From an uncultured Alistipes sp. (GTDB lineage: Bacteria > Bacteroidota > Bacteroidia > Bacteroidales > Rikenellaceae): a stretch of 64,000 nucleotides of DNA. The stretch covers positions 3,588 through 67,587 of the forward strand of contig CAUDHE010000002.1 in assembly GCA_958449275.1 (NCBI GenBank), read 5' to 3'. Of the stretch, positions 1 through 64,000 are shown in pieces. The position numbers and the translations under genes were made by a program. The notes under the pieces were generated by a model. The model was given only the letters and a program-made list of their open reading frames with translations, was not told the origin of the DNA and did no database searches. Positions within the stretch are counted from its first letter, which is position 1. Each line of letters starts with the position of its first letter.

Positions 1-86
1 CGATAGAGAAGACCACTTTGGGCGACATCGCAGGTTTGGCAGAGCTTAAGGCCGCCATGGAGGACGCAAGCAAAAACAACAAGTAA
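1..86 (+). CDS. 3' end of an unidentified CDS (partial, enters from the left edge)
   Basis: Frame 3 is open from the edge to TAA at 84-86 (...IEKTTLGDIAGLAELKAAMEDASKNNK*). A hairpin plus T-run follows. Too short to name. Confidence 0.35.
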   Translation, partial: IEKTTLGDIAGLAELKAAMEDASKNNK

Positions 87-111
87 ACGCCTCGGCGTCA
101 TATAACGAAGT

Positions 112-144
112 CCCCGAGCCTCTTGCGAGGTTCGGGGATTTTTA
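112..144 (+). terminator. Rho-independent terminator of the upstream partial CDS
   Basis: 10-bp stem 112-121/128-137 (one G-U pair), 6-nt loop, then T5 at 139-143. Confidence 0.7.
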
Positions 145-296
145 TTGTTCGTCGCCGCACACCATTACATGCCGATCCTCGTCTTGCGACAAGGTGGCAT
201 GACACGCTTTTCGCAGACCGCGGATCAAACAAAAAAACGTCATCCGTCATTTTAAGGCCCGCCGCGCTCATGATGAATAATTCCGACTTTTTTGAT

Positions 297-304
297 TATA
301 TTTG
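297..304 (+). promoter_or_regulatory. Candidate Bacteroidota -7 promoter box (TATATTTG) for the moxR/bat operon
   Basis: Exact TAnnTTTG match about 210 nt upstream of the moxR ATG. No good -33 TTTG at canonical spacing. Confidence 0.35.
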
Positions 305-515
305 CAATAATAATCGAATACGATACGTTGCGTAAGGTACGCAAGTTGTAAATTCGCCGACGGAGGGAGGATTCGTTCGCGAGGCTCGCCGACAACGGTC
401 CGAGGACGCCGTCGACGATGAAAGGGAGAGGTTGACAATACAAATAAAACGAAATAACGACGCTCCGCCGTCGCGCCGTCGCGCGCTGCGGAAGGGCAAA
501 GCAAAAAATTATGTT

Positions 516-1514
516 ATGAGCGAAGTAATCAATATCAAGGAGCTTAACGAACGTATCGAACGCGAGAGCGTTTTCGTCGACACCCTGCGCGCCGAAATGG
601 GCAAGGTGATAGTGGGTCAGAGCCATTTGGTCGACACGCTTTTGATAGGCCTGCTCTCCAACGGCCACATTCTGCTGGAGGGCGTGCCGGGTCTGGCCAA
701 GACGCTGGCCATAACCACGCTGGCCAAGGCCGTCGACGCCGATTTCGCACGTGTGCAGTTCACCCCCGATCTGTTGCCCGCCGACCTGGTCGGCACCCTC
801 ATCTATTCGCAGAAGAACGAGGAGTTCGTGGTGCGCAAGGGTCCCGTATTCGCAAACTTCGTACTGGCCGACGAGATCAACCGCTCGCCCGCCAAGGTGC
901 AGAGCGCATTGCTGGAAGCCATGCAGGAGCGTCAGGTGACCATCGGCGACGAAACCTACCGTCTGCCCGAGCCGTTCCTCGTGCTGGCCACGCAGAACCC
1001 GCTGGAGCAGGAAGGAACATATCCCCTGCCCGAAGCGCAGGTCGACCGTTTCATGCTCAAGGCCAAGATATCGTACCCCAAGAAGCAGGAGGAGCGCGAG
1101 ATCGTCCGCATGAATCTCGCGGGCGGCGGCATGCCCGAGGTTGCGAAAGTCATATCGCCCGACGACATAGTGAAAGCCCGCCGCGTGGTGGAGGACGTCT
1201 ACATGGACGAGAAGATCGAGAAATACATCATCGACATAATCTTCGCCACCCGCGAACCCGCCGAGTACAGCCTCGACAAGTTGCAGCCGCTGATCGCCTA
1301 CGGAGGCTCGCCCCGCGCCAGCATATCGCTCGCCAAGGCCGCCCGCGCCTACGCTTTCATCCGCCGCCGAGGATACGTAATCCCCGAGGACGTGCGCGCC
1401 GTGTGCCACGACGTGCTGCGCCACCGCATAGGACTCACCTACGAGGCCGAGGCCGAAAACATATCGACCGAACAGATCATAACCGAGATATTGAACAACG
1501 TAATAGTTCCCTAA
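516..1514 (+). CDS. moxR: MoxR-family AAA+ ATPase, first gene of a Bat/aerotolerance-type operon
   Basis: Walker A GVPGLAKT and Walker B LADEINR. The ATG at 516 (MSEVINIK...) is preferred over the TTG at 432 used by the ORF track. Confidence 0.93.
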   Translation: MSEVINIKELNERIERESVFVDTLRAEMGKVIVGQSHLVDTLLIGLLSNGHILLEGVPGLAKTLAITTLAKAVDADFARVQFTPDLLPADLVGTLIYSQKNEEFVVRKGPVFANFVLADEINRSPAKVQSALLEAMQERQVTIGDETYRLPEPFLVLATQNPLEQEGTYPLPEAQVDRFMLKAKISYPKKQEEREIVRMNLAGGGMPEVAKVISPDDIVKARRVVEDVYMDEKIEKYIIDIIFATREPAEYSLDKLQPLIAYGGSPRASISLAKAARAYAFIRRRGYVIPEDVRAVCHDVLRHRIGLTYEAEAENISTEQIITEILNNVIVP

Positions 1515-2404
1515 TGACGATGCAGGAGACCGAGAACGATATCCTGAGGCGCGTTCGCAAGATCGAGATCAAGACCCGAGGCCTTTCGAACGAGATCTTC
1601 GCGGGAAAGTACCACACGGCTTTCCGCGGACGGGGCATGTCGTTTTCCGAGGTGAGGGAGTATCGCGCGGGCGACGACGTGCGCGATATCGACTGGAACG
1701 TGACGGCGCGGTCGTCGAAACCCCACATCAAGATCTACGAGGAGGAGCGCGAACTGACGATGATGCTTTTGGCCGACGTCAGCGGCTCGCGCATGTTCGG
1801 CACCGCCGAACGCTTCAAGAAGAGCGTGATGACCGAGATCGCGGCCGTGCTGGCCTTCTCCGCCGCGCAGAACAACGACAAGGTGGGATGCATATTCTTC
1901 TCCGACCGCGTCGAGAAGTTCATACCGCCCAAAAAAGGGCGCAGCCACATCCTTATGATAATACGCGAGCTGGTGAAGTTTCGCCCCGAATCGTCGCGTA
2001 CGGCCATATCGGAGGCGGTGCGTTACCTCACCAACGTGAACAAGAAGCGTTGCACGGCTTTCATCCTCTCCGATTTCATGGACGCGCCCCGCGACCGCGC
2101 CGCGTTGGACGACGCGCTGAAGATCGCGGGCGGCAAACACGATCTGGTGGGAATCCGCGTGTGGGATCCCCGCGAAGCCGTTATGCCCGACGTGGGAATA
2201 GTGGAGTTGCAGGACGCCGAGACGGGGCGCAAAGCGTGGGTCGACACCTCGTCGGCGCGCGTGCGCGAACACTACGCCGCAAGTTGGCGCGAACGCGACG
2301 AGGCCGTGAGCGACATGCTGCGACGCAACCGCATCGACACGGCGATGATATCGACCGAGGGCGATTACGTGGCCGAACTCATTAAACTCTTCAAGCAGCG
2401 ATGA
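1514..2404 (+). CDS. DUF58 domain protein (MoxR partner)
   Basis: YRAGDDVRDIDWNVTAR motif. The ATG at 1514 overlaps the moxR stop (TAATG). The ORF-track start at 1403 lies inside moxR. Confidence 0.9.
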   Translation: MTMQETENDILRRVRKIEIKTRGLSNEIFAGKYHTAFRGRGMSFSEVREYRAGDDVRDIDWNVTARSSKPHIKIYEEERELTMMLLADVSGSRMFGTAERFKKSVMTEIAAVLAFSAAQNNDKVGCIFFSDRVEKFIPPKKGRSHILMIIRELVKFRPESSRTAISEAVRYLTNVNKKRCTAFILSDFMDAPRDRAALDDALKIAGGKHDLVGIRVWDPREAVMPDVGIVELQDAETGRKAWVDTSSARVREHYAASWRERDEAVSDMLRRNRIDTAMISTEGDYVAELIKLFKQR

Positions 2405-3435
2405 GACACTTTTCATATATGTTCCTGCCCGCCCTGCTCGCATTGGGAGCGGCCGCGGCGCAGACCGAACGGACGCCGCAGGCTGCGGCCGAACGGCACG
2501 TGTCGGCCGGCGCTCCGGTGGTAAGCGGCTCGGTCGAGCCCGACTCGGTGGGCATAGGCGACCGTTTCGTCTACTCCATAGTTGTGGAGAAAGATCTGGT
2601 GCAAAGCGTATTTTTCCCCTCCTTCGGGGGCGAGGGATCGGAATCGTACGAACTGATCGAGGATCTGCCGATCGACACCCTTTCGCGAGAGGGACGCAAA
2701 CTGAAAATCCGCAAGAGCTATCGTCTGGCGGCGTTCGACGAGGGCATCCACCGCGTGGTGCCGCAGGTGATGTATGCCGACAAGAACATAGTGGACACCA
2801 TCGGCGGCGCCGACACGCTCGAATTGCTGGTAACCACATTTCAGATCGACTCCACGTCGCACTCGATATTCGACATAAAGCCGCAGAAGACCCTGCCGTT
2901 CCGTTTCGGCGAGATCACGGGCTACATAAAATGGACGCTGGCCGCACTTCTGATTCTGGCGGCGCTGGCCTATGCGGCCAAGCGCGTGATGGAGCGTTAC
3001 GGCAAACGCTTCTCGGACATATTCCGCCCCGCTCCGCCGTTGCCGCCGCATGAAGCGGCGCTCGCGGCGCTGGAGAAGCTGCGCGCGCAGAGGCTCTGGC
3101 AGGAGGGTAAGCACAAGCTCTATTATTCGGCCCTGACCGACATATTGCGCACCTACATCGCGGGACGCTTCGGCGTGAGCGCCATGGAGATGACCTCCGA
3201 CGAGATCGTGGAGGCCATGCGCGGCGCCGACCTGCCGCGCAAGAGCGCGATGGATCTGACGCAGATACTCCGCGAAGCCGATCTGGTGAAGTTCGCCAAG
3301 GCCGCGCCCGAGGCCGACGAGAACGAGGCGGCCTATCGGGCCGCGTGCGATTTCGTGGAACAGACCAAGCCCGAGGAGCCTGTCGGGGACGAGGATGCCG
3401 ACGATCGCAAGCAGACCGACGACACAAAGAATTAA
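2401..3435 (+). CDS. Membrane protein with a BatD-like ectodomain, one TM helix and a DUF4381-like C-terminal helical domain
   Basis: Signal peptide MRHFSYMFLPALLALGAAAAQ and TM helix WTLAALLILAALAYAA. ATGA overlap with the DUF58 stop. Sits at the usual third position of bat operons. Confidence 0.75.
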   Translation: MRHFSYMFLPALLALGAAAAQTERTPQAAAERHVSAGAPVVSGSVEPDSVGIGDRFVYSIVVEKDLVQSVFFPSFGGEGSESYELIEDLPIDTLSREGRKLKIRKSYRLAAFDEGIHRVVPQVMYADKNIVDTIGGADTLELLVTTFQIDSTSHSIFDIKPQKTLPFRFGEITGYIKWTLAALLILAALAYAAKRVMERYGKRFSDIFRPAPPLPPHEAALAALEKLRAQRLWQEGKHKLYYSALTDILRTYIAGRFGVSAMEMTSDEIVEAMRGADLPRKSAMDLTQILREADLVKFAKAAPEADENEAAYRAACDFVEQTKPEEPVGDEDADDRKQTDDTKN

Positions 3436-3439
3436 GATC

Positions 3440-4222
3440 ATGAGACGACTTGTTATAAATATGTTGTTGTGCGTCGCGGCGATAGCGTGCGTGTCGCGGG
3501 CTGCGGGGCAGAACATGCCCGAACGTTCGCTCGTACGCAAGGGCAACCGCCACTTCGCCAAGGAGCGTTACGACCGAAGCGCCGATCTCTATCGGCGTGC
3601 CCTCGAAAGCGACTCGACATCGTTCGAAGCGGCCTACGATCTGGCGAACGCCATGATCCGTACCGAACGTTACGACGAGGCGGAACGGTTGCTCGCATCG
3701 GCAGCCGCCGACTCGCTCCGCAGCGATGCCGATCGCGCCGAGGCCTATTACAACCTCGGCAACGCGCAGTTCGCGCAGCAGAAGTTGCAGGAGGCTCTGG
3801 GCAGCTATCGCCGTTCGCTGGTGCTCAACCCCGACGACACGGAGGCCAAGTACAACTATGCCTACACCAAGAAACTGCTGGAGAATCAAGACCAGAATCA
3901 AGACCAACAGCAGGATCAGAACCAAGATCAACAGGATCAGCAGAACCAAGGCGGCGGTGGCGGCAACGACCAAAATCAAGACAAGAATAACGACGGCGGT
4001 CAGGACAAGGACAACGGTCAGGGCGACGGCGGGAACGACGACAAAAACGACGACAAGGGCGACGGCGACCCCTCCGAGCAGAAGGCGCCTCCGCGCAGCG
4101 GCATGAGCGAACAACAGCAGCGGCAGTTGCTCGATGCCATACAGGCGCAGGAGGACAAGACTCAGGAGAAGCTCGACGAGAAAGCCAAGGGCGTGGTGGT
4201 TCGTGGCCGCAAGAACTGGTAA
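3440..4222 (+). CDS. TPR protein (BatC-like) with a Q/D/N/G-rich low-complexity insert
   Basis: Signal peptide MRRLVINMLLCVAAIACVSRAAG and TPR-like AEAYYNLGNAQFAQQKLQEALGSYRRSL. ATG at 3440 chosen over the ORF-track start at 3395. Confidence 0.8.
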   Translation: MRRLVINMLLCVAAIACVSRAAGQNMPERSLVRKGNRHFAKERYDRSADLYRRALESDSTSFEAAYDLANAMIRTERYDEAERLLASAAADSLRSDADRAEAYYNLGNAQFAQQKLQEALGSYRRSLVLNPDDTEAKYNYAYTKKLLENQDQNQDQQQDQNQDQQDQQNQGGGGGNDQNQDKNNDGGQDKDNGQGDGGNDDKNDDKGDGDPSEQKAPPRSGMSEQQQRQLLDAIQAQEDKTQEKLDEKAKGVVVRGRKNW

Positions 4223-4244
4223 GCCGATTTTAAGGTAAAAAACG

Positions 4245-5231
4245 ATGAGATTCGCAAATCCATATCTTTTGTGGCTGCTGGCGCTGCTGGTGCCGATGGC
4301 GGCCTACTACATCTACCGCACGCTGCAAGGCGGCGCGGCGATACGCATATCGACCGTCGAGGGCATGCGGCACGCCCCGCGCACGCTGCGTTATCGTCTG
4401 CGCCATATGCCTTTCGTGCTGCGCGCCGCGGCGTTCGCAATGGCCGTGGCGGCTCTCGCGCGTCCGCAGGGAGTCGAGGAGCGGAGCCGTACCGACGCCG
4501 AGGGTATCGACATAATGATGGCCGTCGACGTATCGGGTTCGATGCTGGCGCGCGATTTCAAGCCCGACCGCATCACCGCCGCCAAGGAGGTGGCCGGATC
4601 GTTCATCGCCGACCGTTTCGGCGACCGCATCGGTTTGGTGGCCTTTGCGGGCGAGGCGTTCACGCAGTCGCCTCTTACCACCGACCAAGGGACGTTGCAG
4701 ACCATGCTGGCCCGCATCCGCAGCGGAGTGATAGAGGACGGCACCGCCATAGGCAACGGTCTGGCCACGGCGATCAACCGCCTGCGCGAGAGCGACGCTA
4801 AGAGCAAAGTGATAATCCTGCTTACCGACGGCGTGAACAACCGCGGCGAGATGGCTCCCCTTATGGCGGCCGACATAGCGGCCGACATGGGCATCAAGGT
4901 CTACACCATAGGCGTGGGCACGCGCGGCAAGGCACCATACCCCGTTGTGGACATGTTCGGCAACATGTCGTTCCGTCCGATGGATGTGGAGATCGACGAG
5001 CAGACGCTCGAAAGCATCGCCGAACGCACGGGCGGAAAGTATTTCCGCGCCACCGACAAGGAGAAGCTGCAGGCGATATACGACGAAATAAACACCCTGG
5101 AAAAGAGCAAGGTGGAGATCACCGACTTCACAGTCTATCACGAAGAGTTCCTGCCGTGGCTGCTGGCCGCGATGGCATTGCTGCTGCTAGAATTCGTGTT
5201 CAGTAACGTAATATTAAAACGCATTCCCTGA
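4245..5231 (+). CDS. batA: VWA-domain membrane protein BatA
   Basis: N-terminus MRFANPYLLWLL, MIDAS motif DVSGSM, C-terminal TM helix. Confidence 0.9.
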   Translation: MRFANPYLLWLLALLVPMAAYYIYRTLQGGAAIRISTVEGMRHAPRTLRYRLRHMPFVLRAAAFAMAVAALARPQGVEERSRTDAEGIDIMMAVDVSGSMLARDFKPDRITAAKEVAGSFIADRFGDRIGLVAFAGEAFTQSPLTTDQGTLQTMLARIRSGVIEDGTAIGNGLATAINRLRESDAKSKVIILLTDGVNNRGEMAPLMAADIAADMGIKVYTIGVGTRGKAPYPVVDMFGNMSFRPMDVEIDEQTLESIAERTGGKYFRATDKEKLQAIYDEINTLEKSKVEITDFTVYHEEFLPWLLAAMALLLLEFVFSNVILKRIP

Positions 5232-5232
5232 T

Positions 5233-6270
5233 ATGTTCCGATTTGCAAACGGCGAACTGCTCTATCTGCTGATCGCGGTGCCCGTGCTGGCCGCGGTCTA
5301 TGCCCTCGCGGCGCGGCGGCGCAAACGTCTGGTGGCGCGTTTCGGCAATCCCGAACTCGTGCGGAGCCTCATGCCCGATTTCTCGCGGGGCCGAATCCGT
5401 CTCAAAGCCGCGCTTTTCATCGCGGCGACGGCATTGATGGCACTGGCCGCGGCACGTCCGCAGTTCGGATCGAAGCTGCGCGAGGAGAAGTCGCGCGGCG
5501 TGGAGATGATGCTGGCGGTGGACGTGTCGAACTCGATGCTGGCCGAGGATTTCGAACCCAACCGACTGGAACGCACCAAACACGCCATAGGCAAACTGTT
5601 CGACGGCTTGCAGCAGGAGCGGGTCGGCATGGTGGTCTTCGCGGGCGAACCCAAGGTGCAACTGCCCATCACTTCGGACTACCGCATGGCGCAGGCATTC
5701 GCCAAACGAATATCGCCCTCGCTCGTGGGCGAGCAGGGAACCGCCATAGGCAAGGCGCTGCAGCAGGCCATGCTGGCCTTTTCGAGCCAAAGCGAGAAGA
5801 GCCGCGTGATAGTGCTCATAACCGACGGTGAAAACCACGAGGACGACGCCATAGAGGCGGCACGCATGGCCAAGGAGCAGGGCATACGCATCTACACCAT
5901 CGGAATAGGCACGCCCGAGGGTGCGCCCATTCGCATCGGCGGCGATTTCGTGAAGGACGAGCATGGCGAAATGGTGGTGTCGAAACTCGACGAACGAATG
6001 CTGGAACAGATAGCGTCGATCACCGGCGGAGCTTACGTGCGCGCCACCAAACAGTCGATCGGGCTGGACGAGATAGTGAAGAGCATCAACGACATGGAGA
6101 AAAGCGATCTGTCCACGGTGCGGTTCGAGGAGTACAACGAACAATATCAGTATCCGTTGGCGGCGGCGTTGCTGCTGCTGTTGCTCGAAACGTTGATCCT
6201 CGACCGTCGCAATCCGCGTCTGCGTCGTTTCAACATCTTCCGCGAGGAACGCGAGGCGGAGGAGATATGA
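5233..6270 (+). CDS. batB: VWA-domain membrane protein BatB
   Basis: N-terminus MFRFANGELLYLL, MIDAS motif DVSNSM. Starts 1 nt after batA. Confidence 0.9.
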   Translation: MFRFANGELLYLLIAVPVLAAVYALAARRRKRLVARFGNPELVRSLMPDFSRGRIRLKAALFIAATALMALAAARPQFGSKLREEKSRGVEMMLAVDVSNSMLAEDFEPNRLERTKHAIGKLFDGLQQERVGMVVFAGEPKVQLPITSDYRMAQAFAKRISPSLVGEQGTAIGKALQQAMLAFSSQSEKSRVIVLITDGENHEDDAIEAARMAKEQGIRIYTIGIGTPEGAPIRIGGDFVKDEHGEMVVSKLDERMLEQIASITGGAYVRATKQSIGLDEIVKSINDMEKSDLSTVRFEEYNEQYQYPLAAALLLLLLETLILDRRNPRLRRFNIFREEREAEEI

Positions 6271-6307
6271 CGGCATAGCGCTGCGGCGCGAAAATCTATG
6301 CAATCGG

Positions 6308-6338
6308 GAGTCTTGCGATTTCGTAAATCGCAAGACTC
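6308..6338 (+). terminator. Perfect 14-bp hairpin after batB (terminator without a U-tract)
   Basis: gagtcttgcgattt-cgt-aaatcgcaagactc, 38 nt after the batB stop. Confidence 0.6.
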
Positions 6339-6425
6339 GTCGTTATATACCCCGCCGATACGGCAAACGACCCGCGCGACGGCGCAATTGGTCGCGCAGG
6401 GCTGTCGTTTTTCGCAAATTCTCGC

Positions 6426-6433
6426 TATATTTG
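6426..6433 (+). promoter_or_regulatory. -7 promoter box TATATTTG for leuS
   Basis: Exact TAnnTTTG match 40 nt upstream of the leuS ATG. Confidence 0.5.
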
Positions 6434-6472
6434 CAAGTTAGTTGGAATTAATCGCAAAAACATCATAACATC

Positions 6473-9229
6473 ATGGAATACGATTTCAAACAGATCGAAC
6501 CCAAATGGCAGCAGCGCTGGAAAGAGCGCAAGACCTATCACGTGGAGATCGACCCCGAGCGTCCCAAATACTACGTACTCGACATGTTCCCCTATCTCTC
6601 GGGGGCGGGTCTGCATGTCGGCCACCCGCTGGGATACATCGCCTCGGACATCTACTCGCGCTACAAACGTCAGTGCGGATTCAACGTCCTGCACCCGATG
6701 GGTTACGACGCTTTCGGCCTGCCCGCCGAACAGTATGCCATTCAGACGGGACAGCATCCTGCCGTCACCACCGATCGCAACATAGCGCGTTACCGCGAAC
6801 AGCTGGACAAGATCGGATTCAGTTTCGACTGGGACCGCGAGGTGCGCACGTGCGACCCCGCCTACTACAAATGGACCCAGTGGGCTTTCCTGAAGATGTA
6901 CGACAGTTACTACTGCAACGATTCGCAAAAGGCGCGCCCGATCACGGAGCTTATCGAAGCATTCACCAAATACGGAAACGAAGGCCTGAACGCCGCCTGC
7001 ACCGCCGACATCCGCTTCACGGCCGAGGAGTGGAACTCGTGGGACGAGGCGAAGCGCGAGCAGGTGTTGCAGAACTACCGTTTGGCCTATCGCGCCGACA
7101 CCATGGTAAACTGGTGTCCGAAGCTCGGCACCGTGCTGGCCAACGACGAGGTGAAGGACGGACTTTCGGTGCGCGGCGGTTATCCCGTCGAGCAGAAACG
7201 CATGAAGCAATGGTCACTGCGCGTGACGGCATACGCGCAACGCATGCTCGACGGACTGGAGAGTCTCGAATGGAGCGATTCGCTGAAAGAGATACAGCGT
7301 AACTGGATCGGCCGCTCGGTAGGCGCGCAGGTATTTTTCGACGTGAAGGGCAGCGACCGCAAACTGGAGATATTCACCACGCGTCCCGACACCATTTTCG
7401 GCGTGACGTTCATGGTCATAGCTCCCGAACACGAGTGGGTGGGCGAACTGACTACCCCCGAGAACCGTGCCGCCGTGGAGGAGTACATAGCAGAGACCAA
7501 GAAACGCTCCGAGCGCGAGCGCATAGCCGAAACGCGGCGCGTGAGCGGTGCGGCAACGGGAGCCTATGCCGTAAATCCTTTCACGGGCAAGGAGATTCCG
7601 ATCTACGTTTCGGATTACGTGTTGGCGGGATACGGAACGGGAGCCATCATGGCGGTACCGGCACACGACTCGCGCGACTACGCTTTCGCCCGTCACTTCG
7701 GACTGGAGATCATCCCCGTGGTCGAGGGCGGCGACATCGAGAAAGAGTCTTACGACGCCAAATCGGGCAAGATGATAAACTCGGGTTTCCTCACGGGCAA
7801 GGACGTGAAGGAGGCCATTCCCGCCATGTTCGACGAGGTGGAGCGCCGCGGACTGGGCAAGAAGCTGGTTAACTATCGTTTGCGCGACGCCATATTCTCG
7901 CGCCAACGCTACTGGGGCGAGCCTTTCCCCATCTGCTACAAGGGCGATACGGCCTATCCTCTGCCCGAGGACAAGCTGCCGTTGGAGCTGCCGCCAATCG
8001 AGAACTTCGGTCCCACCGAGCAGGGCGAACCGCCCCTGGCCCGCGTAAAGGAGTGGACGAGCGACGAGGGCTATCCTTTGGAGCTATCGACCATGCCGGG
8101 CTTCGCGGGATCGTCGGCCTACTATCTGCGCTACATGGATCCGCACAACGACGAGGCGTTGGTTTCGAAAGAGGCCGACGAGTATTGGCGCAACGTCGAT
8201 CTCTACGTAGGCGGCATCGAGCACGCCACGGGACACCTCATGTATTCGCGTTTCTGGAACATGTTCCTCTACGATCTGGGCTACGTGTGCGAGTCCGAGC
8301 CGTTCAAGAAACTGGTCAATCAGGGAATGATTCAGGGCCGTTCGAATTTCGTCTACCGAGTGGTGGGGACCGACAAGTTCGTTTCGGCAGGGCTGCGCTC
8401 GCAGTACGAGACGCAGGAGATACACGTCGATGTCAACATCGTGCGCAACGACCAGTTGGATCTCGACGCGTTCCGCGCATGGCGTCCCGAATTCGCCGAC
8501 GCAGAATTCATCCTGGAGGACGGCAAGTACATTTGCGGCTGGGCCGTGGAGAAGATGTCGAAATCGATGTACAACGTGGTGAATCCCGACAACATCGTAG
8601 AGAACTACGGCGCCGACACGCTGCGTATGTACGAAATGTTCCTCGGTCCCGTCGAGCAGTCGAAACCGTGGGACACTAACGGCATCGACGGCGTACACAA
8701 GTTCCTGCGCAAGTTCTGGCGTCTCTATTTCGACCGCGACGGCAAGTTGGCTCTCACCGACGAGAAGCCTTCGGCCGCGGAGCTGAAGACGCTGCACAAA
8801 ACCATAAAGAAGGTGCGCGAGGATATCGAAAACTTCTCATTCAACACCTCGGTGTCGGCCTTCATGATATGTCTCAACGAGCTGGGCGGCTGCCGCAAGC
8901 GCGCCGTGCTGGAGCCTCTGATCGCGCTCATCGCGCCATTCGCACCCCACATAGCCGAGGAACTGTGGGAGGCTGCGGGCCGCGAGGGTTCGGTTTGCGA
9001 CGCCCCTTATCCTACTTTCGACGAGAGCTGCATGCAGGAGAGTGCGTTCGAATACCCCGTGATGGTGAACGGCAAGCTGCGCTTCAAGCGCGAGTATCCG
9101 CTGTCGGCCACGGCGGCCGACATACAGGCATCGATCGTCGAGACCGAGGGCGCGCAAAAGTGGCTCGACGGCAAGGCGCCGAAGAAGATCATCGTAGTGC
9201 ACGGCAAAATCATCAACATAGTGATATGA
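6473..9229 (+). CDS. leuS: Leucine--tRNA ligase
   Basis: 918 aa. HIGH-type motif HVGHPLGY and a KMSKS motif ([10 protein letters not shown]). Confidence 0.98.
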
Positions 9230-10512
9230 TTATGAAACCCATGTCATTGCTCGCCGTCGTCGCGGCGTGTGCGGCGGCGCTGACCGTATCGTGCGGCCGC
9301 GTGGCCGAGACGGCGGGCGGAAAGCCCAAATATCTGTGGATCGACGCCACGGCCAACTTCAAACGCATGTCGCAGCGCGACTCGGTGGATTACTATCTCG
9401 ACAAGGCCCGCGAGGCGGGGTTCAACCGCATAGTGGTGGACGTCCGTCCGGTCGAAGGCGAGGCGCTGTACCGCAGCGACGTGTTGCCCGCAATGGAGGA
9501 ATCGGGCGGTCTGCGCCCCGAACGCGATTGGGACTATCTGCAATACTTCATCGACGCGGCGCATGCGCGGGGTATGAAAGTCACGGCGGGAACCACTCTT
9601 TTTCCCGCAGGTTCGCCCGTATGGCGCAAAGGCCCCGCCTACTACGATCCCAATCCCTTCGAGGGGCGTACGTGCGTGGAGTATACTCCGCAGGGAATGG
9701 TCGACATAAAGGATCAGCCCGACAAGGTGGCGGCGTTCCTTAACCCCGCCATGCCCGAGAATCAGGAGTATGCGCTCGAATTCGTGCGCGAGATAGTCGA
9801 GCGGTACGACATCGACGGCTATTCGCTCGATTACTGCCGCTATCCCGACATGTTCGGCGATTTCTCCGATTTCTCGCGCCGCGACTTCGAACGTTATATC
9901 GGCGCCGAGGTGGAGCGATGGCCCGAAGATATCTTCTCGTTCGACGCCGAGGGCGGCGTAGTCGCCGGCAAGCACTACCGTGCGTGGTGGAGCTACCGTG
10001 CCGCCGTGATAAGCGATTTCATCGGCCGCGTGCGCGACGAGATAAAGAGTCTGAAGCCCGAGACCGAAGTGGTATACTGGGCCGCGTCGTGGATCTACGG
10101 CATGTACGGCACGGCACAGAACTGGGCCAGCCCCCGCCATGCCCTGCATGTCGACCCCTACACCGACGTGTGGTGCGATGAGAACTACATGCGCGCGGGC
10201 TTCGCCGACCGTATCGACGCATTCATGCTGGGAGCCTATTTGGAACGCATATTCGGGTTGGACGACCGCGAGTCGATAGAGTACTTGATAGTACGTGCCA
10301 AGAATCTCATAAAGGACGACTGCCGCATGTATGCCACCATCTACGCGCTGAACCACGAATACAACATCGAGGATGCCGTCTACGTCTGTCTGCGCGACAG
10401 CGAGGGGCTGATGGTGTTCGACATATGTCAGGTGATCGGCTTCGATTTGTGGGACGACATACGCCGCGGCATCGAACGCGCCGAACCCGAGTTGCGCGGC
10501 ACGTGGCGATAA
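9226..10512 (+). CDS. Lipoprotein, glycosyl-hydrolase-like family 10 (GHL10/DUF187, YngK-like)
   Basis: Lipoprotein signal [33 protein letters not shown]...[10 protein letters not shown]...[12 protein letters not shown] pattern. The ATG at 9226 overlaps the leuS TGA. The ORF-track start at 8869 lies inside leuS. Confidence 0.7.
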
Positions 10513-10516
10513 CTGC

Positions 10517-11875
10517 TCAGACGGTTCGGTTTCTGCCGCACGACAACATGTGGCGGCAGGCTATGACCGCTGTCGTCAGCATCTCCGACACGGGCATTGC
10601 GAGCCATATCCCCGCCGTGCCGATAATTTCGGGCAACAGCACGAACGCCGGAGCCAAGAATACGAATCCTCGCAGCACGGCGAATGCCGTAGCGGGGATC
10701 ACGCGCTCCAGACTTTGGTTGTAGCCTATTATCGTCAGATTGGATATGAAAAATACGAATCCCGTGGCGAACAGCGGCAGGCCGTCTATGGCTATGCGGG
10801 CCGCCGCATCGTCGGGCTGGAGGAAAAGCCCCGCAAGCTGACGCGGAAACAGCATGAATACGGCCATACTCGCAGTGCCGCACAGCACGGCCGTAAACAG
10901 CGCAATGCGCCCCGCGGAACTCACGCGCACACGGTCGCCGATCCCGAAATTATAGCTTATGATGGGCTGTGCCGACTGTGCTATCGCGTTTCCGACCATG
11001 AATGCGAACGGTGCGTAGTAGCATGCTATGCCGAACGCACCCACGCCGTCGTCGCCCAAATAGCGCATGAAAGCGCGGTTTCCCATAAACATAAGCATGG
11101 CCATAGTCAACTCGCCGAGCATGGCCGACGAACCTATGCGGCACTGATATCCCAGATTGCGAAGCGACAGACGCATGCTTTTCGCACTCCATTTCACCCT
11201 CTCGGGCCGCATGGTGCGGGCGAAGAGCAGCAGATACCCCATAGCCATCGTACCTCCTGCGGCGCAACTGAGCGATGTGGCGAACGCCGCGCCGCGCACA
11301 CCCCAGTCGAGCGGAAAAATGAACACGTAGTCGAGCACGACGTTTAGAACCGCCGATATCATACTGCACCACATGGCCACTTTCGGCGCACCGTCTATGC
11401 GTATGATGAACAGCGCGACCGCTATCCACATGTTGAATACCATCGACGGCATAAACCACCGCATATAGTCGAGCACCTGCGGCATCAGACTCTGCGAAGC
11501 CCCCAGCGCGAGCGCAACGGGACGCGCGAAGAGCATTACGAGAGTCGTGACGACCACGGTGACGAGGCTCACGAACGTCAGAGCCTGCGTTACGTTCATG
11601 CGTGCCGCCTTGAGGCGTCCCCGCCCCGAATGGACAGCTACCACCACCGAGCAACCGGTGCCGACCATAAGTCCGAATCCCGTGAATATCATCAGCAGGG
11701 GAATGCAGATATTGACTGCGGCGATTCCGTCGCTGCCGACGCCGTGCCCCACGAAGATGCCGTCGATGGCCGTCACGGCCGAAATGCTCAGCATGCCCAG
11801 CAGCGTGGGGATGAACAGCCGACGGAAAAGTTCGGCCACTTTCACCGTACCGAAATCGATAGTGTCTCTCTCCAT
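10517..11875 (-). CDS. MATE family efflux transporter
   Basis: Polytopic protein with a MATE-like N-terminus (LFRRLFIPTLLGMLSISAVTAIDGIFVGHGVG). The ATG at 11875 is preferred because a -7 box overlaps the ORF-track start at 11920. Confidence 0.88.
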   Translation of the reverse strand: MERDTIDFGTVKVAELFRRLFIPTLLGMLSISAVTAIDGIFVGHGVGSDGIAAVNICIPLLMIFTGFGLMVGTGCSVVVAVHSGRGRLKAARMNVTQALTFVSLVTVVVTTLVMLFARPVALALGASQSLMPQVLDYMRWFMPSMVFNMWIAVALFIIRIDGAPKVAMWCSMISAVLNVVLDYVFIFPLDWGVRGAAFATSLSCAAGGTMAMGYLLLFARTMRPERVKWSAKSMRLSLRNLGYQCRIGSSAMLGELTMAMLMFMGNRAFMRYLGDDGVGAFGIACYYAPFAFMVGNAIAQSAQPIISYNFGIGDRVRVSSAGRIALFTAVLCGTASMAVFMLFPRQLAGLFLQPDDAAARIAIDGLPLFATGFVFFISNLTIIGYNQSLERVIPATAFAVLRGFVFLAPAFVLLPEIIGTAGIWLAMPVSEMLTTAVIACRHMLSCGRNRTV

Positions 11876-11917
11876 AATTCTATTCTCAAGTTCAGGTTTC
11901 TCTATTTTGCGGCGCGG

Positions 11918-11949
11918 CAAATATATGTTTTATTTCATGGTTTGTCAAA
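11918..11949 (-). promoter_or_regulatory. Promoter of the MATE gene (-7 TATATTTG, -33 TTTG)
   Basis: Plus-strand CAAATATA at 11918-11925 and CAAA at 11946-11949, with a 20-nt spacer. Confidence 0.5.
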
Positions 11950-11990
11950 CGATTTTTCTTATCAAAAATATATTTTCATAAGCGGAGTTA

Positions 11991-11999
11991 CCCCCCCCC
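11991..11999. repeat. C9 homopolymer (G9 on the gene strand) in intergenic DNA
   Basis: ccccccccc read directly, about 65 nt upstream of the MATE -7 box. Confidence 0.95.
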
Positions 12000-12166
12000 T
12001 GCAATTACGCTCAAACAGCTGTATAACAATAATATAATAGCTATCATGCCGACTCGCCGACGGACAAAAAAAACAGTCCGCCGCGCGAGTGGCGACAGAC
12101 TGCCCGCATCGCACGGCGATGTCGAATTTCGAAATGTAAATGTTGTAAGCGCGCCTACGGATATCC

Positions 12167-12424
12167 CTATACCGTCGTCTTTTTTGCGGGGCGTATCAGC
12201 GATACGATCCACAACAGCACCACGGCGCCGATTATCGAGCATATAATGCTGCCGAACGTGCTTGCGGGTACCCAGCCGAACCACGAAAAAATCCAGCCGC
12301 CGAGCAATCCGCCCACCAGGCCGACGATAAGATTGATAATGAGACCCGACCCGCCTCCTCGGACGATCAGGTTGGCGATCCAGCCTGCGAAAAGGCCGAT
12401 CAGCAAGTACCATAAAAAGAACAT
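12167..12424 (-). CDS. GlsB/YeaQ/YmgE-family small stress membrane protein
   Basis: 85 aa, MFFLWYLLIGLFAGWIANLIVRGGGSGLIINLIVGLVGGLLGGWIF... The longer ORF 12167-12733 runs through the tRNA and is rejected. Confidence 0.85.
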   Translation of the reverse strand: MFFLWYLLIGLFAGWIANLIVRGGGSGLIINLIVGLVGGLLGGWIFSWFGWVPASTFGSIICSIIGAVVLLWIVSLIRPAKKTTV

Positions 12425-12653
12425 ACGAAAAACACTTAAAAGGTTATCCAATTGTTTTGTCGACCTTACCCCTGCAAAAACGATACCCCTTTTCCCTCGG
12501 CCGCAGCAGCCGGTCCTGTTTCGGCCTCGGACCGCGATCTGCAAATATCCCATGCGAGCAATGGAGGCCATAGCGTCGTACGGTTCGCCGCGAGACTCGC
12601 GGGGGAGGGCGATCATCGGGCTGCAAATGAGGAGACGAAGCGGGAAAATATCT

Positions 12654-12683
12654 AAAACGAAAAAGCGACCGTTCTTCGGTCGC
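12654..12683 (-). terminator. Terminator just 3' of tRNA-Glu
   Basis: Minus strand reads gcgaccg-aagaa-cggtcgc, followed by TTTTTCGTTTT. Confidence 0.7.
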
Positions 12684-12685
12684 TT

Positions 12686-12760
12686 TGGTAGTGGATAGGG
12701 GATTCGAACCCCTATGTCATGCGTGAGAGGCATGTATCCTAGCCCTTAGATGAATCCACC
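12686..12760 (-). tRNA. tRNA-Glu (anticodon CUC), CCA encoded
   Basis: Hand-folded cloverleaf. Acceptor stem GGTGGAT/ATCCACT (G1-U72), 4-bp D stem, anticodon stem CATGC/GCATG with loop CU-CUC-AC, T arm AGGGG-TTCGAAT-CCCCT, 3' ACCA. Confidence 0.85.
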
Positions 12761-12774
12761 ATGATTTTATGCTG

Positions 12775-12805
12775 CAAAGATAGGGCAAAAAATATTATCT
12801 GCAAA
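12775..12805 (-). promoter_or_regulatory. Promoter of tRNA-Glu (-7 TATCTTTG, -33 TTTG)
   Basis: Plus-strand CAAAGATA at 12775-12782, 15 nt from the tRNA 5' end. CAAA at 12802-12805, 19-nt spacer. Confidence 0.6.
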
Positions 12806-12870
12806 TTTTTCGCACAAAAAAATGATATTTTTTACAATATTGCCTCTCAGCCGAGGCAATGGAGGCCCAC

Positions 12871-12913
12871 AGTAATAAAAAATCGAGGTCGTCCCACGTG
12901 GGGCGACCTCGAT
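12871..12913 (-). terminator. Rho-independent terminator of the OmpA/TPR lipoprotein gene
   Basis: 14-bp stem 12882-12895/12900-12913 (one G-U pair), followed on the minus strand by TTTTTTATTACT. Confidence 0.75.
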
Positions 12914-12936
12914 AGATGATTTTTCCGAAACGCAGT

Positions 12937-14691
12937 TTAGAGCTTGAATCCGCCTGCGAAAAGGTTCGAAAGATTCACATCCTTGGCAGCCTTGGCGGCG
13001 AGCGACGAATCCTTCGAAATCGCGCTGCGGAGCTGCGTCTTGGCAGTCTCCAGATCGCCCTCTTTCGATGCTATCACGGCGCGCAGATAGTCGGCCTTGG
13101 CCGAGGTATCCGACGACAGAGCCTTCTTGGCCGCAGTCAAGTCGTTGTTCATCGTGTTGGCGATGGCGGCATTGTAGCCCGTGAGGGTCGAGGCTGCGGG
13201 GCTGTAGTTGCCCTGAGCGGCGGCGATCATCGACTTGGTTTTGGCATCGGCTGCGGCGGCATACTGCTGAGCTTTCGTAACGTTGCCGTTGGCAAGGTTG
13301 GCCAAAGCGAGGTTGCTGTTGATCTCGTTGTTGTTGAGACCCAACTGAGCGGCCTTCTCGTAAGCGGCCAGAGCCTTGGCGTTCTCGCCCAGCGAGGCGT
13401 AAACCACGCCGAGATTGTTGTATGCGCGGGCGTCGTTGAACTTCTTGGCGGCATACTCCAGCACGGCAGCCTTGGCTTTGGCGTCGGTCAGGACGCTCTC
13501 GGCCATGTAAAGCAGCTCCTCGTCGGTCAACTCGTCCAGACGGCCCGAGTTGATCAGAGCGGCCATTTCGGCGTCGGTCTTACCCTTGATGTCAGTGCTG
13601 TTCACCAGCTGCGCGCGGCGCAGTTTGGGAAGGATCTCCTTCTTCAGCTCGGTGAATACGGCCGACATGTTCTTGATCTCAGACTCGCGCTGCGACGACG
13701 AATCGTAACGGCGCAGAACCTGAAGAATGATATCCTTATCCTCGATGTCCGAAGCGGCTACCAACTCCTGGAATCCCTCCCAGTCCTCGCCGTAAGAGGC
13801 TACGTCGAGATCCATACCGGTGTCCTTGAGCAGTTTGTCGGCAGTCTTCTTACCCGACTTCGAACGGGCATTCGAAAGGTTGTCGTTGAATTTCTCGGGA
13901 CCGTCGGGCGAAGCGTAACCGTTCACATAGAGCTTCTGCGTAGCGCGATCGTTGGCCTGAGTCTCCACGACATTGCGCTTGAACGACTTCAGATCCTCGC
14001 TGTTGGCAGCCTTGTTCGACACGGTAGCCGAGTTGATGGCGTACATGATGTCGGCTTTGGTAACCACGGTGGTCACGTTCTTGTAGTTGTTGGCCGTATT
14101 CGACATTACGGCAGCGTAGTCCAGATCGCTCTGGAGCGTGTTGACGCCCTTGGCGACGGGAAGCGAGAATGCCTTCTTCACTGCCTGTGCCTCCTGACCG
14201 CCTGCGGCCAGAGCCTGCTGCTCAAGCTTACCTGCCAGAGCACCCGTGTTGGCGTTCACCAGAGTGAAGGTCTTGCACTTGCCCGAAGGACACTTGACCT
14301 CGACGAGCAGACGCAGTTCGCTCTTGGCCATGCGTGCGTCGTAGGGGAACTCCACATGCTGGGTGAACGTGCCGCCCATGGCATTATCCACCACGGTGTA
14401 GTTGTCGTTCACCTTGGTACCCTGAAAATACTTGGCAGCACCCTCGACGATACCGCCCTCGAACACCATGACGGGGGTAACCTTCAGCACGGCTTTCTTG
14501 TTGTAGTACTTGGCGGGGAAGTTGACCGTGATGTCGGCCTCGACCTTGCCGTTGTTGAGCGCCAGAACGTCGGGAGTGCAGGCTACGGTCACCTGATCCT
14601 GTTTCTTGGCCATCTTGCCGAAGCAGTTGCAACCCGTCAAAGCGAGCGATGCGGCTGCCGCGATAATCATTAACTTCAATGAGTTTTTCAT
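12937..14691 (-). CDS. Lipoprotein with an OmpA-like peptidoglycan-binding segment and C-terminal TPR repeats
   Basis: Lipoprotein signal MKNSLKLMIIAAAASLALTGC. GYASPDGPEKFNDNLSNARS (OmpA_C-like). TPR-like AYNNLGVVYASLGENAKALAAYEKAAQL. Confidence 0.7.
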   Translation of the reverse strand: MKNSLKLMIIAAAASLALTGCNCFGKMAKKQDQVTVACTPDVLALNNGKVEADITVNFPAKYYNKKAVLKVTPVMVFEGGIVEGAAKYFQGTKVNDNYTVVDNAMGGTFTQHVEFPYDARMAKSELRLLVEVKCPSGKCKTFTLVNANTGALAGKLEQQALAAGGQEAQAVKKAFSLPVAKGVNTLQSDLDYAAVMSNTANNYKNVTTVVTKADIMYAINSATVSNKAANSEDLKSFKRNVVETQANDRATQKLYVNGYASPDGPEKFNDNLSNARSKSGKKTADKLLKDTGMDLDVASYGEDWEGFQELVAASDIEDKDIILQVLRRYDSSSQRESEIKNMSAVFTELKKEILPKLRRAQLVNSTDIKGKTDAEMAALINSGRLDELTDEELLYMAESVLTDAKAKAAVLEYAAKKFNDARAYNNLGVVYASLGENAKALAAYEKAAQLGLNNNEINSNLALANLANGNVTKAQQYAAAADAKTKSMIAAAQGNYSPAASTLTGYNAAIANTMNNDLTAAKKALSSDTSAKADYLRAVIASKEGDLETAKTQLRSAISKDSSLAAKAAKDVNLSNLFAGGFKL

Positions 14692-14746
14692 GATGATATT
14701 ACAATTTAACGTTTAATAAAGTCTCTTCATCGACAGTCGGGCTCCG

Positions 14747-16972
14747 TTATCGCTTGTTGCGCGGCTCGCGGTCGCCTCTTTCGCCGCGGGGACGTCCGCC
14801 CTCGCGGGGTTTGCGCTCACGCTCCACCCATCCCTCGGGCTTGGGAAGCAGCGCCTTGCGCGAAAGTTTGTATTTGTTGGTCTTGGGATCGACGCCTATG
14901 AGCTTCACCTCTATGCGGTCGCCCTCCTTGAGACCCGTCTCTTCCATGGTCTCGAAACGCTTGTAGTCAATCTCCGAAATATGCAGCAAAGCCTCCTTGC
15001 CGGGCAGTATCTCGACGAACGCGCCGAACGATACGACGCTCTTGATCGGGCCTTCGTACACCTCGCCCACCTCGGGAACGGCAACGATAGCCTTGATGCG
15101 GGCCAAAGCTCCGTCCAAAGCCTCCTTGTCCACGCCGAAGATATCCACGACGCCCGCCACCTCGTTCTCGGTGATGGTGATGGTGGTATTGGTGGTCTTC
15201 TGAATGTCCTGAATGACCTTGCCGCCCGGGCCGATAACGGCACCGATGAAGTCTTTGTCGATGGTGATCTGCACGATGCGGGGAACGAACGGACGGTAGT
15301 CGGCACGCGGCTCGGCTATGCACTCGGTGATCTTGCCCAGGATGTGCATGCGGCCTATGCGGGCCTGCTCCAGAGCCTTGGCCAGCACCTCGTACGAGAG
15401 GCCGTCGACCTTGATATCCATCTGCGTGGCGGTGATACCGTCGGCGGTACCCGTCACCTTGAAGTCCATGTCGCCCAGGTGATCCTCGTCGCCGAGAATA
15501 TCCGACAGCACGGCCCAGCGGCCCGTCGCCGAATCGGAAATAAGACCCATGGCGATACCCGAAACGGGTTTCTTGATCTTAACGCCCGCATCCATCAGAG
15601 CCAGCGTACCCGCGCAGACGGTAGCCATCGACGACGAACCGTTCGACTCCAGAATGTCCGACACTACGCGCAGCGCATATGGCATCGCCTCGCCCGTGGG
15701 GATCATGGGCTTCAGCGCACGCCAAGCCAAATGGCCATGGCCGATCTCGCGACGGCTCACACCGCGCGCGGGACGCGCCTCACCCGTAGAGAAAGGCGGG
15801 AAATTATAGTGAAGAGTAAATTTCTCGGTACCCTGCACCAAAGCCTCGTCGATCATCTTCTCGTCGAGCTTGGTACCGAGCGTGACGGTCGTGAGCGACT
15901 GCGTCTCGCCGCGGGTGAAGATGGCCGAACCGTGCGCCGCGGGCAGGTAGCCCACCTCGCACCAGATGGGGCGGATCTCGTCGGTACGGCGGCCGTCCAG
16001 ACGCTTGCCCTCGTCGAGGATCATGTTGCGCATGGCCTTCTTCTGCACGTCGTCGTGGAAATATTTGTGGATCAGGGGAGCCTTCTCAACCAACTCCTCC
16101 TCCGTGAAGCGCGACGCGAACTCGGCCTCCAGAGCGTCGAACGCATCCGAGCGCTCGTGCTTGGCCGTGCCGCTGGTGGCTATGGCGTAGGCCTTGTCGT
16201 AGAGCTCGGCGATGATGGTCCGGCGCAACTCCTCGTCATTGTTCTCGTGGCAGTAGGTGCGCTTCACGTCCTTGCCCAGCTCTTTCGACAGCTCGATCTG
16301 TACGGCACACTGCTTCTTGATCTCTTCGTGGGCGAACTTGATGGCGCCGAGCATCACATCCTCCGACACCTCCTTCATCTCGCCCTCGACCATGAGGATG
16401 TTGTCGATGGTACCTCCGACCATGATGTCGAGATCGGCGGCCTCCATCTGCGAGAAGTTGGGGTTGATTACGTACTCGCCGTCGATACGGGCCACGCGCA
16501 CCTCCGAAATGGGACCTCCGAAAGGAATGTCCGACACGGCCAGCGCAGCCGAGGCGGCCAGACCCGCCAGAGCGTCGGGCTGAATATCCTTATCGGCCGA
16601 TATGAGGTTTACGGTAACGAACACGTCGGCATGGTAATCCGAAGGGAACAGAGGACGCAGTGCGCGGTCGATCAGACGCGCCACCAGCACTTCGGCGTCG
16701 CTGGCCTTGCCCTCGCGCTTCATGAAACCGCCGGGGAATCGTCCGCACGAAGCGAACTTCTCCTTGTATTCCACCTGCAAGGGCATGAAATCGGTACCCT
16801 CCTTGGCCTCCTTGGCGGCCACGACGGTACCCAGCAACATGGTGTCGCCCATCTTGACGACAACGGCACCGTCGGCCTGTTTGGCCAATTTGCCGGTCTC
16901 GATCATGATCTCGCGGCCGTCAGCCAGCGTGATCGTTTTTTGTACAGCGTTGTACAATTTCATTTCTTCCAT
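14747..16972 (-). CDS. pnp: Polyribonucleotide nucleotidyltransferase (PNPase)
   Basis: 741 aa with two RNase PH-like halves, KH and S1 regions and a basic C-terminal tail. Sits in the classic position downstream of rpsO. Confidence 0.97.
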
Positions 16973-17080
16973 AAAATATTTTTCGTCTAATAAGAATTTT
17001 CACGCAAAAAATGTCCGACGAGCATCGCCCGTACGCCTCGTGCGGCGCGGCCGATCGTCCCGTCGCAACATTTTTCGGAG

Positions 17081-17108
17081 AAGAGGCTGTCTGTTCCGAC
17101 AGCCTCTT
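17081..17108 (-). promoter_or_regulatory. rpsO-pnp intergenic stem-loop (attenuator or processing-site candidate)
   Basis: 11-bp perfect stem aagaggctgtc/gacagcctctt with a 6-nt loop, 19 nt after the rpsO stop. No U-tract. Confidence 0.5.
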
Positions 17109-17126
17109 TTACGCCTCGATCGCGGA

Positions 17127-17399
17127 TTACTTGCGGAGATTGAGAGTCTTGATGATTGCGCGGTAGCGCTCGATGTCGATCTCCTTGAGGTACTCCAGCA
17201 ACTGGCGACGCTTACCTACCAAACGCAACAGCGAGCGCTGCGTTCCGAAGTCGTGCTTGTTGCTCTTGAGGTGCTCAGTAAGGTGGCTGATACGGTACGA
17301 AAACAGCGCGATCTGGCTCTCTGGAGAACCCGTATCGGTGTTAGACTTGCCGTACTTGCCGAAAAGCTCTTGCTTTTTCTCTGCTGTTAAATAAGCCAT
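17127..17399 (-). CDS. rpsO: 30S ribosomal protein S15
   Basis: 90 aa, MAYLTAEKKQELFGKYG...HLKSNKHDFGTQRSLLRLVGKRRQLLEYL. Confidence 0.97.
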   Translation of the reverse strand: MAYLTAEKKQELFGKYGKSNTDTGSPESQIALFSYRISHLTEHLKSNKHDFGTQRSLLRLVGKRRQLLEYLKEIDIERYRAIIKTLNLRK

Positions 17400-17508
17400 A
17401 AAAAAATTTGATTTGTGGACCGCGGCGCATTCCGTCCAGAACGCACACGACCCGAGGTTTCACTCCGCGACGCATTCCCCTTACCGTGAATAACGTCGGA
17501 GCGTGCGA

Positions 17509-17516
17509 CAAAATTA
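17509..17516 (-). promoter_or_regulatory. Candidate -7 box (TAATTTTG) for rpsO
   Basis: Plus-strand CAAAATTA, about 110 nt upstream of the rpsO ATG. Confidence 0.35.
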
Positions 17517-17623
17517 ATTCGAATTTAATTCAGATACAAATATTTTGCGCTCAAAAAAGACGATTTTCCGCCCCTTCGGACCCCGTTTTTTCTCGGCTTT
17601 GACGATAATTTGCCAAAATTACG

Positions 17624-17631
17624 TATATTTG
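17624..17631 (+). promoter_or_regulatory. -7 box TATATTTG for apbE
   Basis: Exact match 79 nt upstream of the ATG at 17710. TTTG at 17598-17601 gives a 22-nt spacer. Confidence 0.45.
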
Positions 17632-17709
17632 CGCAGTAATGCCGATGCGGCGAGCGGTGCGGCAACGCACGCGGGAACACCTCCCGAGGCTCGGCGGTCG
17701 TGCGGAATT

Positions 17710-18759
17710 ATGTACCGTACAATGAATTTACGAACTCTTTGCCTGTCTTCGTGCATGGCAGCCGCGCTCGTGACAGCGGGATGCCGCAAGGTCGATGCCC
17801 CCTATGCGGAGGTCGACGGCGAAATGCTGGGCACGTTCGTGCACGTCAGCGCCCGTACCGCACTCCCTTCGTCGGAGCTCTACGCACGGGTGAAGGCGAT
17901 CGACGCCGAGATGAAACGCTCGATGTCGATCTTCGACGACGAATCGCTTCTGAGCCGCATAAACCGAGGCGAGACCGACAGCGTGGACAATCACATAAAA
18001 TTCAATCTCGAACTGGCGGGGCGCGTCAACGCCGAGAGCGACGGAGCCTACGACGTGACGGTGAAGCCGTTGGTCGAGGCATACGGCTTCGCGGGCAAGG
18101 ACCGCTCGCGAACGGTGAACGTCGATTCGATCATGCAATTCGTAGGGTTCGGCAAAGTGCGCGTCGAGGGCGATCGTCTGGCGAAGGACGACCCGCGCAT
18201 ACAGCTCGATTTCAATTCGATAGCCAAAGGATACACGGTCGACGCGGTGGCCCGCATGCTCCGCGAGGCGGGTATAGACGACTATCTGGTCGATATCGGC
18301 GGCGAGGTGAGTTGCAGCGGCAAGAATCCCAAAGGCGACGCATGGCGGGTGGGGGTGGAGACCCCGTTCGACGGCAACGACATACCGGGCAGCCACGTGC
18401 AGCAGGTCATATCGCTGAGCGACTGCGCGCTGGCCACATCGGGCAACTACCGCCGATACTACATCGACGATCGGGGCCGCAAGGTGGCTCATACGATAGA
18501 TCCCTCGACGGGATTGAGCGCGGTGACCGACCTGCTGTCGGCCACGGTGGCGGCAGCCACGTGCGCCGAGGCCGATGCCTACGGCACCATGTTCATGGCC
18601 TTGGGCAAGGAGAGAGCCATAGAGTATGCCCGCCGTCTGGAGAGCCGCGGCGTGCTGGTCTATTTCATAACGGCCGCGGCCGACGGAGGCTACGAAGTAT
18701 ACTATTCGAAGGCTTTGGGCGCGGCATTGAAGCACATCGAAGGATTTCACGCTATTTGA
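17710..18759 (+). CDS. apbE: FAD:protein FMN transferase ApbE (lipoprotein)
   Basis: Lipoprotein signal MYRTMNLRTLCLSSCMAAALVTAGC and ApbE-like ...LATSGNYRRYY...HTIDP. ORF-track start 17545 rejected. Confidence 0.88.
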   Translation: MYRTMNLRTLCLSSCMAAALVTAGCRKVDAPYAEVDGEMLGTFVHVSARTALPSSELYARVKAIDAEMKRSMSIFDDESLLSRINRGETDSVDNHIKFNLELAGRVNAESDGAYDVTVKPLVEAYGFAGKDRSRTVNVDSIMQFVGFGKVRVEGDRLAKDDPRIQLDFNSIAKGYTVDAVARMLREAGIDDYLVDIGGEVSCSGKNPKGDAWRVGVETPFDGNDIPGSHVQQVISLSDCALATSGNYRRYYIDDRGRKVAHTIDPSTGLSAVTDLLSATVAAATCAEADAYGTMFMALGKERAIEYARRLESRGVLVYFITAAADGGYEVYYSKALGAALKHIEGFHAI

Positions 18760-18797
18760 TCGACGGCGGGACCGTCGGTCGAAAACGTAAGAATAAT

Positions 18798-19697
18798 ATG
18801 AGAAAAGCAGTGTTGCTATATAATACGCAGGCGGGACGCGGCAAGATCGGTCGTAACATCGACAAGATCGTAGCCGTTTTCCACGAGGCGGGTTACGACA
18901 TGCGGCCGAAGATCATAGAGTTCGGCGAAAATCCGCTCGACGGAAACGAGAATGTCGATCTGGCGGTAGTCGCGGGCGGCGACGGAACTCTTAATTACAT
19001 AATTAACGCCATGAAACGCAAGGGGTTGTCGCTCACGTTGGGTGTCATACCCGCGGGTACGGCCAACGATTTCGCAGGGGCGCTGGGCATGTCGCGCAAC
19101 ATCCTGAAAGCCGCACGGCAGATAGCATGCGGCACGGTGGAACAGATCGATTGCGGCGTGATGGAGCAGATAGGCCGCGGACGCGAAAAGGATATCTATT
19201 TCGTCAACATATTCAGTTTCGGAATCTTCACCACCACATCGCAACATACGCCCGAGGGGCTGAAGCATCGTATAGGCCGTCTGGCCTATCTCTTCGCGGG
19301 TCTGAAGGATCTGAAGAATCTGCACAGCATACCGCTCACCATCGCCACCGACGAGGAGACGTTCGAGTATCAGACGCTGATGGGGCTGGTGTTCAACGGC
19401 GAGACGGCGGGACGCGTGCCTTTGGCGCGCAAATCGAGCCTGCGCGACGGAGTGTTCGACTGTCTGTTCCTGCGCAAGCGTAATCCGTTGCTCTCGGCGT
19501 GCGACATGCTGCTGTATGTGTTGGGGATAAACACGGGAGCCGTAAAATTCCTGCGCACGGGCACCCTCACGCTCACGACCCCCGTAAGCGAGGATACGGA
19601 TGTCGACGGACAGCGCGGAGGCAAGTTCCCGATGAGAGTGAAATGCCTTCACGGCGACCTGAACGTGATCTGCCCGAGCGACCGCGCGGCGGAGTGA
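18798..19697 (+). CDS. Diacylglycerol/lipid kinase family protein (YegS-like)
   Basis: MRKAVLLYNTQAGRGK..., GGDGTLNYIINAM, IPAGTANDFA. The ORF-track frame stays open back to 17700 but that part overlaps apbE. Confidence 0.88.
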   Translation: MRKAVLLYNTQAGRGKIGRNIDKIVAVFHEAGYDMRPKIIEFGENPLDGNENVDLAVVAGGDGTLNYIINAMKRKGLSLTLGVIPAGTANDFAGALGMSRNILKAARQIACGTVEQIDCGVMEQIGRGREKDIYFVNIFSFGIFTTTSQHTPEGLKHRIGRLAYLFAGLKDLKNLHSIPLTIATDEETFEYQTLMGLVFNGETAGRVPLARKSSLRDGVFDCLFLRKRNPLLSACDMLLYVLGINTGAVKFLRTGTLTLTTPVSEDTDVDGQRGGKFPMRVKCLHGDLNVICPSDRAAE

Positions 19698-19862
19698 GGA
19701 CAGGCATCGCATATGCGGCCGAAGTCCCCTCCCGAGGATGGGATTTAGGGGAGGGTCGGATTTGCAAACGCGGCCGAAGGTCGCGAACGGAACGACGGGC
19801 GGACGAGATCCGCAGTCGGAAAACACGCTAAGTGTTGAGGATACAATTGCCAAACAGAATAT

Positions 19863-20780
19863 ATGGAGAGAAAGAGCGTTTGTGAGGAAGTTAACAAGAT
19901 TTCTATTTCGAAAATTCAAAAATATTTTACCGGCGGCGGATTCATCTCCGACAAGTTGGTGCTGTCGCCTTTGGTGAACTTTCGCACTCTGGAGGGGCCG
20001 CCGAGCGCCATCGACGGCATCACGATAGGCGTGGTGTGCAACGGCACCGCGAAGACGGTCATCAACGGCCGCTCCTACGAAATGCGCTCCAATTCGGTCT
20101 TTCTGTTGCGCGAGGATTCGGTGATGGAGTCTTTCCGATGCAGCAAGGCTTGCATGGGATATCTGATAACCTATTCGCGCGAATTTCTCGATTCGGTGAA
20201 TATCGACACGGCCGATTTCCTGTCCTCGTACATGATGTTCAGCATGCGTTCGTGCTTTGCGGTGGAGCCTGTCGCGGGCGAACGCCTGCACCGCATGTTG
20301 GCCATGTTGTCCGACGCCGCACGGTCGAGCGTGGGCGATGTCTACGGCGACAAGATCGTAGCCTCGCTGTTCACATCTTTTTTCTATACTCTCATATCGA
20401 TCATCGCGTCCAATGCCGCGGCTTTCAAAGCCGAAGGACGCAGGAATCGCAGCGACGAACTGCTGTCGAAGTTCTTCGCCGCCCTGAGCGCCGATTGCGA
20501 GCGCGAACGTTCGGTGGAATACTACGCCGCCAAACTCAACATCAGTCCCAAATATCTGTCGCTCATATGCAAGAACAAGACGGGCAGCAACGCTTCGCGT
20601 ATCATCGACGAGGCCGTGATACGCAAGGCCAAGGAGTTGTTGACACGAACGGGCATGAGCATTCAGGAGGTTTCCGACCGACTCAATTTCGTGTCGCAGT
20701 CGTTCTTCGGCAAATATTTCAAACAACGAGTCGGCATTTCGCCCTCCCGTTACAAGGTCGGCGGCTGCAAACGGCCGTAA
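19863..20780 (+). CDS. AraC-family transcriptional regulator
   Basis: C-terminal double HTH: YAAKLNISPKYLSLICK...SIQEVSDRLNFVSQSFFGKYFKQRVGISPSRYK. Confidence 0.88.
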   Translation: MERKSVCEEVNKISISKIQKYFTGGGFISDKLVLSPLVNFRTLEGPPSAIDGITIGVVCNGTAKTVINGRSYEMRSNSVFLLREDSVMESFRCSKACMGYLITYSREFLDSVNIDTADFLSSYMMFSMRSCFAVEPVAGERLHRMLAMLSDAARSSVGDVYGDKIVASLFTSFFYTLISIIASNAAAFKAEGRRNRSDELLSKFFAALSADCERERSVEYYAAKLNISPKYLSLICKNKTGSNASRIIDEAVIRKAKELLTRTGMSIQEVSDRLNFVSQSFFGKYFKQRVGISPSRYKVGGCKRP

Positions 20781-20898
20781 TCCCTTAACCGATCCGCAAT
20801 CCCGATACAATTATGTTCCCGAGTCGAATACGAGACGGGGCTTAACATCTGTTTCAAGGAAAAAAATCGATTTTCATCTAAAAAAACACGGAATTCGA

Positions 20899-20907
20899 GG
20901 GGGGGGG
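20899..20907. repeat. G9 homopolymer inside a promoter spacer
   Basis: ggggggggg read directly. It ends 9 nt upstream of the -7 box at 20917. Confidence 0.95.
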
Positions 20908-20916
20908 AATTTTTAC

Positions 20917-20924
20917 TATATTTG
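20917..20924 (+). promoter_or_regulatory. -7 box TATATTTG for the lipoprotein gene at 20998
   Basis: Exact TAnnTTTG match 74 nt upstream of the ATG. Confidence 0.5.
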
Positions 20925-20927
20925 TAC

Positions 20928-20969
20928 CGAATCTCCTTTGGCCGTCCCGTGCGACGGTTCGGAGATTCG
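20928..20969 (+). promoter_or_regulatory. Nested hairpin at the predicted 5' end of the lipoprotein mRNA
   Basis: Outer 9-bp stem cgaatctcc/ggagattcg and an inner 6-bp stem. Starts 4 nt after the -7 box. Confidence 0.45.
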
Positions 20970-20997
20970 AAGTTTTACGTACCAAAATTTATTCCGA

Positions 20998-21699
20998 ATG
21001 AAAACCGCATTTCCGTTGGCAGCCGCCTTGCTGCTGTTCACTGCCGTCGCCTGTTCGAAGGACGACGCGCCGACCGATCCCGAAGGAACCGTATCGCTCA
21101 ACATGCTCAACTCCGACAACGGACAAACGTCGCTGGGTAACATGGGAGTATATATCAACAGCTCCGACAACTTCGTATGCCGCAATTGCAGCATGGCCGA
21201 GGCAGGTCCGTCGGGCGGGCTCTCGTCCATCGATCGCCTTTTGCTGAATAATCTGGCCAAGCAGGTGGCCGTGCGCAATGGTTACGGCTACGCCGTTTAC
21301 AGAGACGACGATATCCTCCGATTCCCTTCGGGACAGACAGCCTTGTTGGCCGATGCCATATATTACCGCATGAGAGTCGAGACGAAACTTACCGACAGCG
21401 AGACGAAAGAGTCCATAGGCGCGCACGTGAAATACATATCGGATCGCGCCGAACGCCATTCGCTGCCTTTGCCGGGCGAATATGTCTACGATATGAGACA
21501 CGCGTACAGTTACTGGGTAGATAATATTCCGCTCGAAAAAATAGACGAGATGTTAATAGATTCGCCTCTGACGATAGAGGAGATCGGCGCTCCCGAAGGA
21601 CGGATGGTGCTGGTTTCGAGAAACGGTGCGGAGTACGGTCGCTACAGACTCGCCTTCCGCCAAAAGGACGTATGGTCGTATGTGCTGTTAGATCTTTAA
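20998..21699 (+). CDS. Lipoprotein of unknown function
   Basis: Lipoprotein signal MKTAFPLAAALLLFTAVAC. No recognisable catalytic motif. ORF-track start 20938 precedes the signal peptide. Confidence 0.7.
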   Translation: MKTAFPLAAALLLFTAVACSKDDAPTDPEGTVSLNMLNSDNGQTSLGNMGVYINSSDNFVCRNCSMAEAGPSGGLSSIDRLLLNNLAKQVAVRNGYGYAVYRDDDILRFPSGQTALLADAIYYRMRVETKLTDSETKESIGAHVKYISDRAERHSLPLPGEYVYDMRHAYSYWVDNIPLEKIDEMLIDSPLTIEEIGAPEGRMVLVSRNGAEYGRYRLAFRQKDVWSYVLLDL

Positions 21700-21737
21700 T
21701 ACCATTTCGCGGAATGCTTCCGCCATGACTTGAAAAC

Positions 21738-21767
21738 GGCCGCCCGACATGTTCGGACGGCTTTTTT
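21738..21767 (+). terminator. Rho-independent terminator
   Basis: Imperfect stem ggccgcccgac/gttcggacggc followed by T6 (21762-21767). Confidence 0.65.
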
Positions 21768-21941
21768 ACGAAAACTTGCGCGCTCCGTGCGGAATAGAGC
21801 CGCCCGGGCCCCGCATGGAGCCCGACGGTTAGAAGCAAAGTTTTCTCGTTGCCGCGACCGCAAATTTTATTGTTTTTGCCGACAAATCCTATCCTCGCAG
21901 ACCGAAACTCCGACAAGGATTGCGAATCGAGAAAATATGAC

Positions 21942-21949
21942 TATATTTG
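21942..21949 (+). promoter_or_regulatory. -7 box TATATTTG for the Lrp/AsnC gene
   Basis: Exact match 75 nt upstream of the TTG start at 22024. Confidence 0.45.
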
Positions 21950-22023
21950 TCGTTGCGAGCATGTTTTTCGACCATGACATCGCATGCAATGCGCCGTCGA
22001 AATAATTTTATTCCTCGAACACT

Positions 22024-22494
22024 TTGGACAAAACCGATATCAAAATACTGAAAATCCTTCAGGAGAACTCGCGACTCACGATCAAGGAACTTGCCGCGCG
22101 AGTCAACTTGTCGCCCACGCCCGTGTTCGAACGCATGCGCAGACTCGATGCCGAGGGATACATCAAGAAATATACGGTCGTATTGGACGCCGCGAAACTC
22201 AATTGCGGTCTCGCGGTCTTCTGCCACGTGAAGTTGAGCCGCATGAACAGCGACGTGGCCTCCCAATTCGAATGCGTGGTGCGCGGAATACCCGAAGTTA
22301 CAGAGTGTTACAACATATCGGGCGACTACGACTATCTGCTGAAGATACATGCTCCCGACATGAAATATTACCGCGAGTTCCTCATCAACGTGTTGGGTGC
22401 CGTCGACTGCCTCGGGTCGTTCACGAGTACCTTCGTAATGGACGAGGTGAAACACGATTACGGCATTCCCCTCCTGGGCGACGAACGGCCGTAG
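22024..22494 (+). CDS. Lrp/AsnC-family transcriptional regulator (TTG start)
   Basis: MDKTDIKILKILQENSRLTIKELAARVNLSPTPVFERMRRL. An in-frame TAA at 22003 leaves no upstream ATG, and the conserved N-terminus begins at the TTG. Confidence 0.88.
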   Translation: MDKTDIKILKILQENSRLTIKELAARVNLSPTPVFERMRRLDAEGYIKKYTVVLDAAKLNCGLAVFCHVKLSRMNSDVASQFECVVRGIPEVTECYNISGDYDYLLKIHAPDMKYYREFLINVLGAVDCLGSFTSTFVMDEVKHDYGIPLLGDERP

Positions 22495-22557
22495 TTTTAT
22501 CCCTATGAGCCGCCGCATTTGCGAAATACCACTCCGTCCGTGCAAAATGCAAGCAGG

Positions 22558-22589
22558 TTTGCTTTTGCAGTCGCTTATTAGTATCTTTG
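22558..22589 (+). promoter_or_regulatory. Promoter (-33 TTTG, -7 TATCTTTG) for the DUF4091 lipoprotein gene
   Basis: TTTG at 22558-22561, 20-nt spacer, TATCTTTG at 22582-22589. The ATG is at 22655. Confidence 0.55.
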
Positions 22590-22654
22590 TAATGCGAGGC
22601 GGTTGCGTCGCCTGTGCCGTAGTGCGGATTTCAACAACTTTAATAACATCTGAC

Positions 22655-24397
22655 ATGAATCTACCTAAACTTATCACCATTTCGGCAGCCGTAGCGGCGG
22701 GGATCGTCGTCGCGGCATGCGGCAGAGTATCGGAACCCGTTGTCACGTTCGTCGAGCCCGACGATCCGTCGCCTGTCACGGCCGAGGCCCTAAAGGCTTG
22801 GACCGACACACGAAAAGGACTTCACGGAGCGTGGGGCGATCCCGACCTGCGTTACTCGCGCAGCGAAGTGCCGCAGCCGCTCGACTGCGAGAACTTCGAA
22901 ATAACCGCATGGCGGGGCGAACGCGCCTCGGCGCAGTTCCTGCTTTGGACAGCCGACGGTGCCGACGGCGTGGAGTGCCGCGTAGAGGATTTCCGATCGG
23001 ACAACGCCACGCTGCCCGCTTCGACTGCCTGCACGCGATTCGTGCGTTACACGCTTGCCGACAGCGTGTTCCGTGTGGGCGGTCCGACCATCCTGTCGCC
23101 CGATATGCTCGACACGCTGTCGCGTTTCGACATGGCGCCGCGCACCGTACGTCCCGTATGGGTGACGGTCGAGGTGCCTCGCGACGCCGCGGCGGGAGTA
23201 TACCGTTCGCAGATCGTAGCCACCCGAAACGGATGCGGAAAGGTGCGTATGCCTCTTACGCTGGTAGTGCAGGATCACACACTTCCCGAACCCGCCGAGT
23301 GGAGCTATCACCTCGATCTGTGGCAACACCCCTCGTCGGTGGCCCGCGCTCAGGGGCTCGACATGTGGGGCGATGCCCATTTCGAAGCCATGAAACCCAT
23401 CATGACCATGCTCGCCGAAGCCGGACAGAAGGTGGTGACCGCCACGCTCAACAAGGATCCGTGGAACCATCAGTGCTACGACGGATACGAGAACATGATC
23501 GAGTGGACCCGCCGCAAGGACGGCACATGGAGCTACAATTACGAGGTGTTCGACCGCTGGGTCGAAATGATGTTCTCGCTGGGCATCGACAAGATGATAA
23601 ACTGCTATTCGATGGTACCGTGGAACTGCGAACTCGACTATTTCGACGAGGCGCAAGGCAAGACCGTCACCGTAAAGGCCGAACCCGGCAAACCCGAGTT
23701 CCCCGCTATGTGGGAGCCGTTTTTGGCCGACTTCAAAAAACATCTGGCCGACAAGGGATGGCTGGGCATTACCAACATAGCCATGGACGAGCGTTCGCCC
23801 GAGGCGATGGACGCCGCAGTGAAGGTTCTGGAGAAGTGCGCTCCCGAAATGGGCTTTGCGCTGGCCGACAACCACAAGTCGTATAAGAAATACACCATGA
23901 TGCGCGACGTTTGCGTGGCTCAGGGGCAGCCCGCCGACCATGCCGACATAGAGGCCCGCCGTGCGCAGGGATTCAACACCACGTTCTATGTCTGCTGCGG
24001 TCCGCTCTATCCCAACACGTTCACCTATTCGGCGCCGTTCGAGGCCGAGCTTTTGGGTTGGTACGGTCTCGCATGGGATTACGACGGCATGCTGCGCTGG
24101 GCCTACAACTCGTGGCCCGCTGATCCGCAGACCGATTCGCGTTACGGTACATGGAGCTCGGGCGACACCTATCTGGTGTATCCTCATGCCCGTTCGTCGA
24201 TACGATTCGAGCGTCTGATCGACGGTATCGAGGCGGCGGAGAAGGTGCGCGCGCTTCGTGCCGCGGGTGTCGACACATCGGCCGTGGAGGCTGCATTGGC
24301 GAAGATCCGCGCCACGAACGTGAACGACCACACGCAGCCGTGGCGGCAGATCACAGCCGAAGCGCGCACCGCCCTGAACGAGGTTTCGGCGAAGTAG
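22655..24397 (+). CDS. Lipoprotein, putative glycoside hydrolase (DUF4091 / GH123-like)
   Basis: Lipoprotein signal MNLPKLITISAAVAAGIVVAAC. The central WQHPSSVA...LNKDPWNHQCYDGYENMIEW...INCYSMVPW region resembles DUF4091 proteins. Confidence 0.6.
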   Translation: MNLPKLITISAAVAAGIVVAACGRVSEPVVTFVEPDDPSPVTAEALKAWTDTRKGLHGAWGDPDLRYSRSEVPQPLDCENFEITAWRGERASAQFLLWTADGADGVECRVEDFRSDNATLPASTACTRFVRYTLADSVFRVGGPTILSPDMLDTLSRFDMAPRTVRPVWVTVEVPRDAAAGVYRSQIVATRNGCGKVRMPLTLVVQDHTLPEPAEWSYHLDLWQHPSSVARAQGLDMWGDAHFEAMKPIMTMLAEAGQKVVTATLNKDPWNHQCYDGYENMIEWTRRKDGTWSYNYEVFDRWVEMMFSLGIDKMINCYSMVPWNCELDYFDEAQGKTVTVKAEPGKPEFPAMWEPFLADFKKHLADKGWLGITNIAMDERSPEAMDAAVKVLEKCAPEMGFALADNHKSYKKYTMMRDVCVAQGQPADHADIEARRAQGFNTTFYVCCGPLYPNTFTYSAPFEAELLGWYGLAWDYDGMLRWAYNSWPADPQTDSRYGTWSSGDTYLVYPHARSSIRFERLIDGIEAAEKVRALRAAGVDTSAVEAALAKIRATNVNDHTQPWRQITAEARTALNEVSAK

Positions 24398-24473
24398 AGC
24401 GCAACCGCCGCGCAGGGCGACAGGATAGAAACGTCGCATGCGGCAGGCAGTCGAAAAATTCGAGGTTTTATAT

Positions 24474-24481
24474 TACCTTTG
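24474..24481 (+). promoter_or_regulatory. -7 box TACCTTTG for the FNT-like gene
   Basis: Exact TAnnTTTG match 64 nt upstream of the ATG at 24545. Confidence 0.45.
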
Positions 24482-24483
24482 TC

Positions 24484-24515
24484 CGCATATCGGCGCATCT
24501 TCGCGCCGATATGCG
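24484..24515 (+). promoter_or_regulatory. Perfect 13-bp inverted repeat (operator or 5' stem-loop)
   Basis: cgcatatcggcgc-atcttc-gcgccgatatgcg. Begins 3 nt after the -7 box. Confidence 0.6.
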
Positions 24516-24544
24516 ACAATTGATTTACTGACCCTATATTTGAA

Positions 24545-25144
24545 ATGAAAAAACGACTGTTCAACACCTTTGCGCTGGCCGTGCTGGCAGGCATAATGAT
24601 CGGATTCGGCGGCATAGTATTTCTGATGTGTTCCAACCGCCTCGCGGGGGCATTTCTGTTCTCGTTCGGTCTGCTGACCATCATCTGCCAGGGTTTGGCT
24701 CTCTACACGGGCCGAGTGGGATATTTCCGCAGTTACGGATGGGCCGAAATGACCGCTACGCTGGCGGGCAACTTCGTCGGCACATTCCTGGCGGCGCGAG
24801 CTTTCGCCCTCACGCGCCACACATGCGACGTGGCTTCGGTGGTGGCTCCCAAGCTCGCCGATTCGTCGATGAGCATCTTCGTGCTGGCAGTGGGCTGCGG
24901 CGCGATGATGTTTCTGGCCGTGGATTCCTACCGACGCTCGCAATCGTGGCTGTTCGTGATTCTGCCCGTCGTCATCTTCATCCTCAGCGGATTCGAACAC
25001 TCCATCGCCAACATGTTCTACATATCGCTGGCCGACGCCTGGGACTGGGATGCGCTGCGCATAACTGTTCTGGCCGTAGCGGGCAACGCCGCGGGAAGCT
25101 GGCTCGTCAACAGCCGCAATTTTACTTTGAACGCGACGGAATAG
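24545..25144 (+). CDS. Formate/nitrite transporter (FNT) family protein, short form
   Basis: FEHSIANMFY motif and polytopic topology. Only 199 aa. Confidence 0.65.
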   Translation: MKKRLFNTFALAVLAGIMIGFGGIVFLMCSNRLAGAFLFSFGLLTIICQGLALYTGRVGYFRSYGWAEMTATLAGNFVGTFLAARAFALTRHTCDVASVVAPKLADSSMSIFVLAVGCGAMMFLAVDSYRRSQSWLFVILPVVIFILSGFEHSIANMFYISLADAWDWDALRITVLAVAGNAAGSWLVNSRNFTLNATE

Positions 25145-25206
25145 ACACCGACGGCGGATCCGACGACATCGCCAATAAAAACAAACCCGATAAAACACTA
25201 TCGACC

Positions 25207-26073
25207 ATGAAACGAATCCTTACCATTCTGCTGGCGGCAGCCGTTATGCCCCTCGCCGCGCAGGAGTACGGCCAGAATCGCACCATAGCGATCTGGGACA
25301 ACTCCTCGGCTCCCCATTCCAACGAACTTACCTCGCCCGAGGCGGAGACATCGCCCGATATCATCGGGTCCGTCACCGAAGCCGTGCTCTATGTTTTCGA
25401 GGCCGACCCCGCCAAGGCGACGGGGCAGGCGATGGTGATATGCCCGGGCGGCGCATACGCCGTGGTGTGCATGAGCTACGAAGGTGTGGAGATGGCCAAG
25501 TGGCTGGCTTCGCGGGGAATAACCTGCGGCGTATTGAAATACCGCATGCCCAACGGACATAAGGAGGTGCCTCTGGAGGATGCCGTCGAGGCGCTGCGCA
25601 TCATGCGCCGCAACGCCGCCGAACTCAAGATCGATCCCGCGAAGGTGGGGATCATGGGTTTCTCGGCCGGAGGTCATCTTGCGGCCTACACCTCGAATTT
25701 CGCGCCCGAAGGAGAGAAACCCGCCTTTTCGATCCTCTTCTACCCCGTCATCACGGGCGAGGAGGGGCTTTGTCACAAAGGTTCGTTCGACAATTTGCTG
25801 GGAGCCGACGCCACGGCCGCACAGCGCGCCGAGTACTCGCTCGAAACGCGTGTCACGCGTTCCACGCCGCCTGCTCTGCTGTTGCTTTCGGACCACGACA
25901 CCGTGGTGCCTCCCATAAGCAGTACGCGTTACTACAACGCACTTAAGAAACACGGCATAAAGGCTTCGATGCACATCTATCCCGAGGGCTGGCACGGCTG
26001 GGGCATCAGGTCCGATTTCCCCTATCGCGAGGCTTGGCAGACGTCGCTGCTCGACTGGCTGAGAATGTTGTGA
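25207..26073 (+). CDS. Secreted alpha/beta hydrolase (esterase/lipase fold)
   Basis: Signal peptide MKRILTILLAAAVMPLAAQ, nucleophile elbow GFSAGGH, VICPGGAY oxyanion-type motif. ORF-track start 24628 overlaps the FNT gene. Confidence 0.82.
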   Translation: MKRILTILLAAAVMPLAAQEYGQNRTIAIWDNSSAPHSNELTSPEAETSPDIIGSVTEAVLYVFEADPAKATGQAMVICPGGAYAVVCMSYEGVEMAKWLASRGITCGVLKYRMPNGHKEVPLEDAVEALRIMRRNAAELKIDPAKVGIMGFSAGGHLAAYTSNFAPEGEKPAFSILFYPVITGEEGLCHKGSFDNLLGADATAAQRAEYSLETRVTRSTPPALLLLSDHDTVVPPISSTRYYNALKKHGIKASMHIYPEGWHGWGIRSDFPYREAWQTSLLDWLRML

Positions 26074-26123
26074 CGGGTTACGTCAGGCCGCGATCCGCAC
26101 GCAGCGGCATTATTCATTTCATG

Positions 26124-27653
26124 TCATTTGCCGCGACGGTGCAGCCAAAGAGTGAAAACAATGAAAACGGCGTAGATAGCGACGCATGCCGTCGCACTCG
26201 GTTCGAATTCGAACCAAAGCGCATCTGCGGATGCGCACCATCGCGTGACGGCATCCAGCACGCCTCCCGCAACGGTTATCGCCCGAGCGGCGACGGGAGC
26301 GAAAAGGGGCAGCGGTACAAGCGACCACACGAGGCCTGTGCCCAGCAATACCGCACTCGGCAATATCGCGGCGGGTCCCGCCACGATGCCCCAAAACGAC
26401 ACTGAGCCGAAAAACAGTGCCGAAAGCGGCACGATGGCCGTCGATGCGGCAAAACTGACGGCGACGGCAAATCGAAGCCGCTGCACGACATACTTCATTA
26501 TCCTCACGGGGCGTCTCCTCATGGCGGCGTCCCGTTTTTCGTCCTCGAACGGATCTTTCCGACGCTGTTCCGCCCGTCCGAGCGGCACGCCCCATTCTAC
26601 TATGGCCGCCACGGCAGCGAACGACATGAGGAATCCCGCGTCCCAAAGATTTCGCGCGTCGAACAACAGCATGACGCATGCGGTGAAAGCGAGCGAGTTC
26701 AGCGTGTCGGATCGCACGCTCATACCCGTGGTGAGTTGCAGAATCGTGAACATGGTCGCAGCGCGCGTCACGCTCGGCGAAAAGCCCGCCACGGCGGCAT
26801 AGATCCATATAGCGACGACGGCTGCCGCACAACGCAGCAGATGTCCGCGCCTCAGCAGGGGCATCCACCACAGCAGCAGATTGACCATTGCGAACACGAA
26901 GCCCGCGTGCAACCCCGATACGGCCAGCAGATGAGCCGTGCCCGCGAGTGAATAACGCCGCCGCATTTCGGGGGTTATGCCCGATCTGTCGCCCACGGCG
27001 ACGGCGCGTGTCAGAGCGTCGATATCGGGCGGTAACCCGAGCCGTCCGATCCTCTCGACGGCCCGTGCACGCAGGCGGCTGCCGAAAGAGGGGCTCCCCG
27101 AGCGGCGCTCCACGACGTTTTGCGGGTAGACCGTCACCTGCCCCGCGAACCCCCGTCGCGCCATGTAGCGTTCGTATTTGTCGTCGGAACGACGCGAATA
27201 GGGTTTTATGCGGCAGATCGCAACCACACGTTCGCCCGAGGACAAATCGAGCCGCGGATCGGCCGATATGCGTATTTTGTGGCGATGCCGCACCGCTCCC
27301 TCGGCTGTGTCGAATGCGAGCAGACGCCCCTCGGCATATACCGCTTTGTCGCGGCGTGCCGCGATTTCGTCCACCGCGATCTCTGCCGTACACTCCTCGG
27401 TCGGAAGCTCCGACACATCGTACCTCACTTCGGCGGCGCACCATCCCGCCATGAACAGCGCCAGACAGATACACAGATCGGCGGCGAAGCGTCGTCGCAC
27501 GAGTCTCGCCGCAATGATGCAGATGCCGAAGCCCGCAGCCGCACCCCACGGCGGGAGCGCGAAACGACTCGCCGCGACTATGCCCGCGACAAGGGGAACG
27601 AGCGCCTTGACCATAGGCGAACCCGCAGATATGTTTCCCGAGGTATGCTTCAT
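26124..27653 (-). CDS. comEC: ComEC/Rec2 family membrane protein (start uncertain: 27653, or up to 27779)
   Basis: LAGTAHLLAVSGLHAGFVFA...AGFSPSVTRAATMF competence-domain motifs. No metallo-beta-lactamase domain. Confidence 0.82.
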   Translation of the reverse strand: MKHTSGNISAGSPMVKALVPLVAGIVAASRFALPPWGAAAGFGICIIAARLVRRRFAADLCICLALFMAGWCAAEVRYDVSELPTEECTAEIAVDEIAARRDKAVYAEGRLLAFDTAEGAVRHRHKIRISADPRLDLSSGERVVAICRIKPYSRRSDDKYERYMARRGFAGQVTVYPQNVVERRSGSPSFGSRLRARAVERIGRLGLPPDIDALTRAVAVGDRSGITPEMRRRYSLAGTAHLLAVSGLHAGFVFAMVNLLLWWMPLLRRGHLLRCAAAVVAIWIYAAVAGFSPSVTRAATMFTILQLTTGMSVRSDTLNSLAFTACVMLLFDARNLWDAGFLMSFAAVAAIVEWGVPLGRAEQRRKDPFEDEKRDAAMRRRPVRIMKYVVQRLRFAVAVSFAASTAIVPLSALFFGSVSFWGIVAGPAAILPSAVLLGTGLVWSLVPLPLFAPVAARAITVAGGVLDAVTRWCASADALWFEFEPSATACVAIYAVFIVFTLWLHRRGK

Positions 27654-27853
27654 TCGTTCGCGCCCGAGGCGCACAGTCGTAAAGATAGACAAAATCATAC
27701 GCAAAAACAAGTCTCGTCGGTCGTCCTCGGCACGAAAATACGGCCGTGTCCCTCGCTCGGGGCACGGCCGTGACAGCAATCAATAAATATATGAATTCTA
27801 CGAAAAGAGTCTTCCGCAACACAGCCGCGGTCGTTCGCAGCCGCAGGACGCTT

Positions 27854-29320
27854 TTATTTGCGGCCTAACTTGAGATCGACGCCCACGCCCAGCACGCCGC
27901 TGCGACGTTTGTAGAGAGTGGTGCAATCGATGTCGCCCACCAAGGTCGCAACCTTGTTCGTCACCGACCGCTTGTCGTAAAGCGAGAAGAAATAACCCGC
28001 ATTGAGGCGCACTTTAGGGCTGATGTTCCATGCGCCTCCCAAACCGACCGAGGTCGCGCTGAGCACATGGTTGGTGTCGGTGAAATATGCGTCCGAAGTG
28101 CTGTATACGGTACGCTGCACACCTGCGCTCACGAGGAACTTCTTCGAAAGATCGTATTCGGCGCCGAACATGTACTCGGCCGTGCCGGCATCGATCAGTA
28201 TCTGCTTGTTGTCGACCATGTGGGCGTTCTTGTCGAAAAAGTAGTGGTACTCGGCCGTGAGACGCAAACGACCGTCGACGAACGACTTGCCCAGCGCGAG
28301 ACTCAGCATGGCGGGAATGTCGTTGGGGGTCTTGCCGCCGTCGGCATATGCGTTGCCCGCAGCCGCGCCCAGATCGTCGCGCTCGGTATGGTTGGTGAGG
28401 GTCATGGCCGTACGGAACTCGTAACGCGCCGAGGCCGACCAGCTTCCTTTGCGGAAATAGAGCGCCAGCGAGGGGTTGACGCCCCAGCCTTTCTGGATGC
28501 AGTCGACGTATTTGTCGTGCGTGAGGTCGGCATATGCCGCGGCCATACCCGCCAACTGCGGCTGTCCCTGAGCCTGCAACAGTCCCGACACGGTAGTCAG
28601 GAAGTCGTCGGCGCGAATCATGCTGCCGTCGAGACCGAGCGAGGGGGCCGAGGGGTTCACCATTATGTCGTTGATGTGTCCGTCGTATTTGTTGCGGGTG
28701 TAGTTGAGACGCACCATTGCCGAAGCCGACAGCCAATCGGTCAGGCGGTAGGCGAAGCCGAGTTGTCCCGACAGATTCATGGTCAGTCCGCGGAACGAAC
28801 AAGCCAGCGAGTATTGCGACGCCGACATTCCGTAAGCCTGTCCCAACGTCGAAATGGCCGCGGGAAGCACGGCGAACTGCTGCTCGAATGATCCGAGTCC
28901 TTCATTGAACTTCACGCGACCGCCGCCGCCCGACACTCCGGCCGAGAGGAACAGCGCCCAGCGATTATGTTTGTAAGTGACGTGGAGATTGGGTACCACG
29001 GGCGACCAGATCTTGCCCTCGAAAGTCTGCGAGCTGTTGCCCGGGGTCATGGCGCTCATGGCAAACGGCGCGTAGTCCATGCTCGTGGTGCGGGTCATGA
29101 ATGCGCTTTGGGCATTGAGCGACAGCATCCAGCCGTTGTCCATGAACGCGGTGCCGGCGGGATTGTAGTAGGGGGCGTCGGCATCGAGGGTGACGCCGCG
29201 CGTGATGTGGCGCAGGAAAGCCACGCTCTGATTGGTGTTGGTTAGAATGCCTCCGGCGAGCGCGCTGCCCGCGAGGGCGATCGAAGCCGCCGAGGCGAGG
29301 ATGAGTTTTCCGATTTTCAT
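27854..29320 (-). CDS. FadL/OmpP1/TodX-like outer-membrane transport barrel
   Basis: Signal peptide MKIGKLILASAASIALAGSALA, then GGILTNTNQSVAFLR...APYYNPAGTAF. Alternating beta-strand pattern to the C-terminus. Confidence 0.7.
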   Translation of the reverse strand: MKIGKLILASAASIALAGSALAGGILTNTNQSVAFLRHITRGVTLDADAPYYNPAGTAFMDNGWMLSLNAQSAFMTRTTSMDYAPFAMSAMTPGNSSQTFEGKIWSPVVPNLHVTYKHNRWALFLSAGVSGGGGRVKFNEGLGSFEQQFAVLPAAISTLGQAYGMSASQYSLACSFRGLTMNLSGQLGFAYRLTDWLSASAMVRLNYTRNKYDGHINDIMVNPSAPSLGLDGSMIRADDFLTTVSGLLQAQGQPQLAGMAAAYADLTHDKYVDCIQKGWGVNPSLALYFRKGSWSASARYEFRTAMTLTNHTERDDLGAAAGNAYADGGKTPNDIPAMLSLALGKSFVDGRLRLTAEYHYFFDKNAHMVDNKQILIDAGTAEYMFGAEYDLSKKFLVSAGVQRTVYSTSDAYFTDTNHVLSATSVGLGGAWNISPKVRLNAGYFFSLYDKRSVTNKVATLVGDIDCTTLYKRRSGVLGVGVDLKLGRK

Positions 29321-29828
29321 TTTGTGCGATAATTTATTGTCTGCGCGGGGATTGCTTTGCGCGATATCCGCCGCTCGGCACCGACGACCCGCAGGGCCGC
29401 CGTCGATGCGGATGCAAAAATGAACGAATATTTCCGATCCTCAAAAAATATGTGGTCTATCGACCCATCGGGGTATGAACAGACGGCTATGAGTGGCGTA
29501 AACATCGTATTCTGTGGCGAAAATACCCGCAAAATATTCTAAAAAGGAATATATATGTCCGAAATGGCGCAAAAAAAGAGGGACTTCCCGCCTCGCGACG
29601 AATCGGATCAGACGGCGTGCTTACGAAATATAACCTCCATGCCGCGGCCGCATTGCCGCTAAATCGAATCCGACGGCCCTTCGCCTGCGATCTCCGACAG
29701 CATTTGCGGATCCCGCCCCTCCGAGGAGTGGAACTCCGCGGTTGCGATCCGAATATGGAACTTCAGAGCATATAATAGCGCAGAAATAACGATTCGTAAT
29801 CAAAAGAGCGAAAAATTCTATATTTTTG

Positions 29829-29859
29829 TTTGATATCCGATTGGAATTTAATAACTTTG
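29829..29859 (+). promoter_or_regulatory. Promoter (-33 TTTG, -7 TAACTTTG) for kbl
   Basis: TTTG at 29829-29832, 19-nt spacer, TAACTTTG at 29852-29859. The ATG is at 29933. Confidence 0.55.
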
Positions 29860-29932
29860 TTTCAAATTACGGCGTCGAAACACATGCGCGCCGCACCCCG
29901 ATACTCGCAAAACCACAAAAAAACATAACGAT

Positions 29933-31120
29933 ATGTACGGAAAAATCAAAGAACATCTGCAAAAAGAGCTGGCCGACATCAAGGCTGCCGGCCTTTACAA
30001 AACCGAACGCGTAATAGAATCGCCGCAACGCGCCGAGATAGACGTGGCAGGCAAAAAAGTGCTCAACTTCTGCGCCAACAACTATCTGGGTCTGTCGGAT
30101 AACGCGCGCCTCATAGAGGCCGCCAAGAAGGCGATGGACGAGCGCGGATTCGGAATGTCGTCGGTACGTTTCATATGCGGCTGTCAGGATATCCACAAGG
30201 AGCTGGAGAAGGCCATCGCCGACTACTTCGGAACCGAGGATACCATCCTTTACGCCGCCTGCTTCGATGCCAACGGAGGTGTTTTCGAGCCGTTGCTCAC
30301 CGAGCAGGACGCCATCATATCCGACGCTCTCAACCATGCCTCGATCATCGACGGCGTGCGTCTGTGCAAGGCTGTGCGCTACCGCTACGCCAACGCCGAC
30401 ATGGATGAGCTGGAGGATTGCCTCAAGCGAGCTCAGGCGCAGCGTTTCCGCGTCATAGTAACCGACGGCGTGTTCTCGATGGACGGCAACGCCGCTCCTT
30501 TGGACAAGATCTGCGCATTGGCCAAGCAATACGACGCCTTGGTGATGGTAGACGAGTGCCACTCGGCAGGCGTGCTGGGCAAGACGGGCCGCGGCATCAC
30601 CGAACTTTACGATCTGCGCGGCGAGGTGGATATACTGACGGGCACCCTCGGCAAGGCTTTCGGAGGCGCGGTGGGCGGATTCACCACGGGACGCAAGGAG
30701 ATCATCGACATGCTGCGTCAGCGTTCGCGTCCCTATCTCTTCTCCAATTCGCTGCCCCCCGCAGTCGTGGGCGCCGGCATCGAGATGTTCAAGATGTTGG
30801 CCGAGAGCGACGAACTGCACGATCGTCTGGCCGCCAACGTCGAGTACTTCCGTTCGAAGATGATCGCCGCGGGATTCGACATCAAGCCTACCCAGTCGGC
30901 CATCTGCGCCGTGATGCTCTACGACGCCAAGCTGTCGCAGGACTTCGCGGCACGCTTGCAGGACGAGGGCGTATTCGTCACGGGATTCTACTATCCCGTC
31001 GTTCCCAAGGGCCAGGCACGTATTCGCGTGCAGGTTTCGGCAGGCCACACCGCTGAGCAGCTCGACCGCTGCGTGGAGGCTTTCGTTAAAATCGGCAAGG
31101 AGCTTGGAGTATTGAAATAA
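29933..31120 (+). CDS. kbl: Glycine C-acetyltransferase (2-amino-3-ketobutyrate CoA ligase)
   Basis: Collinear with E. coli Kbl: INFCANNYLGL, SVRFICG, ISDALNHASIIDGVRLCKA, GTLGKA (PLP lysine), RPYLFSNSL, YPVVPKGQARIR. Confidence 0.93.
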   Translation: MYGKIKEHLQKELADIKAAGLYKTERVIESPQRAEIDVAGKKVLNFCANNYLGLSDNARLIEAAKKAMDERGFGMSSVRFICGCQDIHKELEKAIADYFGTEDTILYAACFDANGGVFEPLLTEQDAIISDALNHASIIDGVRLCKAVRYRYANADMDELEDCLKRAQAQRFRVIVTDGVFSMDGNAAPLDKICALAKQYDALVMVDECHSAGVLGKTGRGITELYDLRGEVDILTGTLGKAFGGAVGGFTTGRKEIIDMLRQRSRPYLFSNSLPPAVVGAGIEMFKMLAESDELHDRLAANVEYFRSKMIAAGFDIKPTQSAICAVMLYDAKLSQDFAARLQDEGVFVTGFYYPVVPKGQARIRVQVSAGHTAEQLDRCVEAFVKIGKELGVLK

Positions 31121-31132
31121 AATAATTGTACT

Positions 31133-31603
31133 ATGGCAAAAACGACATTGGATTCTACGGATAAAAAGATACTTCGTTTTCTGATAAAGAACGCACGCAC
31201 GCCATTTCTCGAGATAGCCCGCGAATGCGGAATATCGGGTGCGGCCATTCACCAACGCATAAAAAAACTGGAGGATATGGGCGTGATTCAAGGCAGTCGT
31301 CTGGTGGTCGTTCCCAAATCGCTGGGATTCGACGTATGCGCGTTCATCAGCATTCGAGTGTCGGACATTACGCGGCAGGAGGATACCGTGCAACAGCTCA
31401 AAAAGATTCCCGAGATCGTGGAATGCCACTACATAACAGGTTCGTACAACCTGATGGTGAAACTCTATTGCATCGACAACGAACATCTGATGCGCACCAT
31501 TTTCGACCACATCCTGCACGTGCAGGGAGTGTCGAGTACTCAGACATACATCTCGCTCAACGAATCGTTCCAGCGCGAGATTTACGTCGATTGTCTCAAC
31601 TGA
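31133..31603 (+). CDS. Lrp/AsnC-family transcriptional regulator
   Basis: LDSTDKKILRFLIKNARTPFLEIARECGISGAAIHQRIKKLEDMGVI. Starts 12 nt after kbl. Confidence 0.88.
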   Translation: MAKTTLDSTDKKILRFLIKNARTPFLEIARECGISGAAIHQRIKKLEDMGVIQGSRLVVVPKSLGFDVCAFISIRVSDITRQEDTVQQLKKIPEIVECHYITGSYNLMVKLYCIDNEHLMRTIFDHILHVQGVSSTQTYISLNESFQREIYVDCLN

Positions 31604-31619
31604 CCCGACCGAGACGGCA

Positions 31620-31653
31620 AAGCGGGGAGGACATAAGATCTTCCCCGCTTTTC
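31620..31653. terminator. Bidirectional hairpin terminator between convergent genes
   Basis: 11-bp stem (one G-U pair) 31621-31631/31639-31649, flanked by A- and T-runs. Confidence 0.65.
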
Positions 31654-31659
31654 GTATGC

Positions 31660-32301
31660 CTATCTTATCAGTACCACCCGTTCTCGGGGCAGCTGACGCC
31701 CCTCGGGCAGGGTTATCCTCAGCACATGGTCCGTCGCGACTCCCTCATCGCCTTTCATGGCAGGTATCCACTCGGGAGCCTCCGACAACGCTTTGGTGAT
31801 GCGGCGCAGAAGCCGTCGGTCGGTAGCTTCGAGCACATCCTTCACCTTCACCGAACCGTCGGCTGCGACGGTGAACGATATTATGACCCGCGCCACGGGA
31901 TCGGAATCGTCCCACTTCACCCGATCGGCTATGTAACGACTGAATTTCATCGGTTCGCCATCCGCCTCGAAACGTGCGGGAGTGTCGTAACGCAACGTCA
32001 CCAATATCACCCCGTTGGCTGCTCGGTCGCCGTATTCTGCCACGGTGCGCTCGTCGGCAGGCAGCAACTCGTTGGACACTATGTCGGCGGGATCTATCTC
32101 CTTGACATCCTCTTCGCTCATGCGCACTCCGTTCACGATGTATATGGGTGTGCGATCGGCACGCGGGTTCTGAGCGACAGCCCCGTACGGGGCCGCCGAC
32201 CATGCCGCCGACACGAGCGTCGCGACGGCGAACGAACGGAGCCTCCGCAGAGGTATGCGGAGAGAGGCAATGCGAACGAATGTTTCGAAAACGATTCTCA
32301 T
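31660..32301 (-). CDS. Secreted protein with an N-terminal TonB-receptor plug-like motif and a TonB_C-like C-terminal domain
   Basis: PIYIVNGV...YGDRAANGVILVTL resembles the plug motif of the SusC in this window. The C-terminus ARVIISFTVAADGSVKVKDV...WIPAMKGDEGV is TonB_C-like. Confidence 0.65.
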   Translation of the reverse strand: MRIVFETFVRIASLRIPLRRLRSFAVATLVSAAWSAAPYGAVAQNPRADRTPIYIVNGVRMSEEDVKEIDPADIVSNELLPADERTVAEYGDRAANGVILVTLRYDTPARFEADGEPMKFSRYIADRVKWDDSDPVARVIISFTVAADGSVKVKDVLEATDRRLLRRITKALSEAPEWIPAMKGDEGVATDHVLRITLPEGRQLPRERVVLIR

Positions 32302-32304
32302 GGT

Positions 32305-33081
32305 TTACAGTTTAAAGTTATAATCCACGCCGAACACATGGTTGCACCGCTTCACGAGCGACCACTCCTTCATGGCGCCGCTACCCGCTTTGTAGCGGGC
32401 GCGATACTCGCGGTTGAAATGCACCATATAATAAAAATCCAATCTGTTGCGTCTGTCGATCTTGTACTCCGTGCCGAATGCCAACCGCACGCGATTGATG
32501 TAGTTGTCGTGCGAAAATGCGTCGGTTTTGAAGTTGCCGACAGGGGCGGGGGCATTCAGTGTAACGTATAGTTCGGCATAAACGTAGGGTTCCCAGTGCG
32601 AACGACGTATGTCGTAGGCGACTTTAAATCGCGAACGCAGCGTGACCAGCGGATCGGGCTTCTCGTATCGGTTCACCGAGTCGCTGCGGAATCGCATGCG
32701 CACCCTTTCGCGCAGCGACAGTTTCACGCGCCCCGCGCGATAAAGCCCCGTCACGTCGAAATTGACGCGATGGCGAATATCCCAGCCGTCGATCGGATCG
32801 CGGTCGTTCACCAGGCAGTATTCGGCCCCCAGCTTTAGGAACGGGATGGGTTTGTAGTTCACGCCGAGGCTCGAAACCACCTTCTCCACCGATCCGAAAT
32901 TGTCGCAGAGACGCAATTGCTCGCTCCATCCGATGCTTACGCTCCGTCCTATCGGAACGGTCAGTCCCGCACGGAAACGCCCCTGCACGTCGCTTGCCGA
33001 ACTCTCGGACAACGGCAAACTCTGGGCCGCGGCGGCAACGGCTGCCGCCGAAGCGATCAAAAGTGTGAGGATTTTCTTCAT
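32305..33081 (-). CDS. DUF2490-type outer-membrane beta-barrel protein
   Basis: Signal peptide MKKILTLLIASAAAVAAAAQ, alternating strands, C-terminal ...VDYNFKL. ATG at 33081 preferred over 33102. Confidence 0.7.
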   Translation of the reverse strand: MKKILTLLIASAAAVAAAAQSLPLSESSASDVQGRFRAGLTVPIGRSVSIGWSEQLRLCDNFGSVEKVVSSLGVNYKPIPFLKLGAEYCLVNDRDPIDGWDIRHRVNFDVTGLYRAGRVKLSLRERVRMRFRSDSVNRYEKPDPLVTLRSRFKVAYDIRRSHWEPYVYAELYVTLNAPAPVGNFKTDAFSHDNYINRVRLAFGTEYKIDRRNRLDFYYMVHFNREYRARYKAGSGAMKEWSLVKRCNHVFGVDYNFKL

Positions 33082-33110
33082 ATGTGGTTTGTTTATTATC
33101 ATTTGTTAAC

Positions 33111-33137
33111 GATGCGACCGATGCGACCGATGCGACC
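33111..33137. repeat. Tandem 9-bp repeat (gatgcgacc) x3 plus a degenerate fourth unit
   Basis: Read directly. Lies in the 85-nt spacer between the DUF4956 and DUF2490 genes. Confidence 0.95.
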
Positions 33138-33166
33138 GACTGCCGACCATGTGCCGGCACGAATCT

Positions 33167-33889
33167 CTACTCCACGAATCGGTCGGCCTTGGTCAGCATG
33201 CCGATACTGTCGCTCTCGCCCTCGTGCAATTTGTAATAGACCTTCACGAAAGCCACGTCGCGCAAGAAATCCACGTGTCCCACCTCCACCTTGTCGATCT
33301 TCAGTCCGAGACGCTGCTCCAGATCGGCCGTCAATTCGTCGCGACGTTCGGGCACGATCAGCTCGATGCGCTCGTAAAGCACCAGTTTGGCCGATGTGTG
33401 ACGCAGCAACAGACGTCTCTCCATAATCCACAGCAGTCCGAGAATCATCGCGTCGGCCGCCACGAGTTCGGCATACGAAATATTCAGGGCCAGACCGTTT
33501 ATCACCGCCGTCGAAATGATGATGAACAGATATGTCATTTCGCGTATGGGCACCGTTTCGGTTCGGTAGCGTATCACGCCGAATATGGCGAACAGTCCCA
33601 GCGTGAGGCCTATCTGCAACTTCACGTTCTCCATCAGGAATATGAGCAAAAACATGGCCGAGCTGAACAGCATGAACGTCAGCACATAATCGCGGCGACC
33701 GCTCTTGCGGTAGTAGCAGAAACGCACTATGAGCCACGATACCAGCAGGTTGAAAGCGAAGCGCATCAGCAGGTGGATGAGATTCTGCGTGTCGCACAAC
33801 GGTACCCCGAGAAAACTTATCTGCGAGGTGATGTCGTAGCCGAACTCTTCGGCTATCGAGGGGTCGAAATCCTGAAAATCCTGAATCAT
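33167..33889 (-). CDS. DUF4956 polytopic membrane protein
   Basis: LIHLLMRFAFNLLVSWLIVRFCYYRKSGRRDYVLTFMLFS...GLFAIFGVIRYRTE pattern. The start overlaps the VTC stop. Confidence 0.75.
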   Translation of the reverse strand: MIQDFQDFDPSIAEEFGYDITSQISFLGVPLCDTQNLIHLLMRFAFNLLVSWLIVRFCYYRKSGRRDYVLTFMLFSSAMFLLIFLMENVKLQIGLTLGLFAIFGVIRYRTETVPIREMTYLFIIISTAVINGLALNISYAELVAADAMILGLLWIMERRLLLRHTSAKLVLYERIELIVPERRDELTADLEQRLGLKIDKVEVGHVDFLRDVAFVKVYYKLHEGESDSIGMLTKADRFVE

Positions 33890-34758
33890 GCGTTATTCGT
33901 TTTACCGTTTATCGTTTTTATTATGCGTCGTATCTTTGCCTTGAAACGATTGCTCTTCACCCGAGGATTCGACAATGCCGTGCCGATGCAATATTTGCTG
34001 ACCTTCAGGGGGCGTATGCGCAACCTCCCGAGAATCCGTTTCATGGGCGACGGGGCCATGCCGTTCTGCTTCAGTTCCACGATGACCATCCCGCCCACGG
34101 AGACGGTCGCTCCGCAGTCGCCCGCGGCGACCGACAACGCACCGTCGGCAATGCCCGACGTGCAACGGTTTCTCGCGCCGTCAGCTCCGCCGCGGGCACG
34201 CACGTCGGTAAACGTCAGATTCCAGTCTATGGTAAGCCGTTCGGTACGCGCGTGATTCACCAGCGTTATCCGCTCGAAATTGGTCGCGAGGGCAGGCGTT
34301 ATCAATTCGGGAGGGTAGTTCGCTTTCGCCCGCAGAAACTCGGCCGCATCGGCATTGCGAGTCACCGCGGCGACGTCGGCGAAATCGATACGCATGCGGC
34401 GTTTTTTCGTCCGCCCCTTATTGGTCTTGTTCTTCACCTCTACGAAACTCACTCCCGACTCGACATAGGTGCGAGTGCGTATCTTCTGCCGCGCGAGCTT
34501 GCGATCGTGGTGCGACATATACATCCGTCTGTCGTCCGTATCGTAGTAGAGGGTCTCGTAACGGCATGCACGGCATTCGCCTATCGTCTGCACCGAATAG
34601 TCGTCCGCAGCCATGCGCAACATCTCCAGACACTGCTCCTCGCTGAGCACATACTTCGTGTCGACGCGATTCATCAGCTTTACGGCCGACATCTCGTCGA
34701 GACTCAGGGTCGGCATGTGCCGCCACAGCGTCAGGGTGTTAAGTTGTTCGAAGGTCAT
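33886..34758 (-). CDS. VTC-domain (polyphosphate-polymerase-like, triphosphate-tunnel fold) protein
   Basis: VKLMNRVDTKYVL, YETLYYDTDD, RQKIRTRTYVESGVSFVEVKNK, ERLTIDWNLTF, VIVELKQ, KVSKYCIG. Confidence 0.75.
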   Translation of the reverse strand: MTFEQLNTLTLWRHMPTLSLDEMSAVKLMNRVDTKYVLSEEQCLEMLRMAADDYSVQTIGECRACRYETLYYDTDDRRMYMSHHDRKLARQKIRTRTYVESGVSFVEVKNKTNKGRTKKRRMRIDFADVAAVTRNADAAEFLRAKANYPPELITPALATNFERITLVNHARTERLTIDWNLTFTDVRARGGADGARNRCTSGIADGALSVAAGDCGATVSVGGMVIVELKQNGMAPSPMKRILGRLRIRPLKVSKYCIGTALSNPRVKSNRFKAKIRRIIKTINGKTNNA

Positions 34759-34812
34759 GACGGAAAATTTCGAATAGGACGCCGACGGACGAACGTCGCC
34801 ATTACGATCGGA

Positions 34813-35235
34813 TCAATCCTCGAATACGTATTCGAAGACCTTCACCGTATAGAGTTTGCCGTTGGGCAGATAATTATATTGCTTGCGCTTGGTGCCGTCG
34901 TCGTTGTATTCGTACTTGCGTATGCGCATCGGTTTGTTACGCTCGTCGTACACCACCTCGCGCACTACCATATCAGTTTCGGGATCGTATTCGCACGTGA
35001 CGCGCTTCGTTTGTCCGAACTGGTTGTATTCGATCTCCTCGATTTTTCGACCCTGCGAGTCGTAAACGGTCACATGGTCGAGCCAACGGCTTTTCTTGGC
35101 AGAATCGGTATTCCACTCCTTAACGGTTAGATTCTTGCGTTTGGCGCGCTTCGCCAGCGTCTCGGGACTCAACGCCTGCGCGGCAAGTCCCTGCGCGAAA
35201 AGAATCGCCGCAGCGATCGTAAGAAGTCGTTTCAT
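34813..35235 (-). CDS. Small secreted protein with YD-like beta-hairpin repeats
   Basis: Signal peptide MKRLLTIAAAILFAQGLAAQA. Repeats VYDSQGRKIEEIEYN / EYDPETDMVVREVVYD / YEYNDDGTKRKQYNY. Confidence 0.6.
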   Translation of the reverse strand: MKRLLTIAAAILFAQGLAAQALSPETLAKRAKRKNLTVKEWNTDSAKKSRWLDHVTVYDSQGRKIEEIEYNQFGQTKRVTCEYDPETDMVVREVVYDERNKPMRIRKYEYNDDGTKRKQYNYLPNGKLYTVKVFEYVFED

Positions 35236-35307
35236 AACGGTTCGGATTAGTGTGGAATGTGTTTTTCTTCGCACCGTCGTCGGCCTGCGATCGACGGTAA
35301 CCGCATA

Positions 35308-35315
35308 CAAATTTA
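35308..35315 (-). promoter_or_regulatory. -7 box (TAAATTTG) upstream of the YD-like/VTC gene string
   Basis: Plus-strand CAAATTTA, 73 nt upstream of the ATG at 35235. Confidence 0.4.
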
Positions 35316-35425
35316 ATATTATTTCCCGAAAAACATCATAATCGCGAATATTTTACGCCTTGCGGCGAATCATATCCCCGTCATTGTTCGCCGTAATGAA
35401 AACGTATGTTGAAAAGCAAACGGAA

Positions 35426-36427
35426 TCAGAACAGATATTTATCGCTCTTTATGCGGTCGAAGAGCATGCGTACGTCGCGCCAAACCTCGCTGCCGAGCGT
35501 GGTGCCCACGATCTCGATGACTTTGCCCGCCGCGACGGCTCCCAGTGTGCCGCACTGACGCAGCGACAGGTCGTCGCACAGTCCCGCGAGGAATCCGGCA
35601 GCATAGAAGTCGCCCGCGCCCGTGGTGTCGACGCGCTTGGCGGCAGCCATGATGCCGACGTGCACCACCTCGCTCGCGCGTTTTATCAATGCGCCCTTCA
35701 TGCCGATCTTCACGACCGCCAGATCGCATATTTCCGATATGGCCTGCAAAGCGTTGATAGGCTCGCGCTCGCCCGTGAATGCCACGGCTTCGTCCTCGTT
35801 GGCGAACACCATGTCGACGTGGCGCGCGATGAGATCGTGCAGGAAATCGCGGTTTTCGGCCACCACGTTGAAGCTTGCCATGTCGATGGCCACTTGCAAA
35901 CCCGCAGCCTTGGCTTCGGACGCCGCCTTGCGTATGAGTTCGCGGTTCTGCACCAGATAGCCCTCGATGTAGAGACAGTCGTAGCCGTTCAGAAGCTCGC
36001 GGTCGACTTGGTCGGGAGTCATCTCCAACGCAGCTCCGAGGTGGGTGAGCATGGTGCGTTCGCCGTCGGGCGAGACCAGCGATATGCACTTGCCCGAACG
36101 TCCCTCGCCGCGGAATATGTGCGGCTCGATATTCAGATTGCGCAGCGCCTGCTCGAAAAAGTCGCCCGTGGTGTCGCGTCCGACCTCGCCGATGAATCCC
36201 GTTTCGCATCCCATCGACGCCAGCGCGCGGATGGTGTTGTCGGCCGATCCGCCCAGCGAGAGCGAATAAGGCTGCCCCGCCACGGCTTTCGACACTTCGG
36301 TTTGCAGATCGGCATCCACCAGATTCATCGAACCTTTGGCCAGTCCGTATTCGGTCAACACGCTGTCGTCCGACAGGTTGACCAGCATGTCGGTAAGGGC
36401 ATTTCCCATGCCCGCGATTTTCTTCAT
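35426..36427 (-). CDS. PfkB-family carbohydrate/nucleoside kinase (adenosine-kinase-like)
   Basis: GGSADNT and DTTGAGDFYAAGFLAGL signature motifs. Confidence 0.85.
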   Translation of the reverse strand: MKKIAGMGNALTDMLVNLSDDSVLTEYGLAKGSMNLVDADLQTEVSKAVAGQPYSLSLGGSADNTIRALASMGCETGFIGEVGRDTTGDFFEQALRNLNIEPHIFRGEGRSGKCISLVSPDGERTMLTHLGAALEMTPDQVDRELLNGYDCLYIEGYLVQNRELIRKAASEAKAAGLQVAIDMASFNVVAENRDFLHDLIARHVDMVFANEDEAVAFTGEREPINALQAISEICDLAVVKIGMKGALIKRASEVVHVGIMAAAKRVDTTGAGDFYAAGFLAGLCDDLSLRQCGTLGAVAAGKVIEIVGTTLGSEVWRDVRMLFDRIKSDKYLF

Positions 36428-36456
36428 CGGAAACAGTAGGGTTAGGCCTGCAAAGG

Positions 36457-37434
36457 CTATATTGACAATATCTTCACTATGTCGAGATCCTTCAGATCGA
36501 GTTGCGACGTATGCGCCACGGCCTTCTTGAACGGTACGTAGACCAGTTCGCCGTTCTTTATGCCGATCATGACGTTACGCTGGCCCTCGGTCAGAGCCTC
36601 TATGGCCGTGGCTCCCATCTTCGATGCGAGAATACGATCCTTCGCCGTGGGCGAACCGCCGCGCTGAAGGTGTCCGAGAATGGTCACGCGGGCGTCGAAC
36701 TCGGGAAACTCCTTTTTGATGCGCTCGGCCAGTCCGAGCGCACCGCCCGTCGAAGGATTCTCAGCGACGAGGACGATCGCCGAATTTTTGCTCTTGCGGA
36801 ACCCGTTGTGAATCAGATCGGCCAACTGGTCGACCTCGGTTTCGCGCTCGGGGATGATGGCGGCCTCGGCGCCCGATGCGATAGCGCCGTTAAGAGCCAG
36901 ATAACCCGCCGTGTGCCCCATCACCTCGACGAAAAAGAGGCGTTCGTGGCTGGTCGCCGTGTCGCGCAACTTATCGACGGCTTCGATTATGGTGTTGAGT
37001 GCGGTATCGTAACCTATGGTCTCGTCGGTGCCGTCCAGATCGTTATCGATGGTTCCGGGCAACCCCACGATGGGGACGTCGAATTCGTCGGCGAAAGTCT
37101 GCGCTCCCGTCAGCGATCCGTCGCCGCCGATGACCACCAGCGCGTCGATACCTGCGGCCTTCATGTTCTCGTAGGCCTGGCGACGGCCCTCCTCGGTGCG
37201 GAACTCCTTGCTGCGCGCCGTTTTGAGAATAGTGCCGCCCTGCTGTATGATGTTGCTGACGCTCTGCGATTTGAACTCCACTATCTCGTTGGTCACCAGA
37301 CCGTGGTAACCGCGCATGATACCCTTGACCTTGTAGCCGTTGTAGATGGCGGTTCGCGTCACCGCGCGGATGGCCGCATTCATACCCGGAGCGTCGCCGC
37401 CCGAGGTGAGAACTCCGATACATTTAATTGCCAT
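36457..37434 (-). CDS. pfkA: ATP-dependent 6-phosphofructokinase
   Basis: [44 protein letters not shown]. Confidence 0.95.
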
Positions 37435-37460
37435 AATCGAAAATGCTTAATGATTCCTTA

Positions 37461-37468
37461 CAAAGGTA
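37461..37468 (-). promoter_or_regulatory. -7 box (TACCTTTG) for pfkA
   Basis: Plus-strand CAAAGGTA, 27 nt upstream of the pfkA ATG. Confidence 0.5.
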
Positions 37469-37488
37469 AGTATTTTTCGAAATACGGC

Positions 37489-37523
37489 AAAAAAAGCGGC
37501 GCCCCGCAATGGAACGCCGCCTC
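37489..37523 (-). terminator. Terminator after susD-like gene
   Basis: Minus strand reads gcggcg-(13-nt loop)-cgccgc, followed by T7. Confidence 0.5.
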
Positions 37524-37544
37524 AGCCGTCGGGCCGAGAGAGTA

Positions 37545-39431
37545 TTAATAACCCGGGTTCTGAACCAGATTGGGGTTGATGTTGATCTGATCTTGCGGAA
37601 TGGCCAGCCAGTAGTTGCGCGGCGTCTCGAAAGTAATCACCTGAGCGCCCTCGTAAACGTCGGTCACCTTGTAGAACTCCTCGGCGGTCTGACCTGCGAG
37701 GTTCCAGCCCTGAGCCGACTTGCCCAGGTAGTCGCCCGCGATCTTCCAACGGCGCAGGTCGTGATACCAGCGGCCTTCGAACATGAACTCGATCATGCGC
37801 TCCTGACGGATGACCTTCACCAGTTCGTCGCCGCTCGGGATGCCGCCCACCTTGGCCCACGATGTCTCGAAGTTGGGCAGACCCGCACGGTTGCGTACCT
37901 TGTTGAGGTAGGCGAGTCCCTTTGCGCTGAGCGTACCCGTGTACTCGGCCTCGGCCTCGGCATAGTTGAGGTAAGGCTCGGCGAAACGGATGTAGGGATA
38001 AGAGAATTTGTTATAGGTGAACGATTTGCTCGAAACGGTATACGAATCGGCCTTCGAGATCCACTTCTTCACGTAATATCCCGTGCAGCTCTGATACTCG
38101 TTGGTGTTGTTGCCGTCGTTCTGCTGCTCCTCGCCGCGGCGACATTTCAGAATGATGGTTTTGCCGTTTATGTCGTACTCGCCGCGGTCGTAACCTATCG
38201 AGGCATAGAAACGGGGCTCGCGATTGTGGTGCAGCATGACGGTCTCGCCTGCCTCGTCGAGCCGGTAGAGATCGATATCCTTCGTTTCGGGATCGACGTC
38301 CATAGGCAGACCGTTCTTCGAGAGATAGATTTGGGCGGCTGCCAACGTCGGTACGAAATAGCCGCGGAATCCGTCCGCACTGTAAGACGAATAGCCTACG
38401 CGCGGAGCCATGTTCTTGGCATTGTAGCTGATTTGGCTCTGGTTATTGTACGAGAAGAGGTGCTCTTCGCTGTTGTAGAACTGCGACGAACCGTCATTGC
38501 CGATAAATGCGGCACGGTAGTTATTGTAACCTCTCTCGAACTCGTCGTCGCCCTTGTCGCTCAATTCGAAGAGCTTGAATCCGTCGGCTTCACCCTGCAC
38601 GATGGCCTCCTCGGCGGCGTCCATAGCCTTTTTCCACAGCTCCTTGTCGTAGGTCTGCGAAATGAGGTGCGTTCCGTCGGGGTTGGTGAAGTCGCCGTAC
38701 CATTCCGAGTTGCCGTTCATCTGGGGCGATGCCGCGAAGAGCCAGGCGCGGGCCTTAAGAGCCTTGGCCAAGGTCTTGGTGGCACGGCCGTAGTAGAGCG
38801 GATCCTGAACTTCGGGCAGATATTTGGCCGCCTCGTCGTACATGTCCGAAATGAACTGCGTGCACTCCAGATATGTCGATCGGGGAACGTTCAGATTCTC
38901 GTCCTGCGACAATTCGTGAGTGACCAGAATGATGGGACCGTAATACTCCAGCAGCGTCTGGTGAAGATATGCGATGGCCCAGTAAGCCTCGCCCTTCCAC
39001 ATGTTTTTCTCCTCGTCGGTGGCATCGGGCACCTTGTCGGCGTTGGCGATCAGGTTGTAGGCGTTGCGGATGCCCTCCCACATGCGGTAGTCGGTCAGCG
39101 CGCCTGCGGGATACGAAGTCGCGCCCTGCGACCACATGGCCACGTAGGTGTTCGAAGGGCTCTCGTAATTGTTATATACCAAGCTCTTCCATTTGAAATA
39201 ACGGACCGAGCCGAAGAATCCCGACATCATGTCGCCGTTGCATATCTCGAGCGACGACTGGAAATAATAGCGGTTGGGCATGTACCAGTAGAGCGAACAA
39301 GCGAATTTGTCCGTCTGTATGTGGGTCTTGTAGAGGTCGTCGATGGTCGCCTTACCCTCGGGAATCACGTCGAGGAAGTTGCACGAGACGAGGCTCAACG
39401 ACAACGCTAACGATATAAATATTTTTTTCAT
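37545..39431 (-). CDS. SusD/RagB-family nutrient-binding outer-membrane lipoprotein
   Basis: Lipoprotein signal MKKIFISLALSLSLVSC, 628 aa, placed 13 nt downstream of a SusC-like gene. Confidence 0.9.
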   Translation of the reverse strand: MKKIFISLALSLSLVSCNFLDVIPEGKATIDDLYKTHIQTDKFACSLYWYMPNRYYFQSSLEICNGDMMSGFFGSVRYFKWKSLVYNNYESPSNTYVAMWSQGATSYPAGALTDYRMWEGIRNAYNLIANADKVPDATDEEKNMWKGEAYWAIAYLHQTLLEYYGPIILVTHELSQDENLNVPRSTYLECTQFISDMYDEAAKYLPEVQDPLYYGRATKTLAKALKARAWLFAASPQMNGNSEWYGDFTNPDGTHLISQTYDKELWKKAMDAAEEAIVQGEADGFKLFELSDKGDDEFERGYNNYRAAFIGNDGSSQFYNSEEHLFSYNNQSQISYNAKNMAPRVGYSSYSADGFRGYFVPTLAAAQIYLSKNGLPMDVDPETKDIDLYRLDEAGETVMLHHNREPRFYASIGYDRGEYDINGKTIILKCRRGEEQQNDGNNTNEYQSCTGYYVKKWISKADSYTVSSKSFTYNKFSYPYIRFAEPYLNYAEAEAEYTGTLSAKGLAYLNKVRNRAGLPNFETSWAKVGGIPSGDELVKVIRQERMIEFMFEGRWYHDLRRWKIAGDYLGKSAQGWNLAGQTAEEFYKVTDVYEGAQVITFETPRNYWLAIPQDQININPNLVQNPGY

Positions 39432-39444
39432 TGTTCCGTTTCGA

Positions 39445-42400
39445 TTAGAAGTGATACTGAAGACCTATCTTGACCGTGCGCTGGAGCGGGTACGAGAGAC
39501 CGTTGCCGTTGCCCTTTTCGGGATCCCAGCAATCGAACGGCGAGATGGTGAAGAGGTTGCTGCCGGCGGCATAGATGCGGAAATTCCGTATCGACCAGCC
39601 CAGCTCGATGCTCTTCAGACGCAGGTAGTTCGACTTGCGCAGATAGTAGGTCGAGGCCTGAGTGTTGTTGTCGCTCGTGATCGAGGTCAGACGCGGATAC
39701 TCGGCATCGGCGCGGTTGTTGTCCCACGACCAGTGGTTGTCGGCGATGTACTGCGTGATACCGAATCCCGAGTTCGACGAAGTGGCGAACGGATGGTGGT
39801 TGTACATGCGCAACTGCACGTTGCCCGTACCTTGGAACATGAACGAGAAATCCCACGCCTTGTATTTCACGTTACCGCCGAAACCGTACTGTATCTCGGG
39901 AATGTAGGGCGTGTCGTCCCACACGTAGTCGTTGGCGTCGATCACATTGTCGCCGTTGATATCCTTGTATTTGATATCGCCCACCGAGTAGGTGCCGAAG
40001 CGCTGTTCGGGGCTTGAGTCGATCTCCTCCTGCGAAGTGAACAGTCCCTCGGCCACGAGTACGTTGTGAGCCTGCATGGGATGGCCGATCTTCGAGAGGT
40101 GCTTGTTCTTCTCGGGATACTCGGGCTCGTCCATGGCCTTCACCTCGTTGTGGGCGTAGGTGAACGTTCCGCGGACTCCTACGGTGAGATTCTCGTTTAC
40201 CACCTTGTTATAGCTTGCCGAGATGTCGACTCCTCGGTTATCGACCTCGCCGAGGTTGGCATAAGGCACTGTGGCACCCATACCTGCCGTGGCCGAGAGC
40301 GAATTGCGCTGCATGAAGATGTTGTAGCGGTGCTCGGTGAAGTAGTCCACGGCCAGAGTGAGCGAGTGGAACAGCTCCAGGTCGACACCCACATTCATCT
40401 TGTTGGCGATCTCCCAGGTGGCATCGGCATTACCGTAGGTGCTGATGTAACCCGCACCCTTGAAAGCGAAGTTGTTGCCGAAGTAGTAGCCGCGGTTGCC
40501 CATGTTCACGGAGGTGAGGTAGGGGAAACGGATACTCAGGGCGTCGTTACCCACCTGACCGTACGATCCGCGCAATTTGAGGTTGCTCACCACCTCTTTC
40601 AGCGGCGCGAAGAACTTCTCGTTCGAGATGTTCCAACCCAAAGCCGCCGAGGGGAAGAATCCGAAGCGCTTGCCCGAAGCGAAGTTCTCCGAACCGTTGT
40701 AACCGAAGTTGCCCTCGATGTAGTAGCGGCGATCGTAGTTGTAGGTGACGCGGCCCGCCAGACCCTGCTCGCGGAATGGCAGCAACTGCTCCTCCGACGA
40801 TCCGGTGGCGTTGTTCACCTTCTCCTTCATGTGGTATACGAAGTCGGCGCCCACGTCGTGCTTGCCGAATTTGCGCGAATACTTCACCGAAGCCTGCAAC
40901 GACCACTCGTGATAGCCGCTGTGACCCACGCTGCTGGTGAGGTAGGTGTTACCCTCGGTGCCGATGGTCGACGACGTGTAGTTGAAAGTGCCGTCGTCGT
41001 TCATCACCCAGTCGTCGTCCACACGGAAATAGTAGGGTGTCATGTAACGGTTGGTCGCTGCGTAAGAGTAGTTGTAGAACGACACCAGCGCATTGGCCGA
41101 CAGACCCTTGGTAACCATGTCGAGATTCTGATCCACGGTGAATGCCGCGGTCATGTACGAGTAGAAACGCTTCTTGTAACCTGCACTCATGCGGGCATAG
41201 GGGTTCAGCTCGGTCGAACCCGTATCCCACGAGTTGTTGTTACCGTAACGCACGAACGTGTCGCCGTCCTCGGCCGGCAGCACCGCGGGGAAACGCGCGG
41301 GGTTGGCACGCATCACCCAATAGAACAGGTCGCTGGTCGACTCGTAGGGAGTGTTGTTGTATTGCAGCTGAGTGTTGAGTTTGAGCGAAACCTTGGTCGT
41401 CTTGGTCATCATGGCCGACACGTTGCTCTGGAACAGATACTTCTGGTTGTTCATCGTAATGTCGAGCGGAGTCTCCTTCGGCTTCTTCAGAATACCGTTC
41501 TCGTTGAAAATCGAGGCGTTGAGGAAGTAGTTCACTCGCTGACCGCCGCCACGCATCGAGACGTTGAAACGCTGGTTGACGGCGAAGTTCTTGAACAACA
41601 TGCTGTACCAGTCGTTGTCGGGGAATACGTAAGGGTTCAGATGAGCGCGCGTGCCCTCGATCTTCTCCGACGAATAGAACGGCACGTACTGCGTGCCGGT
41701 GGCGCGCGCCTCGTTATACTTGGCCTCGTTGAAAAGCTCCATGTAGGTCACCGCGTCGGCCACGTCCTGCACCTTGGTAGGCATCGAGAATGTGTTGTCG
41801 ACGCTTACGTTCACCGACAGCTTCTCCGAGTTGCGGCCCTCCTTGGTAGTGATGATTATGACGCCGTTTGCTCCGCGCGAACCGTACAATGCGGTGGCGG
41901 TGGCATCCTTCAGCACCGAGAACGACTCGATAGATTCGGGCGGGATGTTGCCCAACATGGTAGAGGTGATCTCCACGCCGTCGAGCACCAGCAAGGCGCC
42001 CGTGTTCGATCCGAAGGTCGAGATACCGCGCACATAGAAATTGGCGCTGTCGTAACCCGGTTCGCCCGAGCTTTGAGTGGCGATCACGCCCGCGATGTTA
42101 CCCGCGAAACCCGTGGTGAGGTTACTCGAGGTCACCACCAGTTCGCTCGGTTTCACCGACTGCACGGCACCCACCAGCGACTCCTTCTTCTGGGTACCGA
42201 ATCCCACCACGACCACTTCGTCGATCTTGGTCTGCTGCTCGATCATGGTCACCAGCGTGAACAGATAGGGATCGCCCACCGAGATCTCCTTGGGATCGTA
42301 ACCTATCATTTCGAAAACTATGGTCTTGGCATCGGCGGGCACCTTGATCGAATATGCTCCGTTCACGTCCGATGAAACGCCGACTGCGGGATTCTCCTTC

Positions 42401-42654
42401 ACATAGACCGAAACGCCGACCAACGGTTTGTTGTCGCTCGATCCGATGATGAGACCCTTCAGAACCCCTTTTTCGTTTCGGTCCTGCGGCTCTGCGACAG
42501 TCGCCGATTTCGACGGCTTCGCGGTCCGATCCTTCGCTTCGGCGGCAAATGCCGTGCGAGCACCTGCCCCGACCAGAATGCTCGCGCCCAGCATCAGCGC
42601 CGCAAGGCGCCGAACCGAAAAACGAGACACTCGTTCAAAGAAAAAATTCCTCAT
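39445..42654 (-). CDS. SusC/RagA-family TonB-dependent outer-membrane transporter
   Basis: 1069 aa. CarboxypepD_reg-like LKGLIIGSSDNKPLVGVSVYV, plug motif LVLDGVEI...YGSRGANGVIIITTK, C-terminal ...GLQYHF. No STN/anti-sigma signalling domain. Confidence 0.93.
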   Translation of the reverse strand: MRNFFFERVSRFSVRRLAALMLGASILVGAGARTAFAAEAKDRTAKPSKSATVAEPQDRNEKGVLKGLIIGSSDNKPLVGVSVYVKENPAVGVSSDVNGAYSIKVPADAKTIVFEMIGYDPKEISVGDPYLFTLVTMIEQQTKIDEVVVVGFGTQKKESLVGAVQSVKPSELVVTSSNLTTGFAGNIAGVIATQSSGEPGYDSANFYVRGISTFGSNTGALLVLDGVEITSTMLGNIPPESIESFSVLKDATATALYGSRGANGVIIITTKEGRNSEKLSVNVSVDNTFSMPTKVQDVADAVTYMELFNEAKYNEARATGTQYVPFYSSEKIEGTRAHLNPYVFPDNDWYSMLFKNFAVNQRFNVSMRGGGQRVNYFLNASIFNENGILKKPKETPLDITMNNQKYLFQSNVSAMMTKTTKVSLKLNTQLQYNNTPYESTSDLFYWVMRANPARFPAVLPAEDGDTFVRYGNNNSWDTGSTELNPYARMSAGYKKRFYSYMTAAFTVDQNLDMVTKGLSANALVSFYNYSYAATNRYMTPYYFRVDDDWVMNDDGTFNYTSSTIGTEGNTYLTSSVGHSGYHEWSLQASVKYSRKFGKHDVGADFVYHMKEKVNNATGSSEEQLLPFREQGLAGRVTYNYDRRYYIEGNFGYNGSENFASGKRFGFFPSAALGWNISNEKFFAPLKEVVSNLKLRGSYGQVGNDALSIRFPYLTSVNMGNRGYYFGNNFAFKGAGYISTYGNADATWEIANKMNVGVDLELFHSLTLAVDYFTEHRYNIFMQRNSLSATAGMGATVPYANLGEVDNRGVDISASYNKVVNENLTVGVRGTFTYAHNEVKAMDEPEYPEKNKHLSKIGHPMQAHNVLVAEGLFTSQEEIDSSPEQRFGTYSVGDIKYKDINGDNVIDANDYVWDDTPYIPEIQYGFGGNVKYKAWDFSFMFQGTGNVQLRMYNHHPFATSSNSGFGITQYIADNHWSWDNNRADAEYPRLTSITSDNNTQASTYYLRKSNYLRLKSIELGWSIRNFRIYAAGSNLFTISPFDCWDPEKGNGNGLSYPLQRTVKIGLQYHF

Positions 42655-42843
42655 AGGTTGAATGTTGATAATGATTAATAAATGTTATGTCGTTTTCCGT
42701 TCGCACCCGTGCCGATCGCGGCCGATACCGCGAGGATGCGACGCAGCGTGCGATGTCCCGTCGGGGGACGCCGCGCCGATGTCACGATACGTATCGGTAT
42801 CGCCTGACGGAGCAAGAGTGTTTTCGTTAATGATTTTTCCCGT

Positions 42844-42853
42844 GGGGGGGGGG
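42844..42853. repeat. G10 homopolymer (C10 in the susC leader RNA)
   Basis: gggggggggg read directly, 190 nt upstream of the susC ATG. Confidence 0.95.
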
Positions 42854-43029
42854 TACGACGCTACGCACCCTTTCGCAGAGAGATTTGTCGCCGCATGTCG
42901 CCTTCGGAACGACGGCAGTGCGAATGTCACGGGCAGTAGTCATACGGTACTTCACAGTTTTGGCGATCGCAACTCGGTCGATCATCGTCGCGGCGACGCG
43001 CATCGAACAATCGATCACCGTTTTAATGG

Positions 43030-43051
43030 TTGCAATACTGTTGTATTGCAA
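43030..43051. promoter_or_regulatory. Operator-like palindrome TTGCAATAC-TGTT-GTATTGCAA
   Basis: Perfect 9-bp arms with a 4-bp spacer, about 25-50 nt downstream of the predicted susC -7 box. Confidence 0.5.
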
Positions 43052-43074
43052 AAGGTCGGGCTTTCAATTCGAAA

Positions 43075-43106
43075 CAAAATTATGTATATTTCAAAATATA
43101 TCCAAA
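43075..43106 (-). promoter_or_regulatory. Predicted susC promoter (-7 TAATTTTG, -33 TTTG)
   Basis: Plus-strand CAAAATTA at 43075-43082 and CAAA at 43103-43106, 20-nt spacer. Sits in an AT-rich island. Confidence 0.5.
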
Positions 43107-43370
43107 TATTTTATCGAAAAAATTCCACGCGGCTTAAAAAACGCGCAATGCCACAAAAATCAAGCAGATATTAAAAAAAATTCATAACAAAAACGGGCCG
43201 GGGACAAGGTTCGGGAGGGATCGTCCGTCCGACACGCTCCATACGCTCTCGCGAGCGAATCCCGTCCGCGCCCGACGGCGGCAGATCGCAACGCGACTTT
43301 TACGCTTTTCGAAACACAAACGCCGTACGGACGATATCTGCAGAGCGTCTTCGATAAGCCCGTTAACAAG

Positions 43371-43412
43371 CCATCGATAAGACTGCCGTGACATCGGCAG
43401 TCTTATCGATGG
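43371..43412 (-). terminator. Perfect 18-bp inverted repeat after the EEP gene (strong hairpin, no U-tract)
   Basis: ccatcgataagactgccg-tgacat-cggcagtcttatcgatgg, 20 nt after the stop at 43432. Confidence 0.6.
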
Positions 43413-43431
43413 TTATGCGGCCCGAATGCGG

Positions 43432-44277
43432 TTAGATCTCCGCCGTCAGAACCACGGGATAGTGATCCGAAATGTAGGGTGCGCCGTAATTCTTGTCGCA
43501 CAGTACGGCGAACGACTGCGCATCGGCATTGCGGAAGAATATGTGGTCGATCACCACGTCGTTCGCGCGTCCCCAGTCGTTGAACGTACCTCGGGGATCG
43601 CTCTGCGGGGCTTCGGCGCGGGCGTCGCGCATGACGGCCTTGAGCGGTTCGAAGATCGGCTCGTCGGTGGTGGAGTTGAAATCGGCCGTCAGAAAGAGCG
43701 GCATGCCCTCGGGAACCGATTCGCCCATACGCTTCACGATGAGTTTCAACGCTTCGGCGCGGGCCGTGGGGCCCACGTGGTCGAGATGGGTGTTGAAATA
43801 GGCGAACTCCTTGCCCGAATCTTTCATGCGCATCAAGGCCCATGTGCAGGTACGCTTGCATGCGCCGTCCCAGCCCTTCGACACCTCGTCGGGGGTCTCC
43901 GAAAGCCAGAAAGTGCCGCCGTCGAGCAGTTCCACGCGATCGGTGCGATAGTATATGGCCATTATCTCGCCCTCGGCTTTGCCGTCCTCGCGACCCACGC
44001 CTATGTGCTTGTAGTGAGGCAGATGCTCGTCGAGAAAGGCTATCTGGTCGGGACACCCTTCCTGAATGCCCATCACGTCGGGCTGTTCGTCGTTGACCAT
44101 GTTGATCGAAGCCTGCTTGCGGTTACTCCAATAATTGTCGCCGTCGGCCGCGGGAGATCCGCTCATGCGAATGTTGTAAGAGATGACCTTGATCGGGCTG
44201 TCCGCGCCTTTTTCCGTGCAACCGATCGCGGCGCACGCAATGGCGGCGCAGATCGAAAAGAGTAGAAGTTTCTTCAT
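43432..44277 (-). CDS. Endonuclease/exonuclease/phosphatase (EEP) family lipoprotein
   Basis: Lipoprotein signal MKKLLLFSICAAIACAAIGC. VISYNIR, GIQEG, C-terminal SDHYPV. Confidence 0.88.
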   Translation of the reverse strand: MKKLLLFSICAAIACAAIGCTEKGADSPIKVISYNIRMSGSPAADGDNYWSNRKQASINMVNDEQPDVMGIQEGCPDQIAFLDEHLPHYKHIGVGREDGKAEGEIMAIYYRTDRVELLDGGTFWLSETPDEVSKGWDGACKRTCTWALMRMKDSGKEFAYFNTHLDHVGPTARAEALKLIVKRMGESVPEGMPLFLTADFNSTTDEPIFEPLKAVMRDARAEAPQSDPRGTFNDWGRANDVVIDHIFFRNADAQSFAVLCDKNYGAPYISDHYPVVLTAEI

Positions 44278-44289
44278 ATGGATTATGTT

Positions 44290-44904
44290 TTATTTGTATC
44301 CGTTGCTTATCAGCGTCAGGAATTCCTCGCGCGTGCGCGTGTCTTTAAGAAATACGCCCGTGAAGGCCGAGGTCGTAGTGGCCGACCCCAATTTCTCGAC
44401 GCCGCGCATCTGCATGCACATGTGGCTCGCCTCTATGACCACCGCCACGCCTATGGGGTCGAGGGCCTGCTGTATGCAGTCGCGGATCTGCACCGTCAGA
44501 CGCTCCTGCACCTGCAAACGGCGGGCGTAACACTCCACCACGCGTGCGATCTTCGAGAGCCCCGTGATGCGGCCGTTCGGAATGTAGGCCACGTGCGCCT
44601 TGCCGACGAACGGCATCATGTGGTGCTCGCACATCGAGAAGAGTTCGATGTTCTTCACCAGAACCATCTGCTTGTACTCCTCGCGGAATATGGCCGAATT
44701 GATTATCTGCACGGGGTCCTCGGCATAACCCTTGGTGACGAACGACATGGCTTTCGCCACGCGTTCGGGGGTCTTGACCAACCCTTCGCGCTCGGGATCC
44801 TCGCCCAAAAGCGTCAGGATCTCGCGATAGTGATATGCGAGGCGTTCGATACGATCGCCGTCGTAACTCTCCTCGCGTCGGTAATTTGCGTTCTGTTCCG
44901 TCAT
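44290..44904 (-). CDS. folE: GTP cyclohydrolase I
   Basis: [39 protein letters not shown]. Confidence 0.95.
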
Positions 44905-45088
44905 AATGCGACAAAGTTAGCGCGTGTCGAGCGAAAATGCAACTCCGCGGGCCGCTTGTTGCTGTCACGACACGATATATTCGTTTCCGCACGCGGCGAT
45001 ATGCGAAATACGCGAATCGACAAACACCGTAAAAAATCCCGCCTCGCGTTCGGCAGGGCGGGATTCGATTTTCGGCATCGGACCGACG

Positions 45089-46402
45089 CTATTGGCGTAT
45101 CCACGAAAGCAGCTCCTTGAACGACGGTTTTTTACCGTGCATGAAGATGCCCACACGGTATATCTTTCCCGCGGCCCACGCCATGCCCGCCACCGAGGTG
45201 TAGAGCAGCACGAGCGACAGCACTATCTGCCATGCCGCGATATCGAACGGTATGCGTGCCATCATCACCACGGGCGATGTGAACGGAATCATCGAGGCCC
45301 ACACGGCCAGCGACGAGTTGGGATCGTTGAATACCGACATGGCCAGTATGATGGCCAGAATTATGGGAATGGTTACGGGCGTCTGCAACTGCTGGGCATC
45401 CTGAATCGAGTCGACGCTCGAACCCACGGCGGCGAACATGGCCGAATAGAACAGGAATCCGCCCACGAGGAACAGCAGCAGCCAAACGAACATCATCACT
45501 ATGCGCACGGGGTCGGTGGCCAGCGACACGGCCGACAGTATGTCGGAGTCCATACCGGCCTCGGCCGAGGTGATGGCGCCGCTCTGCACGGCCTCGACGC
45601 TCTGCATCACATCGTCGGGCATGACGGCGGGCAGCACCACGGCGCCCACGCCGCACACCAGCACGGCCCAGATGGCGATCTGTGCCACGGCCACCGACGC
45701 CACGCCGAGTATCTTGCCCATCATGAGCTGGAACGGCGGCACGCTCGACACCAGCACGTCGAGCACGCGGCTGCCCTTCTCCTCTATCACCGAAGTCATG
45801 ACCATCGAACCGTAGATGATAAGGAACATGTAGAGCATCATGCCCAGCACGATTCCCATCATGTAGGCTGCGCCCGACGAGGTGGCCTCCTTCTCTTCGC
45901 CGTCGGCCGCCAGATCGTTGCGATAGGTGGTGAGTGTCACCGAAGCCTTCACGTCTTTCATTATCTGCTCCAGATTGTCGATGTCGTAACGCTTCAGACG
46001 CTCGCGCTCGATGATCTTCTCCATCTGCGACGAGATGGAACTCTCGAGCGACATGGACGACGACGAATTGGTGTAGAGTTTGACGTTCGACGGATTGTCG
46101 ACAATGTCGTCGCCTATCCACAGCACGCCGAAACGGTCGGTGCGGCTGCGGGCCTCCTCGGTCGTGAGGTCCGACGTCTCGAACACCACATCGTCGTCGC
46201 CCGTGAGCTGCGGCGCCACTATCCCGCTTCGGTCGATCACCAGCAGTGTCTTGGTCTCGCCCTTGGCGAAGATCATCATCAAGGTGGGGGCCGCCATCAT
46301 GGCTATCATGAGTACCGGCATTAGTATGGTGGTGATGATGAACGACTTCTTGCGTACTCGCTCGTTGAATTCGCGAGCTATGATTATGTTTATCTTATTC
46401 AT
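45089..46402 (-). CDS. ABC-2 type transporter permease (NatB-like)
   Basis: 437 aa. N-terminal TM helix, large loop, C-terminal TM bundle. Follows an ABC ATPase gene. Confidence 0.85.
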   Translation of the reverse strand: MNKINIIIAREFNERVRKKSFIITTILMPVLMIAMMAAPTLMMIFAKGETKTLLVIDRSGIVAPQLTGDDDVVFETSDLTTEEARSRTDRFGVLWIGDDIVDNPSNVKLYTNSSSSMSLESSISSQMEKIIERERLKRYDIDNLEQIMKDVKASVTLTTYRNDLAADGEEKEATSSGAAYMMGIVLGMMLYMFLIIYGSMVMTSVIEEKGSRVLDVLVSSVPPFQLMMGKILGVASVAVAQIAIWAVLVCGVGAVVLPAVMPDDVMQSVEAVQSGAITSAEAGMDSDILSAVSLATDPVRIVMMFVWLLLFLVGGFLFYSAMFAAVGSSVDSIQDAQQLQTPVTIPIILAIILAMSVFNDPNSSLAVWASMIPFTSPVVMMARIPFDIAAWQIVLSLVLLYTSVAGMAWAAGKIYRVGIFMHGKKPSFKELLSWIRQ

Positions 46403-46426
46403 ATTTTCGGGTGATTACATAGTTAA

Positions 46427-47350
46427 TTATAACGTTCCCTCCACGGCGCGGATGAATATGTCGTTCATGCTCGGCATCACTTCGCTGAACGAACGCAACT
46501 CGACGGCGCCGTTCACGGCCGTCACCGTATCGCGCACCGTCGTGTCGGGCTTCAGACGCAGACGCATGGTGCGATAAGGCGTGTCGGCTGGTTCCGCCGT
46601 GCCGATTATGTCGGCCATAGGCTTCACGGCCGCGGTCAGCGTGGCGGCATCTCCGCCGTAGATCACCTCGAATATGTTTTCGCCGAAGCGGCGGCGGACC
46701 TCGTCGACCGAGCCCGAGAGTATGTTGTGCGATTTGTTGATAAGGGTGATGTGGTCGCATATCTCCTCCACGCTCGACATGTTGTGCGTTGAAAAGATCA
46801 CGGTGGCGCCTTCGTCCCTCAGGCGCAGGATCTCCTGCTTGAGCAAATTGGCGTTTATGGGATCGAAGCCCGAGAACGGCTCGTCGAAGATCAGCAGCTT
46901 GGGTCGGTGCAACACCGTGGTGATGAACTGCACCTTTTGGGCCATGCCTTTCGAGAGATCCTCCACTTTGCGATTCCACCAGTCCTCGATGCCGAAACGT
47001 ACGAACCACTCCTTCAGCCGCGTCACGGCCTCCTTGCGCGACAGCCCTTTCAGTCGGGCGAAGAATACTGCCTGCTCGCCCACCTTCATCTTCTTGTAGA
47101 GTCCGCGCTCTTCGGGCAGGTAGCCTATGTGGTAAATGTCCTCGTCGGTTATGGCGCGGCCGTCGAATACGGCTCGCCCCTCGTCGGGCAGCGTGATGCG
47201 GGTTATGACGCGTATGAGCGTTGTTTTGCCCGCGCCGTTGGGTCCCAGAAGACCGTAGATCGAGCCTCGGGGTACGGAGAGCGACACGTTGTCGAGCGCC
47301 GTATGGGCGGAATAACGTTTGGTGACGTTCTCTATTTGCAGAATGTCCAT
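46427..47350 (-). CDS. ABC transporter ATP-binding protein (NatA-like)
   Basis: Walker A GPNGAGKTT, signature LSKGMAQK, Walker B LLIFDEP. The ATG at 47350 (MDILQIENV) is used. The ORF-track extension to 47896 overlaps the next gene. Confidence 0.93.
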   Translation of the reverse strand: MDILQIENVTKRYSAHTALDNVSLSVPRGSIYGLLGPNGAGKTTLIRVITRITLPDEGRAVFDGRAITDEDIYHIGYLPEERGLYKKMKVGEQAVFFARLKGLSRKEAVTRLKEWFVRFGIEDWWNRKVEDLSKGMAQKVQFITTVLHRPKLLIFDEPFSGFDPINANLLKQEILRLRDEGATVIFSTHNMSSVEEICDHITLINKSHNILSGSVDEVRRRFGENIFEVIYGGDAATLTAAVKPMADIIGTAEPADTPYRTMRLRLKPDTTVRDTVTAVNGAVELRSFSEVMPSMNDIFIRAVEGTL

Positions 47351-47435
47351 TTTATGTTCGGGATTTACGTGTGTAACAAACGGGTTCGTCAAACTAATAG
47401 TCGTCGAACGAAGCGTAAAATTACAAAAAAATGCG

Positions 47436-47475
47436 AAAAAAAACATATCCGACGGCCGAATCGACCGTCGGATAT
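47436..47475 (-). terminator. Rho-independent terminator of the flavoprotein gene
   Basis: Minus strand reads atatccgacgg-(9-nt loop)-ccgtcggatat, followed by GTTTTTTTT. Confidence 0.75.
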
Positions 47476-47520
47476 CGTATACTCGACGCGTAATTGCGTC
47501 CGTGTGCTCTAAAACGCCGA

Positions 47521-48900
47521 TCAATACAATCCGCGCAACATGAGTTGGAAATATACGGGCTTGAGCATGTATACTTTCAGGATCCACGCCGCCCACTGCT
47601 CGCGCGACATGTCGAGCAGCGAGAAGGGGAACGTTATCTGCGGCTCCTTGTCGTAATCGAACTCGCACAGCAGCACGTGACCGTAATCGGTCACGATGGG
47701 ACATGCGGCGTAGCCGTTGTATTTGGCCTCGGGAGCACGTCCCTCCATCAGCGACACGAGGTTCTCCACCGCCACGGGCAGCTGCTTGCGCACGGCGGCC
47801 GAGGTCTTGCTGGTGGGGATGCCCGCGCAGTCGCCCAAACATATGATATTGGAGTATGCGAGGTGAACGAGGGTCTCCTTGTCGGTCATGGCCCATCCGT
47901 CGGCGGCGAGTTTGCCCTCGGTCCAGCTCAGACCCGATTCGCGCACGAAGTCGGGAGCCGACTGGGGCGCCATGAAGTGCATGAAGTCGTAATCCTCGGT
48001 GAACGGGGTCACGATCTTCTCGTCGCCCGCCGTCTCCACGCGCTCGAAATAGGCGCGTTTGGCTGAGGTATCGATACCCTTCAGACGCACGTTCACATCC
48101 ACGGGGATGTTGCGCTCCTTATATATCTCCTCCAGTCTCTTGGTGAAATAGGGCACGTCGTAGAGCTGCTTTTCGGCCGTGTAGTAATGCAGGTCGACAT
48201 CATTCGTCCTGCCGTTCTTGCGGGCGTTGTCCCACGTCAGAAGGCATATCTTCTTGGGGGCGCCGCCGCACTTGTGCTTGGTGTAGGTGTCGCAGAATAT
48301 TCCGCGGCCGCCCTTTTCGGCGAACTCCTTCATGGCGGGCCAGGTGAGCTGTGCGCCTTCGAAATCGTAGATGCTGTGGGCGTTGCCCTGACCCAGAGTC
48401 TCTTTGGTGATACCCTCGACCTCGTCCCAGTTGATCTGCGCGCCAGGGGCCAGCACCAGAAAATCGTAGTCGATCTTGCCGTTCGCGACCGTCTCCAGAG
48501 TGTTGGCGTCGGGGCGGATGATCTTCACGCAGTCCTTCACCCACTTTATGCCGGAAGGCATGCAGTCGGCCTGCGGTTTCCACACATCGTCGGCGCCGTA
48601 GACGCCGCCCGCTATGAGTGTGAACCCGGGCTGGTAGAACTGACGGTCGCTGGGGTCGATCAACGTGATGTCGGGATTCTTCAGTACGCGCTTCAGACGC
48701 GCCGCCATGCCGATACCCGCCGCGCCGCCGCCGACTATGACGATGCGTCCCTTGGCGTTGCTTTTGGCGGCATAGGCCTTGTCGGTTCCGAGAGCGAGGA
48801 ATGCTCCCGCCACGGCCATGAGTTGCAGAAACTGGGCGCGCGAAATCACGCCGTCGCGTTCCATCTTCTTCAACTCCTTTTCAAAATCGAGGTTTTCCAT
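47521..48900 (-). CDS. FAD-dependent pyridine-nucleotide-disulfide oxidoreductase, sulfide:quinone-reductase/FccB-like, with an N-terminal export-like signal
   Basis: GRIVIVGGGAAGIGMAARL dinucleotide fold preceded by ISRAQFLQLMAVAGAFLALG. An alternative start M13 lies at 48864. Confidence 0.75.
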   Translation of the reverse strand: MENLDFEKELKKMERDGVISRAQFLQLMAVAGAFLALGTDKAYAAKSNAKGRIVIVGGGAAGIGMAARLKRVLKNPDITLIDPSDRQFYQPGFTLIAGGVYGADDVWKPQADCMPSGIKWVKDCVKIIRPDANTLETVANGKIDYDFLVLAPGAQINWDEVEGITKETLGQGNAHSIYDFEGAQLTWPAMKEFAEKGGRGIFCDTYTKHKCGGAPKKICLLTWDNARKNGRTNDVDLHYYTAEKQLYDVPYFTKRLEEIYKERNIPVDVNVRLKGIDTSAKRAYFERVETAGDEKIVTPFTEDYDFMHFMAPQSAPDFVRESGLSWTEGKLAADGWAMTDKETLVHLAYSNIICLGDCAGIPTSKTSAAVRKQLPVAVENLVSLMEGRAPEAKYNGYAACPIVTDYGHVLLCEFDYDKEPQITFPFSLLDMSREQWAAWILKVYMLKPVYFQLMLRGLY

Positions 48901-49005
48901 AGTATACAGATTGTTATATCATTATCGTTTCGTTCACGGGCGGGCCGCACGATAGGACGAGCGTTGCGCCTGCGAGTCGCGGAGTCATGCGGTTCGCCGC
49001 CGTCG

Positions 49006-49013
49006 CAAAGGTA
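49006..49013 (-). promoter_or_regulatory. -7 box (TACCTTTG) for the flavoprotein gene
   Basis: Plus-strand CAAAGGTA, about 105 nt upstream of the ATG at 48900. Confidence 0.4.
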
Positions 49014-49047
49014 AATATTTTCGCGACAAAACCATATTTTCGGTCCG

Positions 49048-50169
49048 TTATTCCCGTCGTCGCAGACGTTCGCGCAACGTTCCCGCCCAGAATCCCGCGG
49101 CGAAAGGCAGTCCCAACACGATGAGCACGAGCAGAATGATCCATACGGCTATTTTTCCCGCGGCCGCCATGATGCGATCCATCGCCTGCGCCACGATACC
49201 GTCGGCTATGCTGCGGCCCTGCTCGATGGCCGCTTCGCGTTCGGCCGAAACGAATTGCTGTATTTCGTTGCGCTGTCGGTCTATCTGCCCGAAAGCGTTG
49301 TCGAGGCTGCGTTCCAGAGTGTGCATCATGGTCTCCACATGGACGTTGAACACGGCCAGCACCGTGTCGGAGATCTGCGGGATGTTCTCCATCACCGCCA
49401 CTATGCGTTCGAAGTTGCGGTCGAGGCTGTCGAGCTGCGCCTGCACGGCTTGCGCGGTGCTGTCGCGCTCCCACTCTATCTCGACTATGTCTTTCGTCCA
49501 CGACAAAGCGTTTATCGCCTGCCCCGTCTGGCCGCTCATGCGGTCGCTCATATCGGCCACCACGTCGGCTATCGACCCCGTGGCATACGATACCTCCTCG
49601 CCGTTCTCCTTCATGAACTCTATCCACGCCAGCGTGGTATTGGGCGACACCTCGCCTTCGCCCAACGGATTTTCGGCTATGTAACGCCGCACGTACTCGC
49701 GCATCAGGCGATAGCGTCCGCCGTCCAGCGCATCGTGCGCCACCGAGTCGACGCGCAGTGCCATGCGTCGCACCGCATCGCGGGCATAGTCGGAGAACGG
49801 ACCGAACAGCATCGAATCGGGAGCGGTGTCGAACGACGTCTCCATGCGGCGGAACAATATCCACATGTCGGCCAAGGCCACGTCGGGAATACCCTGCATG
49901 GCGGCCGAGACGGCCGCTCGCGTGGCGCGTATTTTCCAACGTATGGCACGTATGCGTATCTTCGGATCATCCGATCGGGCTATGGAGTCGGCCGCCGCCG
50001 TCACCTCGTTGGCAAGCCCGTAGTAGAGTCCTCGCGTCATGACTCTTACGCGGGCCTCCGATTGCGGAAGCTCGGCGCCCGTGTCGAGCGACAATTTCAG
50101 CAGCGAACACCCCGTAAGGGCGAAGGTCAACGCCGCTGCCAACAATATTTCCGTACAGATTCGTTTCAT
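49048..50169 (-). CDS. Helical lipoprotein of unknown function with a C-terminal TM anchor
   Basis: Lipoprotein signal MKRICTEILLAAALTFALTGC. C-terminal IAVWIILLVLIVLGLPFAAGFW, then a basic tail. Confidence 0.65.
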   Translation of the reverse strand: MKRICTEILLAAALTFALTGCSLLKLSLDTGAELPQSEARVRVMTRGLYYGLANEVTAAADSIARSDDPKIRIRAIRWKIRATRAAVSAAMQGIPDVALADMWILFRRMETSFDTAPDSMLFGPFSDYARDAVRRMALRVDSVAHDALDGGRYRLMREYVRRYIAENPLGEGEVSPNTTLAWIEFMKENGEEVSYATGSIADVVADMSDRMSGQTGQAINALSWTKDIVEIEWERDSTAQAVQAQLDSLDRNFERIVAVMENIPQISDTVLAVFNVHVETMMHTLERSLDNAFGQIDRQRNEIQQFVSAEREAAIEQGRSIADGIVAQAMDRIMAAAGKIAVWIILLVLIVLGLPFAAGFWAGTLRERLRRRE

Positions 50170-50204
50170 TATCGCGGGTTTTCGGGTCGGTAGTGCCGAG
50201 GCCT

Positions 50205-51185
50205 TTACAGCCACTTCTTATATTTGAAAAACCAGAACGTCGCACCCGAGAACAGCAGCATCAATGCTATGGCGAACAGATATCCCAGCGGAAGAGTGTA
50301 GTCGCCTATGTCGAGCGTCCACTCCAGCTCGGGCATCGAACGGAAGTTCATGCCGTATATGCTGGCTATGAGCGTGGCGGGCAGGAATATGACGGCCGCC
50401 ACCGAGAAGATCTTCACTATCTCGTTCTGCTCGATGTTGATAAGTCCGAGGGCCGAATCCTGAATGTAGTCGAGTCGCTGGAAACTGAAATCGGCGTGGT
50501 TGATGAGCGAGTTCACATCCTTGAGCATGAGTTGCAAACGCGGGTAGACATCGTTGGGAAAGCGCTCGCTTTTCAGGATGCTCGACAATATGCGCTGACG
50601 GTCGAAGATGTTCTCGCGCAACACCATCGTATTCTCCTGCAAGGCGTTGATACGATGTATGACGGCCTTGTCGATCGAATCCTCGGTTATGATGTCCTTG
50701 CTCAGCGAGGCCACCTGCTTGGCGACGAACTCCACCAAGTCGGCATCGAAATCGATACGCACCTCCAGCAGCGATATGAATATGTGGTAGCCCGTCGAAT
50801 AGCCTCGGTAGTTCATCTGCAAACGCTTCTCGGCCTCGCGGAACGTGCGCGACTCGGAGTTGCGCACCGACACCAGCACACCCTCGTTCGAGATGATGAA
50901 CGACACCGGCTCCACGGTAAACGAATCGCCCGCGGGTACGAAGAAGTTGGTGTTCGAGATGATGGAGTTCTCCGTTTCGGAGTATTTCGACGTCGACTCG
51001 ATCTCCTCCACCTGCTGACGGGTCTGGAGGCTCTCCTCCATGAAGTTCTCGACGGCTTTCTGCTCCTTGATCGACGGCGAAAGCAGGTCGATCCACAGAA
51101 TGTCGTCGTAACCCAACGTATCCAAAAGATCGGGTTCGGCGTTGCGGATTATCTTATTGTATTGCTTGAGATAGATGGTGATCAT
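50205..51185 (-). CDS. corA: CorA-family magnesium/cobalt transporter
   Basis: C-terminal LPATLIASIYGMNF (GMN motif) and two TM helices. Confidence 0.92.
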   Translation of the reverse strand: MITIYLKQYNKIIRNAEPDLLDTLGYDDILWIDLLSPSIKEQKAVENFMEESLQTRQQVEEIESTSKYSETENSIISNTNFFVPAGDSFTVEPVSFIISNEGVLVSVRNSESRTFREAEKRLQMNYRGYSTGYHIFISLLEVRIDFDADLVEFVAKQVASLSKDIITEDSIDKAVIHRINALQENTMVLRENIFDRQRILSSILKSERFPNDVYPRLQLMLKDVNSLINHADFSFQRLDYIQDSALGLINIEQNEIVKIFSVAAVIFLPATLIASIYGMNFRSMPELEWTLDIGDYTLPLGYLFAIALMLLFSGATFWFFKYKKWL

Positions 51186-51282
51186 GGCTGCATTGTTTTA
51201 CGGGTTGAACTCCTTGCGGGATAGTGACGGGCGCGCAACACGCCTCGCCGAGAGTTTCCGTCGCCTGCGGCGGTCACCCTCT

Positions 51283-52083
51283 TCAGCCCGGATTGGATCG
51301 GGGCGTCACCTTCAGACCCGCGTTCCAGAACTTATGCAGCGCCGCATGTTTCTCGGCGTTGAATACGAAATCGATGTTTTGCGTCAGATAGCCGTAAGCG
51401 TCGTAAGGCTTTTTGTCGAAGCCCTCCTCCGTTATGGCTTCCCATATCGACTCCACACCGAACGTCAGGGCATGTTGCAGAGCGTCGATCAGCTCGTAGG
51501 AGGTGCCTTTGCGGGCCACCCACACGGCGAAAGCGAAAGGCATGCCCGTATGCGCACGCCACTCCTCGGCCAAATCGTAGGAGTAGGCGAACAGCCCCTC
51601 GTGGTCGAACACCTTGTCGCCTATGAGCAGGAACGCGTCGCCTTCACGGGCGAAAGCCGGTTGCGTGTAGTCGGTCAGATCGTACCATTCGGGAGCGATT
51701 TTCCACTTCGATGCGGCCAGATACCCCGTAAGCTGCACCGACGTGCGCGAATGCGCATCGAGAAATATGCGGCGCACCTTCTCTATCGGAGTGTTGGACA
51801 ACAGTACCACCGTGCGTACGGGCCCCGAAGCGCCTACGCAGTAATCGGTAATTATTTCGGTGGATTTCATTTGCGGAACCGCCGCCGAGGGAATCAGAGC
51901 TATGTCGGCCAAGCCTCGGGCGTAATTTTCGGCGCAATCGGCGGGAGGAGCGAGCAGGAGATCGGCGCGAAGACTACCTTCGTGCCTGATGCCGTAGATG
52001 AACGGTATCGTATTCAGATACGACACCGCCGCTATGCGTGGAATATTGACCATCGTCCATACGTTTCTCCTAATCGGTTTCAT
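51283..52083 (-). CDS. mqnA: MqnA-family (VitK2_biosynth, chorismate dehydratase-like) protein; the start may be 52053
   Basis: RIAAVSYLNTIPFIYGI N-terminus. A -7 box at 52122-52129 rules out the ORF-track start at 52173. Confidence 0.7.
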   Translation of the reverse strand: MKPIRRNVWTMVNIPRIAAVSYLNTIPFIYGIRHEGSLRADLLLAPPADCAENYARGLADIALIPSAAVPQMKSTEIITDYCVGASGPVRTVVLLSNTPIEKVRRIFLDAHSRTSVQLTGYLAASKWKIAPEWYDLTDYTQPAFAREGDAFLLIGDKVFDHEGLFAYSYDLAEEWRAHTGMPFAFAVWVARKGTSYELIDALQHALTFGVESIWEAITEEGFDKKPYDAYGYLTQNIDFVFNAEKHAALHKFWNAGLKVTPRSNPG

Positions 52084-52121
52084 GTCAGTCGTTTCGCCCC
52101 GTTCGGCGAACTTCCGATCTG

Positions 52122-52153
52122 CAAAGATAACAAATCGTATGCAAAATAGCAAA
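52122..52153 (-). promoter_or_regulatory. Promoter (-7 TATCTTTG, -33 TTTG) for mqnA
   Basis: Plus-strand CAAAGATA at 52122-52129 and CAAA at 52150-52153, 20-nt spacer. Confidence 0.55.
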
Positions 52154-52235
52154 TAATATTTAGGTCCCCGCAACCCTGATTCATCCCGTCACCGAACGAC
52201 TCGGCTCGGTGCGGCGCGGGATTTTTGCGGCTCGC

Positions 52236-53150
52236 CTATTCGAACGCTTCGCGGACTGGTTTGCCGCGCCATGCGTCGGGCGTGGCCGCGCCGAAAATGT
52301 AGGCGATGGTAGGCGCCGTGTCGTAGCGCATCACCGAAGCCGCAATTTCGTGGCCGCTCTTTACGCCGCGGCCGAAAAATATCAGCGGAGCCTCCATTTC
52401 CGCCATCGTGGTGCCGCCGTGTCCCGTTCCCGTGCCGCCGTGATCGGATACGATGACGAATATGGTGCCGTCGTACATGCCGACTCGCTTGGTCGTCGCC
52501 ACGATTCGGGCCAGATGCGCATCCAGTTCGTGCATGCGATCCATGTAAGGCTCCGATCCCCAGCCGTATTTATGCCCCTCCGCATCGGGCGAATCGTAGA
52601 TCACCATCGAAAACTCGGGCTTGTGCTCCGCGAGATAGGCGGTGAAGGCGTCGGTGATATCGTCGCTGCGGTTCTCGCCCGTCGGGATATGCTTGTGATA
52701 TGTCGCGGCCTTGTTGTCTATCAGGTCGCCCTGCACATCCCATTCGTACATGACGCATATGTCCATGTCGGGATCGTGGTCGCGCAGGACCGTCAGTATG
52801 GTGGGGAATATGCCGTTTTTGCCGAGTTCCACCGACGGGAAATCGGGCTTTCGGCTTCCCCAAGTATTGAACCCGTGCATTTCTGGCCCTACGCCCATAT
52901 ACATCGAAGCCCAGTTGCAGGCGCTCGACGAGGGGAGAATGCTGCGGGCTTTCGCTGTCCATGCGCCTTCGTCGATCATCGTTTGCAGGGTCGGCATGTC
53001 GAGTTTGTCGAGCACATTGCCTGCCAAACCGTCGAAGCCGACCACGACCACGTGTTTTACGCCGCGTATGCCTCCTCGGTCGTTTCCGACGCAAGATACG
53101 AATAACGCGAATGCCGACAGAGCGATCAGAAAGAGTGCGGTCTTTTTCAT
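52236..53150 (-). CDS. Alkaline-phosphatase-superfamily lipoprotein (nucleotide pyrophosphatase/phosphodiesterase-like)
   Basis: Lipoprotein signal MKKTALFLIALSAFALFVSC. VVVGFDGL, SSACNWASM, DSPDAEGHKYGW, SDHGG. Confidence 0.82.
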   Translation of the reverse strand: MKKTALFLIALSAFALFVSCVGNDRGGIRGVKHVVVVGFDGLAGNVLDKLDMPTLQTMIDEGAWTAKARSILPSSSACNWASMYMGVGPEMHGFNTWGSRKPDFPSVELGKNGIFPTILTVLRDHDPDMDICVMYEWDVQGDLIDNKAATYHKHIPTGENRSDDITDAFTAYLAEHKPEFSMVIYDSPDAEGHKYGWGSEPYMDRMHELDAHLARIVATTKRVGMYDGTIFVIVSDHGGTGTGHGGTTMAEMEAPLIFFGRGVKSGHEIAASVMRYDTAPTIAYIFGAATPDAWRGKPVREAFE

Positions 53151-53182
53151 GGGAAATGATTTTAGGGGTTATTTTTCGTATA

Positions 53183-53190
53183 CAAATATA
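53183..53190 (-). promoter_or_regulatory. -7 box (TATATTTG) for the phosphodiesterase gene
   Basis: Plus-strand CAAATATA, 33 nt upstream of the ATG at 53150. Confidence 0.5.
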
Positions 53191-53234
53191 ACCGAATCAT
53201 TCGATTCGCGCAATCGCCGCATTGCGAAACCGGT

Positions 53235-53270
53235 AAAAAAAACGGTTGTCCGCACAATGGGACAACCGTT
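53235..53270 (-). terminator. Rho-independent terminator of the coiled-coil gene
   Basis: Minus strand reads aacggttgtcc-(8-nt loop)-ggacaaccgtt, followed by T8. Confidence 0.8.
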
Positions 53271-53292
53271 GATGCTTCGGCGCCGTGAGCCG

Positions 53293-54213
53293 TTATCGCA
53301 TGGCGACGTCGGCCTGACCGATGAGACGGCCTTCGGTATAGAGCTCCACGCGATAGGTACCCGCGGTGAAGCCGCTGCCGTTGTAGAATATCTTGACGGG
53401 AAGATCGTCGTTCTGATAATCGACGTCGCGTTGCGCCGAGTATATCTTGGGTTCGCCTTCGAACGTGAACGACGCCGCATCGGGTGTCGACAGCACGTAG
53501 CCGTCGGGCGATGTGATGCAGACATATATGGTCTTGGCTCCCGGCTCGGCCAGTTCGTTGCCCGCCAGCACGAAGTTGACGCTCAGACGAGCCGCATTCT
53601 TCACTCGTGTGATCTCCTTGCTCTTGGCGTTGAGCGCCGCCATGGTTATGTTGCGGGCGCGGATTACCGAACCTACGCGCACCTTGTTGTTCAACTCCTC
53701 GGCACGCTCCTCGGCCATCTCTGCGCGCAACTGGGCGGTCGAAATCTCTTTCTTGTAGTTGATATTCTCTTTCACCAGCTTCTTGTTGAGGTTGTTGAGC
53801 GAGTCGATCTGACGTATGTAACCCTGCATCACGGTACGCAGCGTACCCACCTCTTTCTCATAAGCACGTATCTTGGCATAGTTGAGGCGACGCTCGTTCT
53901 TGAGCTGTTCCATCAGCTGGTTGGCCTCCTCGAGGTTGGCTGCGATGGAGTCGTTCTTGATCTTCAGGTCGTCGAACGAGACGATGAGACTGTCCAGATC
54001 GCCCTGAATCTTGTTGCGATCCTGTTCCAGAAGCACGTATTCGGCCTGCTGCTCGCGGTGTATGTTGAAGTAGAGCAACGACAATGCCACCAGTATGACT
54101 GCCAGAATTATGATTACTATACGGTAACCGCGCACGGCTTTGTTGTCCGTCTCCTGACGATCGTACTCGTCCTCGTACATCGAGTCGTCGTAATCGTTAT
54201 ATTCGTCTCTCAT
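53293..54213 (-). CDS. Single-pass membrane protein: acidic/Tyr-rich N-tail, coiled coil, beta-rich C-terminal domain
   Basis: MRDEYNDYDDSMYEDEYDRQE tail, TM helix IVIIILAVILVALSLLYF, heptad-like region of about 150 aa. Confidence 0.65.
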   Translation of the reverse strand: MRDEYNDYDDSMYEDEYDRQETDNKAVRGYRIVIIILAVILVALSLLYFNIHREQQAEYVLLEQDRNKIQGDLDSLIVSFDDLKIKNDSIAANLEEANQLMEQLKNERRLNYAKIRAYEKEVGTLRTVMQGYIRQIDSLNNLNKKLVKENINYKKEISTAQLRAEMAEERAEELNNKVRVGSVIRARNITMAALNAKSKEITRVKNAARLSVNFVLAGNELAEPGAKTIYVCITSPDGYVLSTPDAASFTFEGEPKIYSAQRDVDYQNDDLPVKIFYNGSGFTAGTYRVELYTEGRLIGQADVAMR

Positions 54214-54284
54214 AAACTTAATGTTTTTGATATTTCAGGTCCAATCCTCGGCGGGGCTGCCGACGGCACGCCCGCTTTCTCTCG

Positions 54285-54292
54285 CAAAGATA
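54285..54292 (-). promoter_or_regulatory. -7 box (TATCTTTG) for the coiled-coil gene
   Basis: Plus-strand CAAAGATA, 72 nt upstream of the ATG at 54213. Confidence 0.45.
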
Positions 54293-54419
54293 AGTTATTT
54301 TTGCAAACTATGTACAAATTTGCACTTTTTCTCGCCCTCCCGCGGCAGGGCGAAACGCAAAATTTCGACATAAGGAGAAAAAATGGCTTGAATATTGAGC
54401 GGGAATCGACATAAAATGA

Positions 54420-54427
54420 TATTTTTG
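54420..54427 (+). promoter_or_regulatory. -7 box (TATTTTTG) for the Trp-rich lipoprotein gene
   Basis: Exact TAnnTTTG match about 130 nt upstream of the ATG at 54555. Confidence 0.4.
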
Positions 54428-54554
54428 CATTGTAAATATAAGGTATGCGCGGCCGCGCGCAATAAAAGCGTCGGTTTTTACGTTATCCGTACAGGAGATA
54501 CCATACCGATACGTATCTCGCGCGAATCCTCGCATTCGATTTAACCTTAAACCT

Positions 54555-55892
54555 ATGTGCGCTATGAAGAACTTGAAGAGTATTTTAGTCGCGACACTCA
54601 CGGCACTGGCCGCGAGCGCATGCACGTCGGCCTATTATGGTTCGGCGGGCGATTACGACGATCTATACGCCACACACGACAGAGGAGCCATAGCCGACCG
54701 ACAGCGCGCCCAAGCCGAGGCACGTCGCGCCGAAGCCGAGGCTCGCAAGGCCGAAGCGGAAGCGCGTCAGGCCGAATGGAATGCCCGAACGGCCGAGATA
54801 CTTGCCGCTGCGGGCGGGATCGACGGCGTGACGGCAGCCGATTCGGACAATCGGATAATAATAGTCGAGGACGACTCGCCGCAGAGTTTCGTGGCCGACA
54901 GCTACGAAAGCGCCTATGCGCGCCGTCTGCGCGGATTCACCTCGCCCAACTACCGCATGCCGTCGAGCTACTTCAATTTGCGCTACGGAGGCAGCTACGC
55001 CTTCGCCACGGCCTACGACCCTGCGGTATACAACATAATGGTGTCGGGCGATCAGGTGTGGGTGGAGCCCAAGTACATCACCTCCATGTTCGGCACGTGG
55101 GGTGCGGCCAATGCCACGGCCATACTCTGCTCGCCGTGGTACTACGGCTGGAGTCATTACGACCCGTGGTACTATTCGTGGTGGGGATACCCCCGCTATT
55201 CGTGGTACGACTGGAATTGGAACATATGTTATGGATGGAATTACGGCTGGGGGTCCAACATTTGGTGGGGCTGGGGCGGACTCTATCGTCCGTGGCATTA
55301 CCACCATTACGGCCCGGGCTGGGGAGGTCCTCACTGGGGACACGACCATTGGGGCTGGGGACCGCAGTACGGCGGCGGTGGCGGCGGTTACTGGAACCGC
55401 GGCGGCAGCTACTACGGTTCGCGCAACAACGACACCCGATTCCCGGGTGGAGGCAATTCGCGCCCCTCGCGCGGCAATTCGATAGTGAACCGCGGCTCGT
55501 CGACCTCGACGCCCTATCGCTCGCCCAACACGGGCAACTCTTACGGTACGCCGTCGCGCGGCAGCAACGCCGCCGCAAACATCCGTCAGGAGACTTCGGG
55601 TTCGCGAGGCCGAGGTACGGTCACCACCTCGACCACCACGAACCGCAACGACAACGGTTCGATGCGCAACCGCAACACGTTGGAAAACCGCACCACCACG
55701 CGCAACGACGACAGCTACCGCAACAACAGCAATTACAACAATAACAATTCGAGTTTCAATTCTAACCGCGGCACCTCGTCGTCTTCGTCGTTCGGATCGG
55801 GTTCGTCGGGCGGTGCCTCGCGCGGAGGCGGCTTCTCGGGCGGTAGCGGCAGCGGCGGCGGTTCGCGAAGCGGCGGCTCGCGCGGACGATAA
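54555..55892 (+). CDS. Low-complexity lipoprotein: AEAR repeats, Trp/Tyr/Gly-rich block, S/N/R/G-rich RGG-like tail (start 54555 or 54564)
   Basis: Only this frame has a lipoprotein signal (MKNLKSILVATLTALAASAC). See the corresponding finding. Confidence 0.65.
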   Translation: MCAMKNLKSILVATLTALAASACTSAYYGSAGDYDDLYATHDRGAIADRQRAQAEARRAEAEARKAEAEARQAEWNARTAEILAAAGGIDGVTAADSDNRIIIVEDDSPQSFVADSYESAYARRLRGFTSPNYRMPSSYFNLRYGGSYAFATAYDPAVYNIMVSGDQVWVEPKYITSMFGTWGAANATAILCSPWYYGWSHYDPWYYSWWGYPRYSWYDWNWNICYGWNYGWGSNIWWGWGGLYRPWHYHHYGPGWGGPHWGHDHWGWGPQYGGGGGGYWNRGGSYYGSRNNDTRFPGGGNSRPSRGNSIVNRGSSTSTPYRSPNTGNSYGTPSRGSNAAANIRQETSGSRGRGTVTTSTTTNRNDNGSMRNRNTLENRTTTRNDDSYRNNSNYNNNNSSFNSNRGTSSSSSFGSGSSGGASRGGGFSGGSGSGGGSRSGGSRGR

Positions 55893-55922
55893 TGTCCATA
55901 ACATTAACTAAATGTGTGCAAA

Positions 55923-57569
55923 ATGAAAATAATCGGAAAACTTTCGCTTCTCATAGCCTCGGCAGCCTTTGCGGGCACCGCCTCGGCGCAATACAGGTTC
56001 GGCGGACTGATGATGGACCACGACGGCATGATGTCGAACGACATGTATTCGCTCTCGCAGGCGGGCTTCGGATTCGGCACCGCCCGCTCGATGGGTATGG
56101 CCGGAGCATTCGCCTCGCTCGGCGGCGACGCGGCGTCGATGGGCATCAATCCCGCGGGACTGGGCATGTATCGCCACAACGAGGTGACGATAAGCCCGAT
56201 AATGGGGTTCAACAACGCGGTCAACAGCGCGGCCGACTGGGGCGACAACAAACAGAGCCGATTTGCGATGAGCAACATCGGCGCCGTGTTCAACGTCTAC
56301 GAAAGCAGCCGCACGCGACTGGTGAGCCTCAGCGTCGGAATAGGCTACAACCGAGTGGCCGACTTCAACTACCGCTACGGCTTCACGTCGGAAAGCGGCC
56401 CGTCGAACGCCCCCTACCGATCGATTAACGACGCGTTCTCGCGTCAGCTCGGGCAAGGCGGCATATTCCCCGACAAGAACGGCAATCTCAACTACGGTTA
56501 CGACATGGCTTACTACTGGGGCGGCGCACTGGCCTACAACGGCTATATGCTCGATACGGGCGAAGACGAATTCGGCCCCTATTGGACCACGGCCGACCGC
56601 CTTGGCGTAAATGCGAGCGTGGGCCACACGGCCGGCGTCGAGAGCCGCGGTTCGATAGGCGAATACGACATTGCGTTCGGATGCAATTTCGACAGCAAAT
56701 TCTACCTCGGCGCGACCATCGGTTTGCAGGCCGTAGACTGGAAACGCCAGTTCTACTACGGCGAGGACTACATCTATAACGGTGAAACGCCGGTCCGCTC
56801 GGACGGCACACCCCTGCAAACGCCCGCCAAATGGATGGATTACAATCAGGCCGTCGACGTGTCGGGCACGGGCGTAAACTTCAAACTGGGCTTCATCTGG
56901 CGTCCCATTCCCGCCCTGCGCGTAGGCGCGGCCTTGCATACGCCCACCTACTATTCGCTCAAGCGCAGCTATCAGGCATATGCCGCGACCAATTTCAATC
57001 CTAACGGCGACACCACGCCTTCGCTCGACGACGACGGCGACAATACGTGGGATTTTGTTTCGCCCACGCGCCTCATGTTCGGACTCTCGTACACCGTGGG
57101 CCGCTTCGCCATCATCTCGGCCGACTACGAACGCGACTGGTACAACGGCATGCGCGTGAAAAACATACCGTCGGGATTCGACCTCACGAAAGCCGACTAC
57201 CGTTCGGAGTTCACCAATAACTTCAAGGGTTCCAATACGCTGCGCGTCGGATTGGAGGTTAAGCCGCTGCCCGCATTAGCCCTGCGTGCGGGTTACGGTG
57301 TGGCCGATTCTATGCTCCGCAACGAAAAGGAGCTGTATTACAACTCGCCTCTCACATACAAGAGCACCTGCTGCTCGGGCGGTCTGGGCCTGGCTTTCGG
57401 CGGATTAAACGTCGATCTCACATATCAGTATCTCGAGAACAAGCAGACCGAGTATATGCTCTATTATGCGCTCGACAGCCGTTCGGGAACGTTCGACACG
57501 GCGAGCCCCGTCTATTCGACCGATCTGAAGCGCAACTACGTCATACTCTCCGTAGGATATAAATTCTGA
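55923..57569 (+). CDS. FadL/PorV-like outer-membrane beta-barrel protein
   Basis: Signal peptide MKIIGKLSLLIASAAFAGTASAQ, GFGTARSMGMAGAFASLGGDAASMGINPAGLG, C-terminal ...LSVGYKF. The ORF-track start 55914 is a GTG. Confidence 0.7.
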   Translation: MKIIGKLSLLIASAAFAGTASAQYRFGGLMMDHDGMMSNDMYSLSQAGFGFGTARSMGMAGAFASLGGDAASMGINPAGLGMYRHNEVTISPIMGFNNAVNSAADWGDNKQSRFAMSNIGAVFNVYESSRTRLVSLSVGIGYNRVADFNYRYGFTSESGPSNAPYRSINDAFSRQLGQGGIFPDKNGNLNYGYDMAYYWGGALAYNGYMLDTGEDEFGPYWTTADRLGVNASVGHTAGVESRGSIGEYDIAFGCNFDSKFYLGATIGLQAVDWKRQFYYGEDYIYNGETPVRSDGTPLQTPAKWMDYNQAVDVSGTGVNFKLGFIWRPIPALRVGAALHTPTYYSLKRSYQAYAATNFNPNGDTTPSLDDDGDNTWDFVSPTRLMFGLSYTVGRFAIISADYERDWYNGMRVKNIPSGFDLTKADYRSEFTNNFKGSNTLRVGLEVKPLPALALRAGYGVADSMLRNEKELYYNSPLTYKSTCCSGGLGLAFGGLNVDLTYQYLENKQTEYMLYYALDSRSGTFDTASPVYSTDLKRNYVILSVGYKF

Positions 57570-57586
57570 CATAGTCCGACCCGAAC

Positions 57587-58438
57587 ATGAAGAGACTCAA
57601 ATTTTTATTGGCGACGGCATTGGCCGCGGGGTTGTGCGGCTGCGGGTCCGAAGCGGAATTCCGCCTCGCATCGTACAACATACGCTATGACTCGCAGGCC
57701 GACGCGCAAAACGGCGACGGATGGGACGACCGCAAAGGCGCGGTCGCGGAAATGATACTGTCGCACGACATCGATATTGCGGGCACGCAAGAGGGCGATC
57801 GGCGGCAGCTCGACGATCTGCTGGCCCTCATGCCCGACTACGACTGCATCAGCCATCCCTACGGGGGCAAGAACGGCGATCTGCATAACTGTGCCACTTT
57901 CTATCGCCGCGACCGTTTCGAGGTGCTCGACGAGGGGACTTTCTGGTACAGCGAGACGCCCGACGAAAAGAGTCTCGGATGGGATGCCACCGATCTGCGC
58001 ATATGCAACTGGGGCAAATTTCGGGATAAGCGGTCGGGCAAGGAGTTCTATCTGTTCAATTCGCATTTCTACTGGCGCCTGAAAGAGGCCAAGCGCAATT
58101 CGGGCAAGGTGCTGTGCGACAAGATCGGGCAGTTGGCGGGCGATGTCGCGGTCATCTGTACGGGCGATTTCAATTCCACCGACGACACGCCGCAGATCAA
58201 GGATATCGAAAAGTTGCTGAGCGATGCCCGCCGCATAAGCGAAAGCCTCCCCACGGGACCTGAGAAGACCGATTTGGGCGGCGGCAACTTCCAAGGCGCG
58301 CCTAAGGCTCGTATAGACTACGTATTCGTGAACGGCCGCGTGAAGGTAGAGAGTTACGACGTGCCCGAGGATGTGCGCGAGAACGGCCATTATCCGTCGG
58401 ATCATCTGCCCGTGGTGTGCCGGCTCGCAATCGATTAA
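57587..58438 (+). CDS. Endonuclease/exonuclease/phosphatase (EEP) family lipoprotein, paralogue of 43432-44277
   Basis: Lipoprotein signal MKRLKFLLATALAAGLCGC. LASYNIR, GTQEG, SDHLPV. Confidence 0.88.
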   Translation: MKRLKFLLATALAAGLCGCGSEAEFRLASYNIRYDSQADAQNGDGWDDRKGAVAEMILSHDIDIAGTQEGDRRQLDDLLALMPDYDCISHPYGGKNGDLHNCATFYRRDRFEVLDEGTFWYSETPDEKSLGWDATDLRICNWGKFRDKRSGKEFYLFNSHFYWRLKEAKRNSGKVLCDKIGQLAGDVAVICTGDFNSTDDTPQIKDIEKLLSDARRISESLPTGPEKTDLGGGNFQGAPKARIDYVFVNGRVKVESYDVPEDVRENGHYPSDHLPVVCRLAID

Positions 58439-58503
58439 CCGCGTCCCGACGCGTGGCGATCAAAAAAACGGGCATCGGTTATACACGTTAAACAAAAAAA
58501 GGT

Positions 58504-58511
58504 TACTTTTG
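58504..58511 (+). promoter_or_regulatory. -7 box (TACTTTTG) for proS
   Basis: Exact TAnnTTTG match 99 nt upstream of the ATG at 58610. Confidence 0.45.
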
Positions 58512-58609
58512 TCATTCGGACGAAAGCGGCCTTTTTTTCGTATGCGGCGGTACGCGCGCCGAAAGCAAACAATACCTGATCTGAAAATTTCGAAATAAAA
58601 AAACGCAAT

Positions 58610-60094
58610 ATGGCAGTTGAACTTAAAGATCTGACCAAAGTCGAGGACAACTACTCGAAATGGTACAACGACCTGGTCGTGAAAGCGGGTCTGGCCGAAA
58701 ATTCGGCCGTAAGAGGATGTATGGTAATCAAACCCTACGGTTACGCCATCTGGGAGAAGATGCAGCGCGTGCTGGACGACATGTTCAAGCAGACGGGCCA
58801 CGAGAACGCCTATTTCCCGCTGTTCATCCCCAAATCGTTCTTCTCGCGCGAAGCGCACCACGTAGAGGGTTTCGCCAAGGAGTGCGCCGTGGTGACTCAC
58901 TACCGTCTGAAGAATGATCCCGACGGCAAGGGTATCGTGGTCGATCCCGCCGCCAAACTCGAGGAGGAACTTATAGTGCGTCCCACTTCGGAGACCATAA
59001 TCTGGAATACCTATAAGAACTGGATCACATCCTATCGCGACCTGCCCATACTCTGCAATCAGTGGGCCAACGTTGTGCGTTGGGAGATGCGCACCCGTCT
59101 GTTTCTGCGCACCGCCGAGTTCCTTTGGCAGGAGGGACACACGGCGCATGCCACCCGCGAGGAGGCTGTGGCCGAGGCCGAGAAGATGATACGTGTTTAC
59201 CAAAGTTTCGCCGAGGAGTGGATGGGCGTGCCCGTTATCGTGGGGCACAAGTCGCCCAACGAACGCTTTGCGGGCGCCGAGGATACTCTCACCATCGAAG
59301 CCCTGATGCAGGACGGCAAGGCTTTGCAGAGCGGCACCTCGCACTTCCTCGGACAGAACTTCGCCAAGGCTTTCGACGTGACGTATACCACCAAGGAGGG
59401 CGGTCAGGAGTATGTGTGGGCCACTTCATGGGGCGTGTCGACACGTCTGATGGGCGCGCTCATCATGGCGCATTCCGATAACAACGGTCTGGTGCTGCCG
59501 CCCAAACTCGCCCCGATTCAGGTGGCTATGGTCCCCATATACAAAGGCGCCGAGCAGCTTGCCGTCATGACCGAGAAGATGGAGGCGATAGCCGCCGAAC
59601 TGCGTGCCCGCGGCATCAGCGTGAAGGTCGACACTCGCGACAACGTGCGCTCGGGCTTCAAGTTCGCCGAATACGAGCTCAAGGGAGTGCCCGTGCGTCT
59701 GGCCCTCGGCCCGCGCGATCTTGAAAACGGTACCATCGAGCTGGCGCGCCGCGACACCCTTTCGAAAGAGACCGTGTCGCAGGAGGGACTGGCCGACCGT
59801 ATCGTTGCTCTCATGGACGAGATTCAGGCCAACATATTCCGCAAGGCACTCGATTACCGTACCTCGATGATTACGCGTGTCGATACTTGGGACGAGTTCG
59901 TCGACGTTCTCGACAACAAGGGCGGATTCATTTCGGCTCACTGGGACGGTAGCGTCGAAACCGAGGTGGCTATCAAGGAGGCCACCAAAGCCACCATCCG
60001 CTGTATCCCTCTCGACGCCGAAGAGGAGGAGGGCAAATGCGTCTATACGGGCAAGCCGTCGCATCGCCGCGTTCTTTTCGCCCGCAGCTATTGA
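58610..60094 (+). CDS. proS: Proline--tRNA ligase (archaeal/eukaryote-like type)
   Basis: 494 aa. [36 protein letters not shown]-terminal ...RVLFARSY. Confidence 0.96.
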
Positions 60095-60119
60095 CGCTCC
60101 GTACACACCATCGAACAAT

Positions 60120-60155
60120 AAGGTCCGCCATGTCGGCGGACCTTGTTTTCGTTTA
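60120..60155 (+). terminator. Rho-independent terminator of proS
   Basis: aaggtccgcc-atgtc-ggcggacctt followed by GTTTTCGTTT. Confidence 0.8.
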
Positions 60156-60192
60156 TGCGACTCTCATGTCGTAACCCGCAGATATGCCCGAT

Positions 60193-60221
60193 AAAAAACC
60201 GCCCGAGGATTCTCGGGCGGT
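60193..60221 (-). terminator. Rho-independent terminator of the helical-repeat/DUF1080 gene
   Basis: Minus strand reads accgcccgag-aatc-ctcgggcggt, followed by TTTTTTAT. Confidence 0.8.
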
Positions 60222-60243
60222 AAGGTTTCGAATGCGGGAACCG

Positions 60244-63027
60244 TTACAACTCCTTGATACGCACGTTGCGCAGTTTGATACCCTGGCCGTGGCCGAGGAA
60301 TCCGATGTGGCCCTTCTTGTTGAACAGGCCCGGGTGATTGAGATGATCCACCGTGTAGGGGTTGTTGTTGCTGCCGTCGGGAGCCACGTTGTGACCCTTG
60401 CAGGCCTTGCGTATGTTGCCGTCGAGGATCACCTCGCCGTTGACGATCACGGTGATGTGGTCGCCCTTGGCACGGATCTCTTCGGTATTCCACACGCCCA
60501 GCTCGGGCGATACTATGCGCTTGGCGGGGATGATGCCGTATACCGAGCCGTGCACCTGATATTCACGCAGATTGGCGTATATCGGATCGTCGTGATCGAG
60601 GATCTGAATCTCCATGCCGTGGTATGCAGCGTCGACACCCATCGGGGTACGGATACCCACGCCGTTGTTGACGCCCGCGCGGTCGAAGTAGAACTCGAAG
60701 CGCAGTACGAAGTCGTCGTACTCCTTAACCGAATAGAGATTGCCCGTGCTGCCGTACGATGCGGTCACGTACATGTAACCGTCGATGGGCTGGTAAGCGG
60801 TGGTGTTACCCTGCCATTTGTCCATCGACACACCGTCGAAGAGCATTTCGAAGCCCTCGGCCTCCTCCTCGGGGGTGAGTTTCGACACGATCGAGTGCGA
60901 CTCGCGCTCCTTGTTCTCCGAGATGAATTTCTCGATGTCCTTACGCTTGTAAACGGCGTCGCCGTCGTTGAGCGTCGCGCCCACCTTTTCCAGCAGAGCC
61001 TTCACCTCGGCGCTGTAGAATTCGGGGTGCTTGGTGGCGATCTCCAGCACGGTGTTGGCCGCAGCCTGCGCCGTGGCTTCGGAGTCGAGATACTCGGCTG
61101 CGAGCATCATACCCTGGTAGGTCTGCGTGGCCGACAAGGCGCGCAGAGCATGGTTCTTGAGGTTCGTTATGGGATTGAGTTCGAGAGCCTGACGATATTT
61201 CATATATTTCTGCTCGCCGTTGAGCTTCGAAGCGCCTACCAGTCGGATGTAGTGGCTCAGAGCCGCATCCTTGAGGTCGACGTCCGACGCGGCTATGTCG
61301 TACATGGGCTGTATCATGGCGTCGTCGTTGACCATTGTCATGCCTGCGAAAGCGGCACTCTGCTTGTTGCCTGCCTTATATCCCTCTACCAGCATGGGGA
61401 TCACCTCGGCGGAACCCGTGGCTGCCAAGACGAGATAGTAGAGATGCTTGTTGTCGCCCGCCTTGGCCATGCGGGCCTTGATCATCTTCACTTGCTCGGC
61501 AGCAGGTTTGTCCTGAATGGCCTTGTTGACAGCCTTGCTTACGTTCTTTCCCGCCTCCAGCATGTTGCATACGGCGTCGAAATTCTTCTCGCTGACCACA
61601 TTGGGCAGAACTGCGATCGCAGCCTCGTCGCCCGCTTCGGCCGCGGCCAGAACCTTGGCGGCGGCCTCGGGGATGCGGCGGGTGTTCAGCACACCGTAAG
61701 CCACGGTTTTGCTCACCTTGTTACCGTCCAGAGCTTCGACAATACCGTCGTTGATTTTGCCGTTGAACGAGAGGAGCGCGTTGTGCGCCACGGTCAGCAA
61801 CTCGCTGTCCGAATAGTCGAGCGTCTCCACCTTGGCGAGGATGGCTTCGAGAGCTTTCTCGCCGCCTATGCGGCTCGCCGCCTCCATAGCCTCTACGGCC
61901 ACTTCCGCATTGGGATTCGAGATCTGCGCGCAAACGGCGTCGATCTGCGACTCGGCGTGGTTGGCGCCCAGCCAGTTGATTACGTCTATTTTGGCGGCGT
62001 CGTTCAGACGTGGCATGGCGGCAGCCACGGCGGCGTAGGTCTTGTCATTGGCGAACGCCTCGGCGGCACGCATGGCACCGTAACGGTACTCGCGGCACTT
62101 GTCCGAAAGAGCCTTCACCACCAGCGGAGTCACGGCCTCGCCCTTGAGCTGCACGAGCAGGTCGAGACCCGCCAGACGCACGTTGCTCTTGTCGAACTTC
62201 ATCATCTGCTTGGCGGCAGCCTCCACGGCCTTGGGGCTGTGCTTCATCAGGTGGCCGTTGAGCAGGATGAGGTATGCGCCGTAGGCATCGGTCGGCTCGA
62301 ATGTGTAACCCGCAGCTTTGGCGGCTGCGCCCAGCACTTTGGCCGATTTCTCGCCGCCGCTCAGAGCAAGCGCATTATAAATATGTACGGCCTCTTCGGG
62401 CGTGGCGGTTTTGGCCCACTCGATGAGGATATCCTCTGCCCCGTGGAAATGGTGCTTGTACGAGGCTATCTGTGCCAGCAGCGCTTTGCTCAGGCCGTTG
62501 GCATTCTGACTCTGCATGAGCTCCAGCACCTTGTCCTCGGTACCTGCGACCGACGCCAAAGCGCGGGCCGCGAAGTTGCCCAGATACTCGTCGCCGAGAA
62601 ACGAAGCGAAGAAATCGGCGTCGTCGGCCGTGGCGCACTCCTCGAGCACCGTCAGCAGGAACGCCTTGTTGGGATTGTCGCTCACCTTGGCCACGGCGGC
62701 TTTCAAGCCCTCGCGCACACCGCCGCGAAGCGATTCATGATCTTTCGACACGTATGCCGCCACGCCGTTCAGAGCGTATTCGATGGTCGAATTTTTCACA
62801 CCCTCGGCTGCGGGCTTGAGCATGGCGCCGAGCATCTCGATACCTTCGCTGCCCGTAGCGGCCAGCTCGCCCATGATCTGATTGTAGTTGTCGGGCGTCT
62901 CGGCGGGCAGTTGCGCCAGCGCGTCGGCGACGATGGTCGAAGCGACGCGGCCTCGCGCATCCTGAGCATGAACGGCCGAGAAGGCCATCGATGCCGCCAA
63001 GGTCAATATGATGAATAGTCTTTTCAT
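60244..63027 (-). CDS. Secreted protein with a ~690-aa alpha-helical (HEAT/ARM-like) repeat region fused to a C-terminal DUF1080 (3-keto-disaccharide-hydrolase-like) domain
   Basis: Signal peptide MKRLFIILTLAASMAFSAVHAQ. The C-terminus FEMLFDGVSMDKWQGN...LRFEFYF...NNGVGIR...EIQILD...HGSVYG...GHIGFLGHGQGIKLRNVRIKEL is DUF1080-like. ORF-track start 63447 overlaps the next gene. Confidence 0.8.
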   Translation of the reverse strand: MKRLFIILTLAASMAFSAVHAQDARGRVASTIVADALAQLPAETPDNYNQIMGELAATGSEGIEMLGAMLKPAAEGVKNSTIEYALNGVAAYVSKDHESLRGGVREGLKAAVAKVSDNPNKAFLLTVLEECATADDADFFASFLGDEYLGNFAARALASVAGTEDKVLELMQSQNANGLSKALLAQIASYKHHFHGAEDILIEWAKTATPEEAVHIYNALALSGGEKSAKVLGAAAKAAGYTFEPTDAYGAYLILLNGHLMKHSPKAVEAAAKQMMKFDKSNVRLAGLDLLVQLKGEAVTPLVVKALSDKCREYRYGAMRAAEAFANDKTYAAVAAAMPRLNDAAKIDVINWLGANHAESQIDAVCAQISNPNAEVAVEAMEAASRIGGEKALEAILAKVETLDYSDSELLTVAHNALLSFNGKINDGIVEALDGNKVSKTVAYGVLNTRRIPEAAAKVLAAAEAGDEAAIAVLPNVVSEKNFDAVCNMLEAGKNVSKAVNKAIQDKPAAEQVKMIKARMAKAGDNKHLYYLVLAATGSAEVIPMLVEGYKAGNKQSAAFAGMTMVNDDAMIQPMYDIAASDVDLKDAALSHYIRLVGASKLNGEQKYMKYRQALELNPITNLKNHALRALSATQTYQGMMLAAEYLDSEATAQAAANTVLEIATKHPEFYSAEVKALLEKVGATLNDGDAVYKRKDIEKFISENKERESHSIVSKLTPEEEAEGFEMLFDGVSMDKWQGNTTAYQPIDGYMYVTASYGSTGNLYSVKEYDDFVLRFEFYFDRAGVNNGVGIRTPMGVDAAYHGMEIQILDHDDPIYANLREYQVHGSVYGIIPAKRIVSPELGVWNTEEIRAKGDHITVIVNGEVILDGNIRKACKGHNVAPDGSNNNPYTVDHLNHPGLFNKKGHIGFLGHGQGIKLRNVRIKEL

Positions 63028-63053
63028 TGATCTGTTGTGTTTTTGGGTTAGCG

Positions 63054-64000
63054 TTAGATTTTCCACGGACCGCGCATGGGCTGGTCGATGAGCGCATTGG
63101 CGGCATCGTCGCCTATGAACTGCAATTTCACGGGGTCGAACTCGAGCGTGCGGTTCAGACGCAGTGCGCACACGCCCATGTTGACGATGGTAGCCGAACG
63201 GAAGCCGTTGATCTCGTTCAGGGCGAACTTCTCGCGAGTGTGGATACACTTGATGAAGTCGGTGTTCTGCGGTTCGGGATCGGGCAGCTCCGAGAGCTTG
63301 TCCATAACGTTGGGAATGGTGCAGTTGAAGCCTTGGTAAACCTTGCCCTTGGGACCCTCGATGTAGGGTGCTGTCGGGTCGCCGTGGGCCTCGCCCTGCA
63401 GGATGATCTGACAACCGTCGTCGTAGGTGTAGACGATCTTGCGCCACGTGCCTATGGCGTCGGGATGCTGCTGCGGAGCGTCCACCTCCACCTTCACGGG
63501 CGACGTATCGTCCTTGCCCAGAATGTACTGCACGGGGTCGATGTAGTGCTGACCCATGTCGCCCAGTCCGCCGCCGTCGTAATCCCAGTAACCGCGGAAG
63601 GTCTGGTGCGTACGGTGCTCGTTATAGGGTTTGTAGGGTGCCGGACCCAGCCACAGATCGTAGTCGAGCTGCTTGGGCACGGGCTGCGGAGCAAGATTTT
63701 CCTTGCCCACCCAGAAGAATTTCCAGTTGAAACCCGTGTAACCCGAGATGGTGACCTTCAGAGGCCAGCCGAGCATGCCGCTGTCGACGAGTTTCTTGAG
63801 CGGCTTCACCGTAGTTCCCAGCCCGTAGAAAGTATCCTTGAAACGGAACCACGTGTTGAGTCGGAATATGCGGTTGTTCTGACGAACGGCTTCCATCACT
63901 CGTTTGCCCTCGCCGATGGTGCGGGTCATGGGCTTCTCGCACCAGATGTCCTTGCCGGCTTTGGCGGCCTCCACGGCCATTATTCCGTGCCAGTGGGGCG
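63054..64000 (-). CDS. Gfo/Idh/MocA-family oxidoreductase (partial; N-terminus lies beyond the right edge)
   Basis: The frame stays open to the edge (...PHWHGIMAVEAAKAGKDIWCEKPMTR, the family's CEKP motif). C-terminal alpha/beta domain present. Confidence 0.85.
   Translation of the reverse strand, partial: PHWHGIMAVEAAKAGKDIWCEKPMTRTIGEGKRVMEAVRQNNRIFRLNTWFRFKDTFYGLGTTVKPLKKLVDSGMLGWPLKVTISGYTGFNWKFFWVGKENLAPQPVPKQLDYDLWLGPAPYKPYNEHRTHQTFRGYWDYDGGGLGDMGQHYIDPVQYILGKDDTSPVKVEVDAPQQHPDAIGTWRKIVYTYDDGCQIILQGEAHGDPTAPYIEGPKGKVYQGFNCTIPNVMDKLSELPDPEPQNTDFIKCIHTREKFALNEINGFRSATIVNMGVCALRLNRTLEFDPVKLQFIGDDAANALIDQPMRGPWKI

Follow-up and report, generated by a model that had tools for sequence, protein, structure and literature searches.

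Five co-directional minus-strand genes occupy positions 31660–35235 of the window, the 64,000-nucleotide stretch of DNA that was analysed, and they raise the question of whether they form one system and what it might make. Two of them encode a VTC-domain enzyme and a DUF4956 membrane protein, a bacterial pair that the preliminary description took to have no assigned function. This agrees with the literature searched, which holds in-silico remarks on such pairs and no experimental function. The reading preferred here, at a probability of roughly 45%, is that the operon may be a bacterial analogue, split into separate subunits, of the VTC polyphosphate synthase/translocase of eukaryotes.

Gene layout and boundaries

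The gene calls of an independent assembly (140, 290, 240, 258 and 213 aa) have boundaries identical to those first described, so that the five ORFs, their coordinates and their junctions are borne out (Table 1). The start of the DUF4956 gene overlaps the stop codon of the VTC gene (ATGA, a 4-nt overlap at 33886–33889), and 3 nt separate the DUF2490 gene, which ends at 32305, from gene 5, which starts at 32301. Searches with Pfam recovered the VTC, DUF4956 and DUF2490 assignments, all three of which had been proposed from the letters alone. The compartments are also as proposed – a cytoplasmic enzyme, a polytopic inner-membrane partner, periplasmic proteins with signal peptides and an outer-membrane barrel.

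Table 1. Features of the locus, in window positions
Feature	Position	Strand	Basis
Gene 1, 140-aa secreted β-hairpin-repeat protein (DUF2963/YD-like)	34813..35235	-	Pfam DUF2963
Gene 2, 290-aa VTC-domain (triphosphate-tunnel) enzyme	33886..34758	-	Pfam VTC PF09359, E=4.3e-30
Gene 3, 240-aa DUF4956 inner-membrane protein	33167..33889	-	Pfam DUF4956, E=1.1e-53
Gene 4, 258-aa DUF2490 outer-membrane β-barrel	32305..33081	-	Pfam DUF2490, E=4.7e-22; signal peptide MKKILTLLIASAAAVAAAAQ
Gene 5, 213-aa secreted accessory protein	31660..32301	-	SusC/RagA-plug-like N-domain and TonB_C-like C-domain
Promoter-like motif TAAATTTG	35308..35315	-	Matches Bacteroidetes -7 consensus TAnnTTTG; pattern match only
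Terminator-like GC-rich hairpin, GCGGGGA...TCCCCGC then TTTG	31622..31648	-	Sequence read

The promoter-like motif precedes the ATG at 35235 by 73 nt and is inside a 190-nt gap that follows a PfkB kinase gene. It was compared with the -7 consensus of Bacteroides promoters, TAnnTTTG; Bacteroidetes-type promoters are outside the coverage of the sigma-70 scan. The terminator-like hairpin is 12 nt past the stop codon of gene 5 and is common to the convergent gene of an AsnC-type regulator. A scan of the + strand gave the same hairpin at 31624–31645, and no minus-strand terminator-like site was reported by the scan inside the cluster. As candidates, the motif and the hairpin may bound the five genes, and they were counted in favour of the preferred reading.

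Conservation of gene order

Gene order was counted in the 79 Bacteroidales loci with enough flanking sequence. The VTC gene is followed by the DUF4956 gene in 78 of these; DUF2490 is found in 75 and the repeat protein in 72. The preliminary description had treated the repeat protein as peripheral, and in Bacteroidales it is a core member of the operon. Stop and start codons of the VTC/DUF4956 pair overlap in many of the loci, and the flanking genes vary (at one locus, L001, ribosomal genes and GH125 are nearby instead of PfkB and AsnC). An identical order in dozens of genomes with unrelated flanks puts the block far from chance, and the neighbourhood conservation that was to be checked across Bacteroidales is strong.

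It is barely credible that the five genes are mere neighbours without joint function. The remaining intergenic gaps, 54 nt and 85 nt, would fit such an arrangement, but dozens of species-level genomes repeat the order and the orientation, overlaps of stop and start codons are frequent and the VTC/DUF4956 pair is kept across phyla. The conserved order in effect refutes this idea for the four core genes. Gene 5 is not part of this core: it is found in 16 of the 79 loci, all of them from Alistipes/Rikenellaceae, and is therefore a lineage-specific accessory rather than a core component of the device as had been suggested. In its 16 loci it is always directly after the DUF2490 gene, with a gap of 2–23 nt or a 4-nt overlap.

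Outside the Bacteroidales, Aminobacter, Nitratireductor and Deinococcus likewise have the VTC and DUF4956 genes side by side, and the literature describes the pair in Gram-positive pel operons. Of the two Alphaproteobacteria, Nitratireductor has genes for a PHO4/PiT phosphate transporter and a secreted phytase-like esterase after the pair, and Aminobacter has one for a phytase-like esterase; in Deinococcus the pair is found with a secreted CotH, which among the Bacteroidales occurs in 1 of 84 loci (L066). The variable accessory genes encode CotH kinases, phytase-like esterases, an S8 peptidase, Cthe_2159 β-helix lipoproteins, a CarboxypepD_reg-like lipoprotein, DUF4832 (from the literature), DUF2490, the repeat protein and gene 5. 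All of these proteins have a signal peptide or a lipobox, which suggests that the system makes something for use beyond the cytoplasm.

The VTC-domain enzyme

Gene 2 matches the Pfam VTC model at positions 1–233 of 235 (105 bits, cut-off 23). The protein is cytoplasmic, with neither a signal peptide nor a TM segment; it has a G/A/D-rich insertion of 38 aa at about residues 187–224 and a basic C-terminal tail. The only meaningful PDB matches of a 61-sequence VTC profile were yeast Vtc2 (3g3o, E=3.6e-5) and Vtc4 (3g3q, E=0.0044).

In the profile alignments K35, R94, R96 and K109 of gene 2 align with K200, R264, R266 and K281 of Vtc4, and R163 is aligned to R361 via Vtc2. These Vtc4 residues coordinate triphosphate and are required for yeast polyphosphate synthesis (bioRxiv 10.1101/2023.01.27.525886). 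An alignment of 64 VTC sequences, which reaches into three distant phyla and takes in Alphaproteobacteria and Deinococcus at ~30% identity, has 22 invariant charged or polar positions, and the positions of K35, R94, R96, K109 and R163, together with E228/K230 and S254-K255, are invariant in it. The basic tunnel residues expected of such an enzyme are thus conserved. Judging by the order of the residues and by the full length of the Pfam match, E228 would be the equivalent of Vtc4 E426, and S254-K255 of S457-K458; a search with a C-terminal VTC sub-profile did not retrieve Vtc4. The Lys at the S-K position distinguishes active Vtc4 from inactive Vtc2/3, and the yeast mutation Y359F lowers polyphosphate content (both from bioRxiv 10.1101/2023.01.27.525886). 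The equivalent of Tyr359 is Phe in gene 2 and in 51 of the 64 homologues, which counts against a polyphosphate synthase.

The tunnel enzyme could instead make or cleave another phosphoanhydride, for instance a signal derived from a nucleotide or a phosphorylated carrier of the lipid or glycan type, with DUF4956 as an effector or an acceptor-presenting partner; a defence-type pair of enzyme and membrane effector would be one form of this. The TTM superfamily takes in cyclases and RNA and thiamine triphosphatases, an enzyme with a small TM protein is laid out like some signalling or defence pairs, and at two loci (L002, L003) an Abi_2 gene replaces DUF2490 at its usual position. A different chemistry is nevertheless improbable, as the full set of polyphosphate-coordinating residues is retained and there were no matches to defence-system models. 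Nor is the distribution patchy: across Bacteroidales the genes are near-universal, keep their synteny and are highly conserved.

The DUF4956 membrane protein

From hydropathy and the K/R counts of each loop, gene 3 is predicted to have an acidic N-terminus on the outside and five TM helices, with a conserved arginine-rich loop, RYRTExxPIRE, and a C-terminal β-α-β-β domain on the cytoplasmic side; the secondary structure of this domain is taken from a low-confidence AF2 model (pLDDT 55). The positive-inside rule places the best-conserved motif (R107, R109, R116) and R65 on the cytoplasmic face, where these arginines may be the counterpart of the positive rings found at the mouth of the VTC channel in yeast. 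Neither the membrane domain of eukaryotic VTC nor any solved structure was detectably similar to DUF4956, and a fold search with the AF2 model gave no significant match. The weak fold matches of the C-terminal domain are to ACT-type regulatory domains, all with E>1. Within the set no protein is as well conserved as DUF4956, which has at least 90% identity across many Alistipes.

A serious rival to the preferred reading, if a somewhat unlikely one, is phosphate scavenging and storage without export: the barrel and a periplasmic protein would import phosphate or organophosphate, and VTC would polymerise it into cytoplasmic polyphosphate while DUF4956, through its ACT-like cytoplasmic domain, anchors and regulates the enzyme at the membrane. 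The PiT and phytase-like neighbours in the Alphaproteobacteria fit this equally well. A preprint on Streptococcus intermedius suggests that polyphosphate stays cytoplasmic and assigns 4 TM and an ACT domain to the membrane protein; the weak ACT-type matches would agree with this. Storage does not account, however, for the repeated association with secreted CotH kinases, Cthe_2159 lipoproteins, DUF4832 or the S8 peptidase, and a conservation as high as that of DUF4956 would be unusual for a mere anchor. Nor does a cytoplasmic polymerase need a membrane anchor; PPK1 and PPK2 polymerise in the cytoplasm without any known dedicated polytopic partner.

Secreted and outer-membrane proteins

Gene 1 has a Sec-type signal peptide (MKRLLTIAAAILFAQGLAAQ) without a lipobox Cys. 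It had been called YD-like; it does prove to be a repeat protein, with a match to DUF2963 (E=2.4e-6, 27.3 bits, cut-off 22.6), but the true YD-repeat model reaches only E=0.1. The mature part contains 24 K+R, 21 D+E and 10 Tyr, its alignment is highly conserved, and no relatives were found in the PDB. The DUF2490 profile of gene 4 matches OmpG weakly (E=0.008), and DUF2490 is a putative porin family, TC 1.B.81, without an established function (PMC4827864).

The N-domain of gene 5 (about residues 50–105) resembles the C-terminal half of a SusC/RagA plug, and its C-domain (about residues 120–198) has the fold of a TonB C-terminal domain. Both parts are below the curated Pfam thresholds (TonB_C E=0.0068, 17.3 bits vs 24.6; Plug E=0.096), while a local match to SusC/RagA TIGR04056 is found at residues 48–102 (E=1.5e-8; SusC signature E=1.9e-5). 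Its AlphaFold model (pLDDT 77, >85 over residues 50–200) matches TonB C-terminal domains (6i97_D, E=7e-4; target-normalised TM-score 0.5–0.69) and also the SusC/RagA chains 5fq6 and 6sln, so the two-part description given earlier is supported by fold. As it has neither the membrane anchor nor the linker of a real TonB, gene 5 would be unable to transduce energy.

These import-machinery parts of gene 5 bear on the reverse direction, in which environmental polyphosphate or triphosphate enters via the barrel and DUF4956 and is consumed by the cytoplasmic tunnel enzyme, by hydrolysis or by polyP:NDP phosphotransfer. Many triphosphate-tunnel enzymes of the CYTH/TTM superfamily are hydrolases, and the Phe at the Tyr359 position could mean altered chemistry. 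Such a route is quite improbable, since the nearest profile relatives of the enzyme are VTC proteins rather than hydrolase TTMs, the Lys that separates active Vtc4 from its inactive paralogues is apparently kept, and no binding-protein/ABC or TonB-ExbBD genes are linked to the loci examined. Gene 5 is missing from most loci and is without a TonB anchor, which argues against energised import.

A possible route for polyphosphate

The preferred reading, a split VTC synthase/translocase, starts from the established gene content, compartments, gene order and active-site residues. The soluble VTC enzyme, at the cytoplasmic face of the inner membrane, would transfer the γ-phosphate of NTP to a growing chain, for which polyphosphate is the product that we infer. 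DUF4956 would be its obligate membrane partner and conduit, probably oligomeric, in which the arginine-rich loop and the cytoplasmic C-terminal domain may dock the enzyme and receive the chain and the helices may hand it over to the periplasmic side. There the Lys/Arg- and Tyr-rich hairpin repeats of gene 1 could bind or chaperone the polymer, and the OmpG-sized DUF2490 barrel could be its exit to the cell surface or the medium. In Alistipes, periplasmic gene 5 may bind or gate this barrel. Deletion of the homologues in Streptococcus intermedius gave no phenotype in the assays used, according to the literature, and this counts against the preferred reading.

Comparison with known systems

The presumed product of bacterial VTC, polyphosphate from NTP, is also that of PPK1 and PPK2, but the fold and family of VTC are unrelated to theirs; the polymer made by PPK1 and PPK2 forms granules in the cytoplasm, and neither enzyme is known to come with envelope genes or a channel-like partner of its own. 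DUF4956 is like MgtC/SapB/YhiD in its layout of 4–5 TM helices with a small ACT-like domain after them in the cytoplasm, and MgtC is tied to phosphate and ATP homeostasis (preprint 10.1101/2024.04.20.589940). A homology with MgtC was not reproduced when the DUF4956 profile was aligned to E. coli YhiD (hhalign probability 0.2%), and Pfam MgtC had no match to the DUF4956 protein of the window.

OmpG, a monomeric porin of 14 strands, is about the size of the DUF2490 barrel, though the barrel belongs to a separate family. Gene 5 shares the fold of its C-terminal domain with TonB, and its N-domain reproduces the last ~50 plug residues of SusC/RagA receptors, including the SusC/RagA signature. Unlike these proteins it is soluble and periplasmic, without a membrane anchor, Pro-rich linker, 22-strand barrel or TonB box.

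In the accessory genes of Gram-positive pel operons (S. intermedius SIR_1591-1594; C. perfringens NELoc-2), VTC and DUF4956 are likewise linked to secreted proteins. That set consists of CotH, a 'polyphosphate polymerase' (VTC) predicted in the literature to be catalytically competent, and DUF4956, in some cases with DUF4832. The window lacks CotH, DUF4832 and nearby pel genes, and has DUF2490, the small repeat protein and the TonB_C-like protein instead. The authors of the pel work did not propose DUF4956 as a translocating partner.

The eukaryotic VTC complex (S. cerevisiae Vtc4/Vtc3/Vtc1) has a catalytic domain in the same Pfam family as gene 2. Conservation extends to the equivalents of Vtc4 K200, R264, R266, K281 and R361, with the S-K and E-x-K motifs invariant. 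The bacterial enzyme also has a genetic link to a small membrane protein of several helices, with conserved basic residues on its predicted cytoplasmic face. Gene 2 differs from Vtc4 in the Phe that takes the place of Tyr359. The bacterial system has no SPX domain, its catalytic domain is a separate soluble protein rather than a fusion to TM helices, and DUF4956, with five predicted TM helices and a cytoplasmic β-α-β-β domain, is not detectably related to the three-helix VTC/DUF202 domain. Finally, the system of the window is placed in a Gram-negative envelope, with periplasmic and outer-membrane components added.

Operon structure

Five co-directional ORFs on the minus strand occupy the region 31660–35235 (see table). 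All five gene boundaries of the preliminary description match the calls in an independent assembly with identical genes (140, 290, 240, 258 and 213 aa). The mechanical ORFs of genes 1 and 4 are longer, 165 and 265 aa, from upstream alternative start codons; for gene 1, the ATG at 35235 is backed by homologues and by independent gene calls. The 165-aa version of gene 1 starts at a TTG within the promoter-like TAAATTTG motif.

Features of the five-gene operon and its surroundings (window positions)
Feature	Position	Strand	Description
Gene 1, secreted repeat protein	34813–35235	minus	140 aa
Gene 2, VTC enzyme	33886–34758	minus	290 aa
Gene 3, DUF4956 membrane protein	33167–33889	minus	240 aa
Gene 4, DUF2490 outer-membrane barrel	32305–33081	minus	258 aa
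Gene 5, plug-like and TonB_C-like protein	31660–32301	minus	213 aa
Promoter-like motif TAAATTTG	35315–35308	minus	pattern fit to −7 consensus, inside upstream gap
N-terminal extension in 165-aa version of gene 1	35236–35310		starts at a TTG within promoter-like motif
VTC insertion	34087–34200		residues ~187–224 of gene 2
DUF4956 N-terminal extension	33782–33889		residues 1–36 of gene 3
GC-rich hairpin	31622–31648	minus	12 nt past gene 5 stop; common to convergent AsnC-type regulator gene
Flank, gene 5 side	27854–31603		488-aa PorV/PorQ-like outer-membrane barrel, glycine C-acetyltransferase (Kbl), AsnC-type regulator
Flank, gene 1 side	35426–42654		PfkB-family kinase, 325-aa ORF, large ORF pair
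Large ORF pair, first	37545–39431		628 aa
Large ORF pair, second	39445–42654		1069 aa; candidate SusC of the preliminary description

Genes 2 and 3 overlap by 4 nt and genes 4 and 5 are spaced by 3 nt; the remaining gaps are 54 and 85 nt, and the scan reported no minus-strand terminator-like site inside the five-gene block. On the upstream side, 190 nt separate the operon from the PfkB-family kinase gene, and TAAATTTG in this gap fits the Bacteroidetes −7 promoter consensus. The flanking genes, one of which (the 325-aa ORF) may be a 6-phosphofructokinase judging by its sequence, appear unrelated to the operon and do not travel with it in other genomes.

Pfam searches bore out the families proposed for three of the genes. 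Gene 2 matches VTC (PF09359) at full length, model positions 1–233 of 235, above the curated threshold (E=4.3e-30, 105.4 bits against a cut-off of 23). Gene 3 matches DUF4956 (PF16316, E=1.1e-53, 181.9 bits against 30.6), and gene 4, described as a barrel with a signal peptide, matches DUF2490 (PF10677, TC 1.B.81 putative porin, E=4.7e-22, 79.1 bits against 29.8). N-terminal signal peptides are present in genes 1, 4 and 5. The VTC protein has no signal peptide, and there is no hydrophobic segment in its 290 aa. None of the five proteins had a meaningful match to the PADLOC defence models.

The VTC enzyme

Queried by itself against PDB sequences, the VTC protein gave no match. A profile of 61 VTC sequences retrieved two yeast proteins, Vtc2 at E=3.6e-5 and Vtc4 at E=0.0044, with everything else at chance level. 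In the Vtc4 alignment, K35, R94, R96 and K109 of the window protein correspond to K200, R264, R266 and K281, and R163 corresponds to R361, aligned by way of Vtc2. These correspondences are secure, since counting along the printed Vtc4 alignment gives the published numbering. The five Vtc4 residues coordinate triphosphate, and their mutants have lower polyphosphate (polyP) in yeast (bioRxiv 10.1101/2023.01.27.525886).

The basic tunnel residues looked for in this protein are all retained, and they are invariant in an alignment of 64 sequences that includes Aminobacter, Nitratireductor and Deinococcus proteins at ca. 30% identity. In total, 22 charged or polar positions are invariant in this alignment, including K35, R94, R96, K109, R163, E228/K230 and S254-K255. 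Judged from the alignment, the one real departure from the Vtc4 active site is Phe for Tyr359 – the window has F161 at this position, and the 64 sequences have Phe (51), Tyr (12) or Cys (1). In yeast, the Y359F mutation reduces polyP content (bioRxiv 10.1101/2023.01.27.525886). Judging by the order of the residues and by a Pfam match over the full length, S254-K255 is probably the equivalent of S457-K458, and E228 of the metal ligand E426. Lys458 is the sole active-site difference between the active Vtc4 and the inactive Vtc2/3 (bioRxiv 10.1101/2023.01.27.525886). A C-terminal VTC sub-profile, meant to align E228 and S254-K255 to Vtc4, gave chance matches only and did not retrieve Vtc4.

Directly ahead of the VIVELKQ strand, the window's enzyme carries a G/A/D-rich insertion of 38 aa that is absent from most Bacteroidales homologues and whose DNA is free of repeats according to Tandem Repeats Finder. 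A related clade of Alistipes has, at this site, ca. 0 to 8 tandem octapeptides of the approximate form G-[DN]-[TM]-D-M-N-[GS]-[CR], and their copy number results in VTC lengths of 264, 297, 305, 313, 321, 329, 345 and 353 aa (homologues examined: P0020, P0072, P0053, P0093, P0065, P0083 and P0064). The octapeptide region is an Asp-rich enzyme loop of variable copy number.

The DUF4956 membrane protein

Among the proteins encoded by the operon, DUF4956 is the best conserved, with at least 90% identity across many Alistipes clusters. Conservation is uneven within 33167–34758: the best non-identical relatives of the adjacent VTC protein are ca. 83% identical, after which identity drops to 58% in comparable relatives.

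The protein has five hydrophobic segments. Its N-terminal 36 residues include seven acidic ones (Asp or Glu) and are free of Lys and Arg; there are four Lys/Arg in the loop at 60–68 and three in that at 107–118. The positive-inside rule predicts a periplasmic N-terminus and a cytoplasmic position for R65, the C-terminal domain and the most conserved motif (G98, L99, then R107-Y108-R109-T110-E111 and R116-E117). Such a basic cytoplasmic motif would recall, by analogy only, the yeast channel, whose cytoplasmic mouth has rings of basic residues. The last 80 residues form a β-α-β-β unit in a low-confidence AF2 model. This model, from a shallow alignment (at least 77% identity), was poor (pLDDT 55) and Foldseek with it found nothing below E=1, so only secondary structure was drawn from it.

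A Pfam scan up to an E of 10 found no family besides DUF4956 itself, and the DUF4956 profile gave only chance matches to PDB sequences, with no VTC chain and no solved structure among them. A preprint on S. intermedius describes a DUF4956 homologue as four TM segments and an ACT domain, with a CDD link to MgtC (10.1101/2024.04.20.589940). The MgtC kinship was not reproduced – hhalign against E. coli YhiD gave a probability of 0.2%, and there was no Pfam MgtC match.

In Bacteroidales, DUF4956 begins with a conserved acidic extension (DPSIAEEFG...). The extension is missing in the Deinococcus and alphaproteobacterial proteins and in most loci that lack the repeat-protein gene; five of seven such loci have a short or unrelated N-terminus, according to a crude motif test with uncertain ORF starts. 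The extension may be a docking site for the repeat protein, a suggestion drawn from a loose correlation.

Secreted and outer-membrane proteins

Gene 1 had been described as a secreted YD-like repeat protein. The signal peptide upholds the first part, but the YD-repeat model TIGR01643 stays below its cut-off (E=0.1, 13.2 bits against 15.8) and DUF2963 passes instead (E=2.4e-6, 27.3 bits against 22.6). The mature part has 24 Lys/Arg and 10 Tyr in 120 residues, and a profile search for solved relatives found none.

Gene 5 had been read as a plug piece joined to a TonB_C domain, a make-up that is probably right because of a local match to the SusC/RagA model and fold matches of the AlphaFold model. 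The SusC/RagA match spans residues 48–102 and model positions 150–202 of 981 (E=1.5e-8, 33 bits against a cut-off of 368). The SusC signature has E=1.9e-5, and the Plug match is sub-threshold (E=0.096, model positions 57–107 only). TonB_C also falls below its cut-off (E=0.0068, 17.3 bits against 24.6), and some homologues have a precomputed PF03544 (TonB_C) match on record. The AlphaFold model (mean pLDDT 77, >85 for residues 50–200) matches TonB C-terminal domains (6i97_D, E=7e-4; target-normalised TM-score 0.5–0.69) and also SusC/RagA chains. No membrane anchor or Pro-rich spacer was found in gene 5, where the plug-like domain directly follows the signal-peptide-like N-terminus; it is therefore neither a TonB nor a receptor. 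Assignment as a SusC/RagA receptor was rejected, the protein having 213 aa, a partial plug only and no 22-strand barrel. Annotation of the ca. 415 detectable homologues is inconsistent, with both "energy transducer TonB" and "TonB-dependent receptor" in use.

Conservation of the gene neighbourhood

One genome per species was scanned for relatives, and at least 586 stretches with a confirmed VTC relative were found in these species-representative genomes. The best 80 were all from Bacteroidales except for one contig labelled Lachnospiraceae (L065). Four loci were added from exact-protein look-ups, and iterated profiles built from the five proteins were run against the ORFs of the loci. Counts refer to the 79 of these loci that had enough flank.

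VTC is followed by DUF4956 in 78 of the 79 loci, and the lone exception keeps a DUF4956 fragment. DUF2490 is found in 75 loci, the repeat protein in 72 and gene 5 in 16. The prevailing order is repeat protein, VTC, DUF4956, DUF2490, with junctions that often overlap or are a few nucleotides long. The flanks vary by locus; in one relative (L001), the same five genes have ribosomal protein genes on one side and a GH125 gene on the other. Co-occurrence of the block in related genomes holds for the four core genes, for which chance adjacency is excluded; gene 5 is an accessory.

Fifteen of the 16 gene 5 loci belong to Alistipes/Rikenellaceae, and in these gene 5 always directly follows a DUF2490 gene; three of them have two DUF2490 paralogues. 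The 16th match (L048, unclassified Bacteroidales) is a 500-aa protein encoded 1.5 kb upstream of the operon. In three Alistipes MAGs (L007, L008 and L009) with a tandem DUF2490 pair, there is a 4-nt overlap between the gene 5 homologue and the stop of the second paralogue, a hint of a pairing between gene 5 and the DUF2490 barrel.

An Abi_2 (abortive-infection-type) gene takes the usual place of DUF2490, directly after DUF4956, in one lineage of Alistipes (L002:11798–12637, L003:2762–3637). The DUF4956 of L002 is shortened to 212 aa.

Associated genes and other phyla

Clustering of the flanking ORFs showed that, in the sampled loci, the core is adjoined by a Cthe_2159-domain lipoprotein (PF14262) in ca. 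29 loci, by a 241-aa CarboxypepD_reg-like lipoprotein in 15 and by a CotH lipoprotein in one (L066). Proteins of the Cthe_2159 family reportedly bind cellulose and the polyanion polygalacturonic acid. A Cthe_2159 β-helix and/or CarboxypepD_reg-like lipoprotein opens many Bacteroidales operons (L039:7940–9472, L043:8792–9517 and ca. 40 others) and is absent from the window.

Examples outside Bacteroidales came from an annotated plasmid collection. Aminobacter has DUF4956, VTC and a phytase-like esterase, and close by an S8 peptidase; in Nitratireductor, DUF4956 and VTC are followed by a PHO4/PiT phosphate transporter and a phytase-like esterase; and Deinococcus has a secreted CotH, VTC and DUF4956. 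In the literature, Gram-positive pel operons have CotH, VTC, DUF4956 and DUF4832 downstream (including preprint 10.1101/2024.04.20.589940), and the NELoc-2 locus of C. perfringens has two copies of VTC and a 222–226-aa membrane protein beside CotH. All accessory proteins that could be inspected have a signal peptide or lipobox. Because of these neighbours across phyla and the secreted accessory proteins, we conclude that VTC and DUF4956 are an invariant two-gene core, repeatedly joined to proteins that act outside the cytoplasm.

The main rival account of the operon, phosphate scavenging with cytoplasmic storage of polyP, is favoured by the PiT and phytase-like neighbours and agrees with the view of the authors of the Streptococcus preprint (10.1101/2024.04.20.589940), but leaves the links to CotH, Cthe_2159 and DUF4832 unexplained; we consider it somewhat unlikely. 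The Gram-positive association of VTC with DUF4956 (and CotH) had already been noted; the enzyme was judged catalytically competent from a model there, and the Gram-positive deletions had no phenotype in aggregation or Pel assays (10.1101/2024.04.20.589940). In the literature searched, the sole Gram-negative mention is a transcriptome table with B. thetaiotaomicron BT3498–BT3499 as DUF4956 and DUF2490. No functional study of the Gram-negative form was found there, in keeping with the earlier statement that bacterial VTC/DUF4956 pairs have no assigned function.

Proposed function

Bacterial polyP is credited almost wholly to PPK1 and PPK2, and VTC-type synthesis with coupled membrane transit counts as eukaryotic. 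With a role for every part of the operon, the simplest model is VTC-type synthesis of polyP and its passage across the envelope, to which we give a probability of about 45%; product, pore and direction are all proposals from sequence. The VTC enzyme would polymerise phosphate from NTP at the membrane and DUF4956 would carry the chain across it. The periplasmic repeat protein, with its many Lys/Arg and Tyr residues, would handle the chain, and the DUF2490 barrel, which is the size of OmpG, would be the outer-membrane passage. A role for gene 5 as partner or gate of the barrel in the periplasm, specific to Alistipes, is hinted at solely by its tight coupling to DUF2490 genes. As to the product, a different phosphoanhydride chemistry is improbable; as to the direction, uptake and consumption of external polyP is quite improbable.

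A broader version of the synthesis-and-passage model, which we regard as somewhat unlikely, is that VTC and DUF4956 form a dedicated bacterial polyP synthase-exporter, a second polyP route that is independent of PPK and ends outside the cytoplasm. The Bacteroidales would then rely on the periplasmic repeat protein and the DUF2490 barrel to bring polyP as far as the cell surface or the gut lumen. Elsewhere, in other phyla, the exported chain would be put to use by secreted proteins: CotH kinases, which lack ATP outside the cell, might take phosphoryl groups from it, or β-helix lipoproteins of the Cthe_2159 type might bind it as a polyanion on the surface. If true, this would account for polyP release by bacteria, and could explain the secreted CotH kinases that travel with VTC and DUF4956 in Gram-positive biofilm and virulence loci.

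The operon is real, directly testable and very widespread, including in dominant gut Bacteroidales, and the VTC family has more than 3,700 clusters at 50% identity; the proposed function is a candidate one. If a bacterial VTC enzyme is active with an unrelated membrane partner of its own, this would be a second bacterial route to polyP and an independent answer to the problem of moving so highly charged a polymer through a membrane. As a way of placing bacterial polyP outside the cytoplasm, the operon is a concrete and genetically tractable candidate. If storage is instead its role, it would still be an unrecognised phosphate-homeostasis module of gut commensals.

Comparison with the eukaryotic VTC complex

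The likeness to the eukaryotic VTC complex is one of outline only, with the catalytic family in common. Unlike its eukaryotic counterpart, the window's enzyme lacks an N-terminal SPX domain and has no fused C-terminal three-helix VTC/DUF202 domain, the VTC domain being the only one in its 290 aa. Its membrane partner is a DUF4956 protein, with no detectable homology to Vtc1.

Follow-up and report, generated by a model that had tools for sequence, protein, structure and literature searches.

A conserved gene pair for a lipoprotein and a FadL/TodX-family barrel in Alistipes and other Bacteroidota

What could link a lipid-anchored protein with an extremely Trp-rich middle and a polar, Arg-containing tail to the outer-membrane barrel encoded just downstream of it? 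The question arises from a 64,000-nucleotide stretch of an uncultured Alistipes sp., analysed as a whole and called the window here, in which the two genes lie one behind the other (Table 1). A sequence-only reading of this DNA had suggested that the lipoprotein is displayed on the cell surface, with the barrel as its export or anchoring partner. We compared both genes with their relatives, modelled both proteins and weighed this suggestion against others.

Table 1. Positions in the window of the gene pair, its sequence features and its neighbours
Feature	Position	Strand	Remark
Second copy of -7 promoter motif	54296-54303		upstream of the lipoprotein gene
Bacteroidetes-type -7 promoter motif TATTTTTG	54420-54427	+	motif match only
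Signal peptide and lipobox	54555-54623	+	ends at Cys23
Lipoprotein gene	54564-55892	+	442 aa from Met at 54564
Motif YDDLYATHDR near the lipid anchor	54654-54683	+	family-wide form DD[LIV]Y
Long Ala/Glu/Arg helix, residues 43-86	54681-54812	+	AlphaFold prediction
Conserved core, residues 112-186	54888-55112	+	SYESAYARRLRGF ... AYDPAVYNIMVSGDQVWVEPKYITSMFGTWGA
Aromatic/Gly/His block, residues 193-280	55131-55394	+	19 Trp
Polar, cationic tail, predicted disordered, residues 281-445	55395-55889	+
Tail motif VNRGS..STPYRSPN.G..YG	55485-55547	+	short, conserved
Basic C-terminus GSRGR	55875-55889	+
Predicted FadL/TodX-family outer-membrane barrel, 548 aa	55923-57569	+	ATG at 55923
Barrel signal peptide	55923-55988	+
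Barrel N-terminal tail and hatch	55989-56156	+	NPA at 56148-56156
EEP-fold lipoprotein	57587-58438	+	Exo_endo_phos PF03372, E 4e-18
proS	58610-60094	+	recurrent neighbour, context only

The lipoprotein and its regions

The 445-aa open reading frame at 54555-55892 of the forward strand is present as first described, and translation likely starts at its second Met (MKNLK), where the homologues begin. Its conservation marks the gene as real and coding. The frame is undisrupted in 80 genome loci, and in a comparison with four relatives (71-90% identity) third-position differences outnumber those at first and second positions in every segment, including the tail, where indels cluster and where the differences from one relative (L001) are 8/5/43 at first, second and third positions. 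The protein has 771 homologues at E<=1e-3; searches of the family against Pfam, NCBIfam and the PDB gave no match, and no literature on it was found. The two other frames reported to stay open across the gene (54557-55744 on the forward and 54663-55904 on the reverse strand) do exist, but the DNA, whose repeats were held responsible for them, is not notably repetitive: Tandem Repeats Finder gives just one 21-bp repeat of 3.3 copies, in the helix, and trivial short runs, and shadow frames of equal length also cover ordinary genes of this window of 58% GC, for example at 52711-54414 and 60184-63018.

At the N-terminus, the lipoprotein signal (LTALAASAC) was read correctly, with Cys23 invariant among 18 aligned sequences and nearly so among 62. 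The lipid anchor is not universal, however, since the lipobox Cys is missing from L084, a member of the family. In the motif close to the anchor D35, D36, Y38 and H41 are invariant (alignment A1), and its family-wide form is retained in distant lineages, 8-14 residues past the Cys, where it constitutes the first acidic pair of the lipoprotein. The stretch noticed after the signal, QAEARRAEAEARKAEAEARQAEW, is likewise present, and AlphaFold predicts a helix there (mean pLDDT of 83-93 in blocks over residues 41-80) that coincides with the 21-bp repeat. Distant homologues carry other polar or charged spacers at this position, and the helix is probably a spacer too. The core that follows, of about 75 residues (consensus Y..AY.RRL.GF ... 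AYDP.FYNV.V.GD.VWVEP.Y), contains the positions that are invariant throughout the family (R, D, Y, N, W, E, P and F); all that AlphaFold proposes here, and with low confidence, is a short helix at 117-125 and a hairpin at 159-172. Lipoproteins of the distant group align with those of the close group at an hhalign E of 7e-40 and belong to one superfamily with them. The model as a whole, with a mean pLDDT of 47 and confident only for the long helix, predicts that the lipoprotein is mostly disordered, although the low confidence may partly stem from the shallowness of the alignment, whose 62 sequences share about 55-65% identity.

The earlier count of Trp in the aromatic block is exact, and the same 88 residues hold 15 Tyr, 21 Gly and 7 His. 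Across the 39 other called genes of the window Trp makes up 1.2% of residues and reaches at most 7 per 88-residue stretch, so that the count in the block would have a binomial probability of 1.8e-18 by chance. In Alistipes the block is rich in Trp and in low-GC relatives it is rich in Tyr, while the sum of Trp and Tyr stays at 9-16% of the protein across the family. The proposed kinship with YXWGXW-type lipoproteins is not supported: the regular expressions Y.WG.W and W..G.W find no match, and neither do Pfam and NCBIfam.

The composition of the last 165 residues (S 22%, G 19%, N 16%, R 13%, T 10%; I/L/V/M together 3.6%; net charge +16) agrees with the description of an S/N/R/G/T-dominated tail that is nearly free of aliphatic residues and ends in GGSGSGGGSRSGGSRGR. 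Its likeness to an RGG box does not hold up. RGG/RG boxes are defined by di- or tri-RGG with a spacing of 4 residues or fewer, and this tail, with just 2 RGG triplets that lie far apart and 11 RG dipeptides, is RG/SR-rich instead; across the family, tails have a median of 1 RGG. Within the tail motif, Y321, R322, S323, P324, G327 and Y330 do not vary in 62 sequences. The lipoprotein's composition is compatible with each of the behaviours that had been suggested for it: adhesive, amyloid-forming, condensate-forming or nucleic-acid-binding. A tether of the Braun lipoprotein type, in which a C-terminal Lys is linked to peptidoglycan by an L,D-transpeptidase, was considered and rejected, the C-terminal residue being Arg in 87 of 90 family members and Lys in only 3.

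The barrel and its pairing with the lipoprotein

The 548-aa signal-peptide barrel with VGYKF at its end was also found as described, 30 nt downstream. It had been called FadL/PorV-like. Profiles, structure searches and the NPA motif bear out the FadL half of that name and, by this evidence, the second gene encodes a FadL/TodX-family barrel. Against the PDB, a first barrel profile matched TbuX at E 2e-8, and a profile of 15 diverse barrels matched TbuX (9.6e-13), 3dwo (1.6e-9), CymD and TodX. Pfam PF03349 (Toluene_X) matches 10 of these 15 barrels, with a best E of 2.4e-14, and many homologues bear it as a precomputed annotation; the window barrel itself gives nothing in Pfam at E<=0.01 and just the irrelevant DUF5419 at E<=0.1. 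With its AlphaFold model (pLDDT 72.7, pTM 0.73), the top 27 Foldseek matches are all FadL-family chains (probability 1.0, target-normalised TM-score 0.58-0.66). The PorV half fell short of the model cutoffs: PorV/PorQ identity was rejected at 27.9 bits for NF033709 (cutoff 90) and 16.8 bits for NF052325 (cutoff 325), and what similarity there is to these models is confined to the shared N-terminal hatch motif.

A FadL-type hatch, which the sequence-only reading had proposed to look for in a model, is indeed predicted. The topology fits 14 strands plus an N-terminal, NPA-bearing hatch, a fit read from the predicted pattern of strands and short periplasmic turns and not from coordinates. The NPA residues N76, P77 and A78 are invariant in barrel alignment A4, and in the distant group (alignment A7) N60 and P61 are invariant and A62 is at least 90% conserved. 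DSSP of the model shows a strand break at 151-152 (strands 136-150 and 153-161), which is compatible with a kink; in FadL-type channels a kink of strand 3 gives rise to a lateral opening. Ahead of the NPA the window barrel has 53 residues against 32 in E. coli FadL, whose NPA was placed at 33-35 from the mutant names of PDB entries. The additional segment GG...D.D.....D of this tail occurs in the Alistipes clade and is missing from distant members. Distant and close barrels align at an hhalign E of 1e-109 and are of one superfamily. The NPA hatch and the kinship with TbuX, TodX and FadL point to a working channel for hydrophobic compounds, which would suit uptake better than a structural role.

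Of the 80 Alistipes/Rikenellaceae loci, 78 have the lipoprotein gene next to the barrel gene, the other two being contigs that end ahead of the barrel. The two genes also adjoin each other in all 9 distant contexts examined from Bacteroidales/Bacteroidota, and in these nine annotated contexts the gene directly upstream of the barrel always belongs to this lipoprotein family. The synteny expected of a true pair is present, while the neighbours on either side vary among loci. Judged by gene order, the two are a real conserved two-gene unit across Bacteroidota. They are probably co-transcribed: the gaps within the pair are short, on the same strand and without a promoter motif. After the -7 motif closest to the lipoprotein gene, the next one on the forward strand stands at 58504, just ahead of proS, a spacing that fits a single transcript of lipoprotein, barrel and EEP genes; the window contains 33 copies of the pattern TAnnTTTG, where 14.6 would be expected. 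The EEP lipoprotein, homologous to a glycan phosphatase (mannosyl-6-phosphatase, PDB 4c1r, E 6e-40), is the next gene, as had been reported, but it is found in just 26 of the 80 loci; it is a facultative neighbour outside the core pair.

Possible roles of the pair

We tentatively favour, with a probability of roughly 40%, the view that barrel and lipoprotein form an outer-membrane complex that probably faces the periplasm and serves the envelope, by a mechanism that we infer as follows. The short conserved elements near the N-terminus of the lipoprotein, which do not fold alone in the AlphaFold model, would attach to the barrel or insert into it, similar to the BamH N-terminus, which lies in a groove of BamG. 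This would leave the aromatic block and the cationic tail as a flexible, multivalent, ‘sticky’ appendage, held at a distance from the outer membrane by the long helix as a spacer, and the tail, with its charge of +16, could bind anionic peptidoglycan or phospholipid in the periplasm. The appendage most likely faces the periplasm because the lipoprotein family has no export signal. The usual signal of Bacteroidota consists of at least 2 acidic residues within about 6 after the lipidated Cys (PMC12578637). In 55 of 55 scorable lipoprotein homologues, none of the six residues that follow the anchor Cys (+1 to +6) is acidic; the EEP lipoprotein (mature N-terminus CGSEAEF) and a DUF5036 lipoprotein of the window have two each. 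This absence is only a predictor, and the partner barrel could still bring the lipoprotein to the surface. Furthermore, the barrel would offer little docking surface on the periplasmic side, since its predicted periplasmic turns comprise just 2-5 residues, and the lack of a peptidoglycan-binding domain also speaks against this view. A general role in envelope architecture or maintenance is favoured over niche-specific nutrient uptake because the pair lies amid housekeeping genes in very different habitats, its lineages being gut, marine and other metagenome-derived ones and its neighbours including proS and, in other lineages, DUF349, pyrG and yidC.

Uptake of hydrophobic compounds is a possibility that we regard as doubtful. 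Here the barrel would be a working FadL/TodX-type channel and the lipoprotein its accessory, with an aromatic block that would capture or enrich ligands of hydrophobic or aromatic nature, such as fatty acids, bile acids or quinones, and pass them on to the channel, as in the SusD/SusC and BtuG/BtuB pairs or the volA-fadL operon of Vibrio cholerae. Pairing a barrel with a lipoprotein for uptake is typical of Bacteroidota (PMC12578637), and the barrel is nearest in sequence to the transporters TbuX, P. aeruginosa FadL (3dwo), CymD and TodX and not to BamG or PorV. Its hatch motif is invariant (the FadL mutants N33A, P34A and delta-NPA are in the PDB), its conserved charged residues sit in strands, and the aromatic content of the lipoprotein is maintained family-wide. 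A capture role at the cell surface is, however, not predicted because the export signal is missing, and no binding fold is predicted for the lipoprotein. Nor does gene context help: the Pfam-annotated neighbours in the nine distant contexts and the window include no family for the catabolism or activation of hydrophobic substrates, the housekeeping setting is common to gut, marine and other lineages, and the suspicion that the barrel might be an ordinary FadL of a fatty-acid locus found no support, with no fatty-acid-degradation and no listed aromatic-degradation Pfam family among neighbours in the nine annotated contexts.

The original proposal, in which a disordered lipoprotein is exposed on the cell surface by a barrel of its own that exports or anchors it, we consider unlikely. 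In function such a pair would resemble Slam/type XI secretion or PorP-type anchoring, and the exposed protein would serve in adhesion, form a matrix or condensates, or bind extracellular DNA or polysaccharide. The strict order of lipoprotein before barrel agrees with this, and so does the composition of aromatic ‘stickers’ with an Arg-rich tail, which is known to promote self-association; being almost wholly unfolded and Gly/Ser-rich, the lipoprotein could also be threaded. Three strands of the barrel model (235-259, 263-287 and 307-332) reach a length of about 25 residues, like those in the extracellular ‘pillar’ of BamG that holds BamH (PMC12611786), and the extracellular loops of the barrel are variable while the lipoprotein core is conserved, as in BamG-BamH (PMC12578637). 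Surface display is nevertheless unsupported because the family lacks the Bacteroidota surface-export signal throughout the scored homologues, and the barrel has no DUF560/Slam match and the lipoprotein no adhesin-type domain. FadL-type lumens are, moreover, blocked by a hatch, and the FadL family is not known to include a protein exporter.

It is very unlikely that the two genes are neighbours merely through inherited gene order around proS, with no joint function. proS does adjoin the pair in 46 of the 80 close loci. In 8 of the 9 distant contexts it lies ahead of the lipoprotein gene in divergent orientation, and several lineages retain the block proS / X / barrel / DUF349 / pyrG as a whole. 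Yet the pair is intact where proS and all other neighbours are gone (about 34 of 80 loci, and L087) and is kept regardless of the side or orientation of proS, and the short same-strand gaps free of promoter motifs also argue against mere inheritance. Most improbable is metal handling, in which Cu or another metal could be bound by the His/Gly/Trp stretch GGPHWGHDHWGWG and by the Met/His/Asp-rich barrel tail (MMDHDGMM). The stretch is similar to the octarepeat with which the prion protein binds copper, Alistipes homologues have a His-rich run after the aromatic block (consensus RPW..HHHH.GG.H) and M34, D35, D37, G38, M39, M40, D43 and M44 are invariant in close barrels, but both features fade beyond the close clade, the barrel motif turning into GGTALDNDILHWGDL or disappearing and the His run missing from many distant lipoproteins, and the annotated neighbours include no metal-homeostasis Pfam family.

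Comparison with known systems

In composition, the lipoprotein recalls eukaryotic FUS-type low-complexity and RG/RGG proteins, in which aromatics spaced by Gly/Ser/Asn/Gln are followed by an Arg/Gly/Ser-rich region, and its His/Gly/Trp stretch recalls the prion protein octarepeat. Both likenesses concern composition only and not homology; the lipoprotein is lipid-anchored, belongs to a bacterial envelope and has only 2 RGG. An outer-membrane barrel encoded beside a partner or dependent lipoprotein is also found in Slam/type XI (DUF560) systems and in PorP-PorE of the type IX system (PMC9143113), but our barrel has neither a DUF560 nor a TPR match, is not a member of PorP/PorV, and the pair shows no TPR or OmpA-like peptidoglycan-binding domain.

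Closer in gene order is volA-fadL of Vibrio cholerae, where a surface lipoprotein lysophospholipase is co-transcribed with a FadL homologue and cooperates with it at the outer membrane. There, too, the lipoprotein precedes a FadL-type barrel, but VolA is a folded enzyme, whereas the lipoprotein of the pair is predicted to be mostly disordered and has no enzymatic domain. With the FadL/TodX/TbuX channels (PF03349) the barrel shares profile matches, the predicted 14-strand topology with N-terminal hatch, and the NPA motif. It differs from them in being always preceded by this lipoprotein family, in the lack of fatty-acid- or aromatic-degradation Pfam families in its nine annotated contexts, in its larger loops (548 aa against 360-444 modelled residues in solved FadL-family chains) and in that the window protein itself stays under the Pfam reporting threshold.

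The nearest precedent is BamG-BamH, of which the pair is not a member. There, in the BAM complex of Bacteroidota, a FadL-like barrel that binds BamA, BamG, holds the conserved N-terminus of the surface lipoprotein BamH, and the paralogous BamG2-BamH2 is a putative operon (Bt1785/Bt1786; PMC12578637, PMC12611786). Identity of our barrel with BamG was rejected, as the solved chains 9n2d_B, 9hiv_F and 9hjm_F remained unmatched when profiles A2 (E up to 1), A4 and A7 (both E up to 10) were searched against PDB sequences; structural alignments with BamG have 11-12% identity, and the window barrel exceeds BamG by about 100 residues in length. No BamH chain was hit by the lipoprotein profiles, and BamH, unlike the largely disordered lipoprotein studied here, has an export signal. 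The extended N-terminal barrel tail of the Alistipes clade, which might correspond to that of BamG, is absent in distant members. In both systems, nevertheless, a FadL-fold barrel is paired with a lipoprotein, and the top three Foldseek matches of our barrel model are BamG chains, with E about 1e-16.

The lipoprotein gene and its product

The open reading frame (ORF) described in the sequence-only reading is present and its translation matches that description; since alignments place the start of the homologues at the second methionine (nt 54564), the lipoprotein is probably 442 aa long. A protein search returned 771 homologues at E<=1e-3, and among the best 120 of these, which measure 350-545 aa, the meaningful names were hypothetical proteins of Alistipes or Rikenellaceae. 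Scanning one genome per species, we found 200 loci encoding a relative and retained the best 80, 78 of which carry Alistipes or Rikenellaceae in their titles; the ORF is uninterrupted in all 80. When four relatives of 71-90% identity were compared, third codon positions carried most of the differences in every segment, including the disordered tail (8, 5 and 43 differences at codon positions 1, 2 and 3 against the close locus L001), and indels clustered in the His/Gly stretch and the tail, with 0-4 gap columns in the core. Members of the family are 342-602 aa long, the tail accounting for most of the variation. From these sequence comparisons we regard the ORF as a real gene under selection. 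Repetitive DNA had been offered as the reason why other frames stay open across it, but Tandem Repeats Finder gives only a 21-bp repeat of 3.3 copies, in the Ala/Glu/Arg helix, and this window of 58% GC has many long shadow ORFs.

The earlier count of tryptophans was exact: residues 193-280 hold 19 Trp, together with 15 Tyr, 21 Gly and 7 His (binomial P 1.8e-18 for 19 Trp in 88 residues). In the 39 other called genes of the window Trp accounts for 1.2% of residues, and their richest 88-residue stretch contains at most 7. S/G/N/R/T make up 80% and I/L/V/M 3.6% of the final 165 residues; their net charge is +16, and GSRGR closes the chain. The tail is thus dominated by S/N/R/G/T and poor in aliphatic residues, as had been said, but it contains only two RGG triplets and is therefore RG/SR-rich rather than an RGG box. 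The suggested kinship with YXWGXW-type proteins fell away, the lipoprotein having neither a YxWGxW nor a WxxGxW motif. Neither the single sequence nor profiles gave a match in Pfam, NCBIfam or the PDB, and literature searches turned up nothing relevant on an Alistipes FadL plus lipoprotein or on tryptophan-rich disordered Bacteroidales lipoproteins.

Nine elements follow one another along the protein: a signal peptide whose lipobox Cys is conserved; 8-14 linker residues, none of them acidic; an invariant DD[LIV]Y motif, which in the window reads YDDLYATHDR; a spacer, formed by the AEAEARRAEAEAR helix in Alistipes and by a different charged or polar stretch in other lineages; a core of ~75 residues with family-wide invariant residues (SYESAYARRLRGF ... 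AYDPxFYNVMVSGDQVWVEPKYITSMFG); the aromatic/Gly block; a His-rich run in Alistipes members; a long polar Arg-rich tail with one short conserved motif (VNRGS..STPYRSPN.G..YG); and a basic C-terminus (of 90 members, 87 end in Arg and 3 in Lys). A covalent C-terminal tether of the Lpp type was rejected, the final residue being Arg and not Lys. AlphaFold is confident for the spacer helix alone (residues 43-86) and within the core predicts no more than a short helix plus a hairpin, at low confidence; mean pLDDT of the monomer model is 47, and we therefore set it aside as a source of a usable fold. P0384, a family member in the distant locus L084 (4267-5535), has a signal peptide without a lipobox Cys (…SLSSSVYAQGYVDDLYG), which would leave the mature protein lacking a lipid anchor and DD[LIV]Y very near its N-terminus.

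Judged from the sampled relatives, extreme Trp content is a trait of one clade inside a broader aromatic-rich family, because the low-GC lineages (32-42% GC) have a Tyr-rich aromatic block (W/(W+Y) 0.05-0.27, for example the YNPYGFG repeats of the distant locus L089) at a steady total of W+Y, 9-16% of the protein across the family. W/(W+Y) in Alistipes (58-62% GC) is 0.36-0.44, i.e. about 40% Trp. These values suggest that genome composition affects amino-acid choice in the lipoprotein family, although over all 90 loci there is just a weak correlation with GC (Spearman rho 0.21, P 0.05), and a codon-composition account (TGG vs TAY) therefore rests mainly on the extremes.

The barrel and the conservation of the pair

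As described previously, a barrel gene begins 30 nt downstream (ATG at 55923) and encodes 548 aa ending in VGYKF. Its single sequence has no Pfam match, and its match to an NCBIfam PorV family lies below threshold and is confined to the hatch motif. A profile of 25 close homologues retrieved TbuX (E 2e-8), and one of 15 diverse barrels retrieved TbuX (1e-12), the P. aeruginosa FadL homologue 3dwo (2e-9), CymD and TodX; 10 of these 15 match Pfam Toluene_X. The strand and turn pattern of the AlphaFold model (pLDDT 72.7, pTM 0.73) can be read as 14 strands joined by turns of 2-5 residues on the periplasmic side and by long extracellular loops, strand 3 being interrupted at residues 151-152. FadL-fold chains make up all of the leading 27 Foldseek matches, headed by the BamG subunits of the three solved Bacteroidota BAM complexes, with TodX and FadL next at almost equal scores. 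Orthology with BamG was rejected, as three profiles retrieved no solved BamG chain at E up to 1 or 10. In the alignment the NPA hatch motif is invariant in the barrels, preceded by 53 residues in the Alistipes clade versus 32 in E. coli FadL; the extension is missing in distant members. The window holds a second outer-membrane barrel (Table), which is unrelated by BLASTP, so that a paralogous origin was dismissed.

Whether the pair is syntenic had been raised as a question, and the barrel gene directly follows the lipoprotein gene in 78 of the 80 loci, the contig ending first in the two exceptions. This adjacency persists down to 34% barrel identity. The barrel is the only constant neighbour: proS adjoins the pair in 46 of the 80 loci, the Exo_endo_phos (EEP) lipoprotein gene, correctly identified earlier as the gene after the barrel, in 26, and upstream genes vary. 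A role of the EEP lipoprotein as a VolA-like lipid phosphodiesterase feeding the channel was discarded on account of that low count and of its being a mannosyl-6-phosphatase homologue. Genes upstream of the window's lipoprotein gene were found in none of the 6-kb upstream flanks of the 80 loci, including relatives with an 85-90% identical lipoprotein, which suggests a synteny break just 5' of the lipoprotein gene in this genome.

When 1.84 billion representative proteins were searched exhaustively with the lipoprotein core (residues 100-253), only 185 clusters came back, the distant ones from uncultured Bacteroidales and with the architecture retained. All four distant contexts inspected have a downstream barrel of about 500-570 aa, which matches Toluene_X in three of them, and proS is divergently upstream in three. 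One distant barrel used as a query gave 2400 homologues, those with names being OmpP1/FadL-family transporters or hypothetical proteins of Bacteroidota/Bacteroidales MAGs, and five more contexts, one on a Tara Oceans scaffold, all showed proS (-), an unannotated protein of 408-535 aa (+) and a barrel (+). DUF349 and pyrG follow the barrel in three distant loci (L085, L091 and L092), with yidC next in L091. Profile-profile comparison of close with distant members confirms the homology of the pairs, aligning 481 columns of the barrels at E 1e-109 and 154 columns of the lipoproteins, signal peptide through VWVEP hairpin, at E 7e-40. Sequence and gene order together indicate that lipoprotein and barrel are an old, conserved unit.

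Among the distant loci proS is beside the pair in L081, L084, L085 and L088-L092; it lies downstream on the same strand in Alistipes and divergently upstream elsewhere. A gene of about 230 aa without a Pfam match is found beyond proS in L085, L091 and L092.

The Bacteroidetes -7 motif TAnnTTTG occurs 33 times in the window against 14.6 expected, a number reached by none of 100 shuffles, and this enrichment could help delimit transcription units. On the + strand it is found at 54296 and 54420, upstream of the lipoprotein gene, and next at 58504, just before proS. Such placement and the gaps of 30 nt and 17 nt within the lipoprotein/barrel/EEP run fit a single transcript for the three genes, as far as motifs can indicate. 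An Rfam scan of the window gave nothing beyond one tRNA.

Features of the window by position
Position (nt)	Strand	Feature	Remark
516-6270	+	Bat/aerotolerance-type operon	MoxR AAA_3 ATPase, DUF58, unannotated gene, TPR protein, two BatA/VWA proteins
12686-12760	-	tRNA-Glu (anticodon CTC)	sole Rfam or ARAGORN match
22505-24397		GH123 glycosidase	
27854-29320	-	second outer-membrane barrel, 488 aa	sub-threshold PorV/PorQ-family match (NF033709, E 3.5e-8, 33 bits vs cutoff 90)
32305-34758	-	VTC-domain protein, DUF4956, DUF2490 cluster	may be linked to polyphosphate
37545-42654	-	SusD-family lipoprotein adjoining TonB-dependent SusC-like receptor	Plug, CarboxypepD_reg domains
43432-44277	-	second Exo_endo_phos lipoprotein	resembles a paralogue of 57587-58438; in each, two acidic residues come just after the lipobox Cys, a predicted surface-export signal
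upstream, to about 49000		phosphodiesterase lipoprotein, MqnA-like gene, CorA	
53293-54213		coiled-coil membrane protein	
54214-54554		suggested synteny break	
54555-55892	+	lipoprotein	likely start 54564
55923-57569	+	barrel	
57587-58438	+	EEP lipoprotein	
58610-60094	+	proS	
60244-63027		927-aa protein	3-keto-disaccharide hydrolase domain

Orientation and possible role of the pair

Surface display of the lipoprotein, as had been proposed, finds no support in its N-terminus. The export signal is usually taken to be two or more acidic residues among the first six or so positions after the lipidated Cys, as used in PMC12578637; scored at +1 to +6, acidic residues are absent from all 55 scoreable homologues, and distant members likewise have none. 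Because of this family-wide absence the lipoprotein is predicted to face the periplasm. Other lipoproteins of the window do possess the signal residues, the EEP protein beginning CGSEAEF and a DUF5036 protein CSKDDAP.

Our preferred reading, to which we give a probability of roughly 0.4, is that lipoprotein and barrel form a complex with a flexible appendage and a periplasmic role in the envelope. It builds on the conserved N-terminal elements of the lipoprotein, which are short and without a predicted fold of their own, as is typical of segments folding on partner binding, and on the precedent of BamG-BamH, the FadL-like barrel and lipoprotein of the Bacteroidota BAM complex. In that complex the barrel accommodates the conserved N-terminus of the lipoprotein in a groove between its strands, and a putative operon encodes a paralogue of the pair (PMC12578637, PMC12611786). 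In the complex proposed here, the two proteins would bind via the DD[LIV]Y, RRL and VWVEP elements, the helix would serve as a spacer, and the aromatic block and the +16 tail would form a flexible multivalent appendage. We favour a periplasmic envelope role because the export signal is missing and the neighbourhood is a housekeeping one across very different habitats.

The main rival is that the pair is a system for the uptake of hydrophobic compounds, since by its sequence and NPA hatch the barrel has the look of a working channel; we consider this rather unlikely. Somewhat less credit goes to the earlier model in which the barrel exports or anchors the lipoprotein, an export that, if dependent on the partner barrel, would possibly be compatible with the missing signal. 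It is doubtful that the FadL-type barrel is the dedicated partner, possibly a lateral-opening threader, of a disordered lipid-anchored protein, FUS-like in composition, that self-associates, in the periplasm or at the surface, as a layer resembling a gel or condensate; if true, this would mean a widespread Bacteroidota envelope scaffold made of low-complexity protein instead of folded domains. Mere gene adjacency without joint function is very unlikely, and least probable of all is binding of copper or another metal through the barrel's N-terminal tail (MMDHDGMM) and the prion-like His/Gly/Trp stretch of the lipoprotein, as both motifs fade outside the close clade.

Relation to known barrel-lipoprotein systems

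It is typical of Bacteroidota that an outer-membrane barrel and a lipoprotein form a complex, and both this type of pairing and the superfamily of the barrel are known already. If the two proteins form a complex, they would offer a workable system for studying the role of disordered 'sticky' proteins in the bacterial envelope, and would reveal if docking of lipoproteins is a general function of FadL-fold barrels. The pair ranges from gut Rikenellaceae to a marine Tara Oceans scaffold and other uncultured lineages, in a housekeeping neighbourhood. Work on BamG-BamH in 2025 established that FadL-like barrels in Bacteroidota can be structural partners of lipoproteins and not transporters only (PMC12578637, PMC12611786), and the locus described here adds a third, previously unstudied FadL-type clade. 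What is new is the pairing of a FadL-type barrel with a lipid-anchored partner of unusual composition that, according to the models, is largely disordered: instead of a folded protein, the obligate partner in this clade would be a lipid-anchored, aromatic and cationic low-complexity chain.
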